A stretch of 63,873 nucleotides of DNA, filler included, from Craspedostauros australis (Eukaryota): assembly GCA_030167865.1 (NCBI GenBank). It is 10 parts of 10 records of this genome, joined end to end, with 100 filler letters (N's around TTAATTAATTAA, not from the genome) between each part and the next. Parts side by side here need not be neighbours in the genome. Positions count along the whole stretch, not along the records: positions 34,554 to 41,491 come from JALAGF010005363.1; 9 more parts are not named here. One strand, 5' to 3'. Of the stretch, positions 1-63,873 are shown in pieces. Made by a program: the position numbers and the translations under genes. Below the pieces are notes generated by a model, which was not told the DNA's origin, did not search any database, and worked only from the letters and a program-made list of their open reading frames with translations. Positions within the stretch are counted from its first letter, which is position 1. Every line of letters starts with the position of its first letter.

Positions 1-82
1 CAAGTGCGTATGAGAGAATAACGGGTGAACGATGCACATATACACGTACATCTTGACGTATACTCACATGTACATCTCGACA
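1..82. mobile_element. Probable terminus (LTR end) of an element nested inside the copia RT
   Basis: On minus, the RT reading ...NEKWNYRSVVGM loses similarity at ~83 and continues TGTCGAGATGTAC.... This TG start is non-coding, with repeated GATGTAC motifs. The expected LLYL...RPDI is absent. Confidence 0.55.
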
Positions 83-2078
83 AACATACCAACGACGGAG
101 CGGTAGTTCCATTTTTCGTTCATAGCTGGATCGTCCTTACACTGTCCGAGTGCGAGTTGGGTTGTTGGTACCGGGCATGGATTGCAGTTCGTCATTTTTG
201 TCGTTTCAAGGATCTTTTTGATCATCCTGATTGCCGAAGATGGACAGTGTCCGCCTTTGGATCGCGGCAGAGCTCAATTCCCAGAAACTCAGTGAAGCTG
301 CCTTCCTGGGTGAGCTCGAACCCCAGTTCACGCATCGATGCAATGAATTCATCAGCATCCTGCTTGGTCTTTGAGGCGATTCCTGCATCGTCGACGTAGA
401 GGACGATCATGATGTTGTTCTTGATGAACAGGCATTGCTCTTGATCACAGGCTTTGAAGCCGACTGTGATGAGGGCTCGGATGAGGTGCTCGTACCACAG
501 GTGCGGAGCGATCGTTAACCCGTAGAGGCTCTTGCGAAGTCTGAGACAGGTGTTGGGTCCTTTGCTTGATTTGAAGCCGCGAGGGAGGTGAAGATGCACA
601 GGCTTGTGGATGGAGGCCTGCACGAAGGCATTTGTGAAGTCGATGGATGTAGTTGTCCAACCCATCACTATGGATGTGCTCAGGAAGATGCGAACCGATG
701 ACCAGGCCACGACTGGCGCGTAGGTGGACGCGTCCTCATTCATGAGGTCTCCGCGGCAACACCAGCGACCTTTGTATTTCTTGATTGTGCCGTCTGGCAA
801 GCGCTTGCGGCGGAAGACCCAGGTCCCCGGGAAGATTCGGTCGTTGACGACGTCAGCCTTTTGGATCTCTTCCCACGTTCCCTTCTCCGTGAGAGCCTTG
901 ATTTCCTTTTCGGCTGCTTGCATCCATTCGTCTTTGTTGTCGTCGCGGATTGCTTCGTCGAAGGAGAGGGTGTCAGGGTCACTATTGGATGCTTTGTACA
1001 CGGATGAGCGCTCGGCGATGTTCAGGTCGCCTCCTGTTGCGAAGTAGCTCATCATGTGTCCATCAACGTATGTTGGGAAGTTCGTTGAGTCTCGTTTCGG
1101 CTCGATGATGGAGACAGCGTAAGCATGTTGTTCGATGTTTGCCCATGCGTATTCTGGAATGCATGTTGCTGTGTCGAGGATGGATGATGGGTCGACTTCA
1201 AGTGTTGATCCTCTTTGGTCGGAGTATCGCGTTGCTGGAGCCTCCTTGAGAGGTGCCGTGTTGCTTTCGATCATTCCTTGGACGAATTTTTCGACTTCGA
1301 ACTCACTTGGCTGTGGCCATGGCCCTGGACGAATGGTCGTGACTTGGCGACGGAGCAGCTCGAATGCGAGACGATAGCGGTGATTTGCAGCAATGGCGTT
1401 CCATACGGAGCGGGTTCTTTTGAAGAAGGTGTTTCCGCTGATTCTGATCTCTGGAGGAAGAAAACCTTTCATCATGAGGTACTCCGGATCTTGGTACGAC
1501 CATGCCTCTGGTGTGGCTGATGACATATAGTCGAAAGCGTCGAAGCTGGGGTTCATGGTGCCAGTGCGGATGAAGGTGCTGAGTCTACCAATGAATTGAC
1601 CAATAGCGTAGTCCGTCGCTTGTCTCCTGAGGTCGTCGCAACGAATCTCGCAGTGGAGGTCAACTTCGAAGTGTCTCTCCATGTCCGAGTAGAGATCCTC
1701 GTAGATGTCTTGGAATGGGGTTGGTCCCTCCTCGGTCATGTCGTCAGGGTCTGGTTGCCACCAGTCGGCCATGTTGACGCTGGCTTCTTCTGTTTCAGTC
1801 GGCCTTGGTGCGAATGTTGGAAGAACGACTTTGGTTGGTTGCGGATTCAAAGTGTTGAATCGAAGTCGAAGTCTGCGCAGCAAGTAGTGAGCATCCACCT
1901 TGAATTGGTGTAGATCGATGGAGAGAGAGAGTCGCTGCCTTCGCGTTGGAGAGGTTCGATTGTGTGGAAGCAGTCGACGACAGCTTGTGAGAATGTGATG
2001 ATTGATGGAGAATCGGGGTGTAATTCCCTGGGTGTTGTTGCCTGTTCGATCTCTTCCATAGTAGCTACTGCCGGGCAA
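83..2078 (-). pseudogene. Copia reverse transcriptase (RVT_2) with long N-terminal linker
   Basis: SDPDTLSFDEA, WVFRRKRLPDGTIKKYKGRWCCRGD, TYAPVV, DFTNAFVQ, LRKSLYGL, LYVDD, FLGI. A 1-nt deletion at ~222 shifts frame, and the protein continues IKKILETTKMTNCNP...YRSVVGM to ~85. Confidence 0.93.
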
Positions 2079-2293
2079 AAGTAGTAATCATCGGTATCCT
2101 CGTCGTCCAACCATGCGGCTTTGCCTCCCATGCGCGCGTACGTGAATCGCTTTGGTTGTTTGCGACTTCTCGTGCTTCGAGGTCTTGTTGGCGTTGACTC
2201 AGACTTAGACATCATGGATGGCGTGGAACTCGTTTCGATTGGTGTCGGATCTGAATGTGGTAATGGAGTTACCGGTTCTGGAGTTGGCGACTC

Positions 2294-3800
2294 TCATAGA
2301 GGTGAACTTAATTGCGGTTGAAGTGTTCGCTGATCCGGTGACTCTATAGTAGGGTCAGGTACCGGGGACTCATCGGTGGCTCCCTCTGTCGAAGACATTT
2401 GCCTGTTGACTCCCTCTGAAACTGGCATCGGAGGGGCGAGAGCTTCACTCATGAGATCGGGGATCTGTTGCGTCATTGGTTGCGACTCTTTCGCCAATAC
2501 CTGTGGCGCTCTTTCACGGATGGTTTGTTGGTTTCGCGTCTCAGTTATCGGTGGTGGAGTATTATCGTCGTTGCGTTGTAACCGGTTGTGGTCTCGCGTG
2601 TCTGATGCGAAGATGTCGTCCTGCTCCATTGATTCCACATCGTCGTCATCGAATGGATATTGNNNNNNNNNNNNNNNNAACATGCGAGTCCATTCTTCCG
2701 ATTGATAGCTTGGAAGTTGCTTCAAGTCGGTAGCAATCGTTGCGAACCAGTCATCGAACACAACATGGAACTGAGGGGTGATTGATCCTGTCCGTGGTGA
2801 TAGGACCAGAGGTACGGTCGAAGCATGCTTCGTAGAGAGACCCATGTTCACGTATCTCTCTCCTCTTGGTTCCCATCGGGGTATCTTGCGTCCATCGGCC
2901 AGTGCTTTGTTAAGGACATAGACTGGACTGCCCCATACGTGCAGGTTATGTAGTTGCTTGAGGGGTAGACGGATGCGTGACAGAACATCGTAAGGTGTGA
3001 GACCAGTGGCGGGGTTTGGCACGCGATTGTAGATGTACGCGGCATGCACTACGGCCATTGGCCACAGTTGAGCGTCAAACATTGTTGGCCAATGGATGCT
3101 TTGGTGCATCATCATGGTTCGAGCCATTGAGACAATTGTTCGAATGCTTCGTTCGGCGATTCCATTGTGGTGATGTGCGCCGACTCCTGCGAATCGATGG
3201 ACTTGATGGAATATTTCAAGGTGTTTGGAGTATTCGGGCGAGGTGAAGGTAGTTGCGTTATCCGATAGATAGGATCGCACGGGGGCTCCCACATCACGAC
3301 ACATCAGTTCGAACCGTTCCTTGGCTTCGAGGGTAGCGTGCGTGGTTAGCGCTGCTACTGGCTCCACATGAATGTATCCGGAGGCGTGATCGACGAAGAT
3401 GGCTCCGCCTTTGTACATTTCGTTTGGATCGCCTTTGCCTCGTCCTGAGAAGAGGCGTCCTGGCGTTCGACCGACGAAGTGGTCCACTGATACTTGTTGT
3501 CCTGGGAACAAGTGATCGGTGCGCAAAACCCTGTTTGTCACGAATGACATGTTGGGTTATTCCTGGTGAAGGACGATGGTGCAGTTTTCCAAATTGGCAT
3601 GCGGCGCAGAGCGGAAGACTCGTGACCTTTGCCGCAGCTGTGTGCATCTTTCTAGACGATTCTGACCCAGTGAGTGCACCCGAGCGCAGTAGGAACTTCA
3701 CTCGACTGAAGGATAAATGTCCGAGACGATAGTGCCACCGAAGAAGTTCCTTTTGCGGTTGGGTGAGGTTCACGTTGTGGTCCGATACGGTAGAGACGAT
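2294..3800 (-). pseudogene. Copia integrase (HHCC + DDE core)
   Basis: LLRWHYRLGHLSF...CAACQFGK, then a frameshift at ~3528 to PGQQVSVDHF, FVDHASG, SDNATTF, HHHNGIAER, ITPQFHVVFDDWF. Confidence 0.93.
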
Positions 3801-4306
3801 GGATGTTAGTGCAGCTGGTACATTATGGATGTTGTCGGCGCTGTAGCCGACGGATGTTGGCAGCCTTGTGGATTTCTTGTAGTTCGCTACGATTGCATTA
3901 CGATCGTCGCTTCCCAGGATTCCGCTGAGTTTGCAGGAGGACTTGTCGAANNNNNNNNNNNNNNNNNNNNNNNNNNNNNNNNNNNNNNNNNNNNNNNNNN
4001 NNNNNNNNNNNNNNNNNNNNNNNNNNNNNNNNNNNNNNNNNNNNNNNNNNNNNNNNNNNNNNNNNNNNNNNNNNNNNNNNNNNNNNGTTCCCAACGCATT
4101 CACTTGGATTTTCTTGAGGAATCCGTTGAGAAAGGTCGGTCTTGGTGGAGGACTTGGAGTAGAACAGAAATTGTTGAGGTCATTTGTCACAGAGATTGAC
4201 GCTCCGCTGTCCCATACAAGTTCGAATGGAGCATCGGGCGAGAGATAACTCTCAGCNNNNNNNNNNNNNNNNNNNNNNNNNNNNNNNNNNNNNNNNNNNN
4301 NNNNNN

Positions 4307-5131
4307 GATTGCATTACGATCGTCGCTTCCCAGGATTCCGCTGAGTTTGCAGGAGGACTTGTCGAACACGATCGTTTCTCCCTGATACTCTTCGAGAAGA
4401 CTGGAAGTGCTGATTAGCTTGACCTTCGATTCGGGAACATGGAAAGCAGGCAGTCGCAATTTGCGAGGGCTTCCAGTTACATCAAGGACATACCACTCGA
4501 CAGTTCCCAACGCATTCACTTGGATTTTCTTGAGGAATCCGTTGAGAAAGGTCGGTCTTGGTGGAGGACTTGGAGTAGAACAGAAATTGTTGAGGTCATT
4601 TGTCACAGAGATTGACGCTCCGCTGTCCCATACAAGTTCGAATGGAGCATCGGGCGAGAGATAACTCTCAGCTTTAGCTGGAGATGCGAAAGCATTGCGA
4701 TTGGAGAAGTAGGAGGCTAGACCTTGCAGGGTGAGTAGAGCGGGCATGTCATGGTCACACTGTTGCTTCTGGTTTCGGCCACATACCAAGTCGATTCCGA
4801 GAGTTGGGTACAGGCTCCAGAGATTTCGTGAGATGGATGTGGTGCGACCTTCCTGGCGGGGCAATTTTGCAGTCGTGAGTGTTTGGTTTTTACCATAAGT
4901 GGAATTTTTCGATTGGTTCCAGTGGCGACGTTTTGATCTGTGATTGCGAGTTTTGGTCCGAGCCTGGGGGCGCCACACACGTTTTGTTCGTGGGGAGTTT
5001 CCTTTCGACACGTTCACGGGTTTGGGTCCATCTGGGTCAAGGCTTTCCATTACGAGGTCGTAGAGACTGCGTTTCACGGCCCCATTGAAGTGTGTGGGAC
5101 GTTTGTGCACTTGCTTGAACCGTTCCTTGAC
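4307..5131 (-). pseudogene. Copia aspartic protease region
   Basis: FELVWDSGASISVT...PAFHVPESKVKLIS, in frame with gag across one TGA. 3890-4256 is a gap-flanked duplicate. Confidence 0.88.
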
Positions 5132-7060
5132 TCATGCCTTGTTATAGACTAGGTCAGTGGAGTTGATTGAGTTGGGTCTTTGTGGAACGTTCGTGTGGAG
5201 GAGTAGTAGAGTCACGGCGATAAGCATCCAGGCATTAGCTGCCGCGATGTACCACCCATACTCTACTCCGATAGTGATGACTTGGAGTGAGGCGAAGAGG
5301 AGAACCACTCCAATGATGCTACCGGAGTAGTTGAAGGAGGTGAAGAGGTTCCAGATGAGGGACCACCAGATGTCTTCGTCTTGACTGGAGGTGGCTGTGA
5401 AGCATGTCCATGCAGCCATGTCGATGGAGAGGTTGTCCTGCTTGGGAATGTTCTTGCCCTTTGCCTTCGCCTTGAACTTGAAGTTATCCTGGTGGCTCTC
5501 GGTGTTGTGCGAGAGACGCCAGCGGCGGCACTTGGCGCACCACATGAACGTCTTGTCGTTGACAAGCTTGCGCTGTGGTTCACCAGGCTTGGGGGCTTTG
5601 GACGACCAGCCCTGGCTGGCGTTGCGTTTGGCGTCGCGTTCCTTGGGCTTCCTGGAGTTGTTTCTCTTTCCGTCGTTCTTGGAGAAACCCTTGTGTTGCT
5701 CGAGAACGTTGGCGCTTGGATTCTGGACGGCGTTGTTGGCGTACGAGTACCTGGGCACGTTGCTGTCTTTGGTACGCCTGATGGCATGCCAGCGATTTCC
5801 GCGCACCTCGTTTTCGTACGACGACTCGGCCTTGTTGCAGATTGCCATCCATGTGAGATCTTTTGCGGCAAGCTGGGGGCGAGCGTGCTCGTATGTGAAG
5901 ACGGGGAAACGCATGAAGATTTCCTCAAGGTTATCCTTCATCACATAGAGAGGACGTCGGTACTGTTCACCAGACCGGATCTGTCCTCCCACCTGGAGGA
6001 AGGCATCGAGGATCGTTCGGAGGAGACGGAGGTCGAAGCGACCGGCGTCGTCGAGGCGCTTGCAAAGAGCACGAAGGTGGACTGCCATGAGACCAACGTT
6101 CTCGTTTGGAAAACGTCTGCAGTTGACTTCGGGGATCTTGGCTGCAAGGGCGTCTTGTTCATCCAAGGAGTTGACCGAGTTGCTGTTCATGAACTCGACG
6201 AAGAGAGTGATGAAGTTATCGTGGAACTTCAGCTCGATTCGGTTCATGAGCTGGTCTTCGAGGACTGGATCAAGACTGTCACGGAAGAACGCTGCGGCAG
6301 TCTCATTGTTCTGGACATCGTAGTGATCCCACTTCAGATGGTACTCGTTGAAGTGCTTGGTGGCATCTTCAAGAGTGAAGGCGGCTAGTGAGTCCAGGAC
6401 GCAGGTCATCTCTGACTCTGCATTGGCGTCAGCAATGTACGCCATGGTGAGGAGTCCGGTTCTGGCCATGTGATTTCGCACCAGGCGGATGAACTGTTGG
6501 ATGTTCCCTCCTTTCTTGAACTTGTCGGTGAGTCCTTGCTCTCGCTTGGACTGGTTGGTGGAGTCAGCACCGTTGTGGAGGATTCTCTGTTGTTGAGAGT
6601 TGGTCCACCTGGTCTGTGACTCGTCCTGGAGGCCAGTCCACTGCGCGTTTGATGCGCCTGCTGTCCAGGGTACCCAGTTGCGTCCTTGCTTGAGGATACC
6701 TCCCATGATGGGGACGGTTGGTTTCCCAGAGAGGTCATGGTTGTCGTCGTCGCTGTCCTCTTCTGACTTTCTGCTCTTCTTGGGCATGGGTGTTCCCATG
6801 TCGAAGAGGCTGTCATCGAGGAAGGACTGGTCCGTCCGGGTTCGTGTGGCGCCGACTGATCGGCTGCGCCCGAGACTGGAACGGCTTGGTGTCGTGGTGG
6901 CTGTTGCTGCTGCTTGGGCAGTGGCTACAGCCGCGTTCGCTGCTTCTGCAGCGACTTCGGCCGCCAACGTCGCCTGTGTGAGGCGGGCGTTCTCGACCGT
7001 GATCGCTTCGAGCTGCGCTTGCAGCTCTTCCAGCGTGGCAGGGGTTGTCTCTTCCGCCAT
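5132..7060 (-). CDS. Copia Gag (642 aa) with CoDi-type zinc knuckle and hydrophobic C-terminal segment
   Basis: N-terminal coiled coil, WCAKCRRWRLSHNTESH knuckle, located upstream of the protease. Confidence 0.88.
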   Translation of the reverse strand: MAEETTPATLEELQAQLEAITVENARLTQATLAAEVAAEAANAAVATAQAAATATTTPSRSSLGRSRSVGATRTRTDQSFLDDSLFDMGTPMPKKSRKSEEDSDDDNHDLSGKPTVPIMGGILKQGRNWVPWTAGASNAQWTGLQDESQTRWTNSQQQRILHNGADSTNQSKREQGLTDKFKKGGNIQQFIRLVRNHMARTGLLTMAYIADANAESEMTCVLDSLAAFTLEDATKHFNEYHLKWDHYDVQNNETAAAFFRDSLDPVLEDQLMNRIELKFHDNFITLFVEFMNSNSVNSLDEQDALAAKIPEVNCRRFPNENVGLMAVHLRALCKRLDDAGRFDLRLLRTILDAFLQVGGQIRSGEQYRRPLYVMKDNLEEIFMRFPVFTYEHARPQLAAKDLTWMAICNKAESSYENEVRGNRWHAIRRTKDSNVPRYSYANNAVQNPSANVLEQHKGFSKNDGKRNNSRKPKERDAKRNASQGWSSKAPKPGEPQRKLVNDKTFMWCAKCRRWRLSHNTESHQDNFKFKAKAKGKNIPKQDNLSIDMAAWTCFTATSSQDEDIWWSLIWNLFTSFNYSGSIIGVVLLFASLQVITIGVEYGWYIAAANAWMLIAVTLLLLHTNVPQRPNSINSTDLVYNKA

Positions 7061-7590
7061 GATGGATGACGGGGACTTCTCGAGTGGTCTTCGGACTTTG
7101 AGGGGATCGATCTGTTTGCCTTCTCTTGCTCTTGCTCGACTTCACTTCGTTGGGAAGGTGTGCACTGAAGTTCGATGCAGGCTTGGGGAGGTTCGCGCTC
7201 GGTCAGCGAGTGCGGTTGTAGCTTGCTTTGGCAGAGGCTACTGAAGTTCGACCTTGGGTCGCTTACCTTCAGCTGGGACTTTTGTCCTCTTGAGTGGCTC
7301 GGTTTTCGAGCGTTGGGGATCTGATTTCAGATCAGATGCATGCAATGAGGACGTGGTCCTTTGATGGAGGCTCGGTCTGCGAGCTATGCCTTTTGGCTTC
7401 GTCTCTGAGAGACTCTTGCGATGGTTGGCAGAGGAAGATGCTCGGTGGAGTTGATAAGAGAGTATTTGGCAACCACTCGCAGCTACCAGTTAGGATTCGA
7501 GCGTAGACGGCGCGAATCGGTGGAGGATGTCTCTTGGATCTGCCAGCTTCGGGATAGCCGTGTGATGCAGATCAAGAGAGGTGTACTGAT

Positions 7591-8083
7591 TGAAGAGTTG
7601 TTACTGTAATGATGAGTAGAAGAGTGCTTTGTAGCTAATCCTTGCCTGTTTATTATGAGTTAGCTTATTGGTGTTAGTTGGGTGAAGAAAAGATGCCACA
7701 CAACTTGGCGAGACCCTGCACTGATGCACTTGATTCAGTGCGACAGAATAGACAATCAATACAGTACTTTGCTCTCCGCACATGTAGTTACACTGCAGTG
7801 TAGGTCATGACAATCAGTGGTGACGGTCATGAAGCAATGGCTGTGGCTGAAGCTGACCCTCGGATTCCATTGCTTGAGTTGAAGAAAGTTGGATACGCAT
7901 GTTGAGACCACGGTGGTAGTGTGGTGGTCATCAGCATAAAGGAATCGAGGTATGTTGTAGTAAGGAGGATCTGAGGAGTATATAGTTCCCAAGGTGAGGT
8001 GTGAGTCAGGTTGGTCATACTTGAGTCATGATGGATTCGTGAATGGAGGAGAGAAAGGAGGAGAAAAGATTGGTGGTCGATCA
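7591..8083 (-). repeat. Candidate 5' LTR of the first copia element (boundaries uncertain)
   Basis: Non-coding TG...CA-bounded segment between the gag leader and the abrupt start of the host pseudogene. No partner LTR is available to confirm it. Confidence 0.35.
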
Positions 8084-10006
8084 AGTCAGAAGATTTCGCG
8101 CCAAAACAAGAATTTCTCCAATTGGGTTGATACCGTGTTCGGGAATAGTCTGTCCCTCATTGAATCTCAACTGACGACGTGGATCAGTGCGGAGAACTCG
8201 AATCTGAACATTCCGCTTCACCTTCCCCCTCGGAAATGGAGTACAGCCCTGACGACGATGTGGAGTTCTTTGATACCGTGCAGATCCAGAACACGTGGCC
8301 GATCTTTGACGAAGTCAACATCAACGCATCAGCAACGACGCCGTTCGATCTGCTCAGGGTGGCCGACAATTGCTGCCATGCTGGATCGACGTGTGCGGCA
8401 AGCGGGGCAAGTACTCCAAGGTCTTTGCATTCTCATTCTACCCAACGGGCGAGACCATCTTCCGATCCGCTTCCACAGCCAGCGGGCTGCTAGGTTCCTT
8501 CGCCAATCAACACCACCTCATGAAGAAGTTTTCGCCACGGCTATCGTCGGAAGAGAAGACGTGGCGAGACTTGGGATTGCGCTTTGCGATGCTGCACAAA
8601 AGCAAGGCAGAGGCAATATCGCAACCTTCATGCATCACAAAACAAAGCGGATGCGGACCATCTTGGAAAGGACGGCCGTGTGCTCGTCTTCGTCGTCGTC
8701 GTCCACGGCAGGGTCATCCGCATCGCTGTCGTTGGACACAACGCATCTGCTGACATACGTGTGCAGAGCCTTGTCGGATCGACACTGGATCGAGGAACTG
8801 GCAGAGCTCAAGAACGGTTGCATCAAGCTCATACATCCTGGCAAGATGAAGCTGAAACTGAGAATCAAGATCTCCTCCATCACCCGCGTCGCAAAGTTGG
8901 AATCGCAGGATTGTCCCAAACTCAACGGTTTCTTCTTCCTCACCATCGAGACGCTCGGCAGAACATGCTGTTTGATGTTCAAGACCAAGGAGGATCGCAA
9001 TGAATGGGAAGCAGCCACCCAGCGGCTCATGTTCAACCACCAAGCCAACGCACCTAGCGACGATGCCCAAAGCCTGATCTCAGAGCTGATGGAAGTCGAC
9101 GATCCNATGAAGGAGTATCTGCACCATTCCTCCGAATGGGACTGCGGGAAGCGGAGGCTGCTCAATTGTTGGCAGCACGCGTTCGTCGCCGGCGAGAAGC
9201 TCAGCACGAATCAGACTCTGGGCCTGGCGGACCGAGCGCTTGCGCTTGCAACTCGGATCCAGCAGCCATCCGCCACCAGCTCCGACCTGCGTGACTTTCT
9301 GGATGCCACAGCTGCCCTCAAGCATGCGGACGTATTTCGGTTGAGCGAGAATCAGAGGCTGGCATTCTTCGTCAATCTCTACCACCTCATGCTCGTCCAC
9401 GCATTCATCGTGCTGGGTTCACCGACGTCGGGCCTCGCGTGGGTGTCCTACTTCAACACGATCGCGTTCCAAGCATCTGACGATATCTTTTCGTTGAGCG
9501 AGCTCGAGTACAACATCATCTGGTGCAAAATGACCTACCCGTCCCAATTCGTGTCGCGCTTCATCCTGCCCAAGTCGACCTACCCATTCGCATTGTCTCA
9601 GGATGATTTCTGCATCACCTTCGTGCTGCATTCCGGATCCACAAGCTACCCAATCGCCAGCGTCCCCACTTTCTGTGTCGAAACATTGGACGAGCAACTC
9701 TCCCGCACAACCGCTGACTTCTTGTCCAAGACCGTGACGTTGGCGCAGAAAGGACGTCAGGAGATCTCCATCACGCTGCCCAAGGTCTGCCAATGGTTCG
9801 CGATGGATTTCGGCGACGGCACTGCCAACGGCATCCTCCGCACCGTCGGACCGTACCTTTGCGACGACAAGCAGTCCGCGCGGAAGAGAATTTGGAATGA
9901 GAAATCGTCCAAGTTCGACATTTCGTCCTGGAGCATCAAGTATCTGCCGTTCAATTTCGAGTGTCAGAATCTGAAGATCGAAGGCACGGACGATTTCGAA
10001 ATATGA
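8084..10006 (+). pseudogene. PH-like + DUF547 domain protein, 5'-truncated and decayed
   Basis: PH-like FLTIETLGRTCCLMFKTKEDRNEW, and DUF547 motifs RLAFFVNLYHLMLVHA, FSLSELEYNII, LPKVCQWFAMDFG. The 5' part has stops and frameshifts, and the annotated start at 7994 lies in the LTR-like DNA. Confidence 0.75.
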
Positions 10007-10421
10007 AACACTGTGCCGTGCAGCCGTTGGGTTGAGATGTACGTACGATGGATTGAGATGTACGTACGATCTATGGTACGTGCACGTCCGAGCAGAGCAC
10101 AAGTGTACCACATGTGCCCTGTGAAAGTGTACCGCTAATAGAGCGCATAGTACAGCAAATAGAATAACTTCGAAGATCTAAGTATGCACGATCCTGGGAC
10201 GCCATGGAACAGAGCAGACGAATCACAGCTTTCAATAGTCATACTTTGCCTCCGCTATCACAACTTGATGGAACAGCACTCCTTCACATTGTGGAGTAGG
10301 CATTACAACATATGATAAGGAAGGTTGCATGCAGGCATGTATGTGTATACTATTATGTATGTATGGTCGATCATCACTCCTTCGCTCATCACGCCTTCGC
10401 GCACTCACATCTGGTTCTGCA

Positions 10422-13400
10422 TCATGCGTTCCGTAGCCTCTTTGTTCGTCTATCGTTCTCGAGCTCATCCACCTCCTCGTTTTCGCGTTGCTCCGACTCC
10501 CCGCCACTTTCGCTTGGTGTCTCGAGGTTGTTCACATATTCCCGGAACCAATCACATATCATCGACTCCTCGTCACTTTCGCTTGGTGTCTCGAGGTTGC
10601 TCAGATATTCCCGGAACCAATCACACATCATCCGAAGCCAATGTTGGAAGTCTTGGAATTCATTCATATCGGAACTGAGGGCGAGACGAATCGAATTATC
10701 GCAGATCTTCTCACTTCGGCTGCGACGTAGATCGAGCTTGTCCATCGATTCACTCAGCAGTGGACTCTCATCGGTGGGAAAGCCTGCGTAGAAGGACGTG
10801 CCATCGGCCGCCACTCCTTTGTACGGGCTACCAAGTCTGAGTTTCTCTTTCCTGCTTGCAACGCAGTACAACCGATTCAAGCCAAATGTGATGTCAAGGA
10901 GGCTGTGGTGAATTCTATCTCTGTTCTTGCGGATGTCCTTGTGTTCAATTGTGCTGGAATCAAAATAATCTTTGGCTTGGATGCAGACCGTGAAGAATCC
11001 CACTTCCGATTTCACGAACTTGCCCGCGCTGTCTGTGATCTTCCTTACGCCAGCAGTGGAAACGTATCCATCCGCGAGGTTGCTTGATCCCTCCGCCACA
11101 GTTGTGAGTGATGGACAGAAAATCTGTTTCGTTCGATCGAATTTTGAACTATTCTCGGCGTCCTCTAGATTGGCGCAGGCCTCCCTCGTCCTGAGAAACA
11201 CTGCTGCCAGGAACCAGTCCATGTCGAAAGTTGGTATCAGGGTCTCCCAATGTGAAGCATCGAAGCGGTAGAGTTTGTTCAATTTCGAGAACAGTACATG
11301 AGGATCGCTGGCAAAGTTTGGGCCGATTTGCCTGTTTATCAATTTGGCCCAACGGTTCAGCCCCACGCGAGTCTTCTGGGCCTCGACTCGTTTTGAAATT
11401 TCCTTTTGTTCCCACTTGACGACCTGGTCTCTGCTCATGAGATGAAAGCCGTCGGGCTTTGTTGGTATGGTAGGCTCGTTGAGGCTCATTTCAGACCGCT
11501 GGTGGTGCATTCCATCCATCGCGAGCTCAGACTCAACCGATATAGGTTTCACACCTTCCAGAGCATCCCATGCCTCTTTCACGCGGTCTGGCTTGTCAGG
11601 GACTCCCCTGGACGGTTTGAGCTTCATTTTGAGGGTATCCTTCAGGATGGATTGGATGGATTTCCTGTCGTGGTATGAGACGGTCTTGGCTGCAGTGATG
11701 GCAGCACCGATGATCTGTGTCGACAACGCCTCGTAGGCAAATGGCGTTGTTCCGAGAAAGCCAACACGACCTGTCAGCATGCTTCCACCCTCCAACAGCC
11801 ACACACAGAACAGCTGAATTGCCTCATCCACGATGAATGGCTTCTCCAGTTCCTGTTCCTCCTTGAACTTTGGATCGATTTGGTACGTTTCGTTTTTACC
11901 CACAATAATGTGGTCGAAGATCTTGAAAGGCTCGGGTGTCACCAGTCCGTACTCCGTGACGAGATCGTTCATGATGTTGATGTCCTTGTCTCCGAACTTC
12001 TCGAAGTTGATTCCATAGTCGAGGTCTCTCGCGTGCTTCTTTGCTGTGTCGATGTCCAAGGGCACAACGAATTCTGTTTGATACAGTAGAATCGCAAGTG
12101 CCCGTGCCACTGCCAGAGCTCGTTTGATGCCAAGTTTTTTAAAATCCCGATCATGCCACAGCTTCTTCAAGCCATTGCTTCTCGCGAATCTATCAAACAC
12201 CAAAGACACCAACCTCATCTCATCGTTCGGGTTGAACTCCAACACCGACTCTGCCAGCTGGTTGACCAAGATCGAGGCCATCCTCGCATTGTGTGATGCG
12301 ATGATGCTCAGGAATGGCGTCTTCATCATGTCCTCGTAGGTGGGAAGCTTGCCGCTTTTCCCGTCATCTCCGTCGTATTCCTTGCAAAGGGCTTCGTACA
12401 CTTCCTTAGGATCTTTTTTGGCGCTGGATTCAAGACAGACGAAGTTGTCGCCTTGAGAACCGACAGCCCCACCGTACATCCCGGTACCTGCGATAGAGAA
12501 GACCACCTCGATGTTACAGTCGCCGTGGAGCCTTGGGAGCCCGCCATCGTCGTCTTTGGGTGTTCCTATCGGGCTTCCAGTGGCCTTGTTCATGATGTAG
12601 TAACCGAGGTCTCTTCCAAGGACATAAAAGTTTCGAATGATCTCTTTGGAAAGACTGGAACACCTTGCTGCTTCATCGATGGCAAACACGATCCGAATCC
12701 TGTCGTCGTTCACCTCCAGGTGTGCATCGCTTCCAGTCGTGGCGCCTTCCCCGTCGCTCAGGCGTTGCTTCTTCGCATCGAGTGTACGCAACCGCTGCTT
12801 CACCGTGTTTGCGATCGTTGATAGCACTTCGCCGTCGTTTTTTAAGTAAGTATCCACCCACGTCTTCAAGAGAGTTCGGCACTGACTCGTTCGATCTCCG
12901 TTTGGATCCGCCGTCGCTATGTCACCGTCTGCTTCATGCATCAGAGTGATGACAGCACCCCTTGACTCTGCACTTGTGGCCAGCTCGACTGTCTTGCCTG
13001 TACCGCTGCCGGAGAAGAAGACACGGACGACGTTGGTGTGTTTTTTTTTGTTAAATGCGGTGATATGAACTCTTGGGGGGATTCCATTTTCTCTGCCCCT
13101 GTGTCGGAAGTTGCATTCGCCGATGTAGTATGCTGCTCTGTTATTGTCACACTCAATTGGGCGAAGAGAGTTCGTTGCAGGGTCGCGTCGAGCATCGTAG
13201 AGCTTCATCAGGCCAATCCGCACCGATTCGCGGAGATCCTTGCTTGGGTCATCAAATCCACCGAGACCCTTGATCGAGTTCCATGCACATTTTGCGTTGT
13301 TTATATTGCCACCGTTGTAGAGCCATTGGGCCAAAACGTTGTCTTGTTCATACAAGAGAGCCATCTGGCTGAACGAACGAACGTCCCCCTCCATTTTGCC

Positions 13401-13718
13401 CTTTTTTTTCACTTCATCGATGATCAGCTTTCGGAAGGTCATAATTCTTTTGAGCCAATCAACCTCCCTTGGGCTGTTCTCGTTGTTGGTCATTTCCATG
13501 CTCTGCGTTGTGGCGCTTTCGTCACGCTCCGGAAAGGTCTTCCGCAAGGCCTCCAGCAAGGTCTTCAGGATCTTCCTGATGCGTTCGTCGTCATCCTTGA
13601 GGGTCCAGAAGAGATACTCCTTGAAGGCAGGATCGCAGATCGTCTCAGCGAGCTGCGCGTTACCACCAGTATCTCCGGCTTCACCGCCAACTGCAGCCAT
13701 ATCGAAGCCAAGGCACAA
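10422..13718 (-). CDS. P-loop NTPase + C-terminal PD-(D/E/Q)xK nuclease-like protein, Crinkler/RHS (CR)-type, 1098 aa
   Basis: Walker A FFSGSGTGKT, Walker B IVFAIDEA, SIAGTG, HNARMA. The C-terminal half has AYEAL...NLADGY...CIQAKDY. Uninterrupted 3.3 kb ORF. Confidence 0.72.
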   Translation of the reverse strand: MCLGFDMAAVGGEAGDTGGNAQLAETICDPAFKEYLFWTLKDDDERIRKILKTLLEALRKTFPERDESATTQSMEMTNNENSPREVDWLKRIMTFRKLIIDEVKKKGKMEGDVRSFSQMALLYEQDNVLAQWLYNGGNINNAKCAWNSIKGLGGFDDPSKDLRESVRIGLMKLYDARRDPATNSLRPIECDNNRAAYYIGECNFRHRGRENGIPPRVHITAFNKKKHTNVVRVFFSGSGTGKTVELATSAESRGAVITLMHEADGDIATADPNGDRTSQCRTLLKTWVDTYLKNDGEVLSTIANTVKQRLRTLDAKKQRLSDGEGATTGSDAHLEVNDDRIRIVFAIDEAARCSSLSKEIIRNFYVLGRDLGYYIMNKATGSPIGTPKDDDGGLPRLHGDCNIEVVFSIAGTGMYGGAVGSQGDNFVCLESSAKKDPKEVYEALCKEYDGDDGKSGKLPTYEDMMKTPFLSIIASHNARMASILVNQLAESVLEFNPNDEMRLVSLVFDRFARSNGLKKLWHDRDFKKLGIKRALAVARALAILLYQTEFVVPLDIDTAKKHARDLDYGINFEKFGDKDINIMNDLVTEYGLVTPEPFKIFDHIIVGKNETYQIDPKFKEEQELEKPFIVDEAIQLFCVWLLEGGSMLTGRVGFLGTTPFAYEALSTQIIGAAITAAKTVSYHDRKSIQSILKDTLKMKLKPSRGVPDKPDRVKEAWDALEGVKPISVESELAMDGMHHQRSEMSLNEPTIPTKPDGFHLMSRDQVVKWEQKEISKRVEAQKTRVGLNRWAKLINRQIGPNFASDPHVLFSKLNKLYRFDASHWETLIPTFDMDWFLAAVFLRTREACANLEDAENSSKFDRTKQIFCPSLTTVAEGSSNLADGYVSTAGVRKITDSAGKFVKSEVGFFTVCIQAKDYFDSSTIEHKDIRKNRDRIHHSLLDITFGLNRLYCVASRKEKLRLGSPYKGVAADGTSFYAGFPTDESPLLSESMDKLDLRRSRSEKICDNSIRLALSSDMNEFQDFQHWLRMMCDWFREYLSNLETPSESDEESMICDWFREYVNNLETPSESGGESEQRENEEVDELENDRRTKRLRNA
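10494..10631. repeat. 69-bp tandem duplication (2 copies) encoding CDWFREY.NLETPSES
   Basis: cgactcc...cactttcgcttggtgtctcgaggttg...cccggaaccaatcaca occurs twice, 69 nt apart. Confidence 0.95.
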
Positions 13719-14493
13719 GTGTTGATTCTTGGCTTTGGGGTGAGTGTAAACGCTAGCTTGACGTACCGCTCCAATCTGGTTACTTGAGAGGTGCTGCTGT
13801 GGGCTGAAGATTGGGAAGGGCAGAGATGGTGTGGATGCTCAGGTTGCTGTCCGAAGTGAAGTGTCGTTGATGGTGATGGTGGTGTCGTTTTCAGCGCTTT
13901 GTACGTTCGGATGGTTTGGCAAAGCAGATCGATGATCGGGTTGTGTGTTATGATGCTGTTGCAAGCCATTCAAATGGAGGTCCTCTGCTGTTGTGGCGTG
14001 CAAGATCACTGCAACGTGGCGGCCTTCGTTCTGACGCTTTCGTTGTGATTCGGAAACGTTGACACCCGAATTCTGCTTACGTGGTTTGGCGGATTGACGA
14101 CGACACGTTTGACAAAGCTCTGGGGAACACGGTAATTTGTCCACTCACGACTCCACGAGCTCGTGATTGAGCTGAATCGAGTCGTGCTTTATGACGTAGT
14201 TCCCGNNNNNNNNNNNNNNNNNNNNNNNNNNNNNNNNNNNNNNNNNNNNNNNNNNNNNNNNNNNNNNNNNNNNNNNNNNNNNNNNNNNNNNNNNNNNNNN
14301 NNNNNNNNNNNNNNNNNNTTTCGTGTCGTTTGGCGAACGGGCGTGATGCCGAAAACAAGCTTCAGAGTACTGCGACATGTTACATTGTGTCAATTCGGAC
14401 AAATGTGTTCTTCATTTTTGGACAAGTCACGATTTCGTGTCGCATACACNNNNNNNNNNNNNNNNNNNNNNNNNNNNNNNNNNNNNNNNNNNN

Positions 14494-14505
14494 TTAATTA
14501 ATTAA
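14494..14505. other. Artificial scaffold linker TTAATTAATTAA (also 26939, 28309, 34498, 41536, 42862, 46497, 48745, 50436)
   Basis: The same 12-mer, a stop in all six frames, is padded by ~44 N on each side, nine times. Confidence 0.97.
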
Positions 14506-14549
14506 NNNNNNNNNNNNNNNNNNNNNNNNNNNNNNNNNNNNNNNNNNNN

Positions 14550-14601
<52 letters not shown>

Positions 14602-15632
14602 CACACGGTACAACCAGCCACAACACGCAACAACACGTGAGACCGTGATGCAAGAGTCAACACACCATGAACCAACGATATAACACGAAACAGCGTCCCC
14701 ACCACCAAACGATCTGCACAGGAGTGCAATAATCATGCTTCAACACGGTTTCCACACAGATCAGTCTACGGCGGTGGAATCTAGATTTACTGAAAGTATG
14801 ACAAACTTCCAGTTTTGTTAAACCCTAACCCTCGCTAGAGGGTCCACAGGTGCGACTAATCAAACCCTAATGTACGAGGATTTAACACGGTGACGTACGA
14901 CGGCCAGACCGAAGTTTGGGTCGATTGACGGACGACGTACAGACGTTTGTATGGGCACACAATACACACGGTCGAAGGACGGACGTTTTTGTATGGAAAA
15001 TGTCGATGATCCGCAACTCCCCGAAAGTGCGGACGAATGTTCATCATCCGCAACTCCCAAACAACACGAGATACTACGAGCTACGCGATACACCGTGTTA
15101 AACATGTACAGCACGCTACACCACGATGAACACATGTTCACGTACATCTATGTGTACACAGACATGCAGCGTGTCCATATGTACACATCAATACTTCTAC
15201 CATCGTCAACGGACCTCGACAACCTGAGATATTGATGATCCAAGTACTCAACATCAACCAGTACTTGCAATGCACAGTGTCATGTACATGCAAGCACACA
15301 CACGTGTTCACCATGACCATACGCACATGTGACAACAAGAACCACACTCTGAATCAACTTGGTGATGGAGATAGTGATGCATGAGTACCACCCAAACAAC
15401 ATGTGATAACACGTGCAACCACGTTAATGTAAGATGAACATCGTCAATGGCGGATGAACATTGTCAATGGCAAATGAACTATCTGTCAACATCAAATGAA
15501 CTATTGTTAACACATTCCAACTACTGGAGGATGGCANNNNNNNNNNNNNNNNNNNNNNNNNNNNNNNNNNNNNNNNNNNNNNNNNNNNNNNNNNNNNNNN
15601 NNNNNNNNNNNNNNNNNNNNNNNNNNNNNNNG

Positions 15633-15696
<64 letters not shown>

Positions 15697-15730
15697 GCCA
15701 CATGGTACAACCAGCCACAACACACACGAT
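14550..15730 (+). repeat. Left copy of complex direct repeat flanking the LINE, with (CA)n tracts and AAACCCTAA motifs
   Basis: 14810-15536 aligns to 25366-26345 (for example caaaccctaatgtacgaggatttaacacggtgacgtacga in both). (CA)n-tgccacacggtacaaccagccacaaca recurs at ~14595, 15690, 26435, 26760. Confidence 0.92.
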
Positions 15731-15931
15731 AACACAGTATGCCACATGTGACTATGACACTGCACACCATGACACATTGTATCTCACAATAATGTGGGAT
15801 ACAGCATGCTCAACAGTGTTGACATGACAGTGCATGGATACAGATGAGCTGCTGTCAACACTAGTCTTCGATTGCGTTGAAATGTTACTTTCTGAAATAA
15901 CACGGAGTTGCAATTAAGCTTACAGGTTACT

Positions 15932-16218
15932 GTAAACCCTAACCCCTAACCCTAGCCCTTGATACAAATTCGTCACACAGCAACACCCTAACACCCTAGC
16001 CCTTGATACAAGTTCATAACACCCTGACCCTTGTCATCACTCACCAAACAACACACATTGGCTGATTTCTATTCCTATACCCTAACCCCATACCCTAACC
16101 CCAACCAACCAACTAACTTTGGCATGTATTGCCCAAACTAACCTTTGATACAAATTCATCACCCATTAACACCCTAGCACCCTAACCCTTGCCACAACTC
16201 ACACCCTAACACCCTAAC
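15932..16218 (+). repeat. Degenerate telomere-like (CCCTAA/CCCTAG)n cluster
   Basis: taaaccctaacccctaaccctagccc, accctaaccccataccctaaccccaacc, accctaacaccctaac. More than a dozen CCCTAA-like units, all on +. Confidence 0.85.
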
Positions 16219-16382
16219 ATGTGGTGAACAGCTATTACCATCAGTCACCACACACAATACCAGAACCCGAAAAAACGAAACACACGATAACACTAGAAAA
16301 ACACAAAAAAGAAGCACATCAACAAAGATCAGTACTCAAACTACAGCGAATTCTACGTAACTCGAAAGATACCAACCTGACC

Positions 16383-18850
16383 ATGAAGGCAACCAAACAT
16401 GTTCGAATCGCAGATGACAAAGCCGACGACGTTGTAATGATGGATGAACAAGGACCAGCTGTACAGACAGCAGCTCCAAAGCCGCCTCCCAAGCCAAATC
16501 TGAGAGCAATCGAAGAAGAGGCGATGGAGAAACAGGGAGAAATAGCGACAACATGGAAAGACCCGAACACCGCGCGCTGGAAGAAGCTTCATGACACAAT
16601 CATCCAACAAGCCAAAGCCTTCCAGCCAGAAGAGATGTGCGGAGAAGAGGACAGAGCCTTGCACAACCAGACGAAGAAGACTCTAATCATGAAAGCGAGG
16701 TGGGAGAAAAGCGACACGTCAATGGTGTCAGCGTACATGCCCACAATCAGCGAGATGACAGCCTTTTTCCAGACGGTGATGGATGGGCGCACAACCAAGC
16801 TGGGGAAAACAAAAGTGAATTCTGATGATCCTGCGCGAGTCTCCATCAAACAACTCGTGGCAGACTTGTCTCTCACCAATCCCAGCCGATGCTTTGCAGA
16901 CGCTCTCAAGTTTGATAACAAGACAATGTCAGCTAATCAGATGACTGTACTATGGGCAGCGGCAACAAACTACATGGGCTGCGAATACATGGAAGAGCAT
17001 GCGCCACCAGAAGTTGACTCCGACAACGAGAAGATGAAAGTGGACAGCGACGACGAAAGCTACGATCTGGAGACACTCATGACAAAGAAAGAAACCCTTG
17101 AAACAAGCCAACCTGACAGCGTACACGACAGCAACGAAGATCATGTCACCAGATCCTCGCAATGCAGCTGGCAAACTCAAAGCGGCAAGAGCTCCAAAGG
17201 AAAAAGAGAGACAAGCAGATGACAATGACGCAGCCAGCAAAGGATGGACACTGCTACAAAAGAAAGACAAGCAGCAGATGTCCGCTCCCAGGCGACGCTA
17301 TTACGAGCGCTTCGAGATGAGAATGAAGATCCCGAAAGGCTCGAAAACTCCAGTCCGAGATTTCCAGGAAAGATTCCGGCTATGGTACGAAGAGGCTCTA
17401 AGCATGGACAAAAGCTTGATCATCAGCCCCTGGTACAAGAAGAACAAGGCCAAAGGCTGCATCGTCACAGCAGACGACATACCAGCAGCATGGAAGGATC
17501 TGCGATACTTCGTCAGGAAAGCAAACCCAACATCCAAGAGCGAAGACGTGTACCTCCAAGTGCTCCTGTCCTCAAATATGGACATGCAAATGTTCACCAG
17601 CTGGAACACAGAGCTCGAAGGAGCGTACGGCGAGGGTGAATACTCGTACATGTACATCCAAGATCTGAAAGACGCAGAACACACCACCAAGATCGGATTC
17701 ATGGCGTACTCTGGAAACTTCACCAAGGCGAAGCAAACCCTGTCAATCATCAACCAACCAACCAACCAACCAACCAACCAACTGTTGGAAGGCAAGAGAG
17801 CGAAACTCAAAGTCGGTGGCCGAGTGAAATACATGGGCAAGGTGTCAGAGGACGTGAAGGAGCAGCATCTTCAGCTCGGAGGCAGCTGGTACAACGCTCC
17901 GTGGATGGCCCTACATCTTCATGCAGACGTCAAAGACGCCCGCAGGGCCTCCAAATTGCTCGGCAAGATCTTCAACACCAAGGACGGAGACAGAGGTGGA
18001 CTCAATTACCGGTACGTTCCAAAACCCGGAACATCAGTGATGGGGGCAAAGACGGCCGCGAAGGTGCAGGCAATGACAAGGAAACACCAAAGCTACGTCC
18101 GCCGGCTCAAGTACGAGCAGCTCAAGGGCGACTTCGCACTGGATGTCAAAGATCCGGAGACCCAAACCATCACACTTCGAGAGTTTCTCGCCAACCAAAC
18201 CATCGACGGGTGCCCGATGATTCATGACGTCAGCACAACACACATGTCAGACGGCAGACGGCAAGGAAGACGCAATTCACAAAGTCGCCTTCGAAGAGCG
18301 CCACGCGCAGGCTGTCAGCCTGATCCACACCATCGGGATCAGATGCTCCTCCGAGATCAACGAGTCCACCAACAAGTGGTTCTCCAAGGACATCGTCGCC
18401 ATGAGCAGCAACATGATCAAGGCTACCAATGGAGAGTACGTGGACGTCGAGACAGAAGAGGAGATGGACTTTCTCCTGGATGAAGGGTTCGGAAACGTAG
18501 TCATTGAAGGCATCAACAACATCATGGAAAGAGACAATGAAGCGCCAAAACGAAAGAAGGCAAGACTGGAAGATGAAAGCTTCAAGACCTTTGGAACGGA
18601 GTACGGGAAATCTGCGGCATCGTCCAGATACACAATCCCGGAGTCACAAACAGCAGTAGACGAAAGAGAGGCGATCGAAGCAGAGCTTGAAGAAGCAATG
18701 CGAATGGCGAGAGAAGCTCAAGAACTGGAGGCCAGCCGTGTTTGAGTGCAAGAACAAAAGAGCACCATAGCTAGCCAGGAAACAATCATCGCGGCACTGC
18801 GCGCCCAGCTACCTGCCTCAAGCAAGGGTGGGAGCGAGGGCCAAGAATAA
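16383..18850 (+). pseudogene. LINE ORF1 (frameshifted pieces 16221-17222, 17098-18483, 18224-18745, ending in a coiled coil at 18850)
   Basis: Overlapping A-rich ORFs directly upstream of APE. One in-frame TGA at 18743. Confidence 0.7.
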
Positions 18851-18949
18851 GGCAAGGCTGGGGGCAGGCGAAGCATTGTCGACCACCCCCGCAAGCCTAA
18901 CGGATGCAACCCCGGAGGAAAGGCGCCAGGAAGGGCCAGACCTCCTCGA

Positions 18950-19800
18950 CCGGCACTGGGGGGATTCCACGCGCACCAAGGGCGGCACTTTATTACGCAT
19001 CGCTGCCCTGAACGTGGGATGCCTACAGACCTGCTCGAACCACTGGAAGAACGATGGTCTCTGGCAATGGGTCAAACGACTACGAATCGACATTGCACTC
19101 CTATCAGAAATAGGCATCAACTGGTCGAAGATCGGTCGCATGAACTCATGGAAGACGAGATCCAAGAAACATGTGCACATGGAACGACACTCCTTGTCGT
19201 ACAATGAAAGAGAGAAGATGGGAGGACCAAGACAATGGGGAGGAACCGCATGCACGATGACAGGGAATGTCACAGGCAGATACAAAAGTAGGGACAACGA
19301 CCCGGAGAAGATGGGACGATGGGCAAGCATGGCGGTGAGAGGAAGACAAGACACAACGATTCGGTTCGTCAGCATCTACATTCCCAACAAGGGAGGTCAA
19401 AGTGCCGGGACAGTCTACAGTCTACAGTCTACAATCAACAAGCATCATGGCTGGAGTCACAAGGCAACAACACATCACCCATTGCACAGTTGATTCAAGA
19501 TTTGGAAGCGTCCATGCAACAGTGGAGGGATGCCAGAGAGACTGTGATAGTCGGAGGTGACATCAACATGCCAGTGGAGCGATCCCAAATGGCAGATATG
19601 ATGGCTCGCCAGCGAATGAAGGAGGAAGCCATCCTCAGCCACCACCCCCGCAGCTCCAGGGCTCTCAACCAATATACGAGCCAACTCGAATAGAGTCATT
19701 GATGGCATGTGGGTTCCAGAGTCGCTTCAAGTGGTGCGGTCAGGATACAGCCAATTCGGACCTTGGGATCATCGGACGGCATGGATTGAGATTACGCAAG
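18950..19800 (+). pseudogene. LINE apurinic-like endonuclease (APE)
   Basis: WGD...RIAALNVG, DIALLSEIG.NW, GGTA, MGRW, RFVSIYIP, IVGGDIN, IDGMW, WDHR. Frameshifts at ~19420 (gtctaca x3) and ~19670. Confidence 0.9.
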
Positions 19801-22800
19801 AGTCAGTGTTTGGAACAGTCAGCAAGCCCACCCAAAAATTCGAAGGGCAACAGGTCCATCTCAACCGACCAGTGACAGTTCGACGATACCAAGCTGAAGT
19901 CCTGAAGCAATACAAACGCAAGAACGTGATTCAGAGGGTAGGCCAGCTGCGAACAGAGGTGGGAACGTCAAAAACACTCACGCAGGACCAGATCGAGGCA
20001 ATGGAAGCCATCGACGCAGACAGAGCACGGATCATGCTGACAGCGGAAAAAGGGGCCCGGAAAATATACACAGGCAAGGTTCCATTCTCTCCAATGATAA
20101 AGCAGAAAGCCATGGAGAAACAGTTCTGGAACCTGGCATGGAAACGTCGGGAAGGTAAAAAGGTGAGCTCCAGATGGTATGACCGAGCGAAGAAGCAAGC
20201 TGGAATAACGACCCGCACCGCCACCCTCAGCAGGGAGGACTTGGATGAGAAGCGGCGAAGAGCACATAAGAAATGGAAGCTCGCCAAGAAAGATGCACAG
20301 AAGCACTGTGCAACATTCCTACAGTCTCGGGCAGAAGAAGTGGCCAGAGCAGGCAACACCACCGCCAAAGCAGAAGCAGCTCTCACATCCATCCAAAAGC
20401 GAGAAGAAGTGATGGAGACGTTCAAGGCTATCCGGCAAGTAATCGGGGACTACGATGCGAACAGCAAAGTCACAATGGTCATTGCGAACAACGAGGACGG
20501 GGAAGAAGAAGTGTATGACAGAGAACAGACGGTCATCACTCAATGCATCAAAGCTAACGAGGCCAAATACAGACAAGCCTACGTGACCCCCCTGCAACAC
20601 GCAGCTTTTGCGAGAGATGTGCGAAGGATGAGTCTGTCAGCCACCCGGCGAAGGCATGAACGCAAACTTGGCAGCTACGACCACCAGTTGCTCGACGAGC
20701 TCGGCAAGACGGACGCCGTACCATGGAAAGAGGAGGATCTCCGTATCACCACGGCCAGCCATCAACAGCTGTGGTCCAAGGCACGCGAAAAGACTACGTC
20801 TGGGCCATCAGGGCTGCATTTCGGTCTCTGGAAAGCGAATGCTAAATGCGACGACCTTGCCAAGGTTGATGCGACCATGAGAGAGATATCGCTTCGAACG
20901 GGTTACAACCTGTCCAGATGGCTGGTATGCACTGACGTAACGCTTCTAAAGGAGCCAGGAAACTTCCGAGTTTCCAGATTCCGCACCATCAGCCTCGTGG
21001 AAGGCGACTTTAACGCGAACCTCAAGTGGATTGGCAAAATCATGATGAAGCACGCAGAGGATCATCGAATGCTGCCGGACGAGCAATACGGGAGCAGGAA
21101 ACAGCGCAGTGCGGCAGAAGTCAGCCTCAACAACAGAATGACAGACGACGTTATCAGAATCACAGAGGCTACCAGCTGCATATGCTCAAACAACGCAAAA
21201 AGCTGCTACGACCGGATGGCGCACGTCCCACTGGAGCTCAGTATGCAACGAATCGGAGTGCCCAAAACGGTGGGGAGAAGCGTGACGACCGCTATCCAAG
21301 CGATGAAGCACCACGTGCTGACGGGTTTCGGGAAATCTACGCGCACATACCCCCATCGAGGCTCTAAGCTGCAGGGTCTTCTCCAAGGTCTTGGCATATC
21401 GCCTGCAGGATGGGTTGCAATGAGCTCGCCAATTGTGGCTGCAATGTCTGAGAAAGGGTACGGGTTCACATCGATCAGTCCAACCAAGCAAGTAACAACC
21501 AAGCTGGTGTGCTTCTCGTTCGTGGACGACACGGACCTTATCCACTCCGTCAGGACGGATGCAAGTGACAAGGAAGGATGTGTTGAAGAAATCCAGCAAG
21601 TGGTCGACGCGTGGGAAGGCATGCTACGAGCTACGGGCGGAGCACTGGAGCCAAGGAAAAGCTACTGGTACTTGATGTCGTTCAAGTGGGAAGGTACCCG
21701 GTGGAGATACAAGACTATAGAGGAGCAGCCAGGGAACATCAGCATCCGCCAACCGGATAGCCAGGAACGGTCCACGCTGCTCCGGCTTCGGGTGGATCAA
21801 GCAAGGAAAGCCCTGGGTGTCATAGTGCGCCACGATGGAAACCAGAAAGACAACGAGTTGTACTACACGAACAAAGCTGAGAAATGGGCAGCCAAAATGC
21901 GAAGAGGGCGAATGCTGAGGACCCACGCGTGGATTGCGATGAAGTCTACAATATGGAAAACTCTGGAATATCCGTTGGCCAGCTCGACATTCACAAAGGC
22001 GGCGACCAAGAGAATCATGCGTCCCGTCCTAGCGGCAGCACTGCCAGCAGCTGGGATACAGCGAAACGTATCCAGGAAGTTGGTGTTCGGGCTGCACGAA
22101 GGGATGGGGCTTGGAGTGCACCATCTCTACTACGTACAAGTCACAAGGCACCTCGAGCAGCTGGCACGTCACTGGCAACGGCCAACCCTGACAGGGAAAT
22201 TGATGCGCACGCAGGTCGAACTCCTGACGCTGCAAGTTGGTGTCCCAGACGTATTCTGCCGCGACCCGGCGAAGTGGAGTTATCTGGCTGAAGATTCGTG
22301 GATGAAGTCGGTGTGGATAGAGACGCGCGAGGTGGGCATCACAGTGCGGTGGGAGAACGGGATACTGCACGCCCCTCGACAACACGACGCGCCAATCATG
22401 GAGCGCGTCCAAGCCTTCGCATTCGATCCGCAGCAGCAGCGAGTCATCAACCTGTGCAGAATAGCCAAGAAAGTGCTCTGGCTATCGGATATCGTCTCTG
22501 CCGACGGGGCACAACTTCTCTCGTCAGCGCTGAGTCCAGGGGATACTCCTTTGCGGTCCACATGCCTCCGTTGGCCACCAGTTGGTGAGCTTGGGCCGAC
22601 GAGTTGGCGACTGTGGAGCCAAGCCATTCGACGAATATTTCAACCCACAAGAACAGGTACAGCGCGTCTGGCGCAACCTCTCGGGCGTTGGAAGGGGTTT
22701 ACGTCGCAGCAGCCACTCGTCTTCTGGGATCCTGACAGCGACAGACTTCACGACTTGCAGCAGCCACGTCAAGGCTACATCAGAGTGCCGCGAAGAGGAC

Positions 22801-22919
22801 GACGAAAACTATACGAACGGGTCCAAGGAAATATGCGTCGGCCTTTGGGAATCGTGGACGGGTACCGAGAACGGGGCCGAATCGTTGTCACAGGGACGGG
22901 CGATGGCAGCATCGCATAG
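19707..22919 (+). CDS. LINE reverse transcriptase region
   Basis: SGPSGLHFG, LLKEPG...FRTISLVEGDFN, EQYGSR, AKSCYDR, LQGLGISP, FVDDTDL, TGGALEPRKSYWY, KALGV. Confidence 0.93.
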   Translation: MWVPESLQVVRSGYSQFGPWDHRTAWIEITQESVFGTVSKPTQKFEGQQVHLNRPVTVRRYQAEVLKQYKRKNVIQRVGQLRTEVGTSKTLTQDQIEAMEAIDADRARIMLTAEKGARKIYTGKVPFSPMIKQKAMEKQFWNLAWKRREGKKVSSRWYDRAKKQAGITTRTATLSREDLDEKRRRAHKKWKLAKKDAQKHCATFLQSRAEEVARAGNTTAKAEAALTSIQKREEVMETFKAIRQVIGDYDANSKVTMVIANNEDGEEEVYDREQTVITQCIKANEAKYRQAYVTPLQHAAFARDVRRMSLSATRRRHERKLGSYDHQLLDELGKTDAVPWKEEDLRITTASHQQLWSKAREKTTSGPSGLHFGLWKANAKCDDLAKVDATMREISLRTGYNLSRWLVCTDVTLLKEPGNFRVSRFRTISLVEGDFNANLKWIGKIMMKHAEDHRMLPDEQYGSRKQRSAAEVSLNNRMTDDVIRITEATSCICSNNAKSCYDRMAHVPLELSMQRIGVPKTVGRSVTTAIQAMKHHVLTGFGKSTRTYPHRGSKLQGLLQGLGISPAGWVAMSSPIVAAMSEKGYGFTSISPTKQVTTKLVCFSFVDDTDLIHSVRTDASDKEGCVEEIQQVVDAWEGMLRATGGALEPRKSYWYLMSFKWEGTRWRYKTIEEQPGNISIRQPDSQERSTLLRLRVDQARKALGVIVRHDGNQKDNELYYTNKAEKWAAKMRRGRMLRTHAWIAMKSTIWKTLEYPLASSTFTKAATKRIMRPVLAAALPAAGIQRNVSRKLVFGLHEGMGLGVHHLYYVQVTRHLEQLARHWQRPTLTGKLMRTQVELLTLQVGVPDVFCRDPAKWSYLAEDSWMKSVWIETREVGITVRWENGILHAPRQHDAPIMERVQAFAFDPQQQRVINLCRIAKKVLWLSDIVSADGAQLLSSALSPGDTPLRSTCLRWPPVGELGPTSWRLWSQAIRRIFQPTRTGTARLAQPLGRWKGFTSQQPLVFWDPDSDRLHDLQQPRQGYIRVPRRGRRKLYERVQGNMRRPLGIVDGYRERGRIVVTGTGDGSIA

Positions 22920-22937
22920 CCTGAAAGCGCCAGCACA

Positions 22938-24521
22938 GTGGAAGCAGCAATGCTAGCTTTGCCACACTCGAAGGCGTGGGCAGTGCGGCAGTACAAGAAA
23001 ACGGGAACCTGGGAAACAGCGTCCCAGTCTATGCAACAGGGGTCAGCGGTGGCCTGCAGTGACGGGTCGGTTGCACAAGGAGTGGGAGCGTCTGGAGCGG
23101 TTATACTCGCCAGCCACGGCAGCGATACCACGCAGGTGTTGGTCGCCAATCTCGCGCCAGCCACCGACGGCACTATGCAATCGCATCGGGCGGAGCTCGC
23201 CGGGATCTACGGGGTCCTAACAATGCTCGCGGTGAGTTGTGAGGTGTATGGAGTCGAGAGCGGCAGCGTGGAGATGGGGTGCGACAATGTCGGAGCTCTC
23301 AAAGCGCTGGACCCTGAGTGGCGGCTGTCTCCCTCGTCCACCGACGCAGATCTGTTACGAGCAGTCAGGAACCTCAGCATGGATATACCGGTTACAATTC
23401 AAGGGCAGCACGTCAAAGGCCACCAGGATGACCAGGTGGGATGGGGTTCGCTCGATAAATGGGCACGAATGAATGTGATTGCCGACAAAATTGCAGGATC
23501 CACACGAGTTTCCATGCAGGAGGCGGCGGCATACAGTGGGCAAGTGCATGGCGAAAGAGTGACGTTCAATGCATCGGCTAAGCTGACGAAAGTGGTCTAT
23601 TCTGCGGTGGCGGATGCCCAAGCGAGCCGAGAAGCGATTGACGTCCTGATCTCGCGCAGGGTGCTCCACCTTAGCCAACCGGTCGCCTGGCATACTTTCG
23701 GCAGCGCTCTCACAGTTCTCGAACTTTCCAAGCGCACGTTGACAATCAAACTGGTTTCAGGGGAAGCTCCATTTGGCAAACGAATGAAACAATGGGGGAT
23801 GAGGATCTCTGATAAATGCCCCAGCTGCAGTACGAGCGAGGATGTCCAACACTTCTGGGAATGTCCTGGACATGACCGTCGGCGGATCTCAAAGAAGCAT
23901 CTAGCGGAGATTCGAAGATGGCTGCAGAAGTACCCGACGCGGCCAGCGATGATAGCCAGCATGATGACCATTCTCCGGAGTCAGCTTGAGGGCTTGGCGT
24001 ACCTACAGATCACCAGCCCTGGTGGCCAGCTCCACGAGGCTGTTCAACAGCAGCAAGCCGTGGGGCCCCAAGCTCTGTGGAAAGGGCTGCTGGTCTAGCA
24101 CTGGGAACATATGCAGCAGGAGTACCTGGAACAGCAGAACTCCTGCAGGTCCGCGGCGAAGTGGTCCCGGCAGCTAGTACAGCGCATCTCGCAGATAGCG
24201 TGGGAGCATTGGGCGGCGAGAAACGAAGCACTTTTCGAGAATCAAGACTCGGCCGAGGCTGAAATGGTCCAAGCCCTGCGGGACAGGGCACACTCACTTC
24301 AGCTTCGCCTCGAGATGAATCAAGCGGATCACCGGCGAATACTTCTCAGCGCCCCCACTGAAGGGACGCCAGCGGCACAAGTCGCGGTATGGGTGGAACA
24401 GGCTGCGCTAAAGCTACATGAACCGGTCGCCACTGACGCCCTGTTCAAGTGGCTGCGGTTCAGACGGCAAGTTCACCCAGCCCCCGGCAACAGAGCAGGC
24501 GAATCAGCAGCGGGCGAGTAA
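22938..24521 (+). pseudogene. LINE RNase H + CCHC zinc finger, in frame with RT across TAG stops at 22917 and 24096
   Basis: ACSDGS, SHRAELAGI, GCDN, HVKGHQD, NVIAD, CPSCSTSEDVQHFWEC. Confidence 0.9.
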
Positions 24522-24704
24522 GGCCTACACAATACATATAAGACGATACATGGATTCCGTGCTCCCTTCGCGCCATGCGCAAAGATTAAAAGAGGCGGAG
24601 AAAAGCACCAACGGCGCAGCCTCATAAGAGGGTTTAATCCTTGAGTTATTTATTCATCAGTCACCACACAAAAAACACTGTCCAATATCCATCTCAGACA
24701 CTTG

Positions 24705-24997
24705 CACACACACACCACACTACACACCACACTACACACCACACTACACACCACACTACACACCACACTACACACCACACTACACACCACACTNNNNNNN
24801 NNNNNNNNNNNNNNNNNNNNNNNNNNNNNNNNNNNNNNNNNNNCACTACACACCACACTACACACCACACTACACACCACACTACACACCACACTACACA
24901 CCACACTACACACCACACTACACACTACACACCACACTACACACCACACTACACACCACACTACACACTACACACCACACACCACACCACACTACAC
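24705..24997 (+). repeat. (CACACCACACTA)n 12-mer minisatellite downstream of the LINE ORF2
   Basis: Direct inspection. Spans an N gap. Confidence 0.95.
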
Positions 24998-25365
24998 CCA
25001 ATGCACAACGAACGACGTACAACGAACGACGTACAGACCAATGACTGTACACACACTACACAACGCACAATCCAACGAATGACAGACCAATTATCCACAA
25101 TCTAATACACTACGGACGACGTACAGACCTTAATTGACACCATATCGCCATTTACCGCAACTCCCAAATGTACCACCAAATGTCCATGTCCCCCACCTCC
25201 CAAAATACCACAAAACCCCCAAAATAATGACAAACTTCAACACCCCACAGCTCGCTCAATATCCATCCGTTGACAAAAGCGAGCGTCAATAAACGTGCCC
25301 AAGAGCCCACTCCACACCACCACAACCAAAAATGCCAAAAATATCACCTTTGACTTTCACAGGTT

Positions 25366-26894
25366 CCGGCTTTTATAAACCCTAACCCTAACTTGCGTTT
25401 GAAGGTCCGCAGGTGCAATCAATCAAACCCTAATGTACGAGGATTTAACACGGTGACGTACGAAGGCCAGACCGAAATTCGGGTCGATTGACGGTTGATG
25501 TACGGACGTTTGTATAGGCACGCAATACACACGGTCGAAGGACGGACGTTTTTGTATGGAAAATGTTTATGTTCCGCAACTCTACGTACGACGGTCAGAC
25601 CGATGTTTGGTTCGATTCACGGTCGACGTACAGACGTTTGTATGGGCACACATACACGTACGGTCGACGTACAGACGTAAATGTATGGAAAATGTCGATG
25701 ATCCGCAGCTCCCCGAAAGTGCGGACGAATGTTCATCATCCGCAACTCCCAAACAACACGAGATACTACGAGCCACGCGATACACCGTGTTAAACATGTA
25801 CACCACTCTACACCATGATGAACACATGTTCATGTACATCTATGTGTACAGACACACGCAGCGTTGCCACACGTACATGTCAACACTTGTACCATCTTCA
25901 ACGGACGTCTACAGCGTGAGATATTGATGATCAAAGTCCTCAACATCAACCAGTACTTGCAATACACAGTGTCATGTACATGTAAGTACACACACATGTT
26001 CACCGTCACCATACGTACGTGTGACAACAAGAGCCACACTCTGAATCAACTTGGTGATGGAGATAGTGATGCATGAGTACAACACACACACCATGTGATA
26101 ACACGTGCAACCACGTTAATGTGAGATGAACATCGTCAATGGCAGATGAACATCGTCAATGTGAGATGAACATCATCAATGGCAGATGAACATTGTCAAT
26201 GGCAAATGAACTATCTGTCAACATCAAATGAACTATTGTTAATATCATTCCAACTACAGGAGGATGGCACAAGTCCCATGAAATGGCTGACTTGTGGGGG
26301 AGGAGGGGGAAGTCAACACCACTCCAACTACTGGAGGATGGCACAAGTCCCATGAAATGGCTGACTTGTGGGGGAGGAGGGGGAAGTCAACACCATCAAC
26401 TGTGATACTCACACATGCACATGCTCACACACACACACACTGCCACACCGTACAACCAGCCACAACACACAACAACACGTGAGACCACGATGCAACAGTC
26501 AACATCAAATGAACTATCTGTCAACATCAAATGAACTTCAGGTCAACATCAAATGAACTATTGTTAATATCATTCCAACTACAGGAGGATGGCACAAGTC
26601 CCATGAAATGGCTGACTTGTGGGGGAGGAGGGGGAANNNNNNNNNNNNNNNNNNNNNNNNNNNNNNNNNNNNNNNNNNNNNNNNNNNNNNNNNNNNNNNN
26701 NNNNNNNNNNACACCATCAACTGTGATACTCACACATCCACGTGCTCACACACACACACACACTGCCACACGGTACAACCAGCCACAACACACAACAACA
26801 CGTGAGACCATGATGCAACAGTCAACATCAAATGAACTATCTGTCAACACCATTCCAACTACTGGAGGATGGCACAAGTCCCATGAAATGGCTG
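25366..26894 (+). repeat. Right copy of the direct repeat, with internal 20-bp and ~74-bp sub-repeats
   Basis: Begins aaaccctaaccctaac and matches 14810-15730. (gatgaacatcgtcaat) units at 26120-26240, and caactacaggaggatggcacaagtcccatgaaatggctgacttgtgggg units at ~26250, 26325, 26575, 26855. Confidence 0.92.
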
Positions 26895-26994
26895 NNNNNN
26901 NNNNNNNNNNNNNNNNNNNNNNNNNNNNNNNNNNNNNNTTAATTAATTAANNNNNNNNNNNNNNNNNNNNNNNNNNNNNNNNNNNNNNNNNNNN

Positions 26995-28000
26995 GATCGT
27001 ACCCGAACTGGCCTCCTCTCCTGTTCCTGCTGGCGCGCGGCCCCTCCTTCTTGTAGTTGTCGTCGTACGTGCTGTCACTGTCGCCAGAGGCATCTGCGTA
27101 GCCCCCAGCAACAACAGCATTGCAGCGACGAGGGAGCCTCGCTGGTGGGGCAGGCTCGACAGGTGGTGCAACGTCGGCCATAGCAGGCGGGGGTGGCGCG
27201 TTCACGACAACGCTCACCAAAGTCCCATCGCCGACACCTCGTCCCTCCGAACGCACCCTGACATTGGATTCGTCAAAGACGCCTCCGTTGTTGTCAAGGA
27301 TGTGGACATACACATGCAGCTCGCGAGCGTGCGCATGCGTACCGTTCGGGACAAGGTTGCCATCCGCTGCAAGTATTGGCTTCACATCAATCACTTGCGT
27401 GATGGTGCTCGGCTTCCCCAATGCAGCGGATGGCTTGTCAGGCAACAGTTGCTCGACAGTAGGCAGCAAGCCCCCCTTCGAATCGAAAGGAGGAGCAGAT
27501 GCAAGGCGAGCAGAACGGGGTTTCTTACTGGGGGAGGGGTTAGCATCCTTGGAGANNNNNNNNNNNNNNNNNNNNNNNNNNNNNNNNNNNNNNNNNNNNN
27601 NNNNNGGGGTGGCGCGTTCACGACAACGCTCACCAAAGTCCCATCGCCGACACCTCGTCCCTCCGAACGCACCCTGACATTGGATTCGTCAAAGACGCCT
27701 CCGTTGTTGTCAAGGATGTGGACATACACATGCAGCNNNNNNNNNNNNNNNNNNNNNNNNNNNNNNNNNNNNNNNNNNNNNNNNNNNNNNNNNNNNNNNN
27801 NNNNNNNNNNNNNNNNNNNNNNNNNNNNNNNNNNNNNNNNNNNNNNNNNNNNNNNNNNNNNNNNNNNNNNNNNNNNNNNNNNNNNNNCCCCCTTCGAATC
27901 GAAAGGAGGAGCAGATGCAAGGCGAGCAGAACGGGGTTTCTTACTGGGGGAGGGGTTAGCATCCTTGGAGAAGGCCTTGGCGGTGGTAGAAACAGGCATG
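26995..28000 (-). CDS. Hypothetical Pro/Ala-rich protein fragment, repeated across gaps
   Basis: Open frame MPVSTTAKAF...LHVYVHILDNNGG. No recognisable family. Confidence 0.35.
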
Positions 28001-28364
28001 GTGGAGTTGTTGCTGGAGAGTAGTGCTGTTTGCTCGTTGGATGTGATGAACTGGTCTGAGATGAAGTGAGGAAAGGAGAGCATGGGATGAAGGCCGATCA
28101 TTCAGAAACAACAACAACAGCAACGACTACTACTAATACTCTGACGAGAACGAGCATGGAGAAAAAGGGCGAGTGTGCATGGCATTGGCGAGGAAAGTTG
28201 TGAATGGAGCCAAAGTGTGGCGCGATTTTGCGAAATGATGGAGATGATGTGTTTTGTGTGATGTNNNNNNNNNNNNNNNNNNNNNNNNNNNNNNNNNNNN
28301 NNNNNNNNTTAATTAATTAANNNNNNNNNNNNNNNNNNNNNNNNNNNNNNNNNNNNNNNNNNNN

Positions 28365-29882
28365 AGCCGTCACTGTTGGAGCAGTCGTCACTGTTGGCGA
28401 TGTCGGTGCCGAAGGTGTGGCAGCCATCGGAGATCCGGATGGACCCTCGCCTACACTGTCGGGATCCACACATGCAGCCGTGTCTGGGGTTGGACACGAT
28501 GCGGTGCCATCGCCGAGATAGAACATCTCCAAAGGCTTGGCCTTGCATGTGGTCTCGACCGTAGAACCAGTGATGCATCCCGAGCACGCCCAATCACCTC
28601 CACACACGTTGTTGCCAAGCTCCAGATCTGAGTCGAACACGGGAGAAGCCCCCATCGTCAGACACGAGCTGATTCCTTGGCAGGTGTTGTCGCCGAGGAT
28701 CACATCTCCGCTCACCTGTCCATCATGAGACTTCATCATGCGGCATGCGCTGGATGCTGTGCATGAGGATCTGCCGATCTGGACGCTGGACAGACGCGGG
28801 GTGGGAAGGTCGGGCGTCTCGCGAGCACCCACGGACTGGCAGGATCTGCCTCCTGTGCACGATCCCTGCTCGATGAGCAGATCACCTCTGGTGTTGGAGG
28901 CGGCCAAGAAACAGGACGATTCCCCGGTGCAGGAGTTTGGTCCCACGGAGGTCAGGGATCCGCTGTCGCTGCCCGATCCACCAGCGTCCGATCCGAAGTT
29001 CAGCTGGTAGCAGCTCCATGGGGTGGTGCAGCTGTTGTGGAGGATGATGGACCCTCGTGAGATTTCGTTGCAGGACCACACGCTGGTGCAGCTGGTGGAT
29101 GCGATGGTGGCGATGCCGTCCCACTGACATGCACTGAAGGTGACGCAGCAGGCGACACCCGCATCCTTGCACATATCTGTGACCTCCTGGGATGTGCCCG
29201 TGAAGAGCCTGTCCGATGTGGATGATGCCTCCAAGAGTTGTCTGAGTCTGTTGGGGTCGGCCTTGATGGTATTGAAGAGCGCCATGGGATTGGCATGGCA
29301 TGCGAAGTAGCTCTGCAGATCCGGACTGGCCAGTAGTGTCACACGCAATGTGGCGCAACTATCGTCGATACCCTCGTTCGTGTCGCAATTGATTGATGCG
29401 ATGAAGGTCGCTGCTTTGCAATTGTTAGCAGTCGCAAGTTTTCGGGTGCGATGATCGCCGGCATGCTCCCCACTCACTTCGTCTTTGATCTGTTCCGGAT
29501 GCACGGCGTTCAGAAGAGTCCCACCTTTTGTCTTTTCCACGCCTTCTTGGGGGTCAATCGCTTGCGCCGAAAACTGTTTGGATGGCCTTCCACCGATCAG
29601 ATTCTTGTTCGCCGCATCGATAACCTTGCCGCGGATGCTGTCAGCACCAGTATCCTCATTCATGTCCAGAGCCCATGTTGCACTGTCGTAGCTGTCGTCA
29701 CTGTGAGTCGCAGGAATGTTTGAGGCCGCATTTAAATCTGGCGGCTGTTGCGCTGGTTGTGTGTCCAAGGATGTTGTTTTCAGTGTCTCGTCAAAGTCGC
29801 CGCCAAGGCTGGCACTGCATGACACCGAACCGATGCACACACATAGCCCGATGCCAATGAGGCCCATGCGCAGCCTCATCAT
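28365..29882 (-). CDS. Secreted Cys-rich repeat protein with RXL propeptide site and PT-rich stalk (3' incomplete)
   Basis: Signal-like MMRLRMGLIGIGLCVCIGSVSCS, acidic pro-region ending RTRKL, repeats such as VGPNSCTGESSC / IEQGSCTGGRSC / LGDNTCQGISSC, and PSAPTSPTVTTAPT. Confidence 0.82.
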
Positions 29883-32125
29883 GAACCCACGTTGATCTTT
29901 TGGAATGTCAGCGTTACACATATTCATGTTTTTGGCCAAGGAAGCTCTGTTGGTGTTTACCGTCATCCAAAAAGTAGATTTGCGCGTTTGGCATTTCCAG
30001 TATTGGTGCGCAACAGAGATCGCGTTTCGCACGAACATAATAGGATTCAGAGCCCATCAATGGCAGGCAATTCAAAACAATGGATTGGTGATGATTGTCC
30101 GAGAACGCAATAGGATCAAGTGGGAGATCGCGGAATGATATTGGAAGAGAAGAGATGATGGCAGAATCGAAGGTGTGAGAAAGAGCTGGAAGAAATGTTG
30201 TATTCAGTTGGCGCATTCCATTGCAAATGAGGACCAGCCACCGACCGCGAGCTATCTGCTTCACAACATCCACGGAAACATCCTTGTGCTTGCATCAATC
30301 GAAGGTGAAGGCGTTGTTGCTTGACCTGATGCATCCGATGGCGCTCCAGTCGCGAGCAGTGGCACATTGACTGCCAGTTGATCTGCGCGCCGTCGCGTGT
30401 TCGGCGTCATGGGTTCGCATCAACGTCATTGTCAACAAAGCACAAGATGGAATGGGTTTGTTGTCACATCTCATGTTTCCATCGACGGCGTTGTCAACCT
30501 CGAGACTGCTGTCAACTTCCGCGAAGGAAGATTCTCGCGCTTAGCCGATTCTTGCGCTGCGTCATCATCGTGGAAGTGGAACGTTGTGGACGATGCTTCG
30601 ATTCCATGCGTGTCGGCGTATGCGTCGATGCGAAGGTTGGGAAGATGTTTGTCTCCCATCCTTGCATCCACATGCCATCTCTCGCATGGAGCCAGGCCAT
30701 CCATCGCTCCGTTTCTCCGTCAAATCGTTTGCACACCGCAACCTCCATCGATGCGTTCGGGGCTGGAGCACCGTGACGTATGGATGCGATGTTGCCCGAC
30801 ATGAAACTCACTTTTCAGACCGGCATCAAACTGGAGAGTTTGATTTTGTGATGAAGTGGGAGGAACCTTCCTGTTTGGGTTTCTCCCATGCAAGATTAAC
30901 GAGAAGCGACCCTCTTTCATTCAATCACATCATCACCGACCAAGAGGAGAAACAGGGAGGAAACCGATTGACATCAGCGGCGTCGATCGTACGGGTACGA
31001 CCCCCGCGTGCGTCACAAAACCAAGAGTGGCACAAGAAGCAGAGAGAGGAGGAAGAGTCAGTCGAAGACGAAGGCGTCCTTCACTCTTTGGACTGCAAAC
31101 TCTCGAGACTTTGTTCGCCTCTTCGCGAATGGGTCCAGCGCCCGTGCTCCCTTTTGTCCTCTGTGGCGCTCCTTTGGGTTTGATGTCGATTTGTGGTGAC
31201 GCAAAAGACCAATTTGCGGCTGATTGGTATCTTTTGATTCTTGCGACACCCGCATAGTACGCTTAAGTCCCGCAACCGAACAGGTATTCCACTATGTGCT
31301 CCCGTGTCTGATGCGACATACACGACGCGACGGGCGACATATCATTTTGGCGCCAACTCTTCCATCCGCGATCTTTTGCGATGACACTGGAACCGTATCT
31401 TTCGGAGAGGCGCAGTTCGTTTTGCGGGATCGTCATTGATGTTGTTGAACCGGTGCTCGACACAAGACAGACATCAACAACAACATCGTTAGTGGCGACA
31501 TCACAACAAACTCGATAATTCGCAAAATCAACTTCGCAAAACGGAATGGTGTCTCCCATCCGTGGTACTTCCTCTTTTCGATCGCCGATTCGTAGTATCC
31601 CGTGGATCCGCCTTAGCTAGTCCCAAATTAGTGACGTGTCAGAGAGGGAAATTGTTTAATCATGAGCACGTACTGTGAGAGCCTCTGGTTTTAGCAGTTT
31701 GGGCGGCATTGGGAAAGTCGACTGGCGTGACTTTCATATTAGCGAATTGAGAATTTTTTTTTGCGAATCAGACTCATGACCAAACAAGGAACACAGTGCA
31801 AGTTACACGGTACGATCCAGTCCCACAAATAAACCTCTATACTCATTTGATTAGCTCTTACGTAGTATCGCGTTAAAATGACAAGGTAAAAACAATTGTA
31901 ACGGAGTATCTCCAATTGTTATGTTGGTTTTTTGCGCATAGCGACTACCATGTGCGCTTGTTGAAAGTCTGAACTTTGTATGAACGATATGTTTACCATT
32001 TGTGAACATAGGCTCTATACGCGTGGAAAATACTATGATAAAGTGAGATGAGAGGGCACCCAGATGGCATGAGAGAGTGATCAGGCGTTCGTCGTAAAGA
32101 AATCCATCTGGGATACAGAGGGGTT

Positions 32126-34453
32126 GGTCGTAATTGCATACTTAAGGGTCCCTCCGTCCAATTTTGGTGATTCATATGACAGTGAATATTCAGCGCCACT
32201 GAATATCGTGTTCTGGCTAGAAGTGCATAGGAATGGTCAATGCGCGAGCAAACCAACNATGGTGGGCCATGGTATGGTCCCCGATGGGTACGTTCCGAGT
32301 GGTTATAGGTCGCCATTACGTATTTAGGGGTCACTCCGTCCAATTTCGTGATTCATATGACAGTGAATATTCAGCACCACGGAATATCGTGTTCTGGCTA
32401 GAAGTGCATAGGAATGACCAATGCGCGAGCAAACCAACGATGGTGGGCCATGGTATGGTCCCCAATGGGTGCGTTCCAAGTGGTTATAGGTCGTCATTAC
32501 GTATTTATAGGATCCTCCGGTCATATTTGGTGATACACTCGAAGTTGAATATTCAGCACCACTGAATATCGTGTTCTGGTTAGATGTACATAGGAATGGT
32601 CAATGCGCGAGCAAACCAACAACGGGGGACGATGGTATGGTCCTCAATGGGTGCGTTCCAAGTGGTTATAGGTCGTNNNNNNNNNNNNNNNNNNNNNNNN
32701 NNNNNNNNNNNNNNNNNNNNNNNNNNATGGTGGGCCATGGTATGGTCCCCGATGGGTACGTTCCGAGTGGTTATAGGTCGCCATTACGTATTTAGGGGTC
32801 ACTCCGTCCAATTTCGTGATTCATATGACAGTGAATATTCAGCACCACGGAATATCGTGTTCTGGCTAGAAGTGCATAGGAATGACCAATGCGCGAGCAA
32901 ACCAACGATGGTGGGCCATGGTATGGTCCCCAATGGGTGCGTTCCAAGTGGTTATAGGTCGTAATTACGTATTTATAGGATCCTCCGGTCATATTTGGTG
33001 ATTCATATGACAGTGAATATTCAGCGCCACTGAATATCGTGTTCTGGACAGATGTGCATTGGAATGGTCAATGCGCGAGCAAACCAACAACGGGGGACGA
33101 TGGTATGGTCCTCAATGGGTGCGTTCCAAGTGGTTATAGGTCGTCATTACGTATTTATAGGATCCTCCGGTCATGTTTGGTGATACACTCGAAGTTCAAT
33201 ATTCAGCACCACTGAATATCGTGTTCTGGCTAGATGTACATACAAATGATCAATGCGCGAGCAAACCAACAATGGTGGGCCATGGTATGGTCCCCGGTGG
33301 GTGCGTTCCAAGTGGTTATAGGCCGTCATTGCATATTTAGGGGTCCTGAGGTCCAATTTGGTGATACATATGACAGTGAATATTCAGCACCACTGAATAT
33401 CGTGTTCTGGACAGATGTACATAGGAATGATCAATGCGCGAGCAAACCAACGATGGTGGGCCATGGTATGGTCCCCAATGGGTGCGTTCCGAGTGGTTAT
33501 AGACCGTAATTGCATATTTAGGAGTCACTCCGTCCAATTTCGTGATTCATATGAAGTTGAATATTCAGCACCACTGAATATCATGTTCTGGACAGATGTA
33601 CATACAAATGATCAATGCGCGGGCAAACCAACAACGGGGGACGATGGTATGGTCCCCGGTGGGTGCGTTACAAGTGGTTATAGGCCGTCATTGCATATTT
33701 AGGGGTCCTGAGGTCCAATTTGGTGATTCATATGACAGTGAATATTCAGCAGCACTGAATATCGTGTTCTGGATAGATGTACATAGGAATGGTCAATGCG
33801 CGAGCAAACCAACGATGGGGGACGATGGTATGGTCCCCAATGGGTGCGTTCCAAGTGGTTATAGGCCGCCATTACGTATTTAGAGGTCCCTCCGTCCAAT
33901 TTTGGTGATTCATATGAAGTTGAATATTCAGCACCACTGAATATCATGTTCTGGACAGATGTACACAGGAATGGTCAATGCGCGAGCAAACCAACGATGG
34001 TGGGCCATAGTATGGTCCCCAATGGGTGCGTTCCGAGTGGTTATAGGCCGTAATTGCATATTTAGGGGTCCTGAGGCCCAATTTCGTGATTCATATGACA
34101 GTGAATATTCAGCACCACTGAATATCGTGTTCTGGACAGATGTACGTAGGAATGGTCAATGCGCGAGCAAACCAACGATGGTGGGCCATGGTATGGTCCC
34201 CAATGGGTGCGTTCCGAGTGGTTATAGGTCGTCATTACGTATTTATAGGATCCTCCGGTCATGTTTGGTGATACACTCGAAGTTGAATATTCAGCACCAC
34301 TGAATATCGTGTTCTGGACAGATGTACGTAGGAATGGTCAATGCGCGAGCAAACCAACGATGGTGGGCCATGGTATGGTCCCCAATGAGTGCGTTCCAAG
34401 TGGTTATAGGTCATTATTACGTATTTATAGGATCCTCCGGTCCAATTTCGTGA
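32126..34453. repeat. 181/182-bp tandem satellite, at least 12 monomers, running off the scaffold end
   Basis: Anchor (g/c)aatattcag at 32184, 32365, 32547, 32833, 33015, 33197, 33378, 33559, 33740, 33922, 34103, 34285. Confidence 0.97.
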
Positions 34454-34553
34454 NNNNNNNNNNNNNNNNNNNNNNNNNNNNNNNNNNNNNNNNNNNNTTA
34501 ATTAATTAANNNNNNNNNNNNNNNNNNNNNNNNNNNNNNNNNNNNNNNNNNNN

Positions 34554-36700
34554 ACCATTTCGGGATGGTCGGCGCGGATCACGTCATATCGGAACCATTG
34601 CGTTTCAGTATTGGACCATTGCACGTTGAAGTGTAGATGTCCGTCTCTGAATGCGTGGCTGAGGATGGAGTTGATTGCCAAGTCGTCAGATTTCTCGTTT
34701 TCGACCTGATTTCGGAACAGCTCGTCATGCTCTCTCTCNATGAGAGAGGACTCACGCCCCTGAGAGCGGTGCTCCGGAGGATCTGGCATCGCCGTGACTT
34801 CGGAGTCATCGGTCTCCTCAGAGATGTTACCCGTGGATGCGTCGCCGTCATCATCCGAGATGACGCCGTGTGCATTACGTTCCGGCATGTCGCCGTCGTT
34901 GGGAATCATATTTGGTTGACCGAACCATCGGTCAGCCGTGCCTGCTGGCGTGTTGTTAGCGGATACGCCCCTGACCTCCTGCGTCGCCGGCTCCGGTGGA
35001 CCTGCCGCCGCCCCTGACTGCACAGCAATCGCGTCGATGGCCTCACGGACCTGTCGAGCGAGTTCCGCCGGCATAGTCTTGGCCCTGGCGCGCTCGCCGG
35101 ACTCGCCGCGCGTAGTGGTGTGGATGATATCCAATTGAGCGATGCGTTGGATCTCCGCGTCTGTGATGCGTGGAGGAACGGCGTCTTCGACGACACGCGG
35201 CTTGACGATGTTGCGCACAAGCGCGGTGCCTTTCGTGACGTCGTCGCCTCGTGGCGACCATATATTGTAGGTGAATGGATCGCCGTGGTTCCATGCGATG
35301 CCAAGGAAGTACCCTGGCTTGAATGGGTGGTTTGGGAATTTGGTCATGGGTTCGAAGAACCATACGGGTTGGAAGAATGTGAAGCGGAACATCGAGATGT
35401 CGGGAGTGTTGCCGCGAATGATCTCGATCGGTGTACGCCATTGGAGGCTCGCTTTCGCCGTGTAATTCCATGCGTCGATCGCGTGCTGCACAGCGTAGCA
35501 CCAGAATGAGAGTGGCACCGAGGCCGCCCACAGAAGCTGGTATGCATGCCGCTTGACATCGCCGATCGCCCGTTCTGCGTGATTCTGATTCTGATTCATG
35601 GGCACAGTGAATTGATGCTTGATCAGATAGCGGGATGTGACCGCTTTCCATGCCTTGCCCGACTGCACCTGCGAATTGTCTGATACGAGCAGATCCGGAG
35701 CGCCGACGCGGATGATGAAATCCGTGAGCGCCCCTGGCGCCATGGCCTCGCGGCTCAGTGGCTTCGCCCAGATGAATTTCGATTGGTTGTGCGAGAATAG
35801 CTGGAAACACTTGTAGTGCCTGATGGACTGGACGGTAGAGAAGAACGTGTCCGTGTCAACCCTGCCGTCGATCCTGTTGGGTTGCAGCACTCCTGCTCGC
35901 TGCGCTCGATACTGCCGCGGGATAAGTCTTGACTCTGCCTCGATCGGAGTATCCGCCAGCTGAGTGGATGCCGCCATTGTCTTCTCCACCACGTGTGGTG
36001 GAAGGTGTCGGAAGATTCGCTTGAAATCGACCCGACCCGCAGTGCGTCGTAGACGCTGATGTCTGTCGCATATGATGATATGCTGTGCCGTCGCCATCTC
36101 GTGGGATGTCGGCTTTCTGATGGGAATTCGGAGCGTGTTGCCTGCATGGTTCTCCAGTGGTATGCTGATGTCGTCCGATGAGACCCGCTGCTGTCCCTGA
36201 TGTTCAATTAGGCGATCGTAGACGTTCAGTCCAGACGCGCGCATATGATGTGTGTTAAACAGTGATTCCGTCTGCTGTGGATGCTTGTCGAGAGCCACGT
36301 AGTTCGCTTTGATGAGGATCACGCCGCCTGATGGGGGCTCGTATGCTGCCACCGCGTCNNNNNNNNNNNNNNNNNNNNNNNNNNNNNNNNNNGTCGCCCC
36401 TCGGGCACGAAACTCTTGTTGGTGTGTGTGGGTCACCTCCCAGCCCGACGCATGAACGATGTCTCCGTCCGCCCCTGAGTCTAGGATGATAAAGCCTTGG
36501 CTATTGGTCGTTACTCTTGCCCTTCGGATGCAATGCTCCACTGGTGGGTGGGTTGTACATGGACGAGACTCTTGTGGTGCCACCGGACGTGCACGTCCAG
36601 GCATTCCCGCTGCGGTCGTCACGCTCGCCCCCCTACAGTCGCGGGGTTTGAGGTGGATGACAATCTCCGACTGACGGCGAGTTGTGCCCGTCTTTGATTG
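34554..36700 (-). CDS. Pol: protease, integrase, chromodomain-like segment
   Basis: IILDSGAD, VDTDTFFS, VSDNSQVQ, QNHAERAIG, TPDISMFRFTFFQPVWF, INSILSHAFRDGHLHFNVQWSNTETQW. Confidence 0.88.
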
Positions 36701-38098
36701 TCAAGAACCGGCGTTCCATGGTCCTTGGGTGCCAGGTCGTCCGGTCTTGTAATCGCCCGTGCGAGGTCTCTTGGGTCCTTGCTGGGTCATTGGCAACTCC
36801 ATGTTGCGCGCGTACTCTGTTGGCTTGTTGCGCTTGAGGGTTTCCTCATCAATGGGTTTCCCGGTGGTGCGGAAGTGACGAGACGCCTCGACGAGGAGCA
36901 CTTGAGTGCTCACCGGCATGCGACGGAAGACGGAGTCCGGCAACCGAAACGATGCGGCGCCCTTGCGATCCCACTTGGAGGACTCGCGTGGCCTCTTGCG
37001 GTCGTCCTTGGTGTCCTTCTGCTGGTAGCGACGGTTGCGCTTGGGAGAGTAGTGTCCTTCCGACTTCGTGAGTAGCGCATCATGTTGCATGAATGCCTCG
37101 CGGATTGCATTGAAGGATTGTTCCGTGTTGCGGAATCTGGACATCTCGCTCGTGAAGCGATCGTCGGTGATGTTGCGAAAGAACTTCGCAATCTTCTGCT
37201 GGTCGGTCATCTGCTTTCCGTTCTGCTCCATGACACGGATGCATTTGGAGAAGTCATTGACAAAGACTGGGAAGGGCTCTGATCCGTCGTAACGGAGCTC
37301 AGCGATCTTCTGTTCTTCCTCAACGATGGCCTCAGCTTTGTGGTCGACGGACTCGTAGTTGCGTACGAGCGCCTGGTATGCGTCATGGCCGCTCGGGTCA
37401 TGCGCCTCCACGATGAATGCCGCGCATCCCTTCTCTGTCTTGGTGTGCAGGACAGTGTAGAGCTGCGCGTCGATGTCCTCTGCGTAGTGTGATGGCTTGT
37501 CGACATCGAGGTACGCGGCGTATCTGGATGTGACCAGTTGCCGCTTGAATGCGATCTTCCAGTCATACCAGTCGCTGTTGTTCCCGGTGAACTCGGGTGC
37601 CTCTGGCATGCTGATCTTGTCGAACTTCCATCCTGATGGAGTCCTTGGGGTTCGTGGAGATCGCGGGGTGCGTCTCGCGCGGCTCGGTGAGCTGACGGTG
37701 ATTTCGCGACCCGCGGTTCCCGTGGCTTCCGCTGCTGCGGCTGCCTCCCTGATCGCCATCTCCGATCGCACTTGAGCAGCTGCATTTGCGACTGGCGTGC
37801 TGACTGCCGGTGGCTCGTAGCTGTTCGCTTCGTTGAACAAGTCGATTGCTGCCCAATCGGTGCGTGCGGTGATGGTGTTGGCTCGCGCGTACGCGAAGAT
37901 GCGCAGGATGTTTGTGATGTTGATTGATGACAGCGTTGGCGAGAGCGCCAAAGCTGCCACGATGGTGGCGTCCGGATTGCGGATGACACGATCGATTCTC
38001 CCGAGTTTCTCGCCGATGAACGCCATCTCCTCGTCATCGAGCTGTACCAGCTCTTGGATGATCTTGTTGAAGGTGTTGATGTTGGTTGGTCGGTCCAT
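36701..38098 (-). CDS. Gag (465 aa)
   Basis: APEFTGNNSDWYDWKIAF, SGHDAYQALVRNYE, LRYDGSEPFPVFVNDF are typical copia gag motifs. Confidence 0.88.
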   Translation of the reverse strand: MDRPTNINTFNKIIQELVQLDDEEMAFIGEKLGRIDRVIRNPDATIVAALALSPTLSSINITNILRIFAYARANTITARTDWAAIDLFNEANSYEPPAVSTPVANAAAQVRSEMAIREAAAAAEATGTAGREITVSSPSRARRTPRSPRTPRTPSGWKFDKISMPEAPEFTGNNSDWYDWKIAFKRQLVTSRYAAYLDVDKPSHYAEDIDAQLYTVLHTKTEKGCAAFIVEAHDPSGHDAYQALVRNYESVDHKAEAIVEEEQKIAELRYDGSEPFPVFVNDFSKCIRVMEQNGKQMTDQQKIAKFFRNITDDRFTSEMSRFRNTEQSFNAIREAFMQHDALLTKSEGHYSPKRNRRYQQKDTKDDRKRPRESSKWDRKGAASFRLPDSVFRRMPVSTQVLLVEASRHFRTTGKPIDEETLKRNKPTEYARNMELPMTQQGPKRPRTGDYKTGRPGTQGPWNAGS

Positions 38099-38159
38099 GG
38101 TGGTAACTCGTAAGATGGTGAAAGGTGGTGTGGTGTTGGGTGTTGCTTAGTATTGGTAA

Positions 38160-38174
38160 GCACGACTCTTAATC
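38160..38174 (-). promoter_or_regulatory. Putative primer-binding site complementary to the anticodon arm of tRNA-Lys(CUU)
   Basis: + strand GCACGACTCTTAATC abuts the LTR TG. CACGA-CT-CTT-AA-TC is an anticodon stem/loop pattern. Confidence 0.65.
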
Positions 38175-38344
38175 TGTCAAACAGTGCAAGTAACTACGAA
38201 AGATGTATTGGCCCGTTGTTTCGTGCCCTGGTCGGAGCTCTTGTTGTTTATTTGTGAGTGCTGTCCGAAGACAGCCCCCGACCAGTATTTGACTAATAGG
38301 ATTAGTAGAAGAGTAAGAAGTAAAGAATTCTGTGAGAATTGTCA
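38175..38344 (-). repeat. Putative 170-bp 5' LTR
   Basis: Minus strand TGACAATT...TTTGACA, AT-rich, lying between the PBS and host coding sequence. Confidence 0.65.
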
Positions 38345-40571
38345 CTCTCCATCGTGGGATCATCCTTGATCATCTACATGGCCAGACGCGACCTATCCTT
38401 GGTCTACCATCGCATCCTCATCGTGATCTCCATCGCGGACATCATCGCTGGTGCATTCAATGCAGTCCATCTCTTCCTCGTCCCGTCCGACCGCACGGAC
38501 AGCCCCATCGCATTCGGAAACGACACGACGTGCACCATGCTCGGTTTCNNNNNNNNNNNNNNNNNNNNNNNNNNNNNNNNNNNNNNNNNNNNNNNNNNCC
38601 TCGTCCCGTCCGACCGCACGGACAGCCCCATCGCATTCGGAAACGACACGACGTGCACCATGCTCGGTTTCGCCCTCAACAGTGCCCCCATGATCATCAC
38701 GCCGTACAACACCTTCCTGGCCGTCAACTTCCTGCTGCAGATACGGTACCGATGGACGAATCGACAAATTGCAATGCAGATCGAGCCATACGTCTTCCTC
38801 CTCACGATTCTCATGGCCGTCTGCATTCCCAGCGTCGGGCTCCTCCAGAATTCATTCGCATTGAACTACCTCAGTGGGTATTGCATCTTTGGCACGTATT
38901 CGGAAACGTGTACTACGGAAGAAGTAGTGGTATTGCTTCAGGATGACATGCACAATGCTACGACTACGACAACAACGATACGGCACTGCACACCTGACGC
39001 GCTGAGTCTCGATTTGCTCAGCATCATCGTTTCGTTCCTCGTCGGTATCATCGCGACTCTGGGTATCGCCAGCACGTACGCGCTGTACAGCTCGGTCTAT
39101 TCAACATACACAGCCAATGCGCGGTATGCGACGGATAATGAGCCGGTTGTCAGCGAATCCATGGCAATGACGGTCGCAGACAGTGCGGAAGAGATTGCTG
39201 CACGGCGAAAGAGGAAACGAAGGCGATCGTCCATCACATCGAAGCTGCAAGAGGAACGATTCAAGCAGATCACGCAGCAGTGCATCCTGTACGGATTGTG
39301 AGTTTGGTCAGTGGGAAGGGAGCGGGTCACTCCTGCCATGGTTGTGCTTCGTACGGGCATGGAGCACTTGCGCGTGCAGCGTATCCTCTACAATGCTCTC
39401 TCTTTGATTTGATTTGATTTGATTAGATGTATTCATGTTGGTTCTGTCCTTGGCGATCCATTTTGAGTCTCCATTCAGTGCATCGTGCTTCCGCTCATCT
39501 CTCTCCCTCCTTTGCCCCCCAACTCTACCAACACAACTTAACCGATAAACGCTTGCCCCTATGCAGAGCCTTCGGAAACACATCCATCTGGCCGATGGCA
39601 TTCACGATCGTCGACCTCACAATGGAGACGCAAGACAAGTTGGGTTCGCCGGGGATCTTCCTGCTGGTCTTCCTCACATGCGTCTTCATGCCGTTGCAGG
39701 GCGCATTCAATTTCATTGTTTTCATTTGGCCCAAGTACCAACGCGTGCACAAGCTGCTTCGGAAACCCATGGGATCGCATGACATGATGATGCACTCTGT
39801 CGAATCGAATGGCGACTCCATTGTGGGAAGCAGCGAGATGCCGCATGCAACCTCGTTGGCGAAACAGAGCACACGCAGCACTGGCGAGATGCATGGCAAC
39901 ACCGGTGTCGCAGAGAAAAAGGGCGACAGCATGAGGTGGTTCAGGATCATCCTCATGATCATCCAAGATGAGGATGNNNNNNNNNNNNNNNNNNNNNNNN
40001 NNNNNNNNNNNNNNNNNNNNNNNNNNTGGGATCGCATGACATGATGATGCACTCTGTCGAATCGAATGGCGACTCCATTGTGGGAAGCAGCGAGATGCAG
40101 CATGCAACCTTGTTGGCGAAACAGAGTACAAGCAGCACAGGCGAGATGCATGGCAACGCCGGTGTCGCAGAGAAAAAGGGCGACAGCATGAGGTGGTTCA
40201 GGATCATCCTCATGATCATCCAAGATGAGGATGCAGCATCAGCGAGATTTTCCAGCAGAGCGTCGGACTTGCGCATGCGATCGAATCGTCGTGCATCCGA
40301 GGAATTATCATCGTACTTCAGCAGGTTTCGTGAGGGTAGTGTGGATGNGATTGATCAGGACAGTAAATCACCGCAGCATGTTGCCGTACAAGATGAAATG
40401 AATGAGTCCACCATGCAGCAGGCCTGCAAGGATCCATCTCTTTTGGCAGAAGCGCAAGAGGACGAGGTTGTGGGTGAAAACAGCAATACCAGCGAAAGCA
40501 ATGAAGAAACCAATGCTGAGAGTCAGCAGAGACAGACTGTACCTGGAAAGCCACAGTCGATGACCTTCTGA
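38345..40571 (+). pseudogene. Diatom 7TM GPCR-like receptor, 5' end interrupted by the LTR element; intron 39298-39566
   Basis: LSIVGSSLII, YHRILIVISIADI, FGNDTTCTMLGF, QCILYGL|AFGNTSIWP (GT..AG splice restores frame), PLQGAFNFIVFIWPKY. Confidence 0.82.
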
Positions 40572-41892
40572 TCGATCATACAGGCGATGTCAAACGAATT
40601 TGAGACAAGATTTCAGTTTTTGCACGTTGACTTGGAGCGCTGTGAGGGATTGGCTGGTTGGGATTTGCATCTGCTGTTCTTGGTTGCGGACGGGTGCACA
40701 TCGGCCGCCAACAGGACAGCTTCTTGCGTCGGCGAATCGCTGCAGCACTCGTTGGCCATGCACTGACGCAACATGGTCTTGATGATCGTTGGAGCACCGG
40801 ATGAACAGCAGATCCTATGCTGCCGAGACAACCAAAGTCAACAGAACGTGGGTGTGACATGTGTGAAAGAACAAGGAATGAGAACCATCCTTCGTTGACA
40901 ACACACTAGTCACAGTCAAGCTAGAAGTATGCTAACAACTCGGAATCCAAACACGGAAATGGCCAACACGAAGATCCATCACAAACATGCACATCTCTAA
41001 CAGAACACAACACAACACAAACAGTGGCAACATCGACATCAACATCAACAGATCCGCACACCACAAACCATTTACATTGATTCTATTTTCACCTGTCACC
41101 AAGTCCAAACCATTCCTACTGGCATCGTAATACCCCAAACACGATCAACCACGGACGACAGGCAGACGATTGAAGTGCGCCAACAATTCTTGACATCACC
41201 GAAAACAACGAACTGTTGATGTTGATGTCACACAGAACAACTACTCAACGACTATGGCAATACATGTCCTCGTTCTGTGTAAGACCCCATTCAGGATACG
41301 ATAGTATACAAATGCGGATTTTTTATTTTATTACCTATATCATCCTATTATATTGTAGAGAGTATATGTGTGAAGTTACAAGCTCCTGGGCCCTGTAGTT
41401 AAAAAGTTTATATTTTTCGCACTAATCTACAACTAAAAACGTTGCGCATGCGGACGTGAAGGGGCAAATGGGGTTCGGAATCGCCAGTCGTNNNNNNNNN
41501 NNNNNNNNNNNNNNNNNNNNNNNNNNNNNNNNNNNTTAATTAATTAANNNNNNNNNNNNNNNNNNNNNNNNNNNNNNNNNNNNNNNNNNNNATGGCCAAC
41601 TCTGCGAATGAGGACGACACAAACCGCATCACGCCAACGTGCACACATCCATTACACCAGACACTGCTGCTCTCTCGCAGATGCACTTCAATGGAGCCTT
41701 GAGTTGAGCAGAGGTGCCCTTTGTCACACAAATCAGAAACACAACCAACCACNNNNNNNNNNNNNNNNNNNNNNNNNNNNNNNNNNNNNNNNNNNNNNNN
41801 NNNNNNNNNNNNNNNNNNNNNNNNNNNNNNNNNNNNNNNNNNNNNNNNNNNNNNNNNNNNNNNNNNNNNNNNNNNNNNNNNNNNNNNNNNNN

Positions 41893-42816
41893 CTCGCAAA
41901 GTATCCAGCAAAGAACTTCATCAAAGGGTATGTGATGCTGAAGAAAACGCTCGTGAAGAACAAGATCTTCTTTGGTAAGTCAACTCCAATGCAGGCGACG
42001 TGTGGGCCCGACCACTCAATGGACACATTCGTTTGGGGGTGGTGGCGATCACCCTGTTGCATTTCTTGTTCTCAAACTTTGCATTGATCATGCTGCACAA
42101 ACACATCACAACTCACAAGCAACCACTCGATCTCTTCATCTGTTTGCTTTTGTGAGGGTTTTGGCAGNNNNNNNNNNNNNNNNNNNNNNNNNNNNNNNNN
42201 NNNNNNNNNNNNNNNNNCGACGCCAAGCTCCTCATCCGTGAGCTTGCAGCTGATCCCAACTTGTGGATGTGGGAGCCTTGCCACATCCGAGACAAGTATC
42301 CAACCCTCGCAAAGTATCCAGCAAAGAACTTCATCAAAGGGTATGTGACGCTGAAGAAAACGCTCGTGAAGAACAAGATCTTCTTTGGTAAGTCAACTCC
42401 AATGCAGGCGACGTGTGGGCCCGACCACTCAACGGACACATTCGTTTGGGGGTGGTGGCGATCACCCTGTTGCATTTCTTGTTCTCAAACTTTGCTTTGA
42501 TCATGCTGCACAAACACATCACAACTCACAAGCAACCACTCGATCTCTTCATCTGTTTGCTTTTGTGAGGGTTTTGGCAGCAAATGGACGCTTNAATCCA
42601 GACGCATCAGGTAACTTGGGCATGCATCTTCGCCCCATCGATGAGCCAGAGGGCTTCGACAACACAAAGCCCTCGAAATCCCCTCCTGCAAAGGCCATCG
42701 CGGAAACCACAACAACACCCACAATGACAGCATTCTCCGAAAACGCTGCCACCAACACAGACAAGAGCTGCCATGGAGAAGGGGATCAAAACCCATCTTC
42801 GCAAATGGCATCAAAC
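41893..42816 (+). other. Fragment of an unknown spliced ORF (probably repeat-derived), duplicated across gaps
   Basis: DAKLLIRELAADPNLW...KYPAKNF...KIFF, with GTAAG at 42388 and ttttggcag at 42580 keeping frame. Confidence 0.35.
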
Positions 42817-44404
42817 ANNNNNNNNNNNNNNNNNNNNNNNNNNNNNNNNNNNNNNNNNNNNTTAATTAATTAANNNNNNNNNNNNNNNNNNNNNNNNNNN
42901 NNNNNNNNNNNNNNNNNCATCAAGCTTGACACCAATCGTAAGAAAAGGTGTCAAGAGATCAAGGACGAAACCTGTGACGAGATGGATGCATGACTGCGGA
43001 AATGTGCCGCATGAATGTTGAGCGAAATGAAACTACTGAAATATATGAAGTGCATGAAGAGATGCATGGTGAGATGTACATGAAGTACATGCTGCATGAC
43101 ATGATGAACACAGCAGTATCTCACGATGTTACTGTGGATTATACATGCTATGGCAAATGGAATTGGAAGAGCTGAAGATGTTATGCTCACAGTTTTGAGA
43201 ATGCAACAACAGGAATAGGTAACCAGATATAACTAATAAGGCTGGGTTACCCCGGATTTCCAACACAGATCAAGATGGAGAAGGGATGGCAGCGCACAGG
43301 ACGACTGTGCCGATGATTGTTGGTTGCCGCTCAGAATATCCGCGATGGAATGAATGCTCTTGGGACCGATTAAGTTGTTGTCTAAATACAGGTATAGCAG
43401 GTGTTCCAACCGAGAGACTCTGATAGAACACAGATGAAAGATGGGTACTTACCTCAAAATTGGGAGTGATCAAGTCCGTCAATGAAGTAGAGTGAAGCTG
43501 TGTAATAGTGTTGTTGTGCTCTGAGTGGTTAATTGAAGTTAGATGGTATGTAAGCTGGCCCAATTCAGAACTGTTGGAGTCTGAATTGTGAGCAGATGGA
43601 GATGAAATGATGAAAAATGATGCTGAGGCAACATGTGTTGCAACACACAGCAGAGCATGAAGTGCAGTGCATAAATTACAGTGCATGAAGTGGAGAGCAT
43701 GAATGTGTTGTCGAGTTTGCAAGACTGAGGAGGTTCATGGTGCCTCCAATACTGATCTTGCTTCTTGGAACAACAATGATGCATGCAACAAATCCGATCA
43801 TTGCAGAAATGCGATCTTGCCAAATTTGATGGGATTGATGAGCTTGTATCTGAGCCAAGATGCTCAGGTACATTCACTCACCAAGACAGTAGACATNNNN
43901 NNTCATGTGCACATAAGGAGGATGACAAGCAGGGCCTGACATCCATCCTTCAACTCATTACCATCTTCAGATACCAAGACAGGTATCTGAGCGCCGTTGG
44001 GAGTTGCGGGAAATTAGGTCAACAGAGAAAGAGAAAACGGTTCATGACCAAAAGTCTCATGCGTGACCTGACACAGTCTACGGAGAACAAGACTNNNNNN
44101 NNNNNNNNNNNNNNNNNNNNNNNNNNNNNNNNNNNNNNNNNNNNTTGTATCTGAGCCAAGATGCTCAGGTACATTCACTCACCAAGACAGTAGACATGTA
44201 TGTTCATGTGCACATAAGGAGGATGACAAGCAGGGCCTGACATCCATCCTTCAACTCATTACCATCTTCAGATACCAAGACAGGTATCTGAGCGCCGTTG
44301 GGAGTTGCGGGAAATTAGGTCAACAGAGAAAGAGAAAACGGTTCATGACCAAAAGTCTCATGCGTGACCTGACACAGTCTACGGAGAACAAGACTAGACA
44401 TAGA

Positions 44405-45286
44405 CTAAGGTGAATATAGACTTTTGATCTGATAGACTCCGGATGTCAGCAGATGCGCCATATGCTCATCATCCAGGCCGCAATGGGATAACCTCAGGCT
44501 CTGCAATTGAGTGAGATGAGCGATAGCCGCAGCCAGCTTGGACACGATGGCGGTCGAATCGTCTGGGTTGCATCGTGGCAGGTTGCTGGCGGAGAGATCC
44601 AACGACCGCAACGGAATCACGTTTTTGGATGCCGTCGCTTGCACGTGGCTGTGCTGACTCTGTTTCATGCATTGCGCTGAATGACTCTGCAAGCTTTCGG
44701 CAAAGGCATTCACAATGGAATGCGATAGCTCGACGGCCAATTCCAGGTGCACCAGAGACTGATGGTGGCGGAAGTTGCGCACGACGCAGCACGCGACGGA
44801 TGGGGTTGGATTCACCAGAACCAACTCCTTGATGATGATGGACGATCGCGAGCTCGCCGATATCGATGTTTCTGTGAGTAATGGTGTCTTCGAAGGGTCA
44901 TCCTTCAATCTCGTCTGCGGCTTCTGGACCATTCGCTTCTGCGTGATTTTGGGTTCACCATCTGTACTTGCGACAAAGACGAGAGACTGCAGCAACGAAA
45001 TCAAGTGGCCTGTGCAGTGTGTGAAGGTCAGGCGCTTCCAATGGCGCTGGCATAGCAAGAGCGACCGCAGCGATGATGCGATGGTAGCATCCACGTGCAC
45101 CGCAGAGAGAAGCAGATGATCCCATGATCCCGAACTCAAAGAAGAAAATGAAGATGATGATGATGATGGCGACAACCGCGATCGCGTTTGAGGCTGCCTG
45201 ATGAGCTGGCAGCATCTTTCCAGCTTCTTGCAGATCGCCATCGGCTGATTCAGCGATCCGTTGATGCACAGCAGTCCCTCGCCCAT
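44405..45286 (-). CDS. RNI-like leucine-rich-repeat protein, apparently 3'-truncated
   Basis: WKRLTFTHC, LVHLEL, LRSLDLSASNL, LQSLRLSHCGLDD. The ORF ends abruptly at decayed repeat DNA. Confidence 0.7.
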   Translation of the reverse strand: MGEGLLCINGSLNQPMAICKKLERCCQLIRQPQTRSRLSPSSSSSSFSSLSSGSWDHLLLSAVHVDATIASSLRSLLLCQRHWKRLTFTHCTGHLISLLQSLVFVASTDGEPKITQKRMVQKPQTRLKDDPSKTPLLTETSISASSRSSIIIKELVLVNPTPSVACCVVRNFRHHQSLVHLELAVELSHSIVNAFAESLQSHSAQCMKQSQHSHVQATASKNVIPLRSLDLSASNLPRCNPDDSTAIVSKLAAAIAHLTQLQSLRLSHCGLDDEHMAHLLTSGVYQIKSLYSP

Positions 45287-45808
45287 CTTGGAGTTGCGTG
45301 GAAGTGGCAGTAGTTGGTGAGATGGCGATGGCGATGGTGATGGTGATTGTGATTGTGATGGAGTACGACTATGGAGGTCGTGGTTGTGGGGATTGCGAAC
45401 CTTTTGGTTGCGAAGATCGACGATGTCGAGAGACCGAAACACGACTCGATGATTCGTGAAACGATGGTGGAGCGATGAACAACTCGCAGGGTCTATGAAC
45501 AAAGGTCGAGGCCAACACAACAAATCTGCATCAACAAGGAGAAGGTGTCGGGCAGGTGGGACAGATGGCATCGATTATCCGCATGGAAACTGCGCATACA
45601 TGTTTTGTGAATTGGACTAGAATAGAATAGAGTAAGGAGAAATGGATTCAATTGCCGTACGCACATGCCATTGGCAAAGCGTTGGTCCACAGGCACTGGC
45701 TCAAAATGGCCCGCGACTCAATCGATTGTCTGCTCTGTGTGTGTGCATGGTAATATGTCTCGTACATCAGCAAGAGAGGGGAAGGAAGATGGAGTGATGT
45801 GGTACATG

Positions 45809-46441
45809 CTACTTCTCAGCGAAGCAAACACAAAAGGCGACCCCGATCAGCGAACCGACCACGATACCAACAACGATGAAAATCTCTTTGGTGCTCAAAT
45901 CGCCCCCGTTTCCGTCTTGGCTGTTGCTGTTGGTACTGGATCTACCTCCCGTGGTGGTGTAACCTCCGCTTCCCTTGTTTCTGCCAGAGCTCGATCCACC
46001 TCTGCCGCCTGATGACGATCCTTTCAACTCGCGTCGTTCAAAACGGAAGATGACGCCACCAAACATCTCATCATCGTCATCATCGTCGTCGTCGTCTTCG
46101 AAGTCATCGTCGCTATCGTCGTCTTCGCAATCATCACTGCTGCCGACACTGGGTTCGGGATCTACTGTGCTTGCTTCGGCGTTGGACATCTTTCCAGCAG
46201 TGGCCACCGTGGTGTTCCCGACTCCAACAGTTGTGCCATGCGTCTCAGGAGATGGTGTTGTGTCGGGATCAAATGTGGCGCTGAGATTCGTTGAATGAGC
46301 TGTGGTGCGATTGTTGCTTCGCAAGTGTTGTACCTTGGGGGTTGCAGGCTGCGTCCTCAAGTATGGGGAAGCAGCAGTTCGATTGTGTTGGCGAGCGACC
46401 GATGTGGACGGTGATCGCGATGGCTGGACATGGTGACACAA
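45809..46441 (-). CDS. Single-pass membrane protein, 3' part (acidic tract, RREL, Gly/Ser linker, C-terminal TM)
   Basis: DDDDDDDDE...FERRELKGSSSGGRGG...IFIVVGIVVGSLIGVAFCVCF. Confidence 0.6.
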   Translation of the reverse strand: MCHHVQPSRSPSTSVARQHNRTAASPYLRTQPATPKVQHLRSNNRTTAHSTNLSATFDPDTTPSPETHGTTVGVGNTTVATAGKMSNAEASTVDPEPSVGSSDDCEDDDSDDDFEDDDDDDDDDEMFGGVIFRFERRELKGSSSGGRGGSSSGRNKGSGGYTTTGGRSSTNSNSQDGNGGDLSTKEIFIVVGIVVGSLIGVAFCVCFAEK

Positions 46442-46552
46442 TGATAGCAGGANNNNNNNNNNNNNNNNNNNNNNNNNNNNNNNNNNNNNNNNNNNNTTAA
46501 TTAATTAANNNNNNNNNNNNNNNNNNNNNNNNNNNNNNNNNNNNNNNNNNNN

Positions 46553-48700
46553 CAGCCATCGCCAGCACATCGAGTCTTGATCGCTGTATGAAGGCCATGA
46601 TTTCCTCGTTCTTTTGTTGATAAGCGTATATGGGGATCTGTGCCACGTTCTGGAACACCACCCTGACTTCGTCGTTGGTCTTCGACTCCATCCCGTCGCC
46701 GCAAGCATTGTTTAGTCTACTTGCTTCCTCCTCGTTTGCCAGAACTCCGGCTACCTGCGTGCTCATGATGTGGGTCACAGCTCCGTTTGGTGCCGTCTTC
46801 CTCTTCCGAGCATCGATCTGTGCACTGTTGTGCCGAGGTTTCCTGGCTGTGCAGGTATCCCCTTATTGTCAACGTATTCGCCGTTTTCGTCGAGTCGTCG
46901 TCGTTGTTGTTGTTGTCGTTGTTGTTGTCGTTGTTGTCGTTGTTGTCGTTGTCTTTGTTGCTATTTTATCGCCGCTGTTGCTGCTGTTGTTGTCGTTGTT
47001 GTTGTCGTTGTTGTATTGATAGTGTTGGTACTGGCAAATTGTTCGGTCTTCCTCCTCTTNNNNNNNNNNNNNNNNNNNNNNNNNNNNNNNNNNNNNNNNN
47101 NNNNNNNNNACCACCCTGACTTCGTCGTTGGTCTTCGACTCCATCCCGTCGCCGCAAGCATTGTTTAGTCTACTTGCTTCCTCCTCGTTTGCCGGAACTC
47201 CGGCTACCTGCGTGCTCATGATGTGGGTCACAGCTCCGTTTGGTGCCGTCTTCCTCTTCCGAGCATCGATCTGTGCACTGTTGTGCCGAGGTTTCCTGGC
47301 TGTGCAGGTATCCCCTTATTGTCAACGTATTCGCCGTTTTCGTCGAGTCGTCGTCGTTGTTGTTGTTGTCGTTGTTGTCGTTGTCTTTGTTGCTATTTTA
47401 TCGCCGTTGTTGCTGCTGTTGTTGTCGTTGTTGTTGTCGTTGTTGTATTGATAGTGTTGGTACTGGCAAATTTTTCGGTCTTCCTCCTCTCTGTTTTTTG
47501 TTACCTTTGACTATAGTCCGTCATCTCCGCTGGTCTCACACTCCTCCTCTTTCCTGGACTCTCTTTATCCTGCCTGAGTCCTCGGACTCAGCCGATTGCT
47601 TGCGCGTAGCTGGTCCTTTGGCATTCTTGCGATTACGCGTGGACTGTGGCCCTATCACCACTGTCAGATTTTTTGGAGCTTGTGTCCATGTTGACGACCA
47701 TGTCGTCGACGGCTGCCTCGTTGGAGTCCGTCCCAGTGCTGTTTGAGCTATCATCTTCATCTCCCTCGTCTTCTTCATCCTTCTCCGCGATGGTTGCTGG
47801 ATGGTCCACATCAAAGTCCNNNNNNNNNNNNNNNNNNNNNNNNNNNNNNNNNNNNNNNNNNNNNNNNNNGAACTCCGGCTACCTGCGTGCTCATGATGTG
47901 GGTCACAGCTCCGTTTGGTGCCGTCTTCCTCTTCCGAGCATCGATCTGTGCACTGTTGTGCCGAGGTTTCCTGGCTGTGCAGGTATCCCCTTATTGTCAA
48001 CGTATTCGCCGTTTTCGTCGAGTCGTCGTCGTTGTTGTTGTTGTNNNNNNNNNNNNNNNNNNNNNNNNNNNNNNNNNNNNNNNNNNNNNNNNNNNNNNNN
48101 NNNNNNNNNNNNNNNTGTTGCTGCTGTTGTTGTCGTTGTTGTTGTCGTTGTTGTATTGATAGTGTTGGTACTGGCAAATTGTTCGGTCTTCCTCCTCTTT
48201 GTTTTTTGTTACCTTTGACTATAGTCCGTCGTCTCCGCTGGTCTCACACTCCTCCTCTTTCCTGGACTCTCTTTATCCTGCCTGAGTCCTCGGACTCAGC
48301 CGATTGCTTGCGCGTAGCTGGTCCTTTGGCATTCTTGCGATTANGCGTGGACTGTGGCCCTATCACCACTGTCNGATTTTTTGGAGCTTGTGTCCATGTT
48401 GACGACCATGTCGTCGACGGCTGCCTCGTTGGAGTCCGTCCCGGTGCTGTTTGAGCTATCATCTTCATCTCCCTTGTCTTCTTCATCCTTCTCCGCGATG
48501 GTTGCTGGATGGTCCACATCAAAGTCCACTTTGGCTCTCGGATCCAACACGAATGCCTCCGGATTGTCAGCCTTGTTTGAGGCTGCGTTCGCAATTACGT
48601 GCGCCACGTGGCTGGCTTGCTGAGCAGGGGATGCCGTGGCGAATGTACCCACGGTGTAATTGTCCCCGTTCTGGGTTTTTGGGTTTGTGATCAACTCCAC
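46553..48700 (-). mobile_element. Fragment of a second Ambal-like LINE (ORF1 end, (CAA)n spacer, ORF2 APE start), repeated across gaps
   Basis: CGDGMESKTNDEVRVVFQNVAQIP...KNEE...LDVLAMA parallels WGD...RIAALNVG...KNDG...IDIALLSE at 18960. Confidence 0.75.
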
Positions 48701-48899
48701 NNNNNNNNNNNNNNNNNNNNNNNNNNNNNNNNNNNNNNNNNNNNTTAATTAATTAANNNNNNNNNNNNNNNNNNNNNNNNNNNNNNNNNNNNNNNNNNNN
48801 ATTGGCAATTTCACACCTAATGGAGAAAATACCAATGACAACAAAGCCAGCAGCATTGCCACCACATCACATCAACAGAAGCCATACATACCCTCTGTA

Positions 48900-50089
48900 G
48901 AAATGCTTGTCGCTGAACCATTGCGTGTCCTGGAACAAGGTTTTATTGCTGAACTGGTATTTGCCCTTTGTTTCTTGACATGACAATGGATCAAAGAAAT
49001 ACCATGTTCCNNNNNNNNNNNNNNNNNNNNNNNNNNNNNNNNNNNNNNNNNNNNNNNNNNNNNNNNNNNNNNNNNNNNNNNNNNNNNNNNNNNNNNNNNN
49101 NNNNNNNNNNNNNNNNNNNNNNNNNNNNNNNNNNNNNNNNNNNNNNNNNNNNNNNNNNNNNNNNNNNNNNNNNNNNNNNNNNNNNNNNNNNNNNNNNNNN
49201 NNNNNNNNNNNNNNNNNNNNNNNNNNNNNNNNNNNNNTGGATCAAAATGATTGCAGCAATGAAAGCTGACATGATTGTTTGGCCAAGCTCATTGAATGAT
49301 CCAGAGGGAACAGCTTTCATTGCCACAGTCGACAGCACAGATTTTCATTTATGGGAGCAGAAACACTCAACACTCAACACAGATCTGGCATGGGGCTTGA
49401 AGAAGTTCAACCACGGTGCTCTCAAATACAAGANNNNNNNNNNNNNNNNNNNNNNNNNNNNNNNNNNNNNNNNNNNNNNNNNNATGGACCTATCCAAAGA
49501 ATGCCAACATCCTTGCTGCAGCATATGGGATATGTTGATAGTATGCAATATGGAATCATCTATGGTGATGGATCAAAATGATTGCAGCAATGAAAGCTGA
49601 CATGATTGTTTGGCCAAGCTCATTGAATGATCCAGAGGGAACAGCTTTCATTGCCACAGTNNNNNNNNNNNNNNNNNNNNNNNNNNNNNNNNNNNNNNNN
49701 NNNNNNNNNNNNNNNNNNNNNNNNNNNNNNNNNNNNNNNNNNNNNNNNNNNNNNNNNNNNNNNNNNNNNNNNNNNAATCACTGTGTACCACTTAAAGTGT
49801 GTTTGGATCCACGGGCTCCACCAAGGAGGTAAACATGACTTGACTATTTGTTGTGAAGGATTGTTGCATCAGATCACAGGCAGAAAAGTCATCATTGCTG
49901 ATCATGGGCACAGGACAAGTCGTATGGAAAAAGAATATGATGTGAACACCGAATGAGCTCGATGGGCCAGAACTTGAAAACTTCAAGAGCAGGGCACGTT
50001 TGCACCATGAGACCTTCAATGAGAGACTGGAGTTCTTCAGCGTGCTGGAGATCACTTTTTGCATGGCACAGAAAAGCAGAAGCATGTGT
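48900..50089 (+). mobile_element. Decayed PIF/Harbinger-type DDE transposase
   Basis: IATVDSTDF, KKFNHGALKY, CVWIHG...GGKHD, IADHG, HETFNERL match DDE_Tnp_4-like motifs DGTD / HD / ADRG / HETFN. Confidence 0.8.
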
Positions 50090-51031
50090 NNNNNNNNNNN
50101 NNNNNNNNNNNNNNNNNNNNNNNNNNNNNNNNNNNNNNNNNNNNNNNNNNNNNNNNNNNNNNNNNNNNNNNNNNNNNNNNNNNNNNNNNNNNNNNNNNNN
50201 NNNNNNNNNATTTGCATTGGCATGATGCCATACTTCAGTGCGAAGCTGGCTTGTTGTCTTGTTTCGCTGATCTGTTCTTGTGGTTTGGGTTGGCTTGCGT
50301 CACTCCATGCGAAGTAGTTTTGTCTGTTTCTTCACGATCCAAATGTCCGTTATATTCGACCAAACGTCCGTTAAATAGTTCGATAAATTCTNNNNNNNNN
50401 NNNNNNNNNNNNNNNNNNNNNNNNNNNNNNNNNNNTTAATTAATTAANNNNNNNNNNNNNNNNNNNNNNNNNNNNNNNNNNNNNNNNNNNNATCTTTGAT
50501 GTGTTGGAACGGCGTGCCTTGCCCGATCTATGGCGTGCCATCACTGTTGTCGTACAAGTATTCCGCTTGCATCCATCAGCAGCGCAATGCGTCCATCGAC
50601 AGGTAGCTCTCACACACGATCCGTCCGCCGGCGCCGTGGAAAACACAAGGGGTGTTGTGCCAAACGTTGCGCCAAATGTTGTGCGGAGTGTGGGCAAGGG
50701 GATCTTGGATTTCTGTGTCGGTTTCGGAAGCGGCGTTTGTATTTTTTGGCGCCAATCCAGAAACAAAACGGGACACGAGCACATGCCACAGCGGGATTCA
50801 GCCAACAGCGGATTCGGGTGGGTTCATGGCTATGTCTCACCAGAGAGCCCGAAGATAGATTTACTTTATGGAAGTATCGAACGAGGTCAATTGCTGAGAG
50901 CAGAGTAGATTGAGATAGAGTAGGTTTGACTCATCCCGTTCTATTTCTCCAGGCTGCTGCTTACATTGCGCGAGCTCTTTTTCCCCATTCCTGCATGGAT
51001 AGAGAATCCCACCGACAAGTCCAACTGATGG

Positions 51032-52696
51032 TCAAAACATCGTAATGTACCCCTTGGGTCCTTTTTCATTGCAGTATCCAAACTGAAGCTCTGGGTTGTG
51101 CGTGCCCGAATTGTTGCGAACGATGATTTCGACACCATCACGATCATTGGAGTCAGTATGACCGATGGCCTCTCGGTATCGCGACAGCATCTCCTTCTGG
51201 AGTGATTGACGCACCAAGAACCAAGCCCTGTGCATGGCACGACAGCCAACCATATTCCACGTGGCATTGTACTGCACACCTGGGCAGGTCCAAGGCTTCT
51301 TGCAGGCAGTGTAATGCACCAGCCGCGTGTCCTCGATCGGCCAGGTCTGGCATTGGACATCGTCGCAATTGTCGCGGCCATCCCGACAGTCGGCATCGCG
51401 GAACGTCATGTTGGCCTCGGGATAGGGAGTGCCGCGCGGGACCTTCCTGTGGAAAGTAGAACGCCGTGGATTGTCCGAAATCTGGTTGAACTTGCATCGA
51501 TGCAACTCGATATTCTGCGTGTTCCTTTCGGGAGTCCAGAAGAAGTAGCCCAGCAATCCTTGGATCGTGAGGCTGCCCCAAATGTGACCCCCAAATCCGC
51601 TGCCTCGCCAACCATTTTTCATTCCATAGCCCCGCCTGTAGTCTCCAGAGCGCACAATGTCCAGTAGCTCGTCGTAGGTTGTTTGATTGGGTCGCACAAG
51701 CAAGAATCCACCTTGCATTCCAACTCTCTTGGCAAAACCGGGCTGCAGCATATTGTAATCACGTGTGTAGAACGCCGCAATGTCTGGGACGTCCGCCAAT
51801 GGACGCCGGCCTTTGTGCGTCGGAGCAATCAGCTTCTCGTCTTCCAACCGTTGACGCGCGGCCTGTCCGACTGGGTGAGTGTGCGGGAAGTGAATGGCAT
51901 CAAACAGTTCGTCCAAAGGCGATGTCACCAGCGTATCCATATCGAGATGGATGGCCAGCGTGTAGTTGGTCATTGTGTAAGCGTACAGCTTCATCAGCTC
52001 CTTGTGGCCGCAGCAGCCGTCCTTGTCAATGTCCCTTTGCAGGAACGTGCCGTTCTTGATTTCATCGGGCAGAATCGGAAATGGCTTGAGCAAGAGTGTC
52101 ATGTTGAGATCCGCGACGGTGGAAATCAACCACGATGGTTGTCCCTGTAGTGTTCCTCCGATTGCTCCGCGTGATCGGTTCACATTCACCACCGAGGATG
52201 AATGTGTGACAACGGTGCTGCATTTAGATTTCTGCAACGAGGGATGCATGACGACGAAGAAATCTGCGGCGTACTTGGACCGTGGAAACGAATGCAACTC
52301 GATCCCATGCTTCCATACAGCCACGGCATCGTAGAGGGCCACTGTAAATTTTCGCGCGCAACTCGTGATGCTGAGCATGTAGGCCACGCGAGCGACAGGT
52401 TCGTCCCATGTCTGCGCTGTTGCGCCCGACAGCAATGGCGATGGGGTGTCTTCTTGAGAAGCGGGTGGGGTCATTTGAGCTGTTCCATTTTCCGCGGCCA
52501 CGAGATCCATGTCATATCGCTGCTGAGAGGCCTCCTGTGAAGGCCCGAGCTGATTTTGCCCAACCAGGAACGATGAGATGATGCTACCAAGGAGCAGCAG
52601 CAAGATAGCGGCCTTCTTTGCGCCGCTGAGAGTGAACTTCTTTTCGGATTTTTTCTGTCCCTGTCTGGGGTGGACTATCGGCTCTCGCTCGCTCAT
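51032..52696 (-). CDS. Type II membrane glycosyltransferase, GT8-like (GT-A fold)
   Basis: N-terminal TM, GCCGHKELMKLYAY, HLDMD (DxD), QGGFLLVRP, IQGLL, VHYTACKKPW. Confidence 0.82.
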   Translation of the reverse strand: MSEREPIVHPRQGQKKSEKKFTLSGAKKAAILLLLLGSIISSFLVGQNQLGPSQEASQQRYDMDLVAAENGTAQMTPPASQEDTPSPLLSGATAQTWDEPVARVAYMLSITSCARKFTVALYDAVAVWKHGIELHSFPRSKYAADFFVVMHPSLQKSKCSTVVTHSSSVVNVNRSRGAIGGTLQGQPSWLISTVADLNMTLLLKPFPILPDEIKNGTFLQRDIDKDGCCGHKELMKLYAYTMTNYTLAIHLDMDTLVTSPLDELFDAIHFPHTHPVGQAARQRLEDEKLIAPTHKGRRPLADVPDIAAFYTRDYNMLQPGFAKRVGMQGGFLLVRPNQTTYDELLDIVRSGDYRRGYGMKNGWRGSGFGGHIWGSLTIQGLLGYFFWTPERNTQNIELHRCKFNQISDNPRRSTFHRKVPRGTPYPEANMTFRDADCRDGRDNCDDVQCQTWPIEDTRLVHYTACKKPWTCPGVQYNATWNMVGCRAMHRAWFLVRQSLQKEMLSRYREAIGHTDSNDRDGVEIIVRNNSGTHNPELQFGYCNEKGPKGYITMF

Positions 52697-53265
52697 TTTG
52701 TCACTTTGTTGACAGCGTTGTGGTGTGGTGTGGTGTGGCGTGCCTGTATCAGTGTGTGTGGTATTATATGCATTCGTATGTTTTACACAGCACTATTATG
52801 GTAGACTTAAGAACTGCAACGCAATGTAATGGGATACGAGCGTTGGAGCGCAATGGAAGAAGAGCATGGTAGTTCCGTGGTTTGGTGTGCGACCTTGTTT
52901 TGTGAGTACCGCCGAGGCCGACACAAATGCTTCATTCGCTTTGGTCAAGTTGGTCGAATGGCTGTTTCCACTGTGCTTGGTGCGTGGATCTTTGCTCACT
53001 TCGTGTCAGATCAGATCATCCCCACCATCAACCGATGTCCGACAGGGGGAGCTGAGTGTGTTGTATTGCCATACATGGTGTGTATGGTATGGTGTCTTAC
53101 CATTGAAGGTGTCCAACCATCTTCCCAGACTACAGGTGCACACAAGGGGACATACTGTATACTATTCTACTATAATACCATACAACCACACGACCACAGT
53201 CGTTGCAGTTTCATTCGCGTTGACTGAACAACGGATAGCACCAAAGCTGTGCGTTGCACCAAACG

Positions 53266-53760
53266 ATGAGACCAGAGTGCGGAACCTTCGCTTTGCTGTT
53301 GACAGCGCTGGTGCTTCCAGAGTTAGCCTGGGGATGGACTCCGTCGACGCCCAGCAACAGTGCATGCCAATGGTCCCGCTCAGTTGGGAAAATCAACACG
53401 CTGCTGCCGACTGCTTCCACACGCGTGACGCAAGGGCGCAGCATTCGGCACCAACGTCCACGATCTTCGCGTTCTCAGCTCAGCAATAGTGGCAACGATG
53501 GCGACAAGGAAGCAAGCGATCAATCCAATGCACCCCAGCAACAGAAATCTGGATCATTCCTCGAGCAACTCAACGATGCGCTCGACACGCCCATTTTGGA
53601 CGCCAACAACAAGTCTGATCAAGGTCCGATCGCCGAGGCGCTGAAAAAATTTGTGCGAGGACAGCCGGAAGTGGCGTCGATCACATTCTCTGCTGTGGTC
53701 ATCATTGCGCTCATCTTCATCGTCCGCGCTGTCAACTACTATCTCTACTTCAAGGTATAG
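53266..53760 (+). CDS. Small plastid-targeted membrane protein
   Basis: Signal peptide ending AWG-W, Ser/Arg-rich transit-like region, LDTPILDANN core, C-terminal TM. Confidence 0.72.
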   Translation: MRPECGTFALLLTALVLPELAWGWTPSTPSNSACQWSRSVGKINTLLPTASTRVTQGRSIRHQRPRSSRSQLSNSGNDGDKEASDQSNAPQQQKSGSFLEQLNDALDTPILDANNKSDQGPIAEALKKFVRGQPEVASITFSAVVIIALIFIVRAVNYYLYFKV

Positions 53761-54201
53761 AAGGTTGCGTCGCACTTTCGTTGGTCATGCCGTCGCGGAA
53801 ATGCTGACGGTGACAGCGCGATACGAAAGGATCGGCGCGCTAGAATGGGAATTGGTCATCTGCGGCGGAAGGCACACGTTGTACTTTTTGGCATTCGATA
53901 AATGGAGGAGTTTCCATCGAAAGTACTACGAGAGATGGAGCGATAAATGGAACGAGCAACCGATTGGAAGCAAAACGAGATTCTCCCGTTTCCGTTCCTC
54001 GCCTATGTACCAACATAGATGACGGCACCAAAGCTGGCTTGTCGTCACAATCATACTCGAAGTTGTAAGACAATAGCAACAACCCAAACACAGTTCTCCA
54101 ATTTCGTTTGGACCAAGCCTTGGGCAAGTACGCTGTCATTGATGGCATGAGATTCTGGCTCGTCCATTCCATGTTACCGCGATTCAGTCACGATCCCTAC
54201 T

Positions 54202-55113
54202 TTATTGGACTCTCTCATTGCGTTCCCGAATGATGGTCAACGCCGTGGATACGTCGCTTGGCGACACCGTCCCGATGTACCCATCCAGGGCCGCAATGGC
54301 CCGGTCGATCTGCATCCGCAATTCCTCCAGATCCGCATCCGGATATTCGAATTCCACACAGAACGCATCGTACGCAATCCAAGCATCGTTGCGGTACCCA
54401 AATTGTGAACTTTGCAACCGTTCCAAAACGCTGCTGGACGTCGCAGCATCCTCCAGCCTCGGTCGTCCCGGACCGTCGAAGCCTTGCGTGTAGTACACCA
54501 GAAATGCGTTCTGATCCATGAACCGCTGCTTGTACGAGACGGGGATGGAATATTCATCAAAGACCCGCTTGAACTTCTGCTCGTTGCGAGGAATGGATTG
54601 TGCGATCGATCGCATGCGAGACTTTTCGTTTGTGCTGCTGTCGGCGGACAGCGCGGACTGCAGTGTCAGCAAGGACTGCTGCAGTTGGACGATGGGAACC
54701 AAGGTATCGATCGTCCCAACGCGGCTTGCATCGGCACCTGTGGATTGTGGTAGATTCCTTGCGCTCGCGATCCAAACATCGTGCCCATTCCACCATACCA
54801 TCGTGACGCAGGCTGCGGCAGATACCAACGTTCGTCGGCACAGCCATCGCAGAAGTTCGCGACGTGAGGGTGGTCGGATCTTGTCGTGCGTGTCATGCTG
54901 ATTCATGGAATCATCGATGATGGTGTTGCTGTTGTCATCAATTGCGTTGCTATCAACGAAGCTCTGCGCTTTGGCTGCGCGACTGATGGGTCTGTGGCGG
55001 GAGACATTGCGATATGAGATCTTTGGCGCTTGCTTGGTCACAACGAAGGCGCCCGATTGGATCGCTTGGCAGATGAGCAGGCAGAGCTGCATCGAAGAAG
55101 GATTGGCCTTCAT
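54202..55113 (-). CDS. Plastid, probably thylakoid-lumen, conserved hypothetical protein
   Basis: SGA-FV bipartite cleavage motif, SRR twin-arginine plus hydrophobic stretch and ASA site, core PVSYKQRFMDQNAFLVYYTQGFDGPGR. Confidence 0.75.
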   Translation of the reverse strand: MKANPSSMQLCLLICQAIQSGAFVVTKQAPKISYRNVSRHRPISRAAKAQSFVDSNAIDDNSNTIIDDSMNQHDTHDKIRPPSRRELLRWLCRRTLVSAAACVTMVWWNGHDVWIASARNLPQSTGADASRVGTIDTLVPIVQLQQSLLTLQSALSADSSTNEKSRMRSIAQSIPRNEQKFKRVFDEYSIPVSYKQRFMDQNAFLVYYTQGFDGPGRPRLEDAATSSSVLERLQSSQFGYRNDAWIAYDAFCVEFEYPDADLEELRMQIDRAIAALDGYIGTVSPSDVSTALTIIRERNERVQ

Positions 55114-55771
55114 GGTGCTCCTGCAGTGGTGAAGACGATTGAGAGGATACAGTCGAGGACGACCAACCTTAGCAAAGAGTAACCATGAGTGGATGGGAGT
55201 GGGAGGAGGGGTGATCATCGCTTTCTTTCTCTTGTTGGGCTTTTCACGGGAATGTGAGTCACGAGTGTCGAATTCCCCTGAAGACGCGTTCCTCCTCTCG
55301 CGGCGTTGGCGGCAGGGGGTTCCGCACAAACGAAGGGAAGGAGAGGTGAAGAGCGGATCCTGACTTTGGCTTGTCCACACAAGATGACCAGTCATGGCCG
55401 CCACCAGCCAAAACCACATGGTAACAAAGCACCAGGAGCAAGTCAGGACGAAGTGTATCATGTCGCCACCATCCAAGCACCAACAACTTGGCCGTCGGAC
55501 TCTTCATCACGACCAATAGCATCGATGGCAACATAGCATCGATGGCAACATCCGTACTCGAAACACTGGTGCTGACAGCGACCAAAGATCTCGCGCAGTT
55601 GTTACACGAGCTGGTGCCTGTCCCTTTTCTGTGAGAGCCCGACGTTGAGCATCGACCGTCGCCATCGTCTCTGCTCGACAGCAGCAGCAACAGCAGCACC
55701 AACGAGGACAGCGTCAGTTGCGCCATTCGGACACCAGGACACCGCCCACTGCCGATCCTTCCACCGCAACA

Positions 55772-57181
55772 ATGCGGAGGCCACAATGCAAGCGTGCACT
55801 GCCATTATTCTTCATCGTGGCACTCACGATGATGAATTGGAGATCCACACGCGTTCTACCAGAAATACTCCAACACTTCGACAGGAGCATGGATGCTGGT
55901 ATTGCAGCAAGAAGGGGTGGAAGATCTGACAACATCGCAGACTTCCCGTCCTTCATGTTGCAGTGGCCGACGGATACATTCGAGCGGAATGAATGCGACA
56001 TTCTCAACACCGCAATACCACACATCCTCAATGTCACCAACTATCCGACATCGTACGCGAAGGAAGACATATTTCAAAACTACAATGGGGATCTTGCGAA
56101 AGTATGGTATCAAGGGAATGTGCCAGCCACTGGAAATGTGGCTGCCCCTCCTGATACGGCTGTGTCGCAGAAAGCGGGCGTTGCTGCTGGAGTCAAACGA
56201 ATCAAGACGGTCGCGTGCAGCTTGAACAATTACTTCGATACCGAACAGTTCCCGCATCAAATGGAAGTCATCTCGCGATGCTGGTCGCTGTGGAGACACT
56301 TCCCCAACACGAAACATGTCTTCCTCATCCGTCCCGAGCACTACAAAGAATTCACCTCCCTCTCCGCCTTCAGCAGGGGCATGATGGAGGTGTTGAGAAA
56401 GAGCAACGTCACCATCATTTCCCAACGAGAATATAAGTACAAGCATAATTTCGGAGCCCACAGACGCATGCTCCTTACTTACGCAATTCAAACAAAAAGC
56501 TTCAAAACCCTCCGAGAGGATGACATGGAAGATCTGAGGCGGAGTACCCTGAAGGCGTTGGGCTTGGAGCAATACATCGGATATCGATGCGGTGCTGTTC
56601 ATCGCATCGACCATCAGTTCGCACCGCCGATGACAACAGCAGCGATCAACGGTGGTATCTCGCATACCAACAAGCAGCAACAACAGTCAGAACGGACCCA
56701 TCTTCCACGAATCGCTATTCTCAATCGCAAGGGGACGAGAAGATTGATCGGCGCGCACAACATCAGCAGCCTCTTGCAAGACGTATTCGATTTGCCGTAT
56801 AGACCACCCGTATTCTTCCTCGACGACTTGTCGTTCGAAGAGCAGGTGGAGGCATTCAACAGCATTGATATCATGCTGTCGCCGCATGGCGCACAGCTGA
56901 CATCCGTATTATTCATGGCACGATGCAGCTCGATCATCGAAGTATTGCCGCATGCATACGATTGGAATGATTACTACGGCACGATGGCGGCGCTGTCGGG
57001 TGTGAATCATTCCTACATCTACCTCGGGACGGACAGGGTTGCGGAAACGGAGGCTGCGTCGGAGTATGAGGCGCAGGTCGAGGCAAGGAAGCCTCCGTTG
57101 TGCGCTCCGGCGCATCGCATGGTGGAAGCCGTGAAGATACAGGTCGAGCAGTGGAATCGGTGCTGTGGTTTTCGTCAGTGA
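55772..57181 (+). CDS. Glycosyltransferase family 61 (DUF563)-like
   Basis: N-terminal anchor, RIAILNRKGTRRL, LSFEEQVEAFNSIDIMLSPHGAQLTSVLFM. Confidence 0.88.
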   Translation: MRRPQCKRALPLFFIVALTMMNWRSTRVLPEILQHFDRSMDAGIAARRGGRSDNIADFPSFMLQWPTDTFERNECDILNTAIPHILNVTNYPTSYAKEDIFQNYNGDLAKVWYQGNVPATGNVAAPPDTAVSQKAGVAAGVKRIKTVACSLNNYFDTEQFPHQMEVISRCWSLWRHFPNTKHVFLIRPEHYKEFTSLSAFSRGMMEVLRKSNVTIISQREYKYKHNFGAHRRMLLTYAIQTKSFKTLREDDMEDLRRSTLKALGLEQYIGYRCGAVHRIDHQFAPPMTTAAINGGISHTNKQQQQSERTHLPRIAILNRKGTRRLIGAHNISSLLQDVFDLPYRPPVFFLDDLSFEEQVEAFNSIDIMLSPHGAQLTSVLFMARCSSIIEVLPHAYDWNDYYGTMAALSGVNHSYIYLGTDRVAETEAASEYEAQVEARKPPLCAPAHRMVEAVKIQVEQWNRCCGFRQ

Positions 57182-57822
57182 TGTGCAACCTTTGAGTTGG
57201 AGCGAGCGATGGTACCATCTATCGCACTCTCGAAGAGTATCGAACTTGATCTCTCTTTTTGTCTAGAGAGAGAGGGGGGACAGACAGATTTGTACGAGCA
57301 TTCATCGCAACCACGATGGGAAAGGTTAATTTGAGTACATTAATCGCGTGCGAACGTTATCGAATCTATCTAGAGTGCATGTTGGTCAAGGACGTCGATA
57401 CGTATCCGTCGCACGTACGCAGTTCAGCTCTTGTTTTGGAGAGCTGCGAGCGTTGTTGGTTCTGTGATGAAGTGTCTTCACCACATTGCAACAACTCTCA
57501 TGCGCATGGCCAGCAGCGCTGACAACAGCCACGGTCTCATTGTAGCTCCGCTCAGACAGAACCTGTCGCCGCACATGTGGGTCGGTGGATGCCAGCCCCC
57601 CTACTTCAGATCTTGCATGCAGTTCCGATCCGCCATCGTCACATCTGTCATCGGGGTTGCTGCGTCTTCTATCTCATCTGCCGCTGCATATCGTGCGCGC
57701 TGCTGCTATCATCTCGTTTTGCAACTTTGCAGGAACGCCGACAAGGAAGATGCGCACTGAAGACTGTAGGCAACTGCTCACATGAATGGCATTCGTGCCC
57801 ACAGTGCCTTTCACCACCGTGC

Positions 57823-58305
57823 TCATGGCTGAGGACAGGTGGTCGAGCAGTCTCGGATGGCCTCTCCCAATTTTCTCGGCCACGTGATGAAGCGTTCGAT
57901 GAATTCATTGCAATCTTTCACACAGCTAAAGCATGCCTCGAATGGCTGTTGGTGCGTTGCGATGGGCAATGATTTGGAATGGGAGACGCGCGCATTGCGA
58001 ATTGGTGAAGCAGTTGCGCATGTATGGAATAGAACGGGAAGAACGAAACAGATTGGTTGAGTGGATGGCGGAGAGTCACTTCGTGCACACATTCACAACG
58101 GCACACACTTCATCGTGCGCGACGCATTCAACGGCGATGCTTCATACTTGCAGAATACCTTCTCCAGCAACCATCATTCACCTGCCCTTCGCGTCTCACT
58201 CACCTGCAAAATAATCCAAGCCCATGCTGCGAAGGCCGACACCGGCCATGCGATGAACCACAACAGGACAAGCCAGAGCAGACCGAAGATGGGATTGCCT
58301 GCCAT
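57823..58305 (-). CDS. 74-aa two-exon membrane microprotein (exons 58305-58204 and 57945-57823)
   Basis: MAGNPIFGLLWLVLLWFIAWPVSAFAAWAWIILQ|PFEACFSCVKDCNEFIERFITWPRKLGEAIRDCSTTCPQP*, with CAG|GTGAG donor, AACAG acceptor, phase 0. Confidence 0.85.
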
Positions 58306-59158
58306 GGTCTATGCTCGTCGAGATTTGTTGTCGTTGTTATTGATAACTGTTGTTGTTGTTGTTGTTGTTGTTGTTGATGCTGTTGATGCTTTTCGATGAA
58401 CGATCGAATCAGTTGCTTCGTTGTGACGATGAACCGTGGGTGAGCCCTCTCAGCGTCTTGCTTCTGCGAGATCGAGGTTGACACTGCATCCCTATTCCTC
58501 CTCTTCCGCGCTTCTCGCTCTGACCCCCCACTTCAAGAATGTGACGCGAAACCGGGATCAAGATCACGGGCTCACGCGTCACAAAGGGCAACCCTTCCGC
58601 GAGGGACGCTGTCAATTGAAGCAACTGTCAAGCCATCGGCGCGCCTCAGTTGTCATCACCACCATGTGCTTCCCACCAACAGGCGCTGTGGGCTTCGCAT
58701 GCCTCTCATGGTGATCCTTTCAGACAGAGAAATACGGAGTTTCAGATCTTTTGTGAAGAGTTCTCATTTCACGCTTCACTCTCACTCCGCTCGTCGGACC
58801 AATCGTGGTGTGCACGACTCGGAGCTTCTCATTCGCCATCTCCGCTTCACACAAGTCCACCAATTTCGTTGGCGCAACGCACGCAAACAGAAGGACGCGT
58901 GGGAGGATCGATGCGTGTGTGCGCCAAGGGTGTCCGTCCTCGTGGCGCGCCAATGGGGCAACGACGCGCCGAAATGCGCGGCCTGCGGTTGCACACATTG
59001 TCGGGGCGTCCGTAAATCGCCTCCGAGGAAAGGAGCGCAGCCACATTGGCACATGGATGCAATTGGAGTGTGTAGATGAGTGTGGCCTGGGTGGCTACTT
59101 ATCCCGGTCGTGCGGGGGAGGAGCTTGGTGATCATTCTAGCTCGTGCGCGACCCTCTG

Positions 59159-61558
59159 CTACATTTTCAGAGACCTGTTCAGCTTCCTTCCGAATCGTTC
59201 AATGATGTTCAGATGCTGCGTCAGGCCGGAGCCAAGAATTGAATGCCCCGTCGATAACGTGTCGCCGATCCTCAGCAGCGGCGCATTCCCGATCCTCGCA
59301 TCCGTCTGCGCCGTTGGCGGGACGACCACGTCGCTGTAGATGTACGGCGTGTAGGTGTACAGGCTCGAGATGGGGAACGTGAAACCGGAGTGGCTGACGA
59401 AGAAGAGCAAGGTGTAGATGAGGTTGTTCTTCTTGAAGGCGTGTTTGGGAAGCATAGATGGGATTGGCAATTCTCGGACGGGCATGCCCTTGCTCTTCAA
59501 ATCTTGATAGATGTAGCTCAGCAGGTCATACTGATCGTCTGTGAGCCCGACCATCGCATCCATGGTTGAAAACGAGATCCAGGTCTCTTTCATAGCTTCG
59601 AAGACATCCGGACGGTATCCTACCGATGAATCCCATCCATTTGATAGAGCACAGTAATTGTCAGATACGAAGTCTTCGATTTGGTTGTAGTGCGTTTCAT
59701 TGCAGAGGGGGTGGTCGGACGTCATCAGTTCTCTCATGTACGCATGCCACGCAGAGTACAATCCTCGCTCCCGCCTCGCGTATCTGAAGTCCATAAGTTC
59801 CATCGTTCGCAGTCGATATGGATCGCCTTGCGGAGTGACGGGATACATGATAGTGCCTTGCACCGTTGTTTGGGTGGCGACCTTGGCGAGGAAGTTGAGA
59901 TCCTTGAGGGCGGAGTACTCCGTTTCCTCTACGTAGTACCACGGATATTCATCGTCCGCCTTGAGGTAGTTCATATCTGGTGCCCAATCAGACATTGTGA
60001 CCGATTGCGTTTCGCTTCTTGTGCTCATCTTGCGAGTGAACGACGACAGTGAGGTGGGCGGAGTCGCTTCAGGTTTCGCGGCCGACCGTTCCATCGTTTC
60101 CAGTCGGTGACCCGATGCATCGAACACGACGAGATTCGGGACGTCTTCCAGGAGATGACGATGCGTCCGGATGTCTTCGTACAAGAATTTGACGCCCAAA
60201 TCGCGATTGGAGATGAGCAGCAACGTCTCTATGATCATGAGCGGAAAGCTGACCTTTCTGTAGTCATCGTCGTCAAAGATGCTGTAGGTCTTGGTCTTCT
60301 CGTCAACCTTGCTCGTGTGCTCGGTCATGGGTCTTTCGCTGTTTCTGATTGTCAGTTGATCGAAGAACTTCACAATGCGCCGGTCGCCCTTGTTGAATGC
60401 GTTGAAAGCGAGGAACGTACACCAGTCCCTGGAGTACGCCATCTTGCGCCCGGGATGGTCCACCCGCTTCTCGAACATGAGGATACGAATGGACTCTTTC
60501 GCTTTAACATGATTGAGGACATTCGCGAGCTGCAATCCGACCGGTCCAGCACCGATGATGACGATGTTCAGCGTGTCATTCGTGAAATGCTGCTGGATGA
60601 CTTGTTCCGCCGTGTACTGTCGCACCGGTTCTATCTGGGATGCTTGCGACTGTAGTGTCTCTGATCCTGCCGTGGGCTCCGCGCCTTCATCGTTCGTTGC
60701 TGAGTCCGCATCTTTGCCCGCTGCACTCTCCACCCAAGCGTCAATACGGCTGTCTTCGAATTGCCTCCCATCGCGTGGACCGTCACAAACGTATCGCGAA
60801 TCCAATCGCACAGTGCAACGCGGCCCCTTGACGAGCTCAGATATCGTTCCCCAGCATCTGTCACTGAAGGTCGCGTCTTCAGTTGCATTGATCGATCGTG
60901 AACAGCGGTTGGTGATGGCATTGAAGTACCTGTCGATGGAAGCCTCTTTGTCCCAAATCAGCGGTTCCAAAACCTTCGAGGATCTCTTCGTTTCATTCGT
61001 CAATCTAGCCTCACCGTCGCCAAGCTCCTCCAAATACGGGAACCTCTTGCGCAAGCTGTCCTCCTGCTGATCCAACCCGACCTGAGCATCCGTTCTCGCG
61101 TCTAGCTCAGTCGCGACCATGCGATTCCATGATTGCGTGTGAATGTGAATCATCATGTCGGCTGCATCGCGGTACAGATCGATGAAGTCGTCAATGATCT
61201 TGGGCCAATCTTTGCCTGGCGTACTTCCAAAGACCCTCGCTGTCGCTTTGCCTTCCACCAATGGCGGTCCATCGCTTGCGGACTGTTTCCGAAGCTGCCC
61301 GTGGCCATCTTCGTCTTCGTCTTCCTGTATTCGTTCGCTCCCCAACAACGAACGAGTTGGGGGCGGAACCGCTGCGCTGGGTGCAACGTCGTCGTAGCCA
61401 CGTTCCGAAGCGATTGAGGCGGCGCTAAGAGAAGCATGCGAGGCGATCAGCACGCGTGTCGTCTGCAGTACGACGGCAACGGAGAGGCACTGGATCCACC
61501 AGCGTCGAGGCCAGCGCCTTGCTCCACATTTCTGACGAGCGGGCGGAATGATCGGCAT
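59159..61558 (-). CDS. N-anchored FAD-dependent oxidoreductase / monooxygenase-like protein (799 aa)
   Basis: N-terminal TM, IVIIGAGPVG...LMFEKR Rossmann motif, VVFDASG (DG motif), LLRIGDT (GD motif). Confidence 0.75.
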   Translation of the reverse strand: MPIIPPARQKCGARRWPRRWWIQCLSVAVVLQTTRVLIASHASLSAASIASERGYDDVAPSAAVPPPTRSLLGSERIQEDEDEDGHGQLRKQSASDGPPLVEGKATARVFGSTPGKDWPKIIDDFIDLYRDAADMMIHIHTQSWNRMVATELDARTDAQVGLDQQEDSLRKRFPYLEELGDGEARLTNETKRSSKVLEPLIWDKEASIDRYFNAITNRCSRSINATEDATFSDRCWGTISELVKGPRCTVRLDSRYVCDGPRDGRQFEDSRIDAWVESAAGKDADSATNDEGAEPTAGSETLQSQASQIEPVRQYTAEQVIQQHFTNDTLNIVIIGAGPVGLQLANVLNHVKAKESIRILMFEKRVDHPGRKMAYSRDWCTFLAFNAFNKGDRRIVKFFDQLTIRNSERPMTEHTSKVDEKTKTYSIFDDDDYRKVSFPLMIIETLLLISNRDLGVKFLYEDIRTHRHLLEDVPNLVVFDASGHRLETMERSAAKPEATPPTSLSSFTRKMSTRSETQSVTMSDWAPDMNYLKADDEYPWYYVEETEYSALKDLNFLAKVATQTTVQGTIMYPVTPQGDPYRLRTMELMDFRYARRERGLYSAWHAYMRELMTSDHPLCNETHYNQIEDFVSDNYCALSNGWDSSVGYRPDVFEAMKETWISFSTMDAMVGLTDDQYDLLSYIYQDLKSKGMPVRELPIPSMLPKHAFKKNNLIYTLLFFVSHSGFTFPISSLYTYTPYIYSDVVVPPTAQTDARIGNAPLLRIGDTLSTGHSILGSGLTQHLNIIERFGRKLNRSLKM

Positions 61559-62086
61559 GATAGGTATGATAGATATGATAGATATGATGGTACGATGAGT
61601 GGTCTGAGAATCTGTTGTCTTTGAGACTGGGATGCTCGGCGGAATTGAATTTCAGCTCATCGGTTGCTGAATTGTTCGCTGTGTTGTGGTTGTGACAACT
61701 CAATTGCTCTGTCCCAACGAAGAGAGAGAGAGGCAGCGATCTGTTTTGTGCGAGCTGTTGCGGCGGGAGTTGTACAACCTTGTCGTTCGTTGGGGTTGGC
61801 ATTGGTGCACATCAAACGCGCGCTTCCGGACAAAAACACTTATGAAAACGGTTAAATCAATTTCATCTGCACGAGTCATATCTTTTTTATTCGGCTCCAT
61901 CAAGCCAGTCGAGTTCGTGTTTTGCCCCTCAGATCATCCTCACTCATCCCTTCTCTTCTCGTCACATGTTCTTTCGCAAAGCACGGAAAGGGCACCATCA
62001 CATGAAAACCGCCAGAGTGGGAATGTGACCGCCGAAATACGAGCTATCATATTCTATTGTACTATCGAGGTGAATGGTACCATACG

Positions 62087-63873
62087 CTATGGTTGGTTAC
62101 TCACAGAACAGGCGCTCAACAAAGGGCCAGGACAATCACCAGCGCCACTGATGGTGTATGTCATAGTGTCGCCACCGCCGCAATCGTTCTGTATCAGACA
62201 TGCTTCACATGATGAATCACCCACGCAGGCTCCCTCCTTGATGACAATATCGTTGGCGATAGTTTCATTGCGGGCAACATCCTCGCATGCGCTTTCGCCA
62301 TCGCAAGCACCCTGTTCAATGAGCAAGCTTCCTTCAGTTTTGCTTCCCACAAATGCAGTCCTCGCATGTGCCCGCTGGCAAGCATATTCTCCGTGACATG
62401 CATTCTCCCCAACTGAAATGTCTGCCACGGTCGGTGATGTCGTATCACCCTGACTGTTGCGTCTGCCAAGAACGTCGCACGCATTCCTGCCATCGCAAGC
62501 CCCGCTCTTAATTCTCACATTGCCAAAGATATTAAGGCCAAGGTTATAGCAACTGCTTGACCCATAGCATGCCTTAGGTCCAATCACCCGGTAGCCGATC
62601 TTGACATCAGGGTGCGGGTCGTCGCGGATTCCGCCCAGTGAATCACAGGCCTCATCACCGACGCAACTCTCGATGATGATGGTATCAGGGGCCATCCCAT
62701 CGCAGTAGGCGCCATCCATACAGGAATTCTCACTAACGGTCGCCACACCAGGACGAAAAGTGCTGCAATCACGGGATCTTGTGCAACAGGCTGTGTCACA
62801 AGCCTCCCGCAATGGGCCCTCACTCCCAGTGAACAGTCTTGTGCCTTTAGCCACAGTTTTCACCAACAGCTCAGTCATGTCGCGGTCGTTCTTGATCTTG
62901 TCGAATCGGGCTTGAGCTTCCCCAATTGCCACGACCCCAGGAGTATCGTCATTGTTGCAACCAAAGATGCTCTTGATCATCCTATCTCCATTGCCAGGTA
63001 GACTTTCGACTGCGACAACGAAATCCGCGCATGCACCATCGCCATCACCACAGAGGACCTGATCAGATAGCGTGTTGAAAGTCGATGTCACATTCCCCGG
63101 ACCTTCGAGGCATCCAACCTCAAGTCCAGGCGTGGTGGTCGGAATGGGGGTAGGTTCGGACGACACAGTGGGAAGTGGGGTCGGAAAGAAGGTAGGACAC
63201 TCCGTTGGCAACGTGTCCTTACCAACGCAATACTCCTCCACCTTGTCACCCGTTGGAAGGAAGTTTGTGTCCCTGCCTCCCTTGGGACAGGCTCCCTCCG
63301 CATCACTGATCACATACACNNNNNNNNNNNNNNNNNNNNNNNNNNNNNNNNNNNNNNNNNNNNNNNNNNGTTGGAAGGAAGTTTGTGTCCCTGCCTCCCT
63401 TGGGACAGGCTCCCTCCGCATCACTGATCACATACACCGCATCATGATCACACTCCGACTTCGTCATACATGCCCAACAGCTCTGAACACCGCCGCACCC
63501 ACCAGGAGGGACGATGATATCCGTGCCCATCCTGTCATCAAAACCTATCTTCTCGCATGACCCATCGGCGGCGCAACCACCAGCACCGATGGTCAGGCTT
63601 CCTTCACGCTTGCCAGCGGAACCATGGTCCACAGTGGAATGGGCATCCTTGCAGGCATTGCTGCCAACGCAAGCATTCGGGCCAATATCGATGTGACTTC
63701 GATAGCGAAAGGATGATGCTGACTGTTTGACGCGGCGGCCAGCTGAGTAGCATGCTTTGGTACTGATGCACGCGCCAGTCTGGATGGTCACATCACCATG
63801 TGATCGATGTCCCACCCCCTCACAGGATTGCGTGCTGGTGCATGCGCCTTCACCAACGAACGTCACTCCGGTG
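62087..63873 (-). CDS. Cys-rich repeat surface protein, 3' part, two modules joined by a PT linker (runs off window)
   Basis: VGEGACTSTQSC, IGPNACVGSNAC, IKSGACDGRNAC, IEQGACDGESAC repeats, and PTFFPTPLPTVSSEPTP. Confidence 0.82.

What the first reader, a model, noticed from the sequence alone, without database searches (positions are those of the whole stretch)
36690..36710. gag-pol joined by a leaky-stop signature TGA-CAA-TCA
Seen: gag ends ...AAC GCC GGT TCT TGA CAA TCA AAG..., and pol continues in the same frame with no further stop to the scaffold end. Known: stop-CAR-YYA is the tobamovirus-type read-through context, and read-through is rare in Ty1/copia elements (reported for Candida Tca2 gag-pol and at the SIRE1 pol-env junction). 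Inference: this diatom copia lineage makes Pol by programmed read-through. The GC-rich sequence downstream may add a stimulator.
Basis: partly seen in the sequence, partly recalled or inferred. Interest (0 to 1): 0.72.

Follow-up and report, generated by a model that had tools for sequence, protein, structure and literature searches.

The report
Leaky stop in diatom copia retrotransposon
A family of diatom jumping genes keeps one UGA stop, followed by a plant-virus-type leaky context and folded into an RNA hairpin, between its coat gene and its enzyme genes, so the enzymes are most likely made when ribosomes occasionally read through the stop, a trick known from other retroelements.

Summary
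Confirmed. A Ty1/copia element on the minus strand has a 465-codon gag ending in TGA (36703-36701), then CAA TCA, with pol in the same frame. The stop is programmed, not decay: 43 of 43 junctions found in five subfamilies of this genome (gag 46-49% identical) carry a stop (42 TGA, 1 TAA) and 41 carry CAAYCA. A look-alike TGA in the window's other copia is a one-copy CGA mutation. Read-through is inferred, not shown; no RNA covered the site. New detail: the stop and CAAYC can pair with nt +36..+43; positions +4 and +37 change together (U-A 29, C-G 14 of 43). Purely 3' folds are not unusually stable, so the proposed GC-rich stimulator is unsupported. The clade sits among mostly single-ORF relatives; one marine relative has TGA-CAA at the same place, and 15 more distant marine loci have an in-frame TGA elsewhere with other contexts, so UGA-split gag-pol is common in this group, not rare. 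The scan noted diatom copia gag-TGA-pol before on other genomes (five notes). I found no paper describing it in diatoms.

The parts
38175..38344 (-). 5' LTR, 170 nt, TG...CA
   Evidence: Matches both ends of full-length family copies, with 5-bp target-site duplications in L035 and L039; LTR pairs 96-99% identical in 3 copies of this subfamily
38160..38174 (-). Primer-binding site, 15 nt complementary to nt 26-40 (anticodon arm) of host tRNA-Lys(CUU); implies priming by a tRNA half (inferred)
36704..38098 (-). gag, 465 codons
   Evidence: Open frame; no Pfam hit of its own; profile finds the N-terminal parts of single-ORF copia polyproteins
36701..36703 (-). In-frame TGA between gag and pol
   Evidence: Stop in 43 of 43 junctions, 42 TGA and 1 TAA
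36695..36700 (-). CAA TCA, fits the CARYYA read-through hexamer
   Evidence: CAAYCA in 41 of 43; +2, +3, +5, +6 invariant
36673..36692 (-). Tentative inner hairpin, +9..+13 with +24..+28, starting 8 nt after the stop
   Evidence: 93-97% paired in subfamilies S1, S2, S4, but no two-sided change and a slid register scores about as well; weak
36658..36665 (-). 3' strand (+36..+43) of a helix that pairs with the stop and CAAYC
   Evidence: 8 of 8 pairs in this copy; +4/+37 covary in 43 of 43; only 2 of 810 variable columns share that split
34554..36700 (-). pol, 5' part: 73-codon linker, protease (DSG at 36481), integrase core (about 35860-35280), chromo-like stretch (about 34640); cut by the scaffold end; N gap 36359-36392
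   Evidence: integrase fold for the L048 copy; weak rve and Chromo hits in the closest outside relative P0001

Best explanation
Programmed stop-codon read-through sets the Gag to Gag-Pol ratio. Shown: one stop, fixed in place and in frame, with a conserved CAAYCA behind it. Inferred: the LTR transcript is translated from the gag AUG; most ribosomes stop at UGA and release Gag; the CAAYCA context weakens termination so that a minority insert a near-cognate residue (Trp, Cys or Arg; recalled, untested) and go on to make a Gag-Pol of about 1,800 residues that the protease cleaves. A hairpin whose base pairs the stop and CAAYC with +36..+43 is under selection; the ribosome must melt it to reach the stop, so it most likely tunes read-through (pausing, or leaving the inner hairpin at the mRNA entrance) rather than acting as a classical 3' stimulator. 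That last role is a guess.
For: Stop in 43 of 43 junctions across five subfamilies with gag 46-49% identical, found with probes that leave out the stop and hexamer. Control: the TGA in the window's other copia is CGA or CAA in the 23 other hits. The hexamer is held at nucleotide level: 0 synonymous changes in 20 codon comparisons at +1/+2 against 30-48% elsewhere, while codon +2 flips Ser/Pro within YCA; +1, +2 and +6 stay fixed even where they are unpaired. The 73 codons from stop to protease active site keep length and frame in S1, S2, S4, S5 at 54-72% nucleotide identity among S1, S2, S4, pN/pS 0.50-0.65. They contain a strand motif that aligns with single-ORF relatives. The first in-frame AUG is not conserved (codon 33, 34, 64, or 113, the last beyond the active site at 74). 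CARYYA stimulates read-through of UGA about as well as UAG (PMC4132726, passages; PMC3542737, passages). An outside marine relative has TGA-CAA at the aligned place, also inside a helix (L108).
Against: No RNA, ribosome or protein evidence. In Tca2 the junction sequence alone gave no read-through in yeast and held a minor promoter (PMC2194720, abstract). pN/pS in codons +3..+32 is only 0.70-0.82. Only 22 of 43 copies reach the protease in frame (14 broken, 7 gaps), and 2 copies have AAACCA. Some bases 5' of the stop are as invariant as the hexamer (-7 G in 43 of 43). Part of the hexamer's conservation may come from pairing rather than from termination context. L108 has GTC, not YYA, at +4..+6. 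The stop-enclosing fold beats shuffles only in S1 and S4 of six representatives. The five subfamilies share one genome and one ancestor.
Confidence: 0.8

Rival explanations
1. Pol is made from a separate mRNA (internal promoter near the junction) or by re-initiation or internal initiation after the gag stop.
For: Tca2 has a minor junction promoter (PMC2194720, abstract). The closest outside relative appears as two predicted proteins (P0040, P0001).
Against: No conserved in-frame AUG before the protease; in two S4 copies the first lies past the active site. It does not explain frame continuity with gag or CAAYCA. A free Pol would also need its own route into the particle (general retroelement knowledge).
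Confidence: 0.07
2. Splicing removes the stop: a phase-2 GT at gag codon -38 and a phase-2 YAG at +198..+200 would give a 315-nt intron and an in-frame Gag-Pol.
For: That GT is shared by four subfamily representatives, and YAG is present in 40 of 43 copies (3 not scored). Drosophila copia regulates by splicing (PMC2194720, Background).
Against: Both sites lie in conserved codons; 17 of 37 invariant two-fold residues of gag also share one codon in all four, so this is not exceptional, and 3 of 16 scored S1 copies lack the GT. No pyrimidine tract. An intron would not need to keep frame, length or a protein motif.
Confidence: 0.06
3. The UGA is recoded by a dedicated route: selenocysteine insertion, or A-to-I editing of the stop inside the helix.
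For: The stop is TGA in 42 of 43 copies here and in all 15 distant loci with a long open gag, although natural CARYYA cases generally use UAG. The stop lies in a helix, with an A-C mismatch at its third base in S2 and some S5 copies.
Against: No SECIS match in Rfam for 3 copies scanned. UGA is simply the leakiest stop (passage in 10.1101/2022.12.06.519325). The stop's A is paired to U in S1 and S3 and faces G in S4. mRNA A-to-I editors are not known to me from diatoms (recalled).
Confidence: 0.05
4. The stop is an inherited defect of a non-autonomous lineage copied in trans; pol is not expressed.
For: Many copies are broken; all scorable S3 copies are out of frame before the protease.
Against: pol downstream is under purifying selection between subfamilies (protease pN/pS 0.21-0.23), a copy with 1361 open codons exists, and no copy with a sense codon was found.
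Confidence: 0.02

Closest known systems
Tca2 of Candida albicans (Ty1/copia, gag-UGA-pol; PMC2194720, abstract and Background read)
   Same: Same superfamily, gag and pol in one frame split by one UGA, structured RNA nearby
   Different: Tca2 has a purine-rich 8-nt spacer and a predicted pseudoknot, and its flanks did not direct read-through in yeast; here the context is CARYYA and the supported helix includes the stop
Type I (tobamovirus, benyvirus, pomovirus) read-through, UAG-CAR-YYA (PMC3542737 and PMC3159437, passages)
   Same: Hexamer CAAYCA fits CARYYA; benyviruses add a compact stem-loop after a 9-nt spacer, like the tentative inner hairpin
   Different: UGA rather than UAG; a retrotransposon of a diatom; the hexamer itself is one strand of a covarying helix
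SIRE1 of soybean (Ty1/copia, stop suppression between pol and env-like; PMC2829016 passage; original paper not held)
   Same: Copia element that uses stop suppression; its CARYYA-like context is recalled, not read here
   Different: pol-env junction, not gag-pol; plant host
Fission-yeast Tj1, Tcry1, Tosmo1-3 (10.1101/2022.12.06.519325, passages)
   Same: Conserved in-frame TGA between gag and pol, with relatives (Tf1, Tf2) that have a single ORF
   Different: Ty3/gypsy; context GAA-TGA-CT
CoDi elements of Phaeodactylum and Thalassiosira (PMC2806351, passages and one Methods section)
   Same: Diatom Ty1/copia, 5-8 kb, short TG...CA LTRs, described as having one or no stop codon/frameshift between gag and pol
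   Different: The passages read do not name read-through or a stop context; the CoDi group of this element was not assigned; the supplement was not available

Membership tests
Ty1/copia LTR retrotransposon | pol order protease, integrase, RT, RNase H | tested here: met
   DSG motif, then integrase fold (Foldseek to retroviral integrase cores, E 1e-7), then RVT_2, in copy L048; RNase H judged by eye from the C-terminal motif
Ty1/copia LTR retrotransposon | copia-type RT (RVT_2) | tested here: met
   PF07727 E 2.3e-18, above cut-off, in L048; the window copy is cut before the RT
Ty1/copia LTR retrotransposon | LTRs with TG...CA, target-site duplication, tRNA primer site | tested here: met
CoDi (diatom copia) groups | RT phylogeny with named CoDi elements | not testable with these tools
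   No reference CoDi sequences were available; host judged a diatom from silicon transporters
Type I CARYYA read-through site | stop followed by CAR-YYA, conserved | tested here: met
   41 of 43
Type I CARYYA read-through site | UAG as the usual natural stop | tested here: not met
   TGA in 42 of 43; the motif works with UGA in reporters
Programmed stop-codon read-through | downstream ORF in frame and under coding constraint from the stop onward | tested here: met
   73 codons without indels between intact subfamilies, pN/pS 0.50-0.65, weaker (0.70-0.82) in the first 30 codons
Programmed stop-codon read-through | fusion protein made by ribosomes crossing the stop | not testable with these tools
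   needs a reporter, ribosome profiling or mass spectrometry
Type II/III read-through (3' stem-loop or pseudoknot about 8 nt after the stop) | conserved stable structure wholly 3' of the stop | tested here: inconclusive
   5-bp inner stem in S1, S2, S4 without two-sided change; z-scores -1.4 to +0.8
Selenocysteine recoding | SECIS element | tested here: not met
   No SECIS match in L035, L039, L048 at E up to 1; divergent forms could be missed

The most novel reading that the evidence does not exclude
This clade gained its own read-through site from a single-ORF ancestor, separately from other UGA-split diatom copia lineages, and uses an undescribed signal: the stop and its CARYYA context are buried in a hairpin that acts as a switch setting, and perhaps regulating, the Gag to Pol ratio.
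Probability: 0.25. Interest if true: 0.75.

Novelty: new variant of a known kind. Interest (0 to 1): 0.5.

Why it matters
Stop-codon read-through has no described case in diatoms in the searches run here. A conserved natural signal gives a ready test of how leaky UGA is in a major group of phytoplankton and a possible tool for fixed-ratio expression. Annotation would call such elements broken when they are not. A helix that covers the stop and covaries inside the CARYYA hexamer is unlike the 3' stimulators in the reviews read, and a clade with stop-bearing and single-ORF neighbours lets one ask how retroelements switch between ways of setting Gag to Pol.

Tried and rejected
Clade-specific scans of metagenome and viral contigs found no relatives. 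A gag-alignment search of the 90% protein set was blank. No RNA holder was listed; the one run offered (X1) laid only on the LTR region, which says nothing on expression. PDB sequence search with the pol alignment was blank; Pfam gave nothing for the window's gag or partial pol. The DNA between P0040 and P0001 could not be fetched, so its junction type is open. The 161-nt fold of the junction was not unusual (z +0.43). The alignment fold over all 32 rows gave almost no consensus structure. The first helix table used wrong offsets and was redone. A further pairing of +28..+33 with +60..+65 holds in S1-S3 only, without covariation: dropped. A general stop-enclosing hairpin in distant TGA lineages was not supported (8 of 15 above 0.5 against 33% of control TGAs). 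A +1 frameshift at UCN-UGA was rejected because pol is in frame 0. One-copy decay was rejected. The careful integrase tree did not finish; the quick tree is reported.

Full report
Observation. The window is a chain of scaffolds joined by N linkers; the element lies on the scaffold 34554-41491, which is G000:C5363. On the minus strand an ATG at 38098 opens 465 codons that end GGT TCT TGA (36703-36701) CAA TCA AAG, and the frame stays open to the scaffold end. A 34-N gap lies in this frame; copies without a gap there keep the same frame. Stop-CARYYA occurs 6 times in any frame in the window, so one site proves nothing by itself.

What the element is. A 170-nt LTR (38344-38175, TG...CA) is followed at once by 15 nt complementary to nt 26-40 of a host tRNA-Lys(CUU). 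Priming by a tRNA half is known from Drosophila copia and Tca2 (recalled). Full-length copies of this subfamily span about 5.9 kb in two cases (7.3 kb in a third), with LTR pairs 96-99% alike and 5-bp target duplications in two of them. Copy L048 has 1361 open codons after the stop with RVT_2, and its protease-integrase part folds like retroviral integrase cores, so the order is that of Ty1/copia. The genome holds 92 silicon-transporter matches, which fits a diatom.

Is the stop programmed? DNA and protein searches of the genome gave 43 and 124 matches, of which 30 each were fetched, plus 20 longer stretches. In these 80 overlapping loci, probes that leave out the stop and hexamer found 43 junction places in five subfamilies, S1-S5 (18, 5, 10, 3, 7; two same-contig pairs in S3 may be assembly duplicates). 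All 43 have a stop (42 TGA, 1 TAA); 41 have CAAYCA and 2 S5 copies AAACCA. Gag is only 46-49% identical between S1 and S2, S4, S5. As a control, the in-frame TGA of the window's other copia (5134-5132) is CGA in 21 and CAA in 2 of the 23 other hits, some of them repeats of one place. Across 10 subfamily pairs, codons +1 and +2 show 14 identical, 6 non-synonymous and 0 synonymous differences, against a synonymous share of 0.30-0.48 elsewhere; codon +2 flips between TCA and CCA. That is constraint on nucleotides, not on residues. Against over-reading it: -7 and -4 are about as invariant.

Is the stretch after the stop translated? The protease DSG lies at codon 74 in every intact copy: 22 of 43 reach it in frame, 14 are broken, 7 have gaps; none of the 7 scorable S3 copies is in frame. 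Between S1, S2 and S4 the 71 codons +3..+73 have no indel at 54-72% nucleotide identity, with pN/pS 0.50-0.65 (0.70-0.82 in +3..+32, 0.42-0.55 in +33..+73, 0.21-0.23 in the protease; one representative each). A strand motif about 12 codons after the stop aligns with the same motif in 7 single-ORF relatives (low-complexity alignment, judged by eye). The first in-frame AUG is at codon 33, 64, 64, 34, 113 and 113 in six copies, so AUG re-initiation cannot serve them all. A possible 315-nt intron is formally in frame, but its ends are no more conserved than other codons and 3 of 16 scored S1 copies lack the GT.

RNA structure. What has support is a helix pairing the stop and CAAYC with +36..+43. 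It has 8 of 8 pairs in S1. Over 30 distinct rows, U(-2)-A43 holds in 30, G(-1)-C42 in 29, A3-U38 in 30, C5-G36 in 27, but the three middle pairs in only 13-18. Positions +4 and +37 are U-A in 29 and C-G in 14 of 43 copies, never mismatched. In a 950-nt alignment of 39 of the 43 copies (4 dropped for gaps) these are the only 2 of 810 variable columns with that split, and the tree needs two or three independent double changes, one inside S2. In register the helix is 80% paired, against 13-35% in seven slid registers and 64% in one. The fold from the stop beats shuffles in S1 (2 of 200) and S4 (4 of 200) but not in S2, S3 or S5. Both covarying changes are non-synonymous, so co-evolution of two residues is not excluded. 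Since +1, +2 and +6 stay fixed where unpaired, hexamer and helix look like two separate constraints. A decoding ribosome must open this helix (established geometry), so it cannot be a classical 3' stimulator; a 5-bp inner stem from +9 could be, but its support is weak.

Relatives elsewhere. Seven of the 14 (P0002-P0008, 33-44%) run from Gag through the protease in one frame. A metagenome scan gave 65 loci; the protease start could be placed in 37. Of these, 7 are open across the region; 1 (L108) has TGA-CAA-GTC at the aligned place, inside a predicted helix; 15 have a TGA 20-52 codons before the protease after at least 176 open codons, none with CARYYA, several near-identical to each other; 3 more have such a TGA after shorter open stretches; 11 are decayed or uninformative. 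Their hosts are unknown. In a quick integrase tree (67 rows, 20 dropped as short or broken, labels set by hand) S1-S5 and P0001 form one clade (100) inside a 36-row clade (98) whose other scorable members are single-ORF except L108, which sits in an open fork with it; the other TGA lineages lie outside. A separate gain of the stop is the simplest reading; it was not tested with a rooted one-clade test.

Mechanism. Most likely (0.8) ribosomes read through the UGA at a low rate set by CAAYCA, giving Gag in excess over Gag-Pol. The layout and conservation are shown; read-through, its rate, the inserted residue and the role of the hairpin are inferred. No RNA data reached the junction.

Literature. 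Read: PMC2194720 (abstract, Background), PMC2806351 (passages, one Methods section; supplement unavailable), 10.1101/2022.12.06.519325, PMC3542737, PMC4132726, PMC3159437, PMC2829016 and PMC5009743 (passages). Gao et al. 2003 and Havecker and Voytas 2003 are not held and are recalled only; either, or the CoDi supplement, could already note such junctions. Searches for diatom or retrotransposon read-through and CARYYA (listings only) showed no paper describing gag-pol read-through in a diatom element or a CARYYA gag-pol junction; the library lacks most subscription papers. Five earlier notes of this scan report gag-TGA-pol in diatom copia on other genomes with other contexts; none matched this lineage by sequence.

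Verdict. A real, conserved feature and a new variant of a known kind: read-through at a copia gag-pol junction is known (Tca2), as is CARYYA, but the pairing of UGA-CARYYA with a covarying helix over the stop, in a diatom clade among single-ORF relatives, was not found in print. Interest 0.5.

Noticed in passing
window 222-7141, minus strand: A second, unrelated copia element with a hydrophobic, membrane-like stretch between Gag and protease; its in-frame TGA at 5134-5132 is a one-copy change from CGA.
   Followed up: partly
L110, L115, L117-L119, L121, L123, L126, L127, L137, L148, L153, L155, L156, L159: Distant marine copia loci end gag with an in-frame TGA 20-52 codons before the protease; many are followed by A (AAT, AAC, ACC), not a usual leaky context, and none uses TAG or TAA.
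   Followed up: partly
window 38160-38174: Primer site matches the anticodon arm of tRNA-Lys(CUU), pointing to priming by a tRNA half.
   Followed up: yes
window 19620-24098, plus strand: Long LINE-like frames (weak zf-RVT hit) split by one TGA at 22917-22919; family copies not checked.
   Followed up: no
window 32126-34526: Tandem array with a period of about 181 nt.
   Followed up: no
window about 34560-34650: Chromodomain-like stretch after the integrase of a copia element (weak Chromo hit in relative P0001).
   Followed up: no
G000, whole genome: 92 matches to the silicon transporter family, many fragmentary; a large number even allowing for alleles and split exons.
   Followed up: no
P0007, P0029, P0032: In one relative's cluster, two members end at residue 465 just before the protease while others run through; their DNA could not be read.
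   Followed up: no
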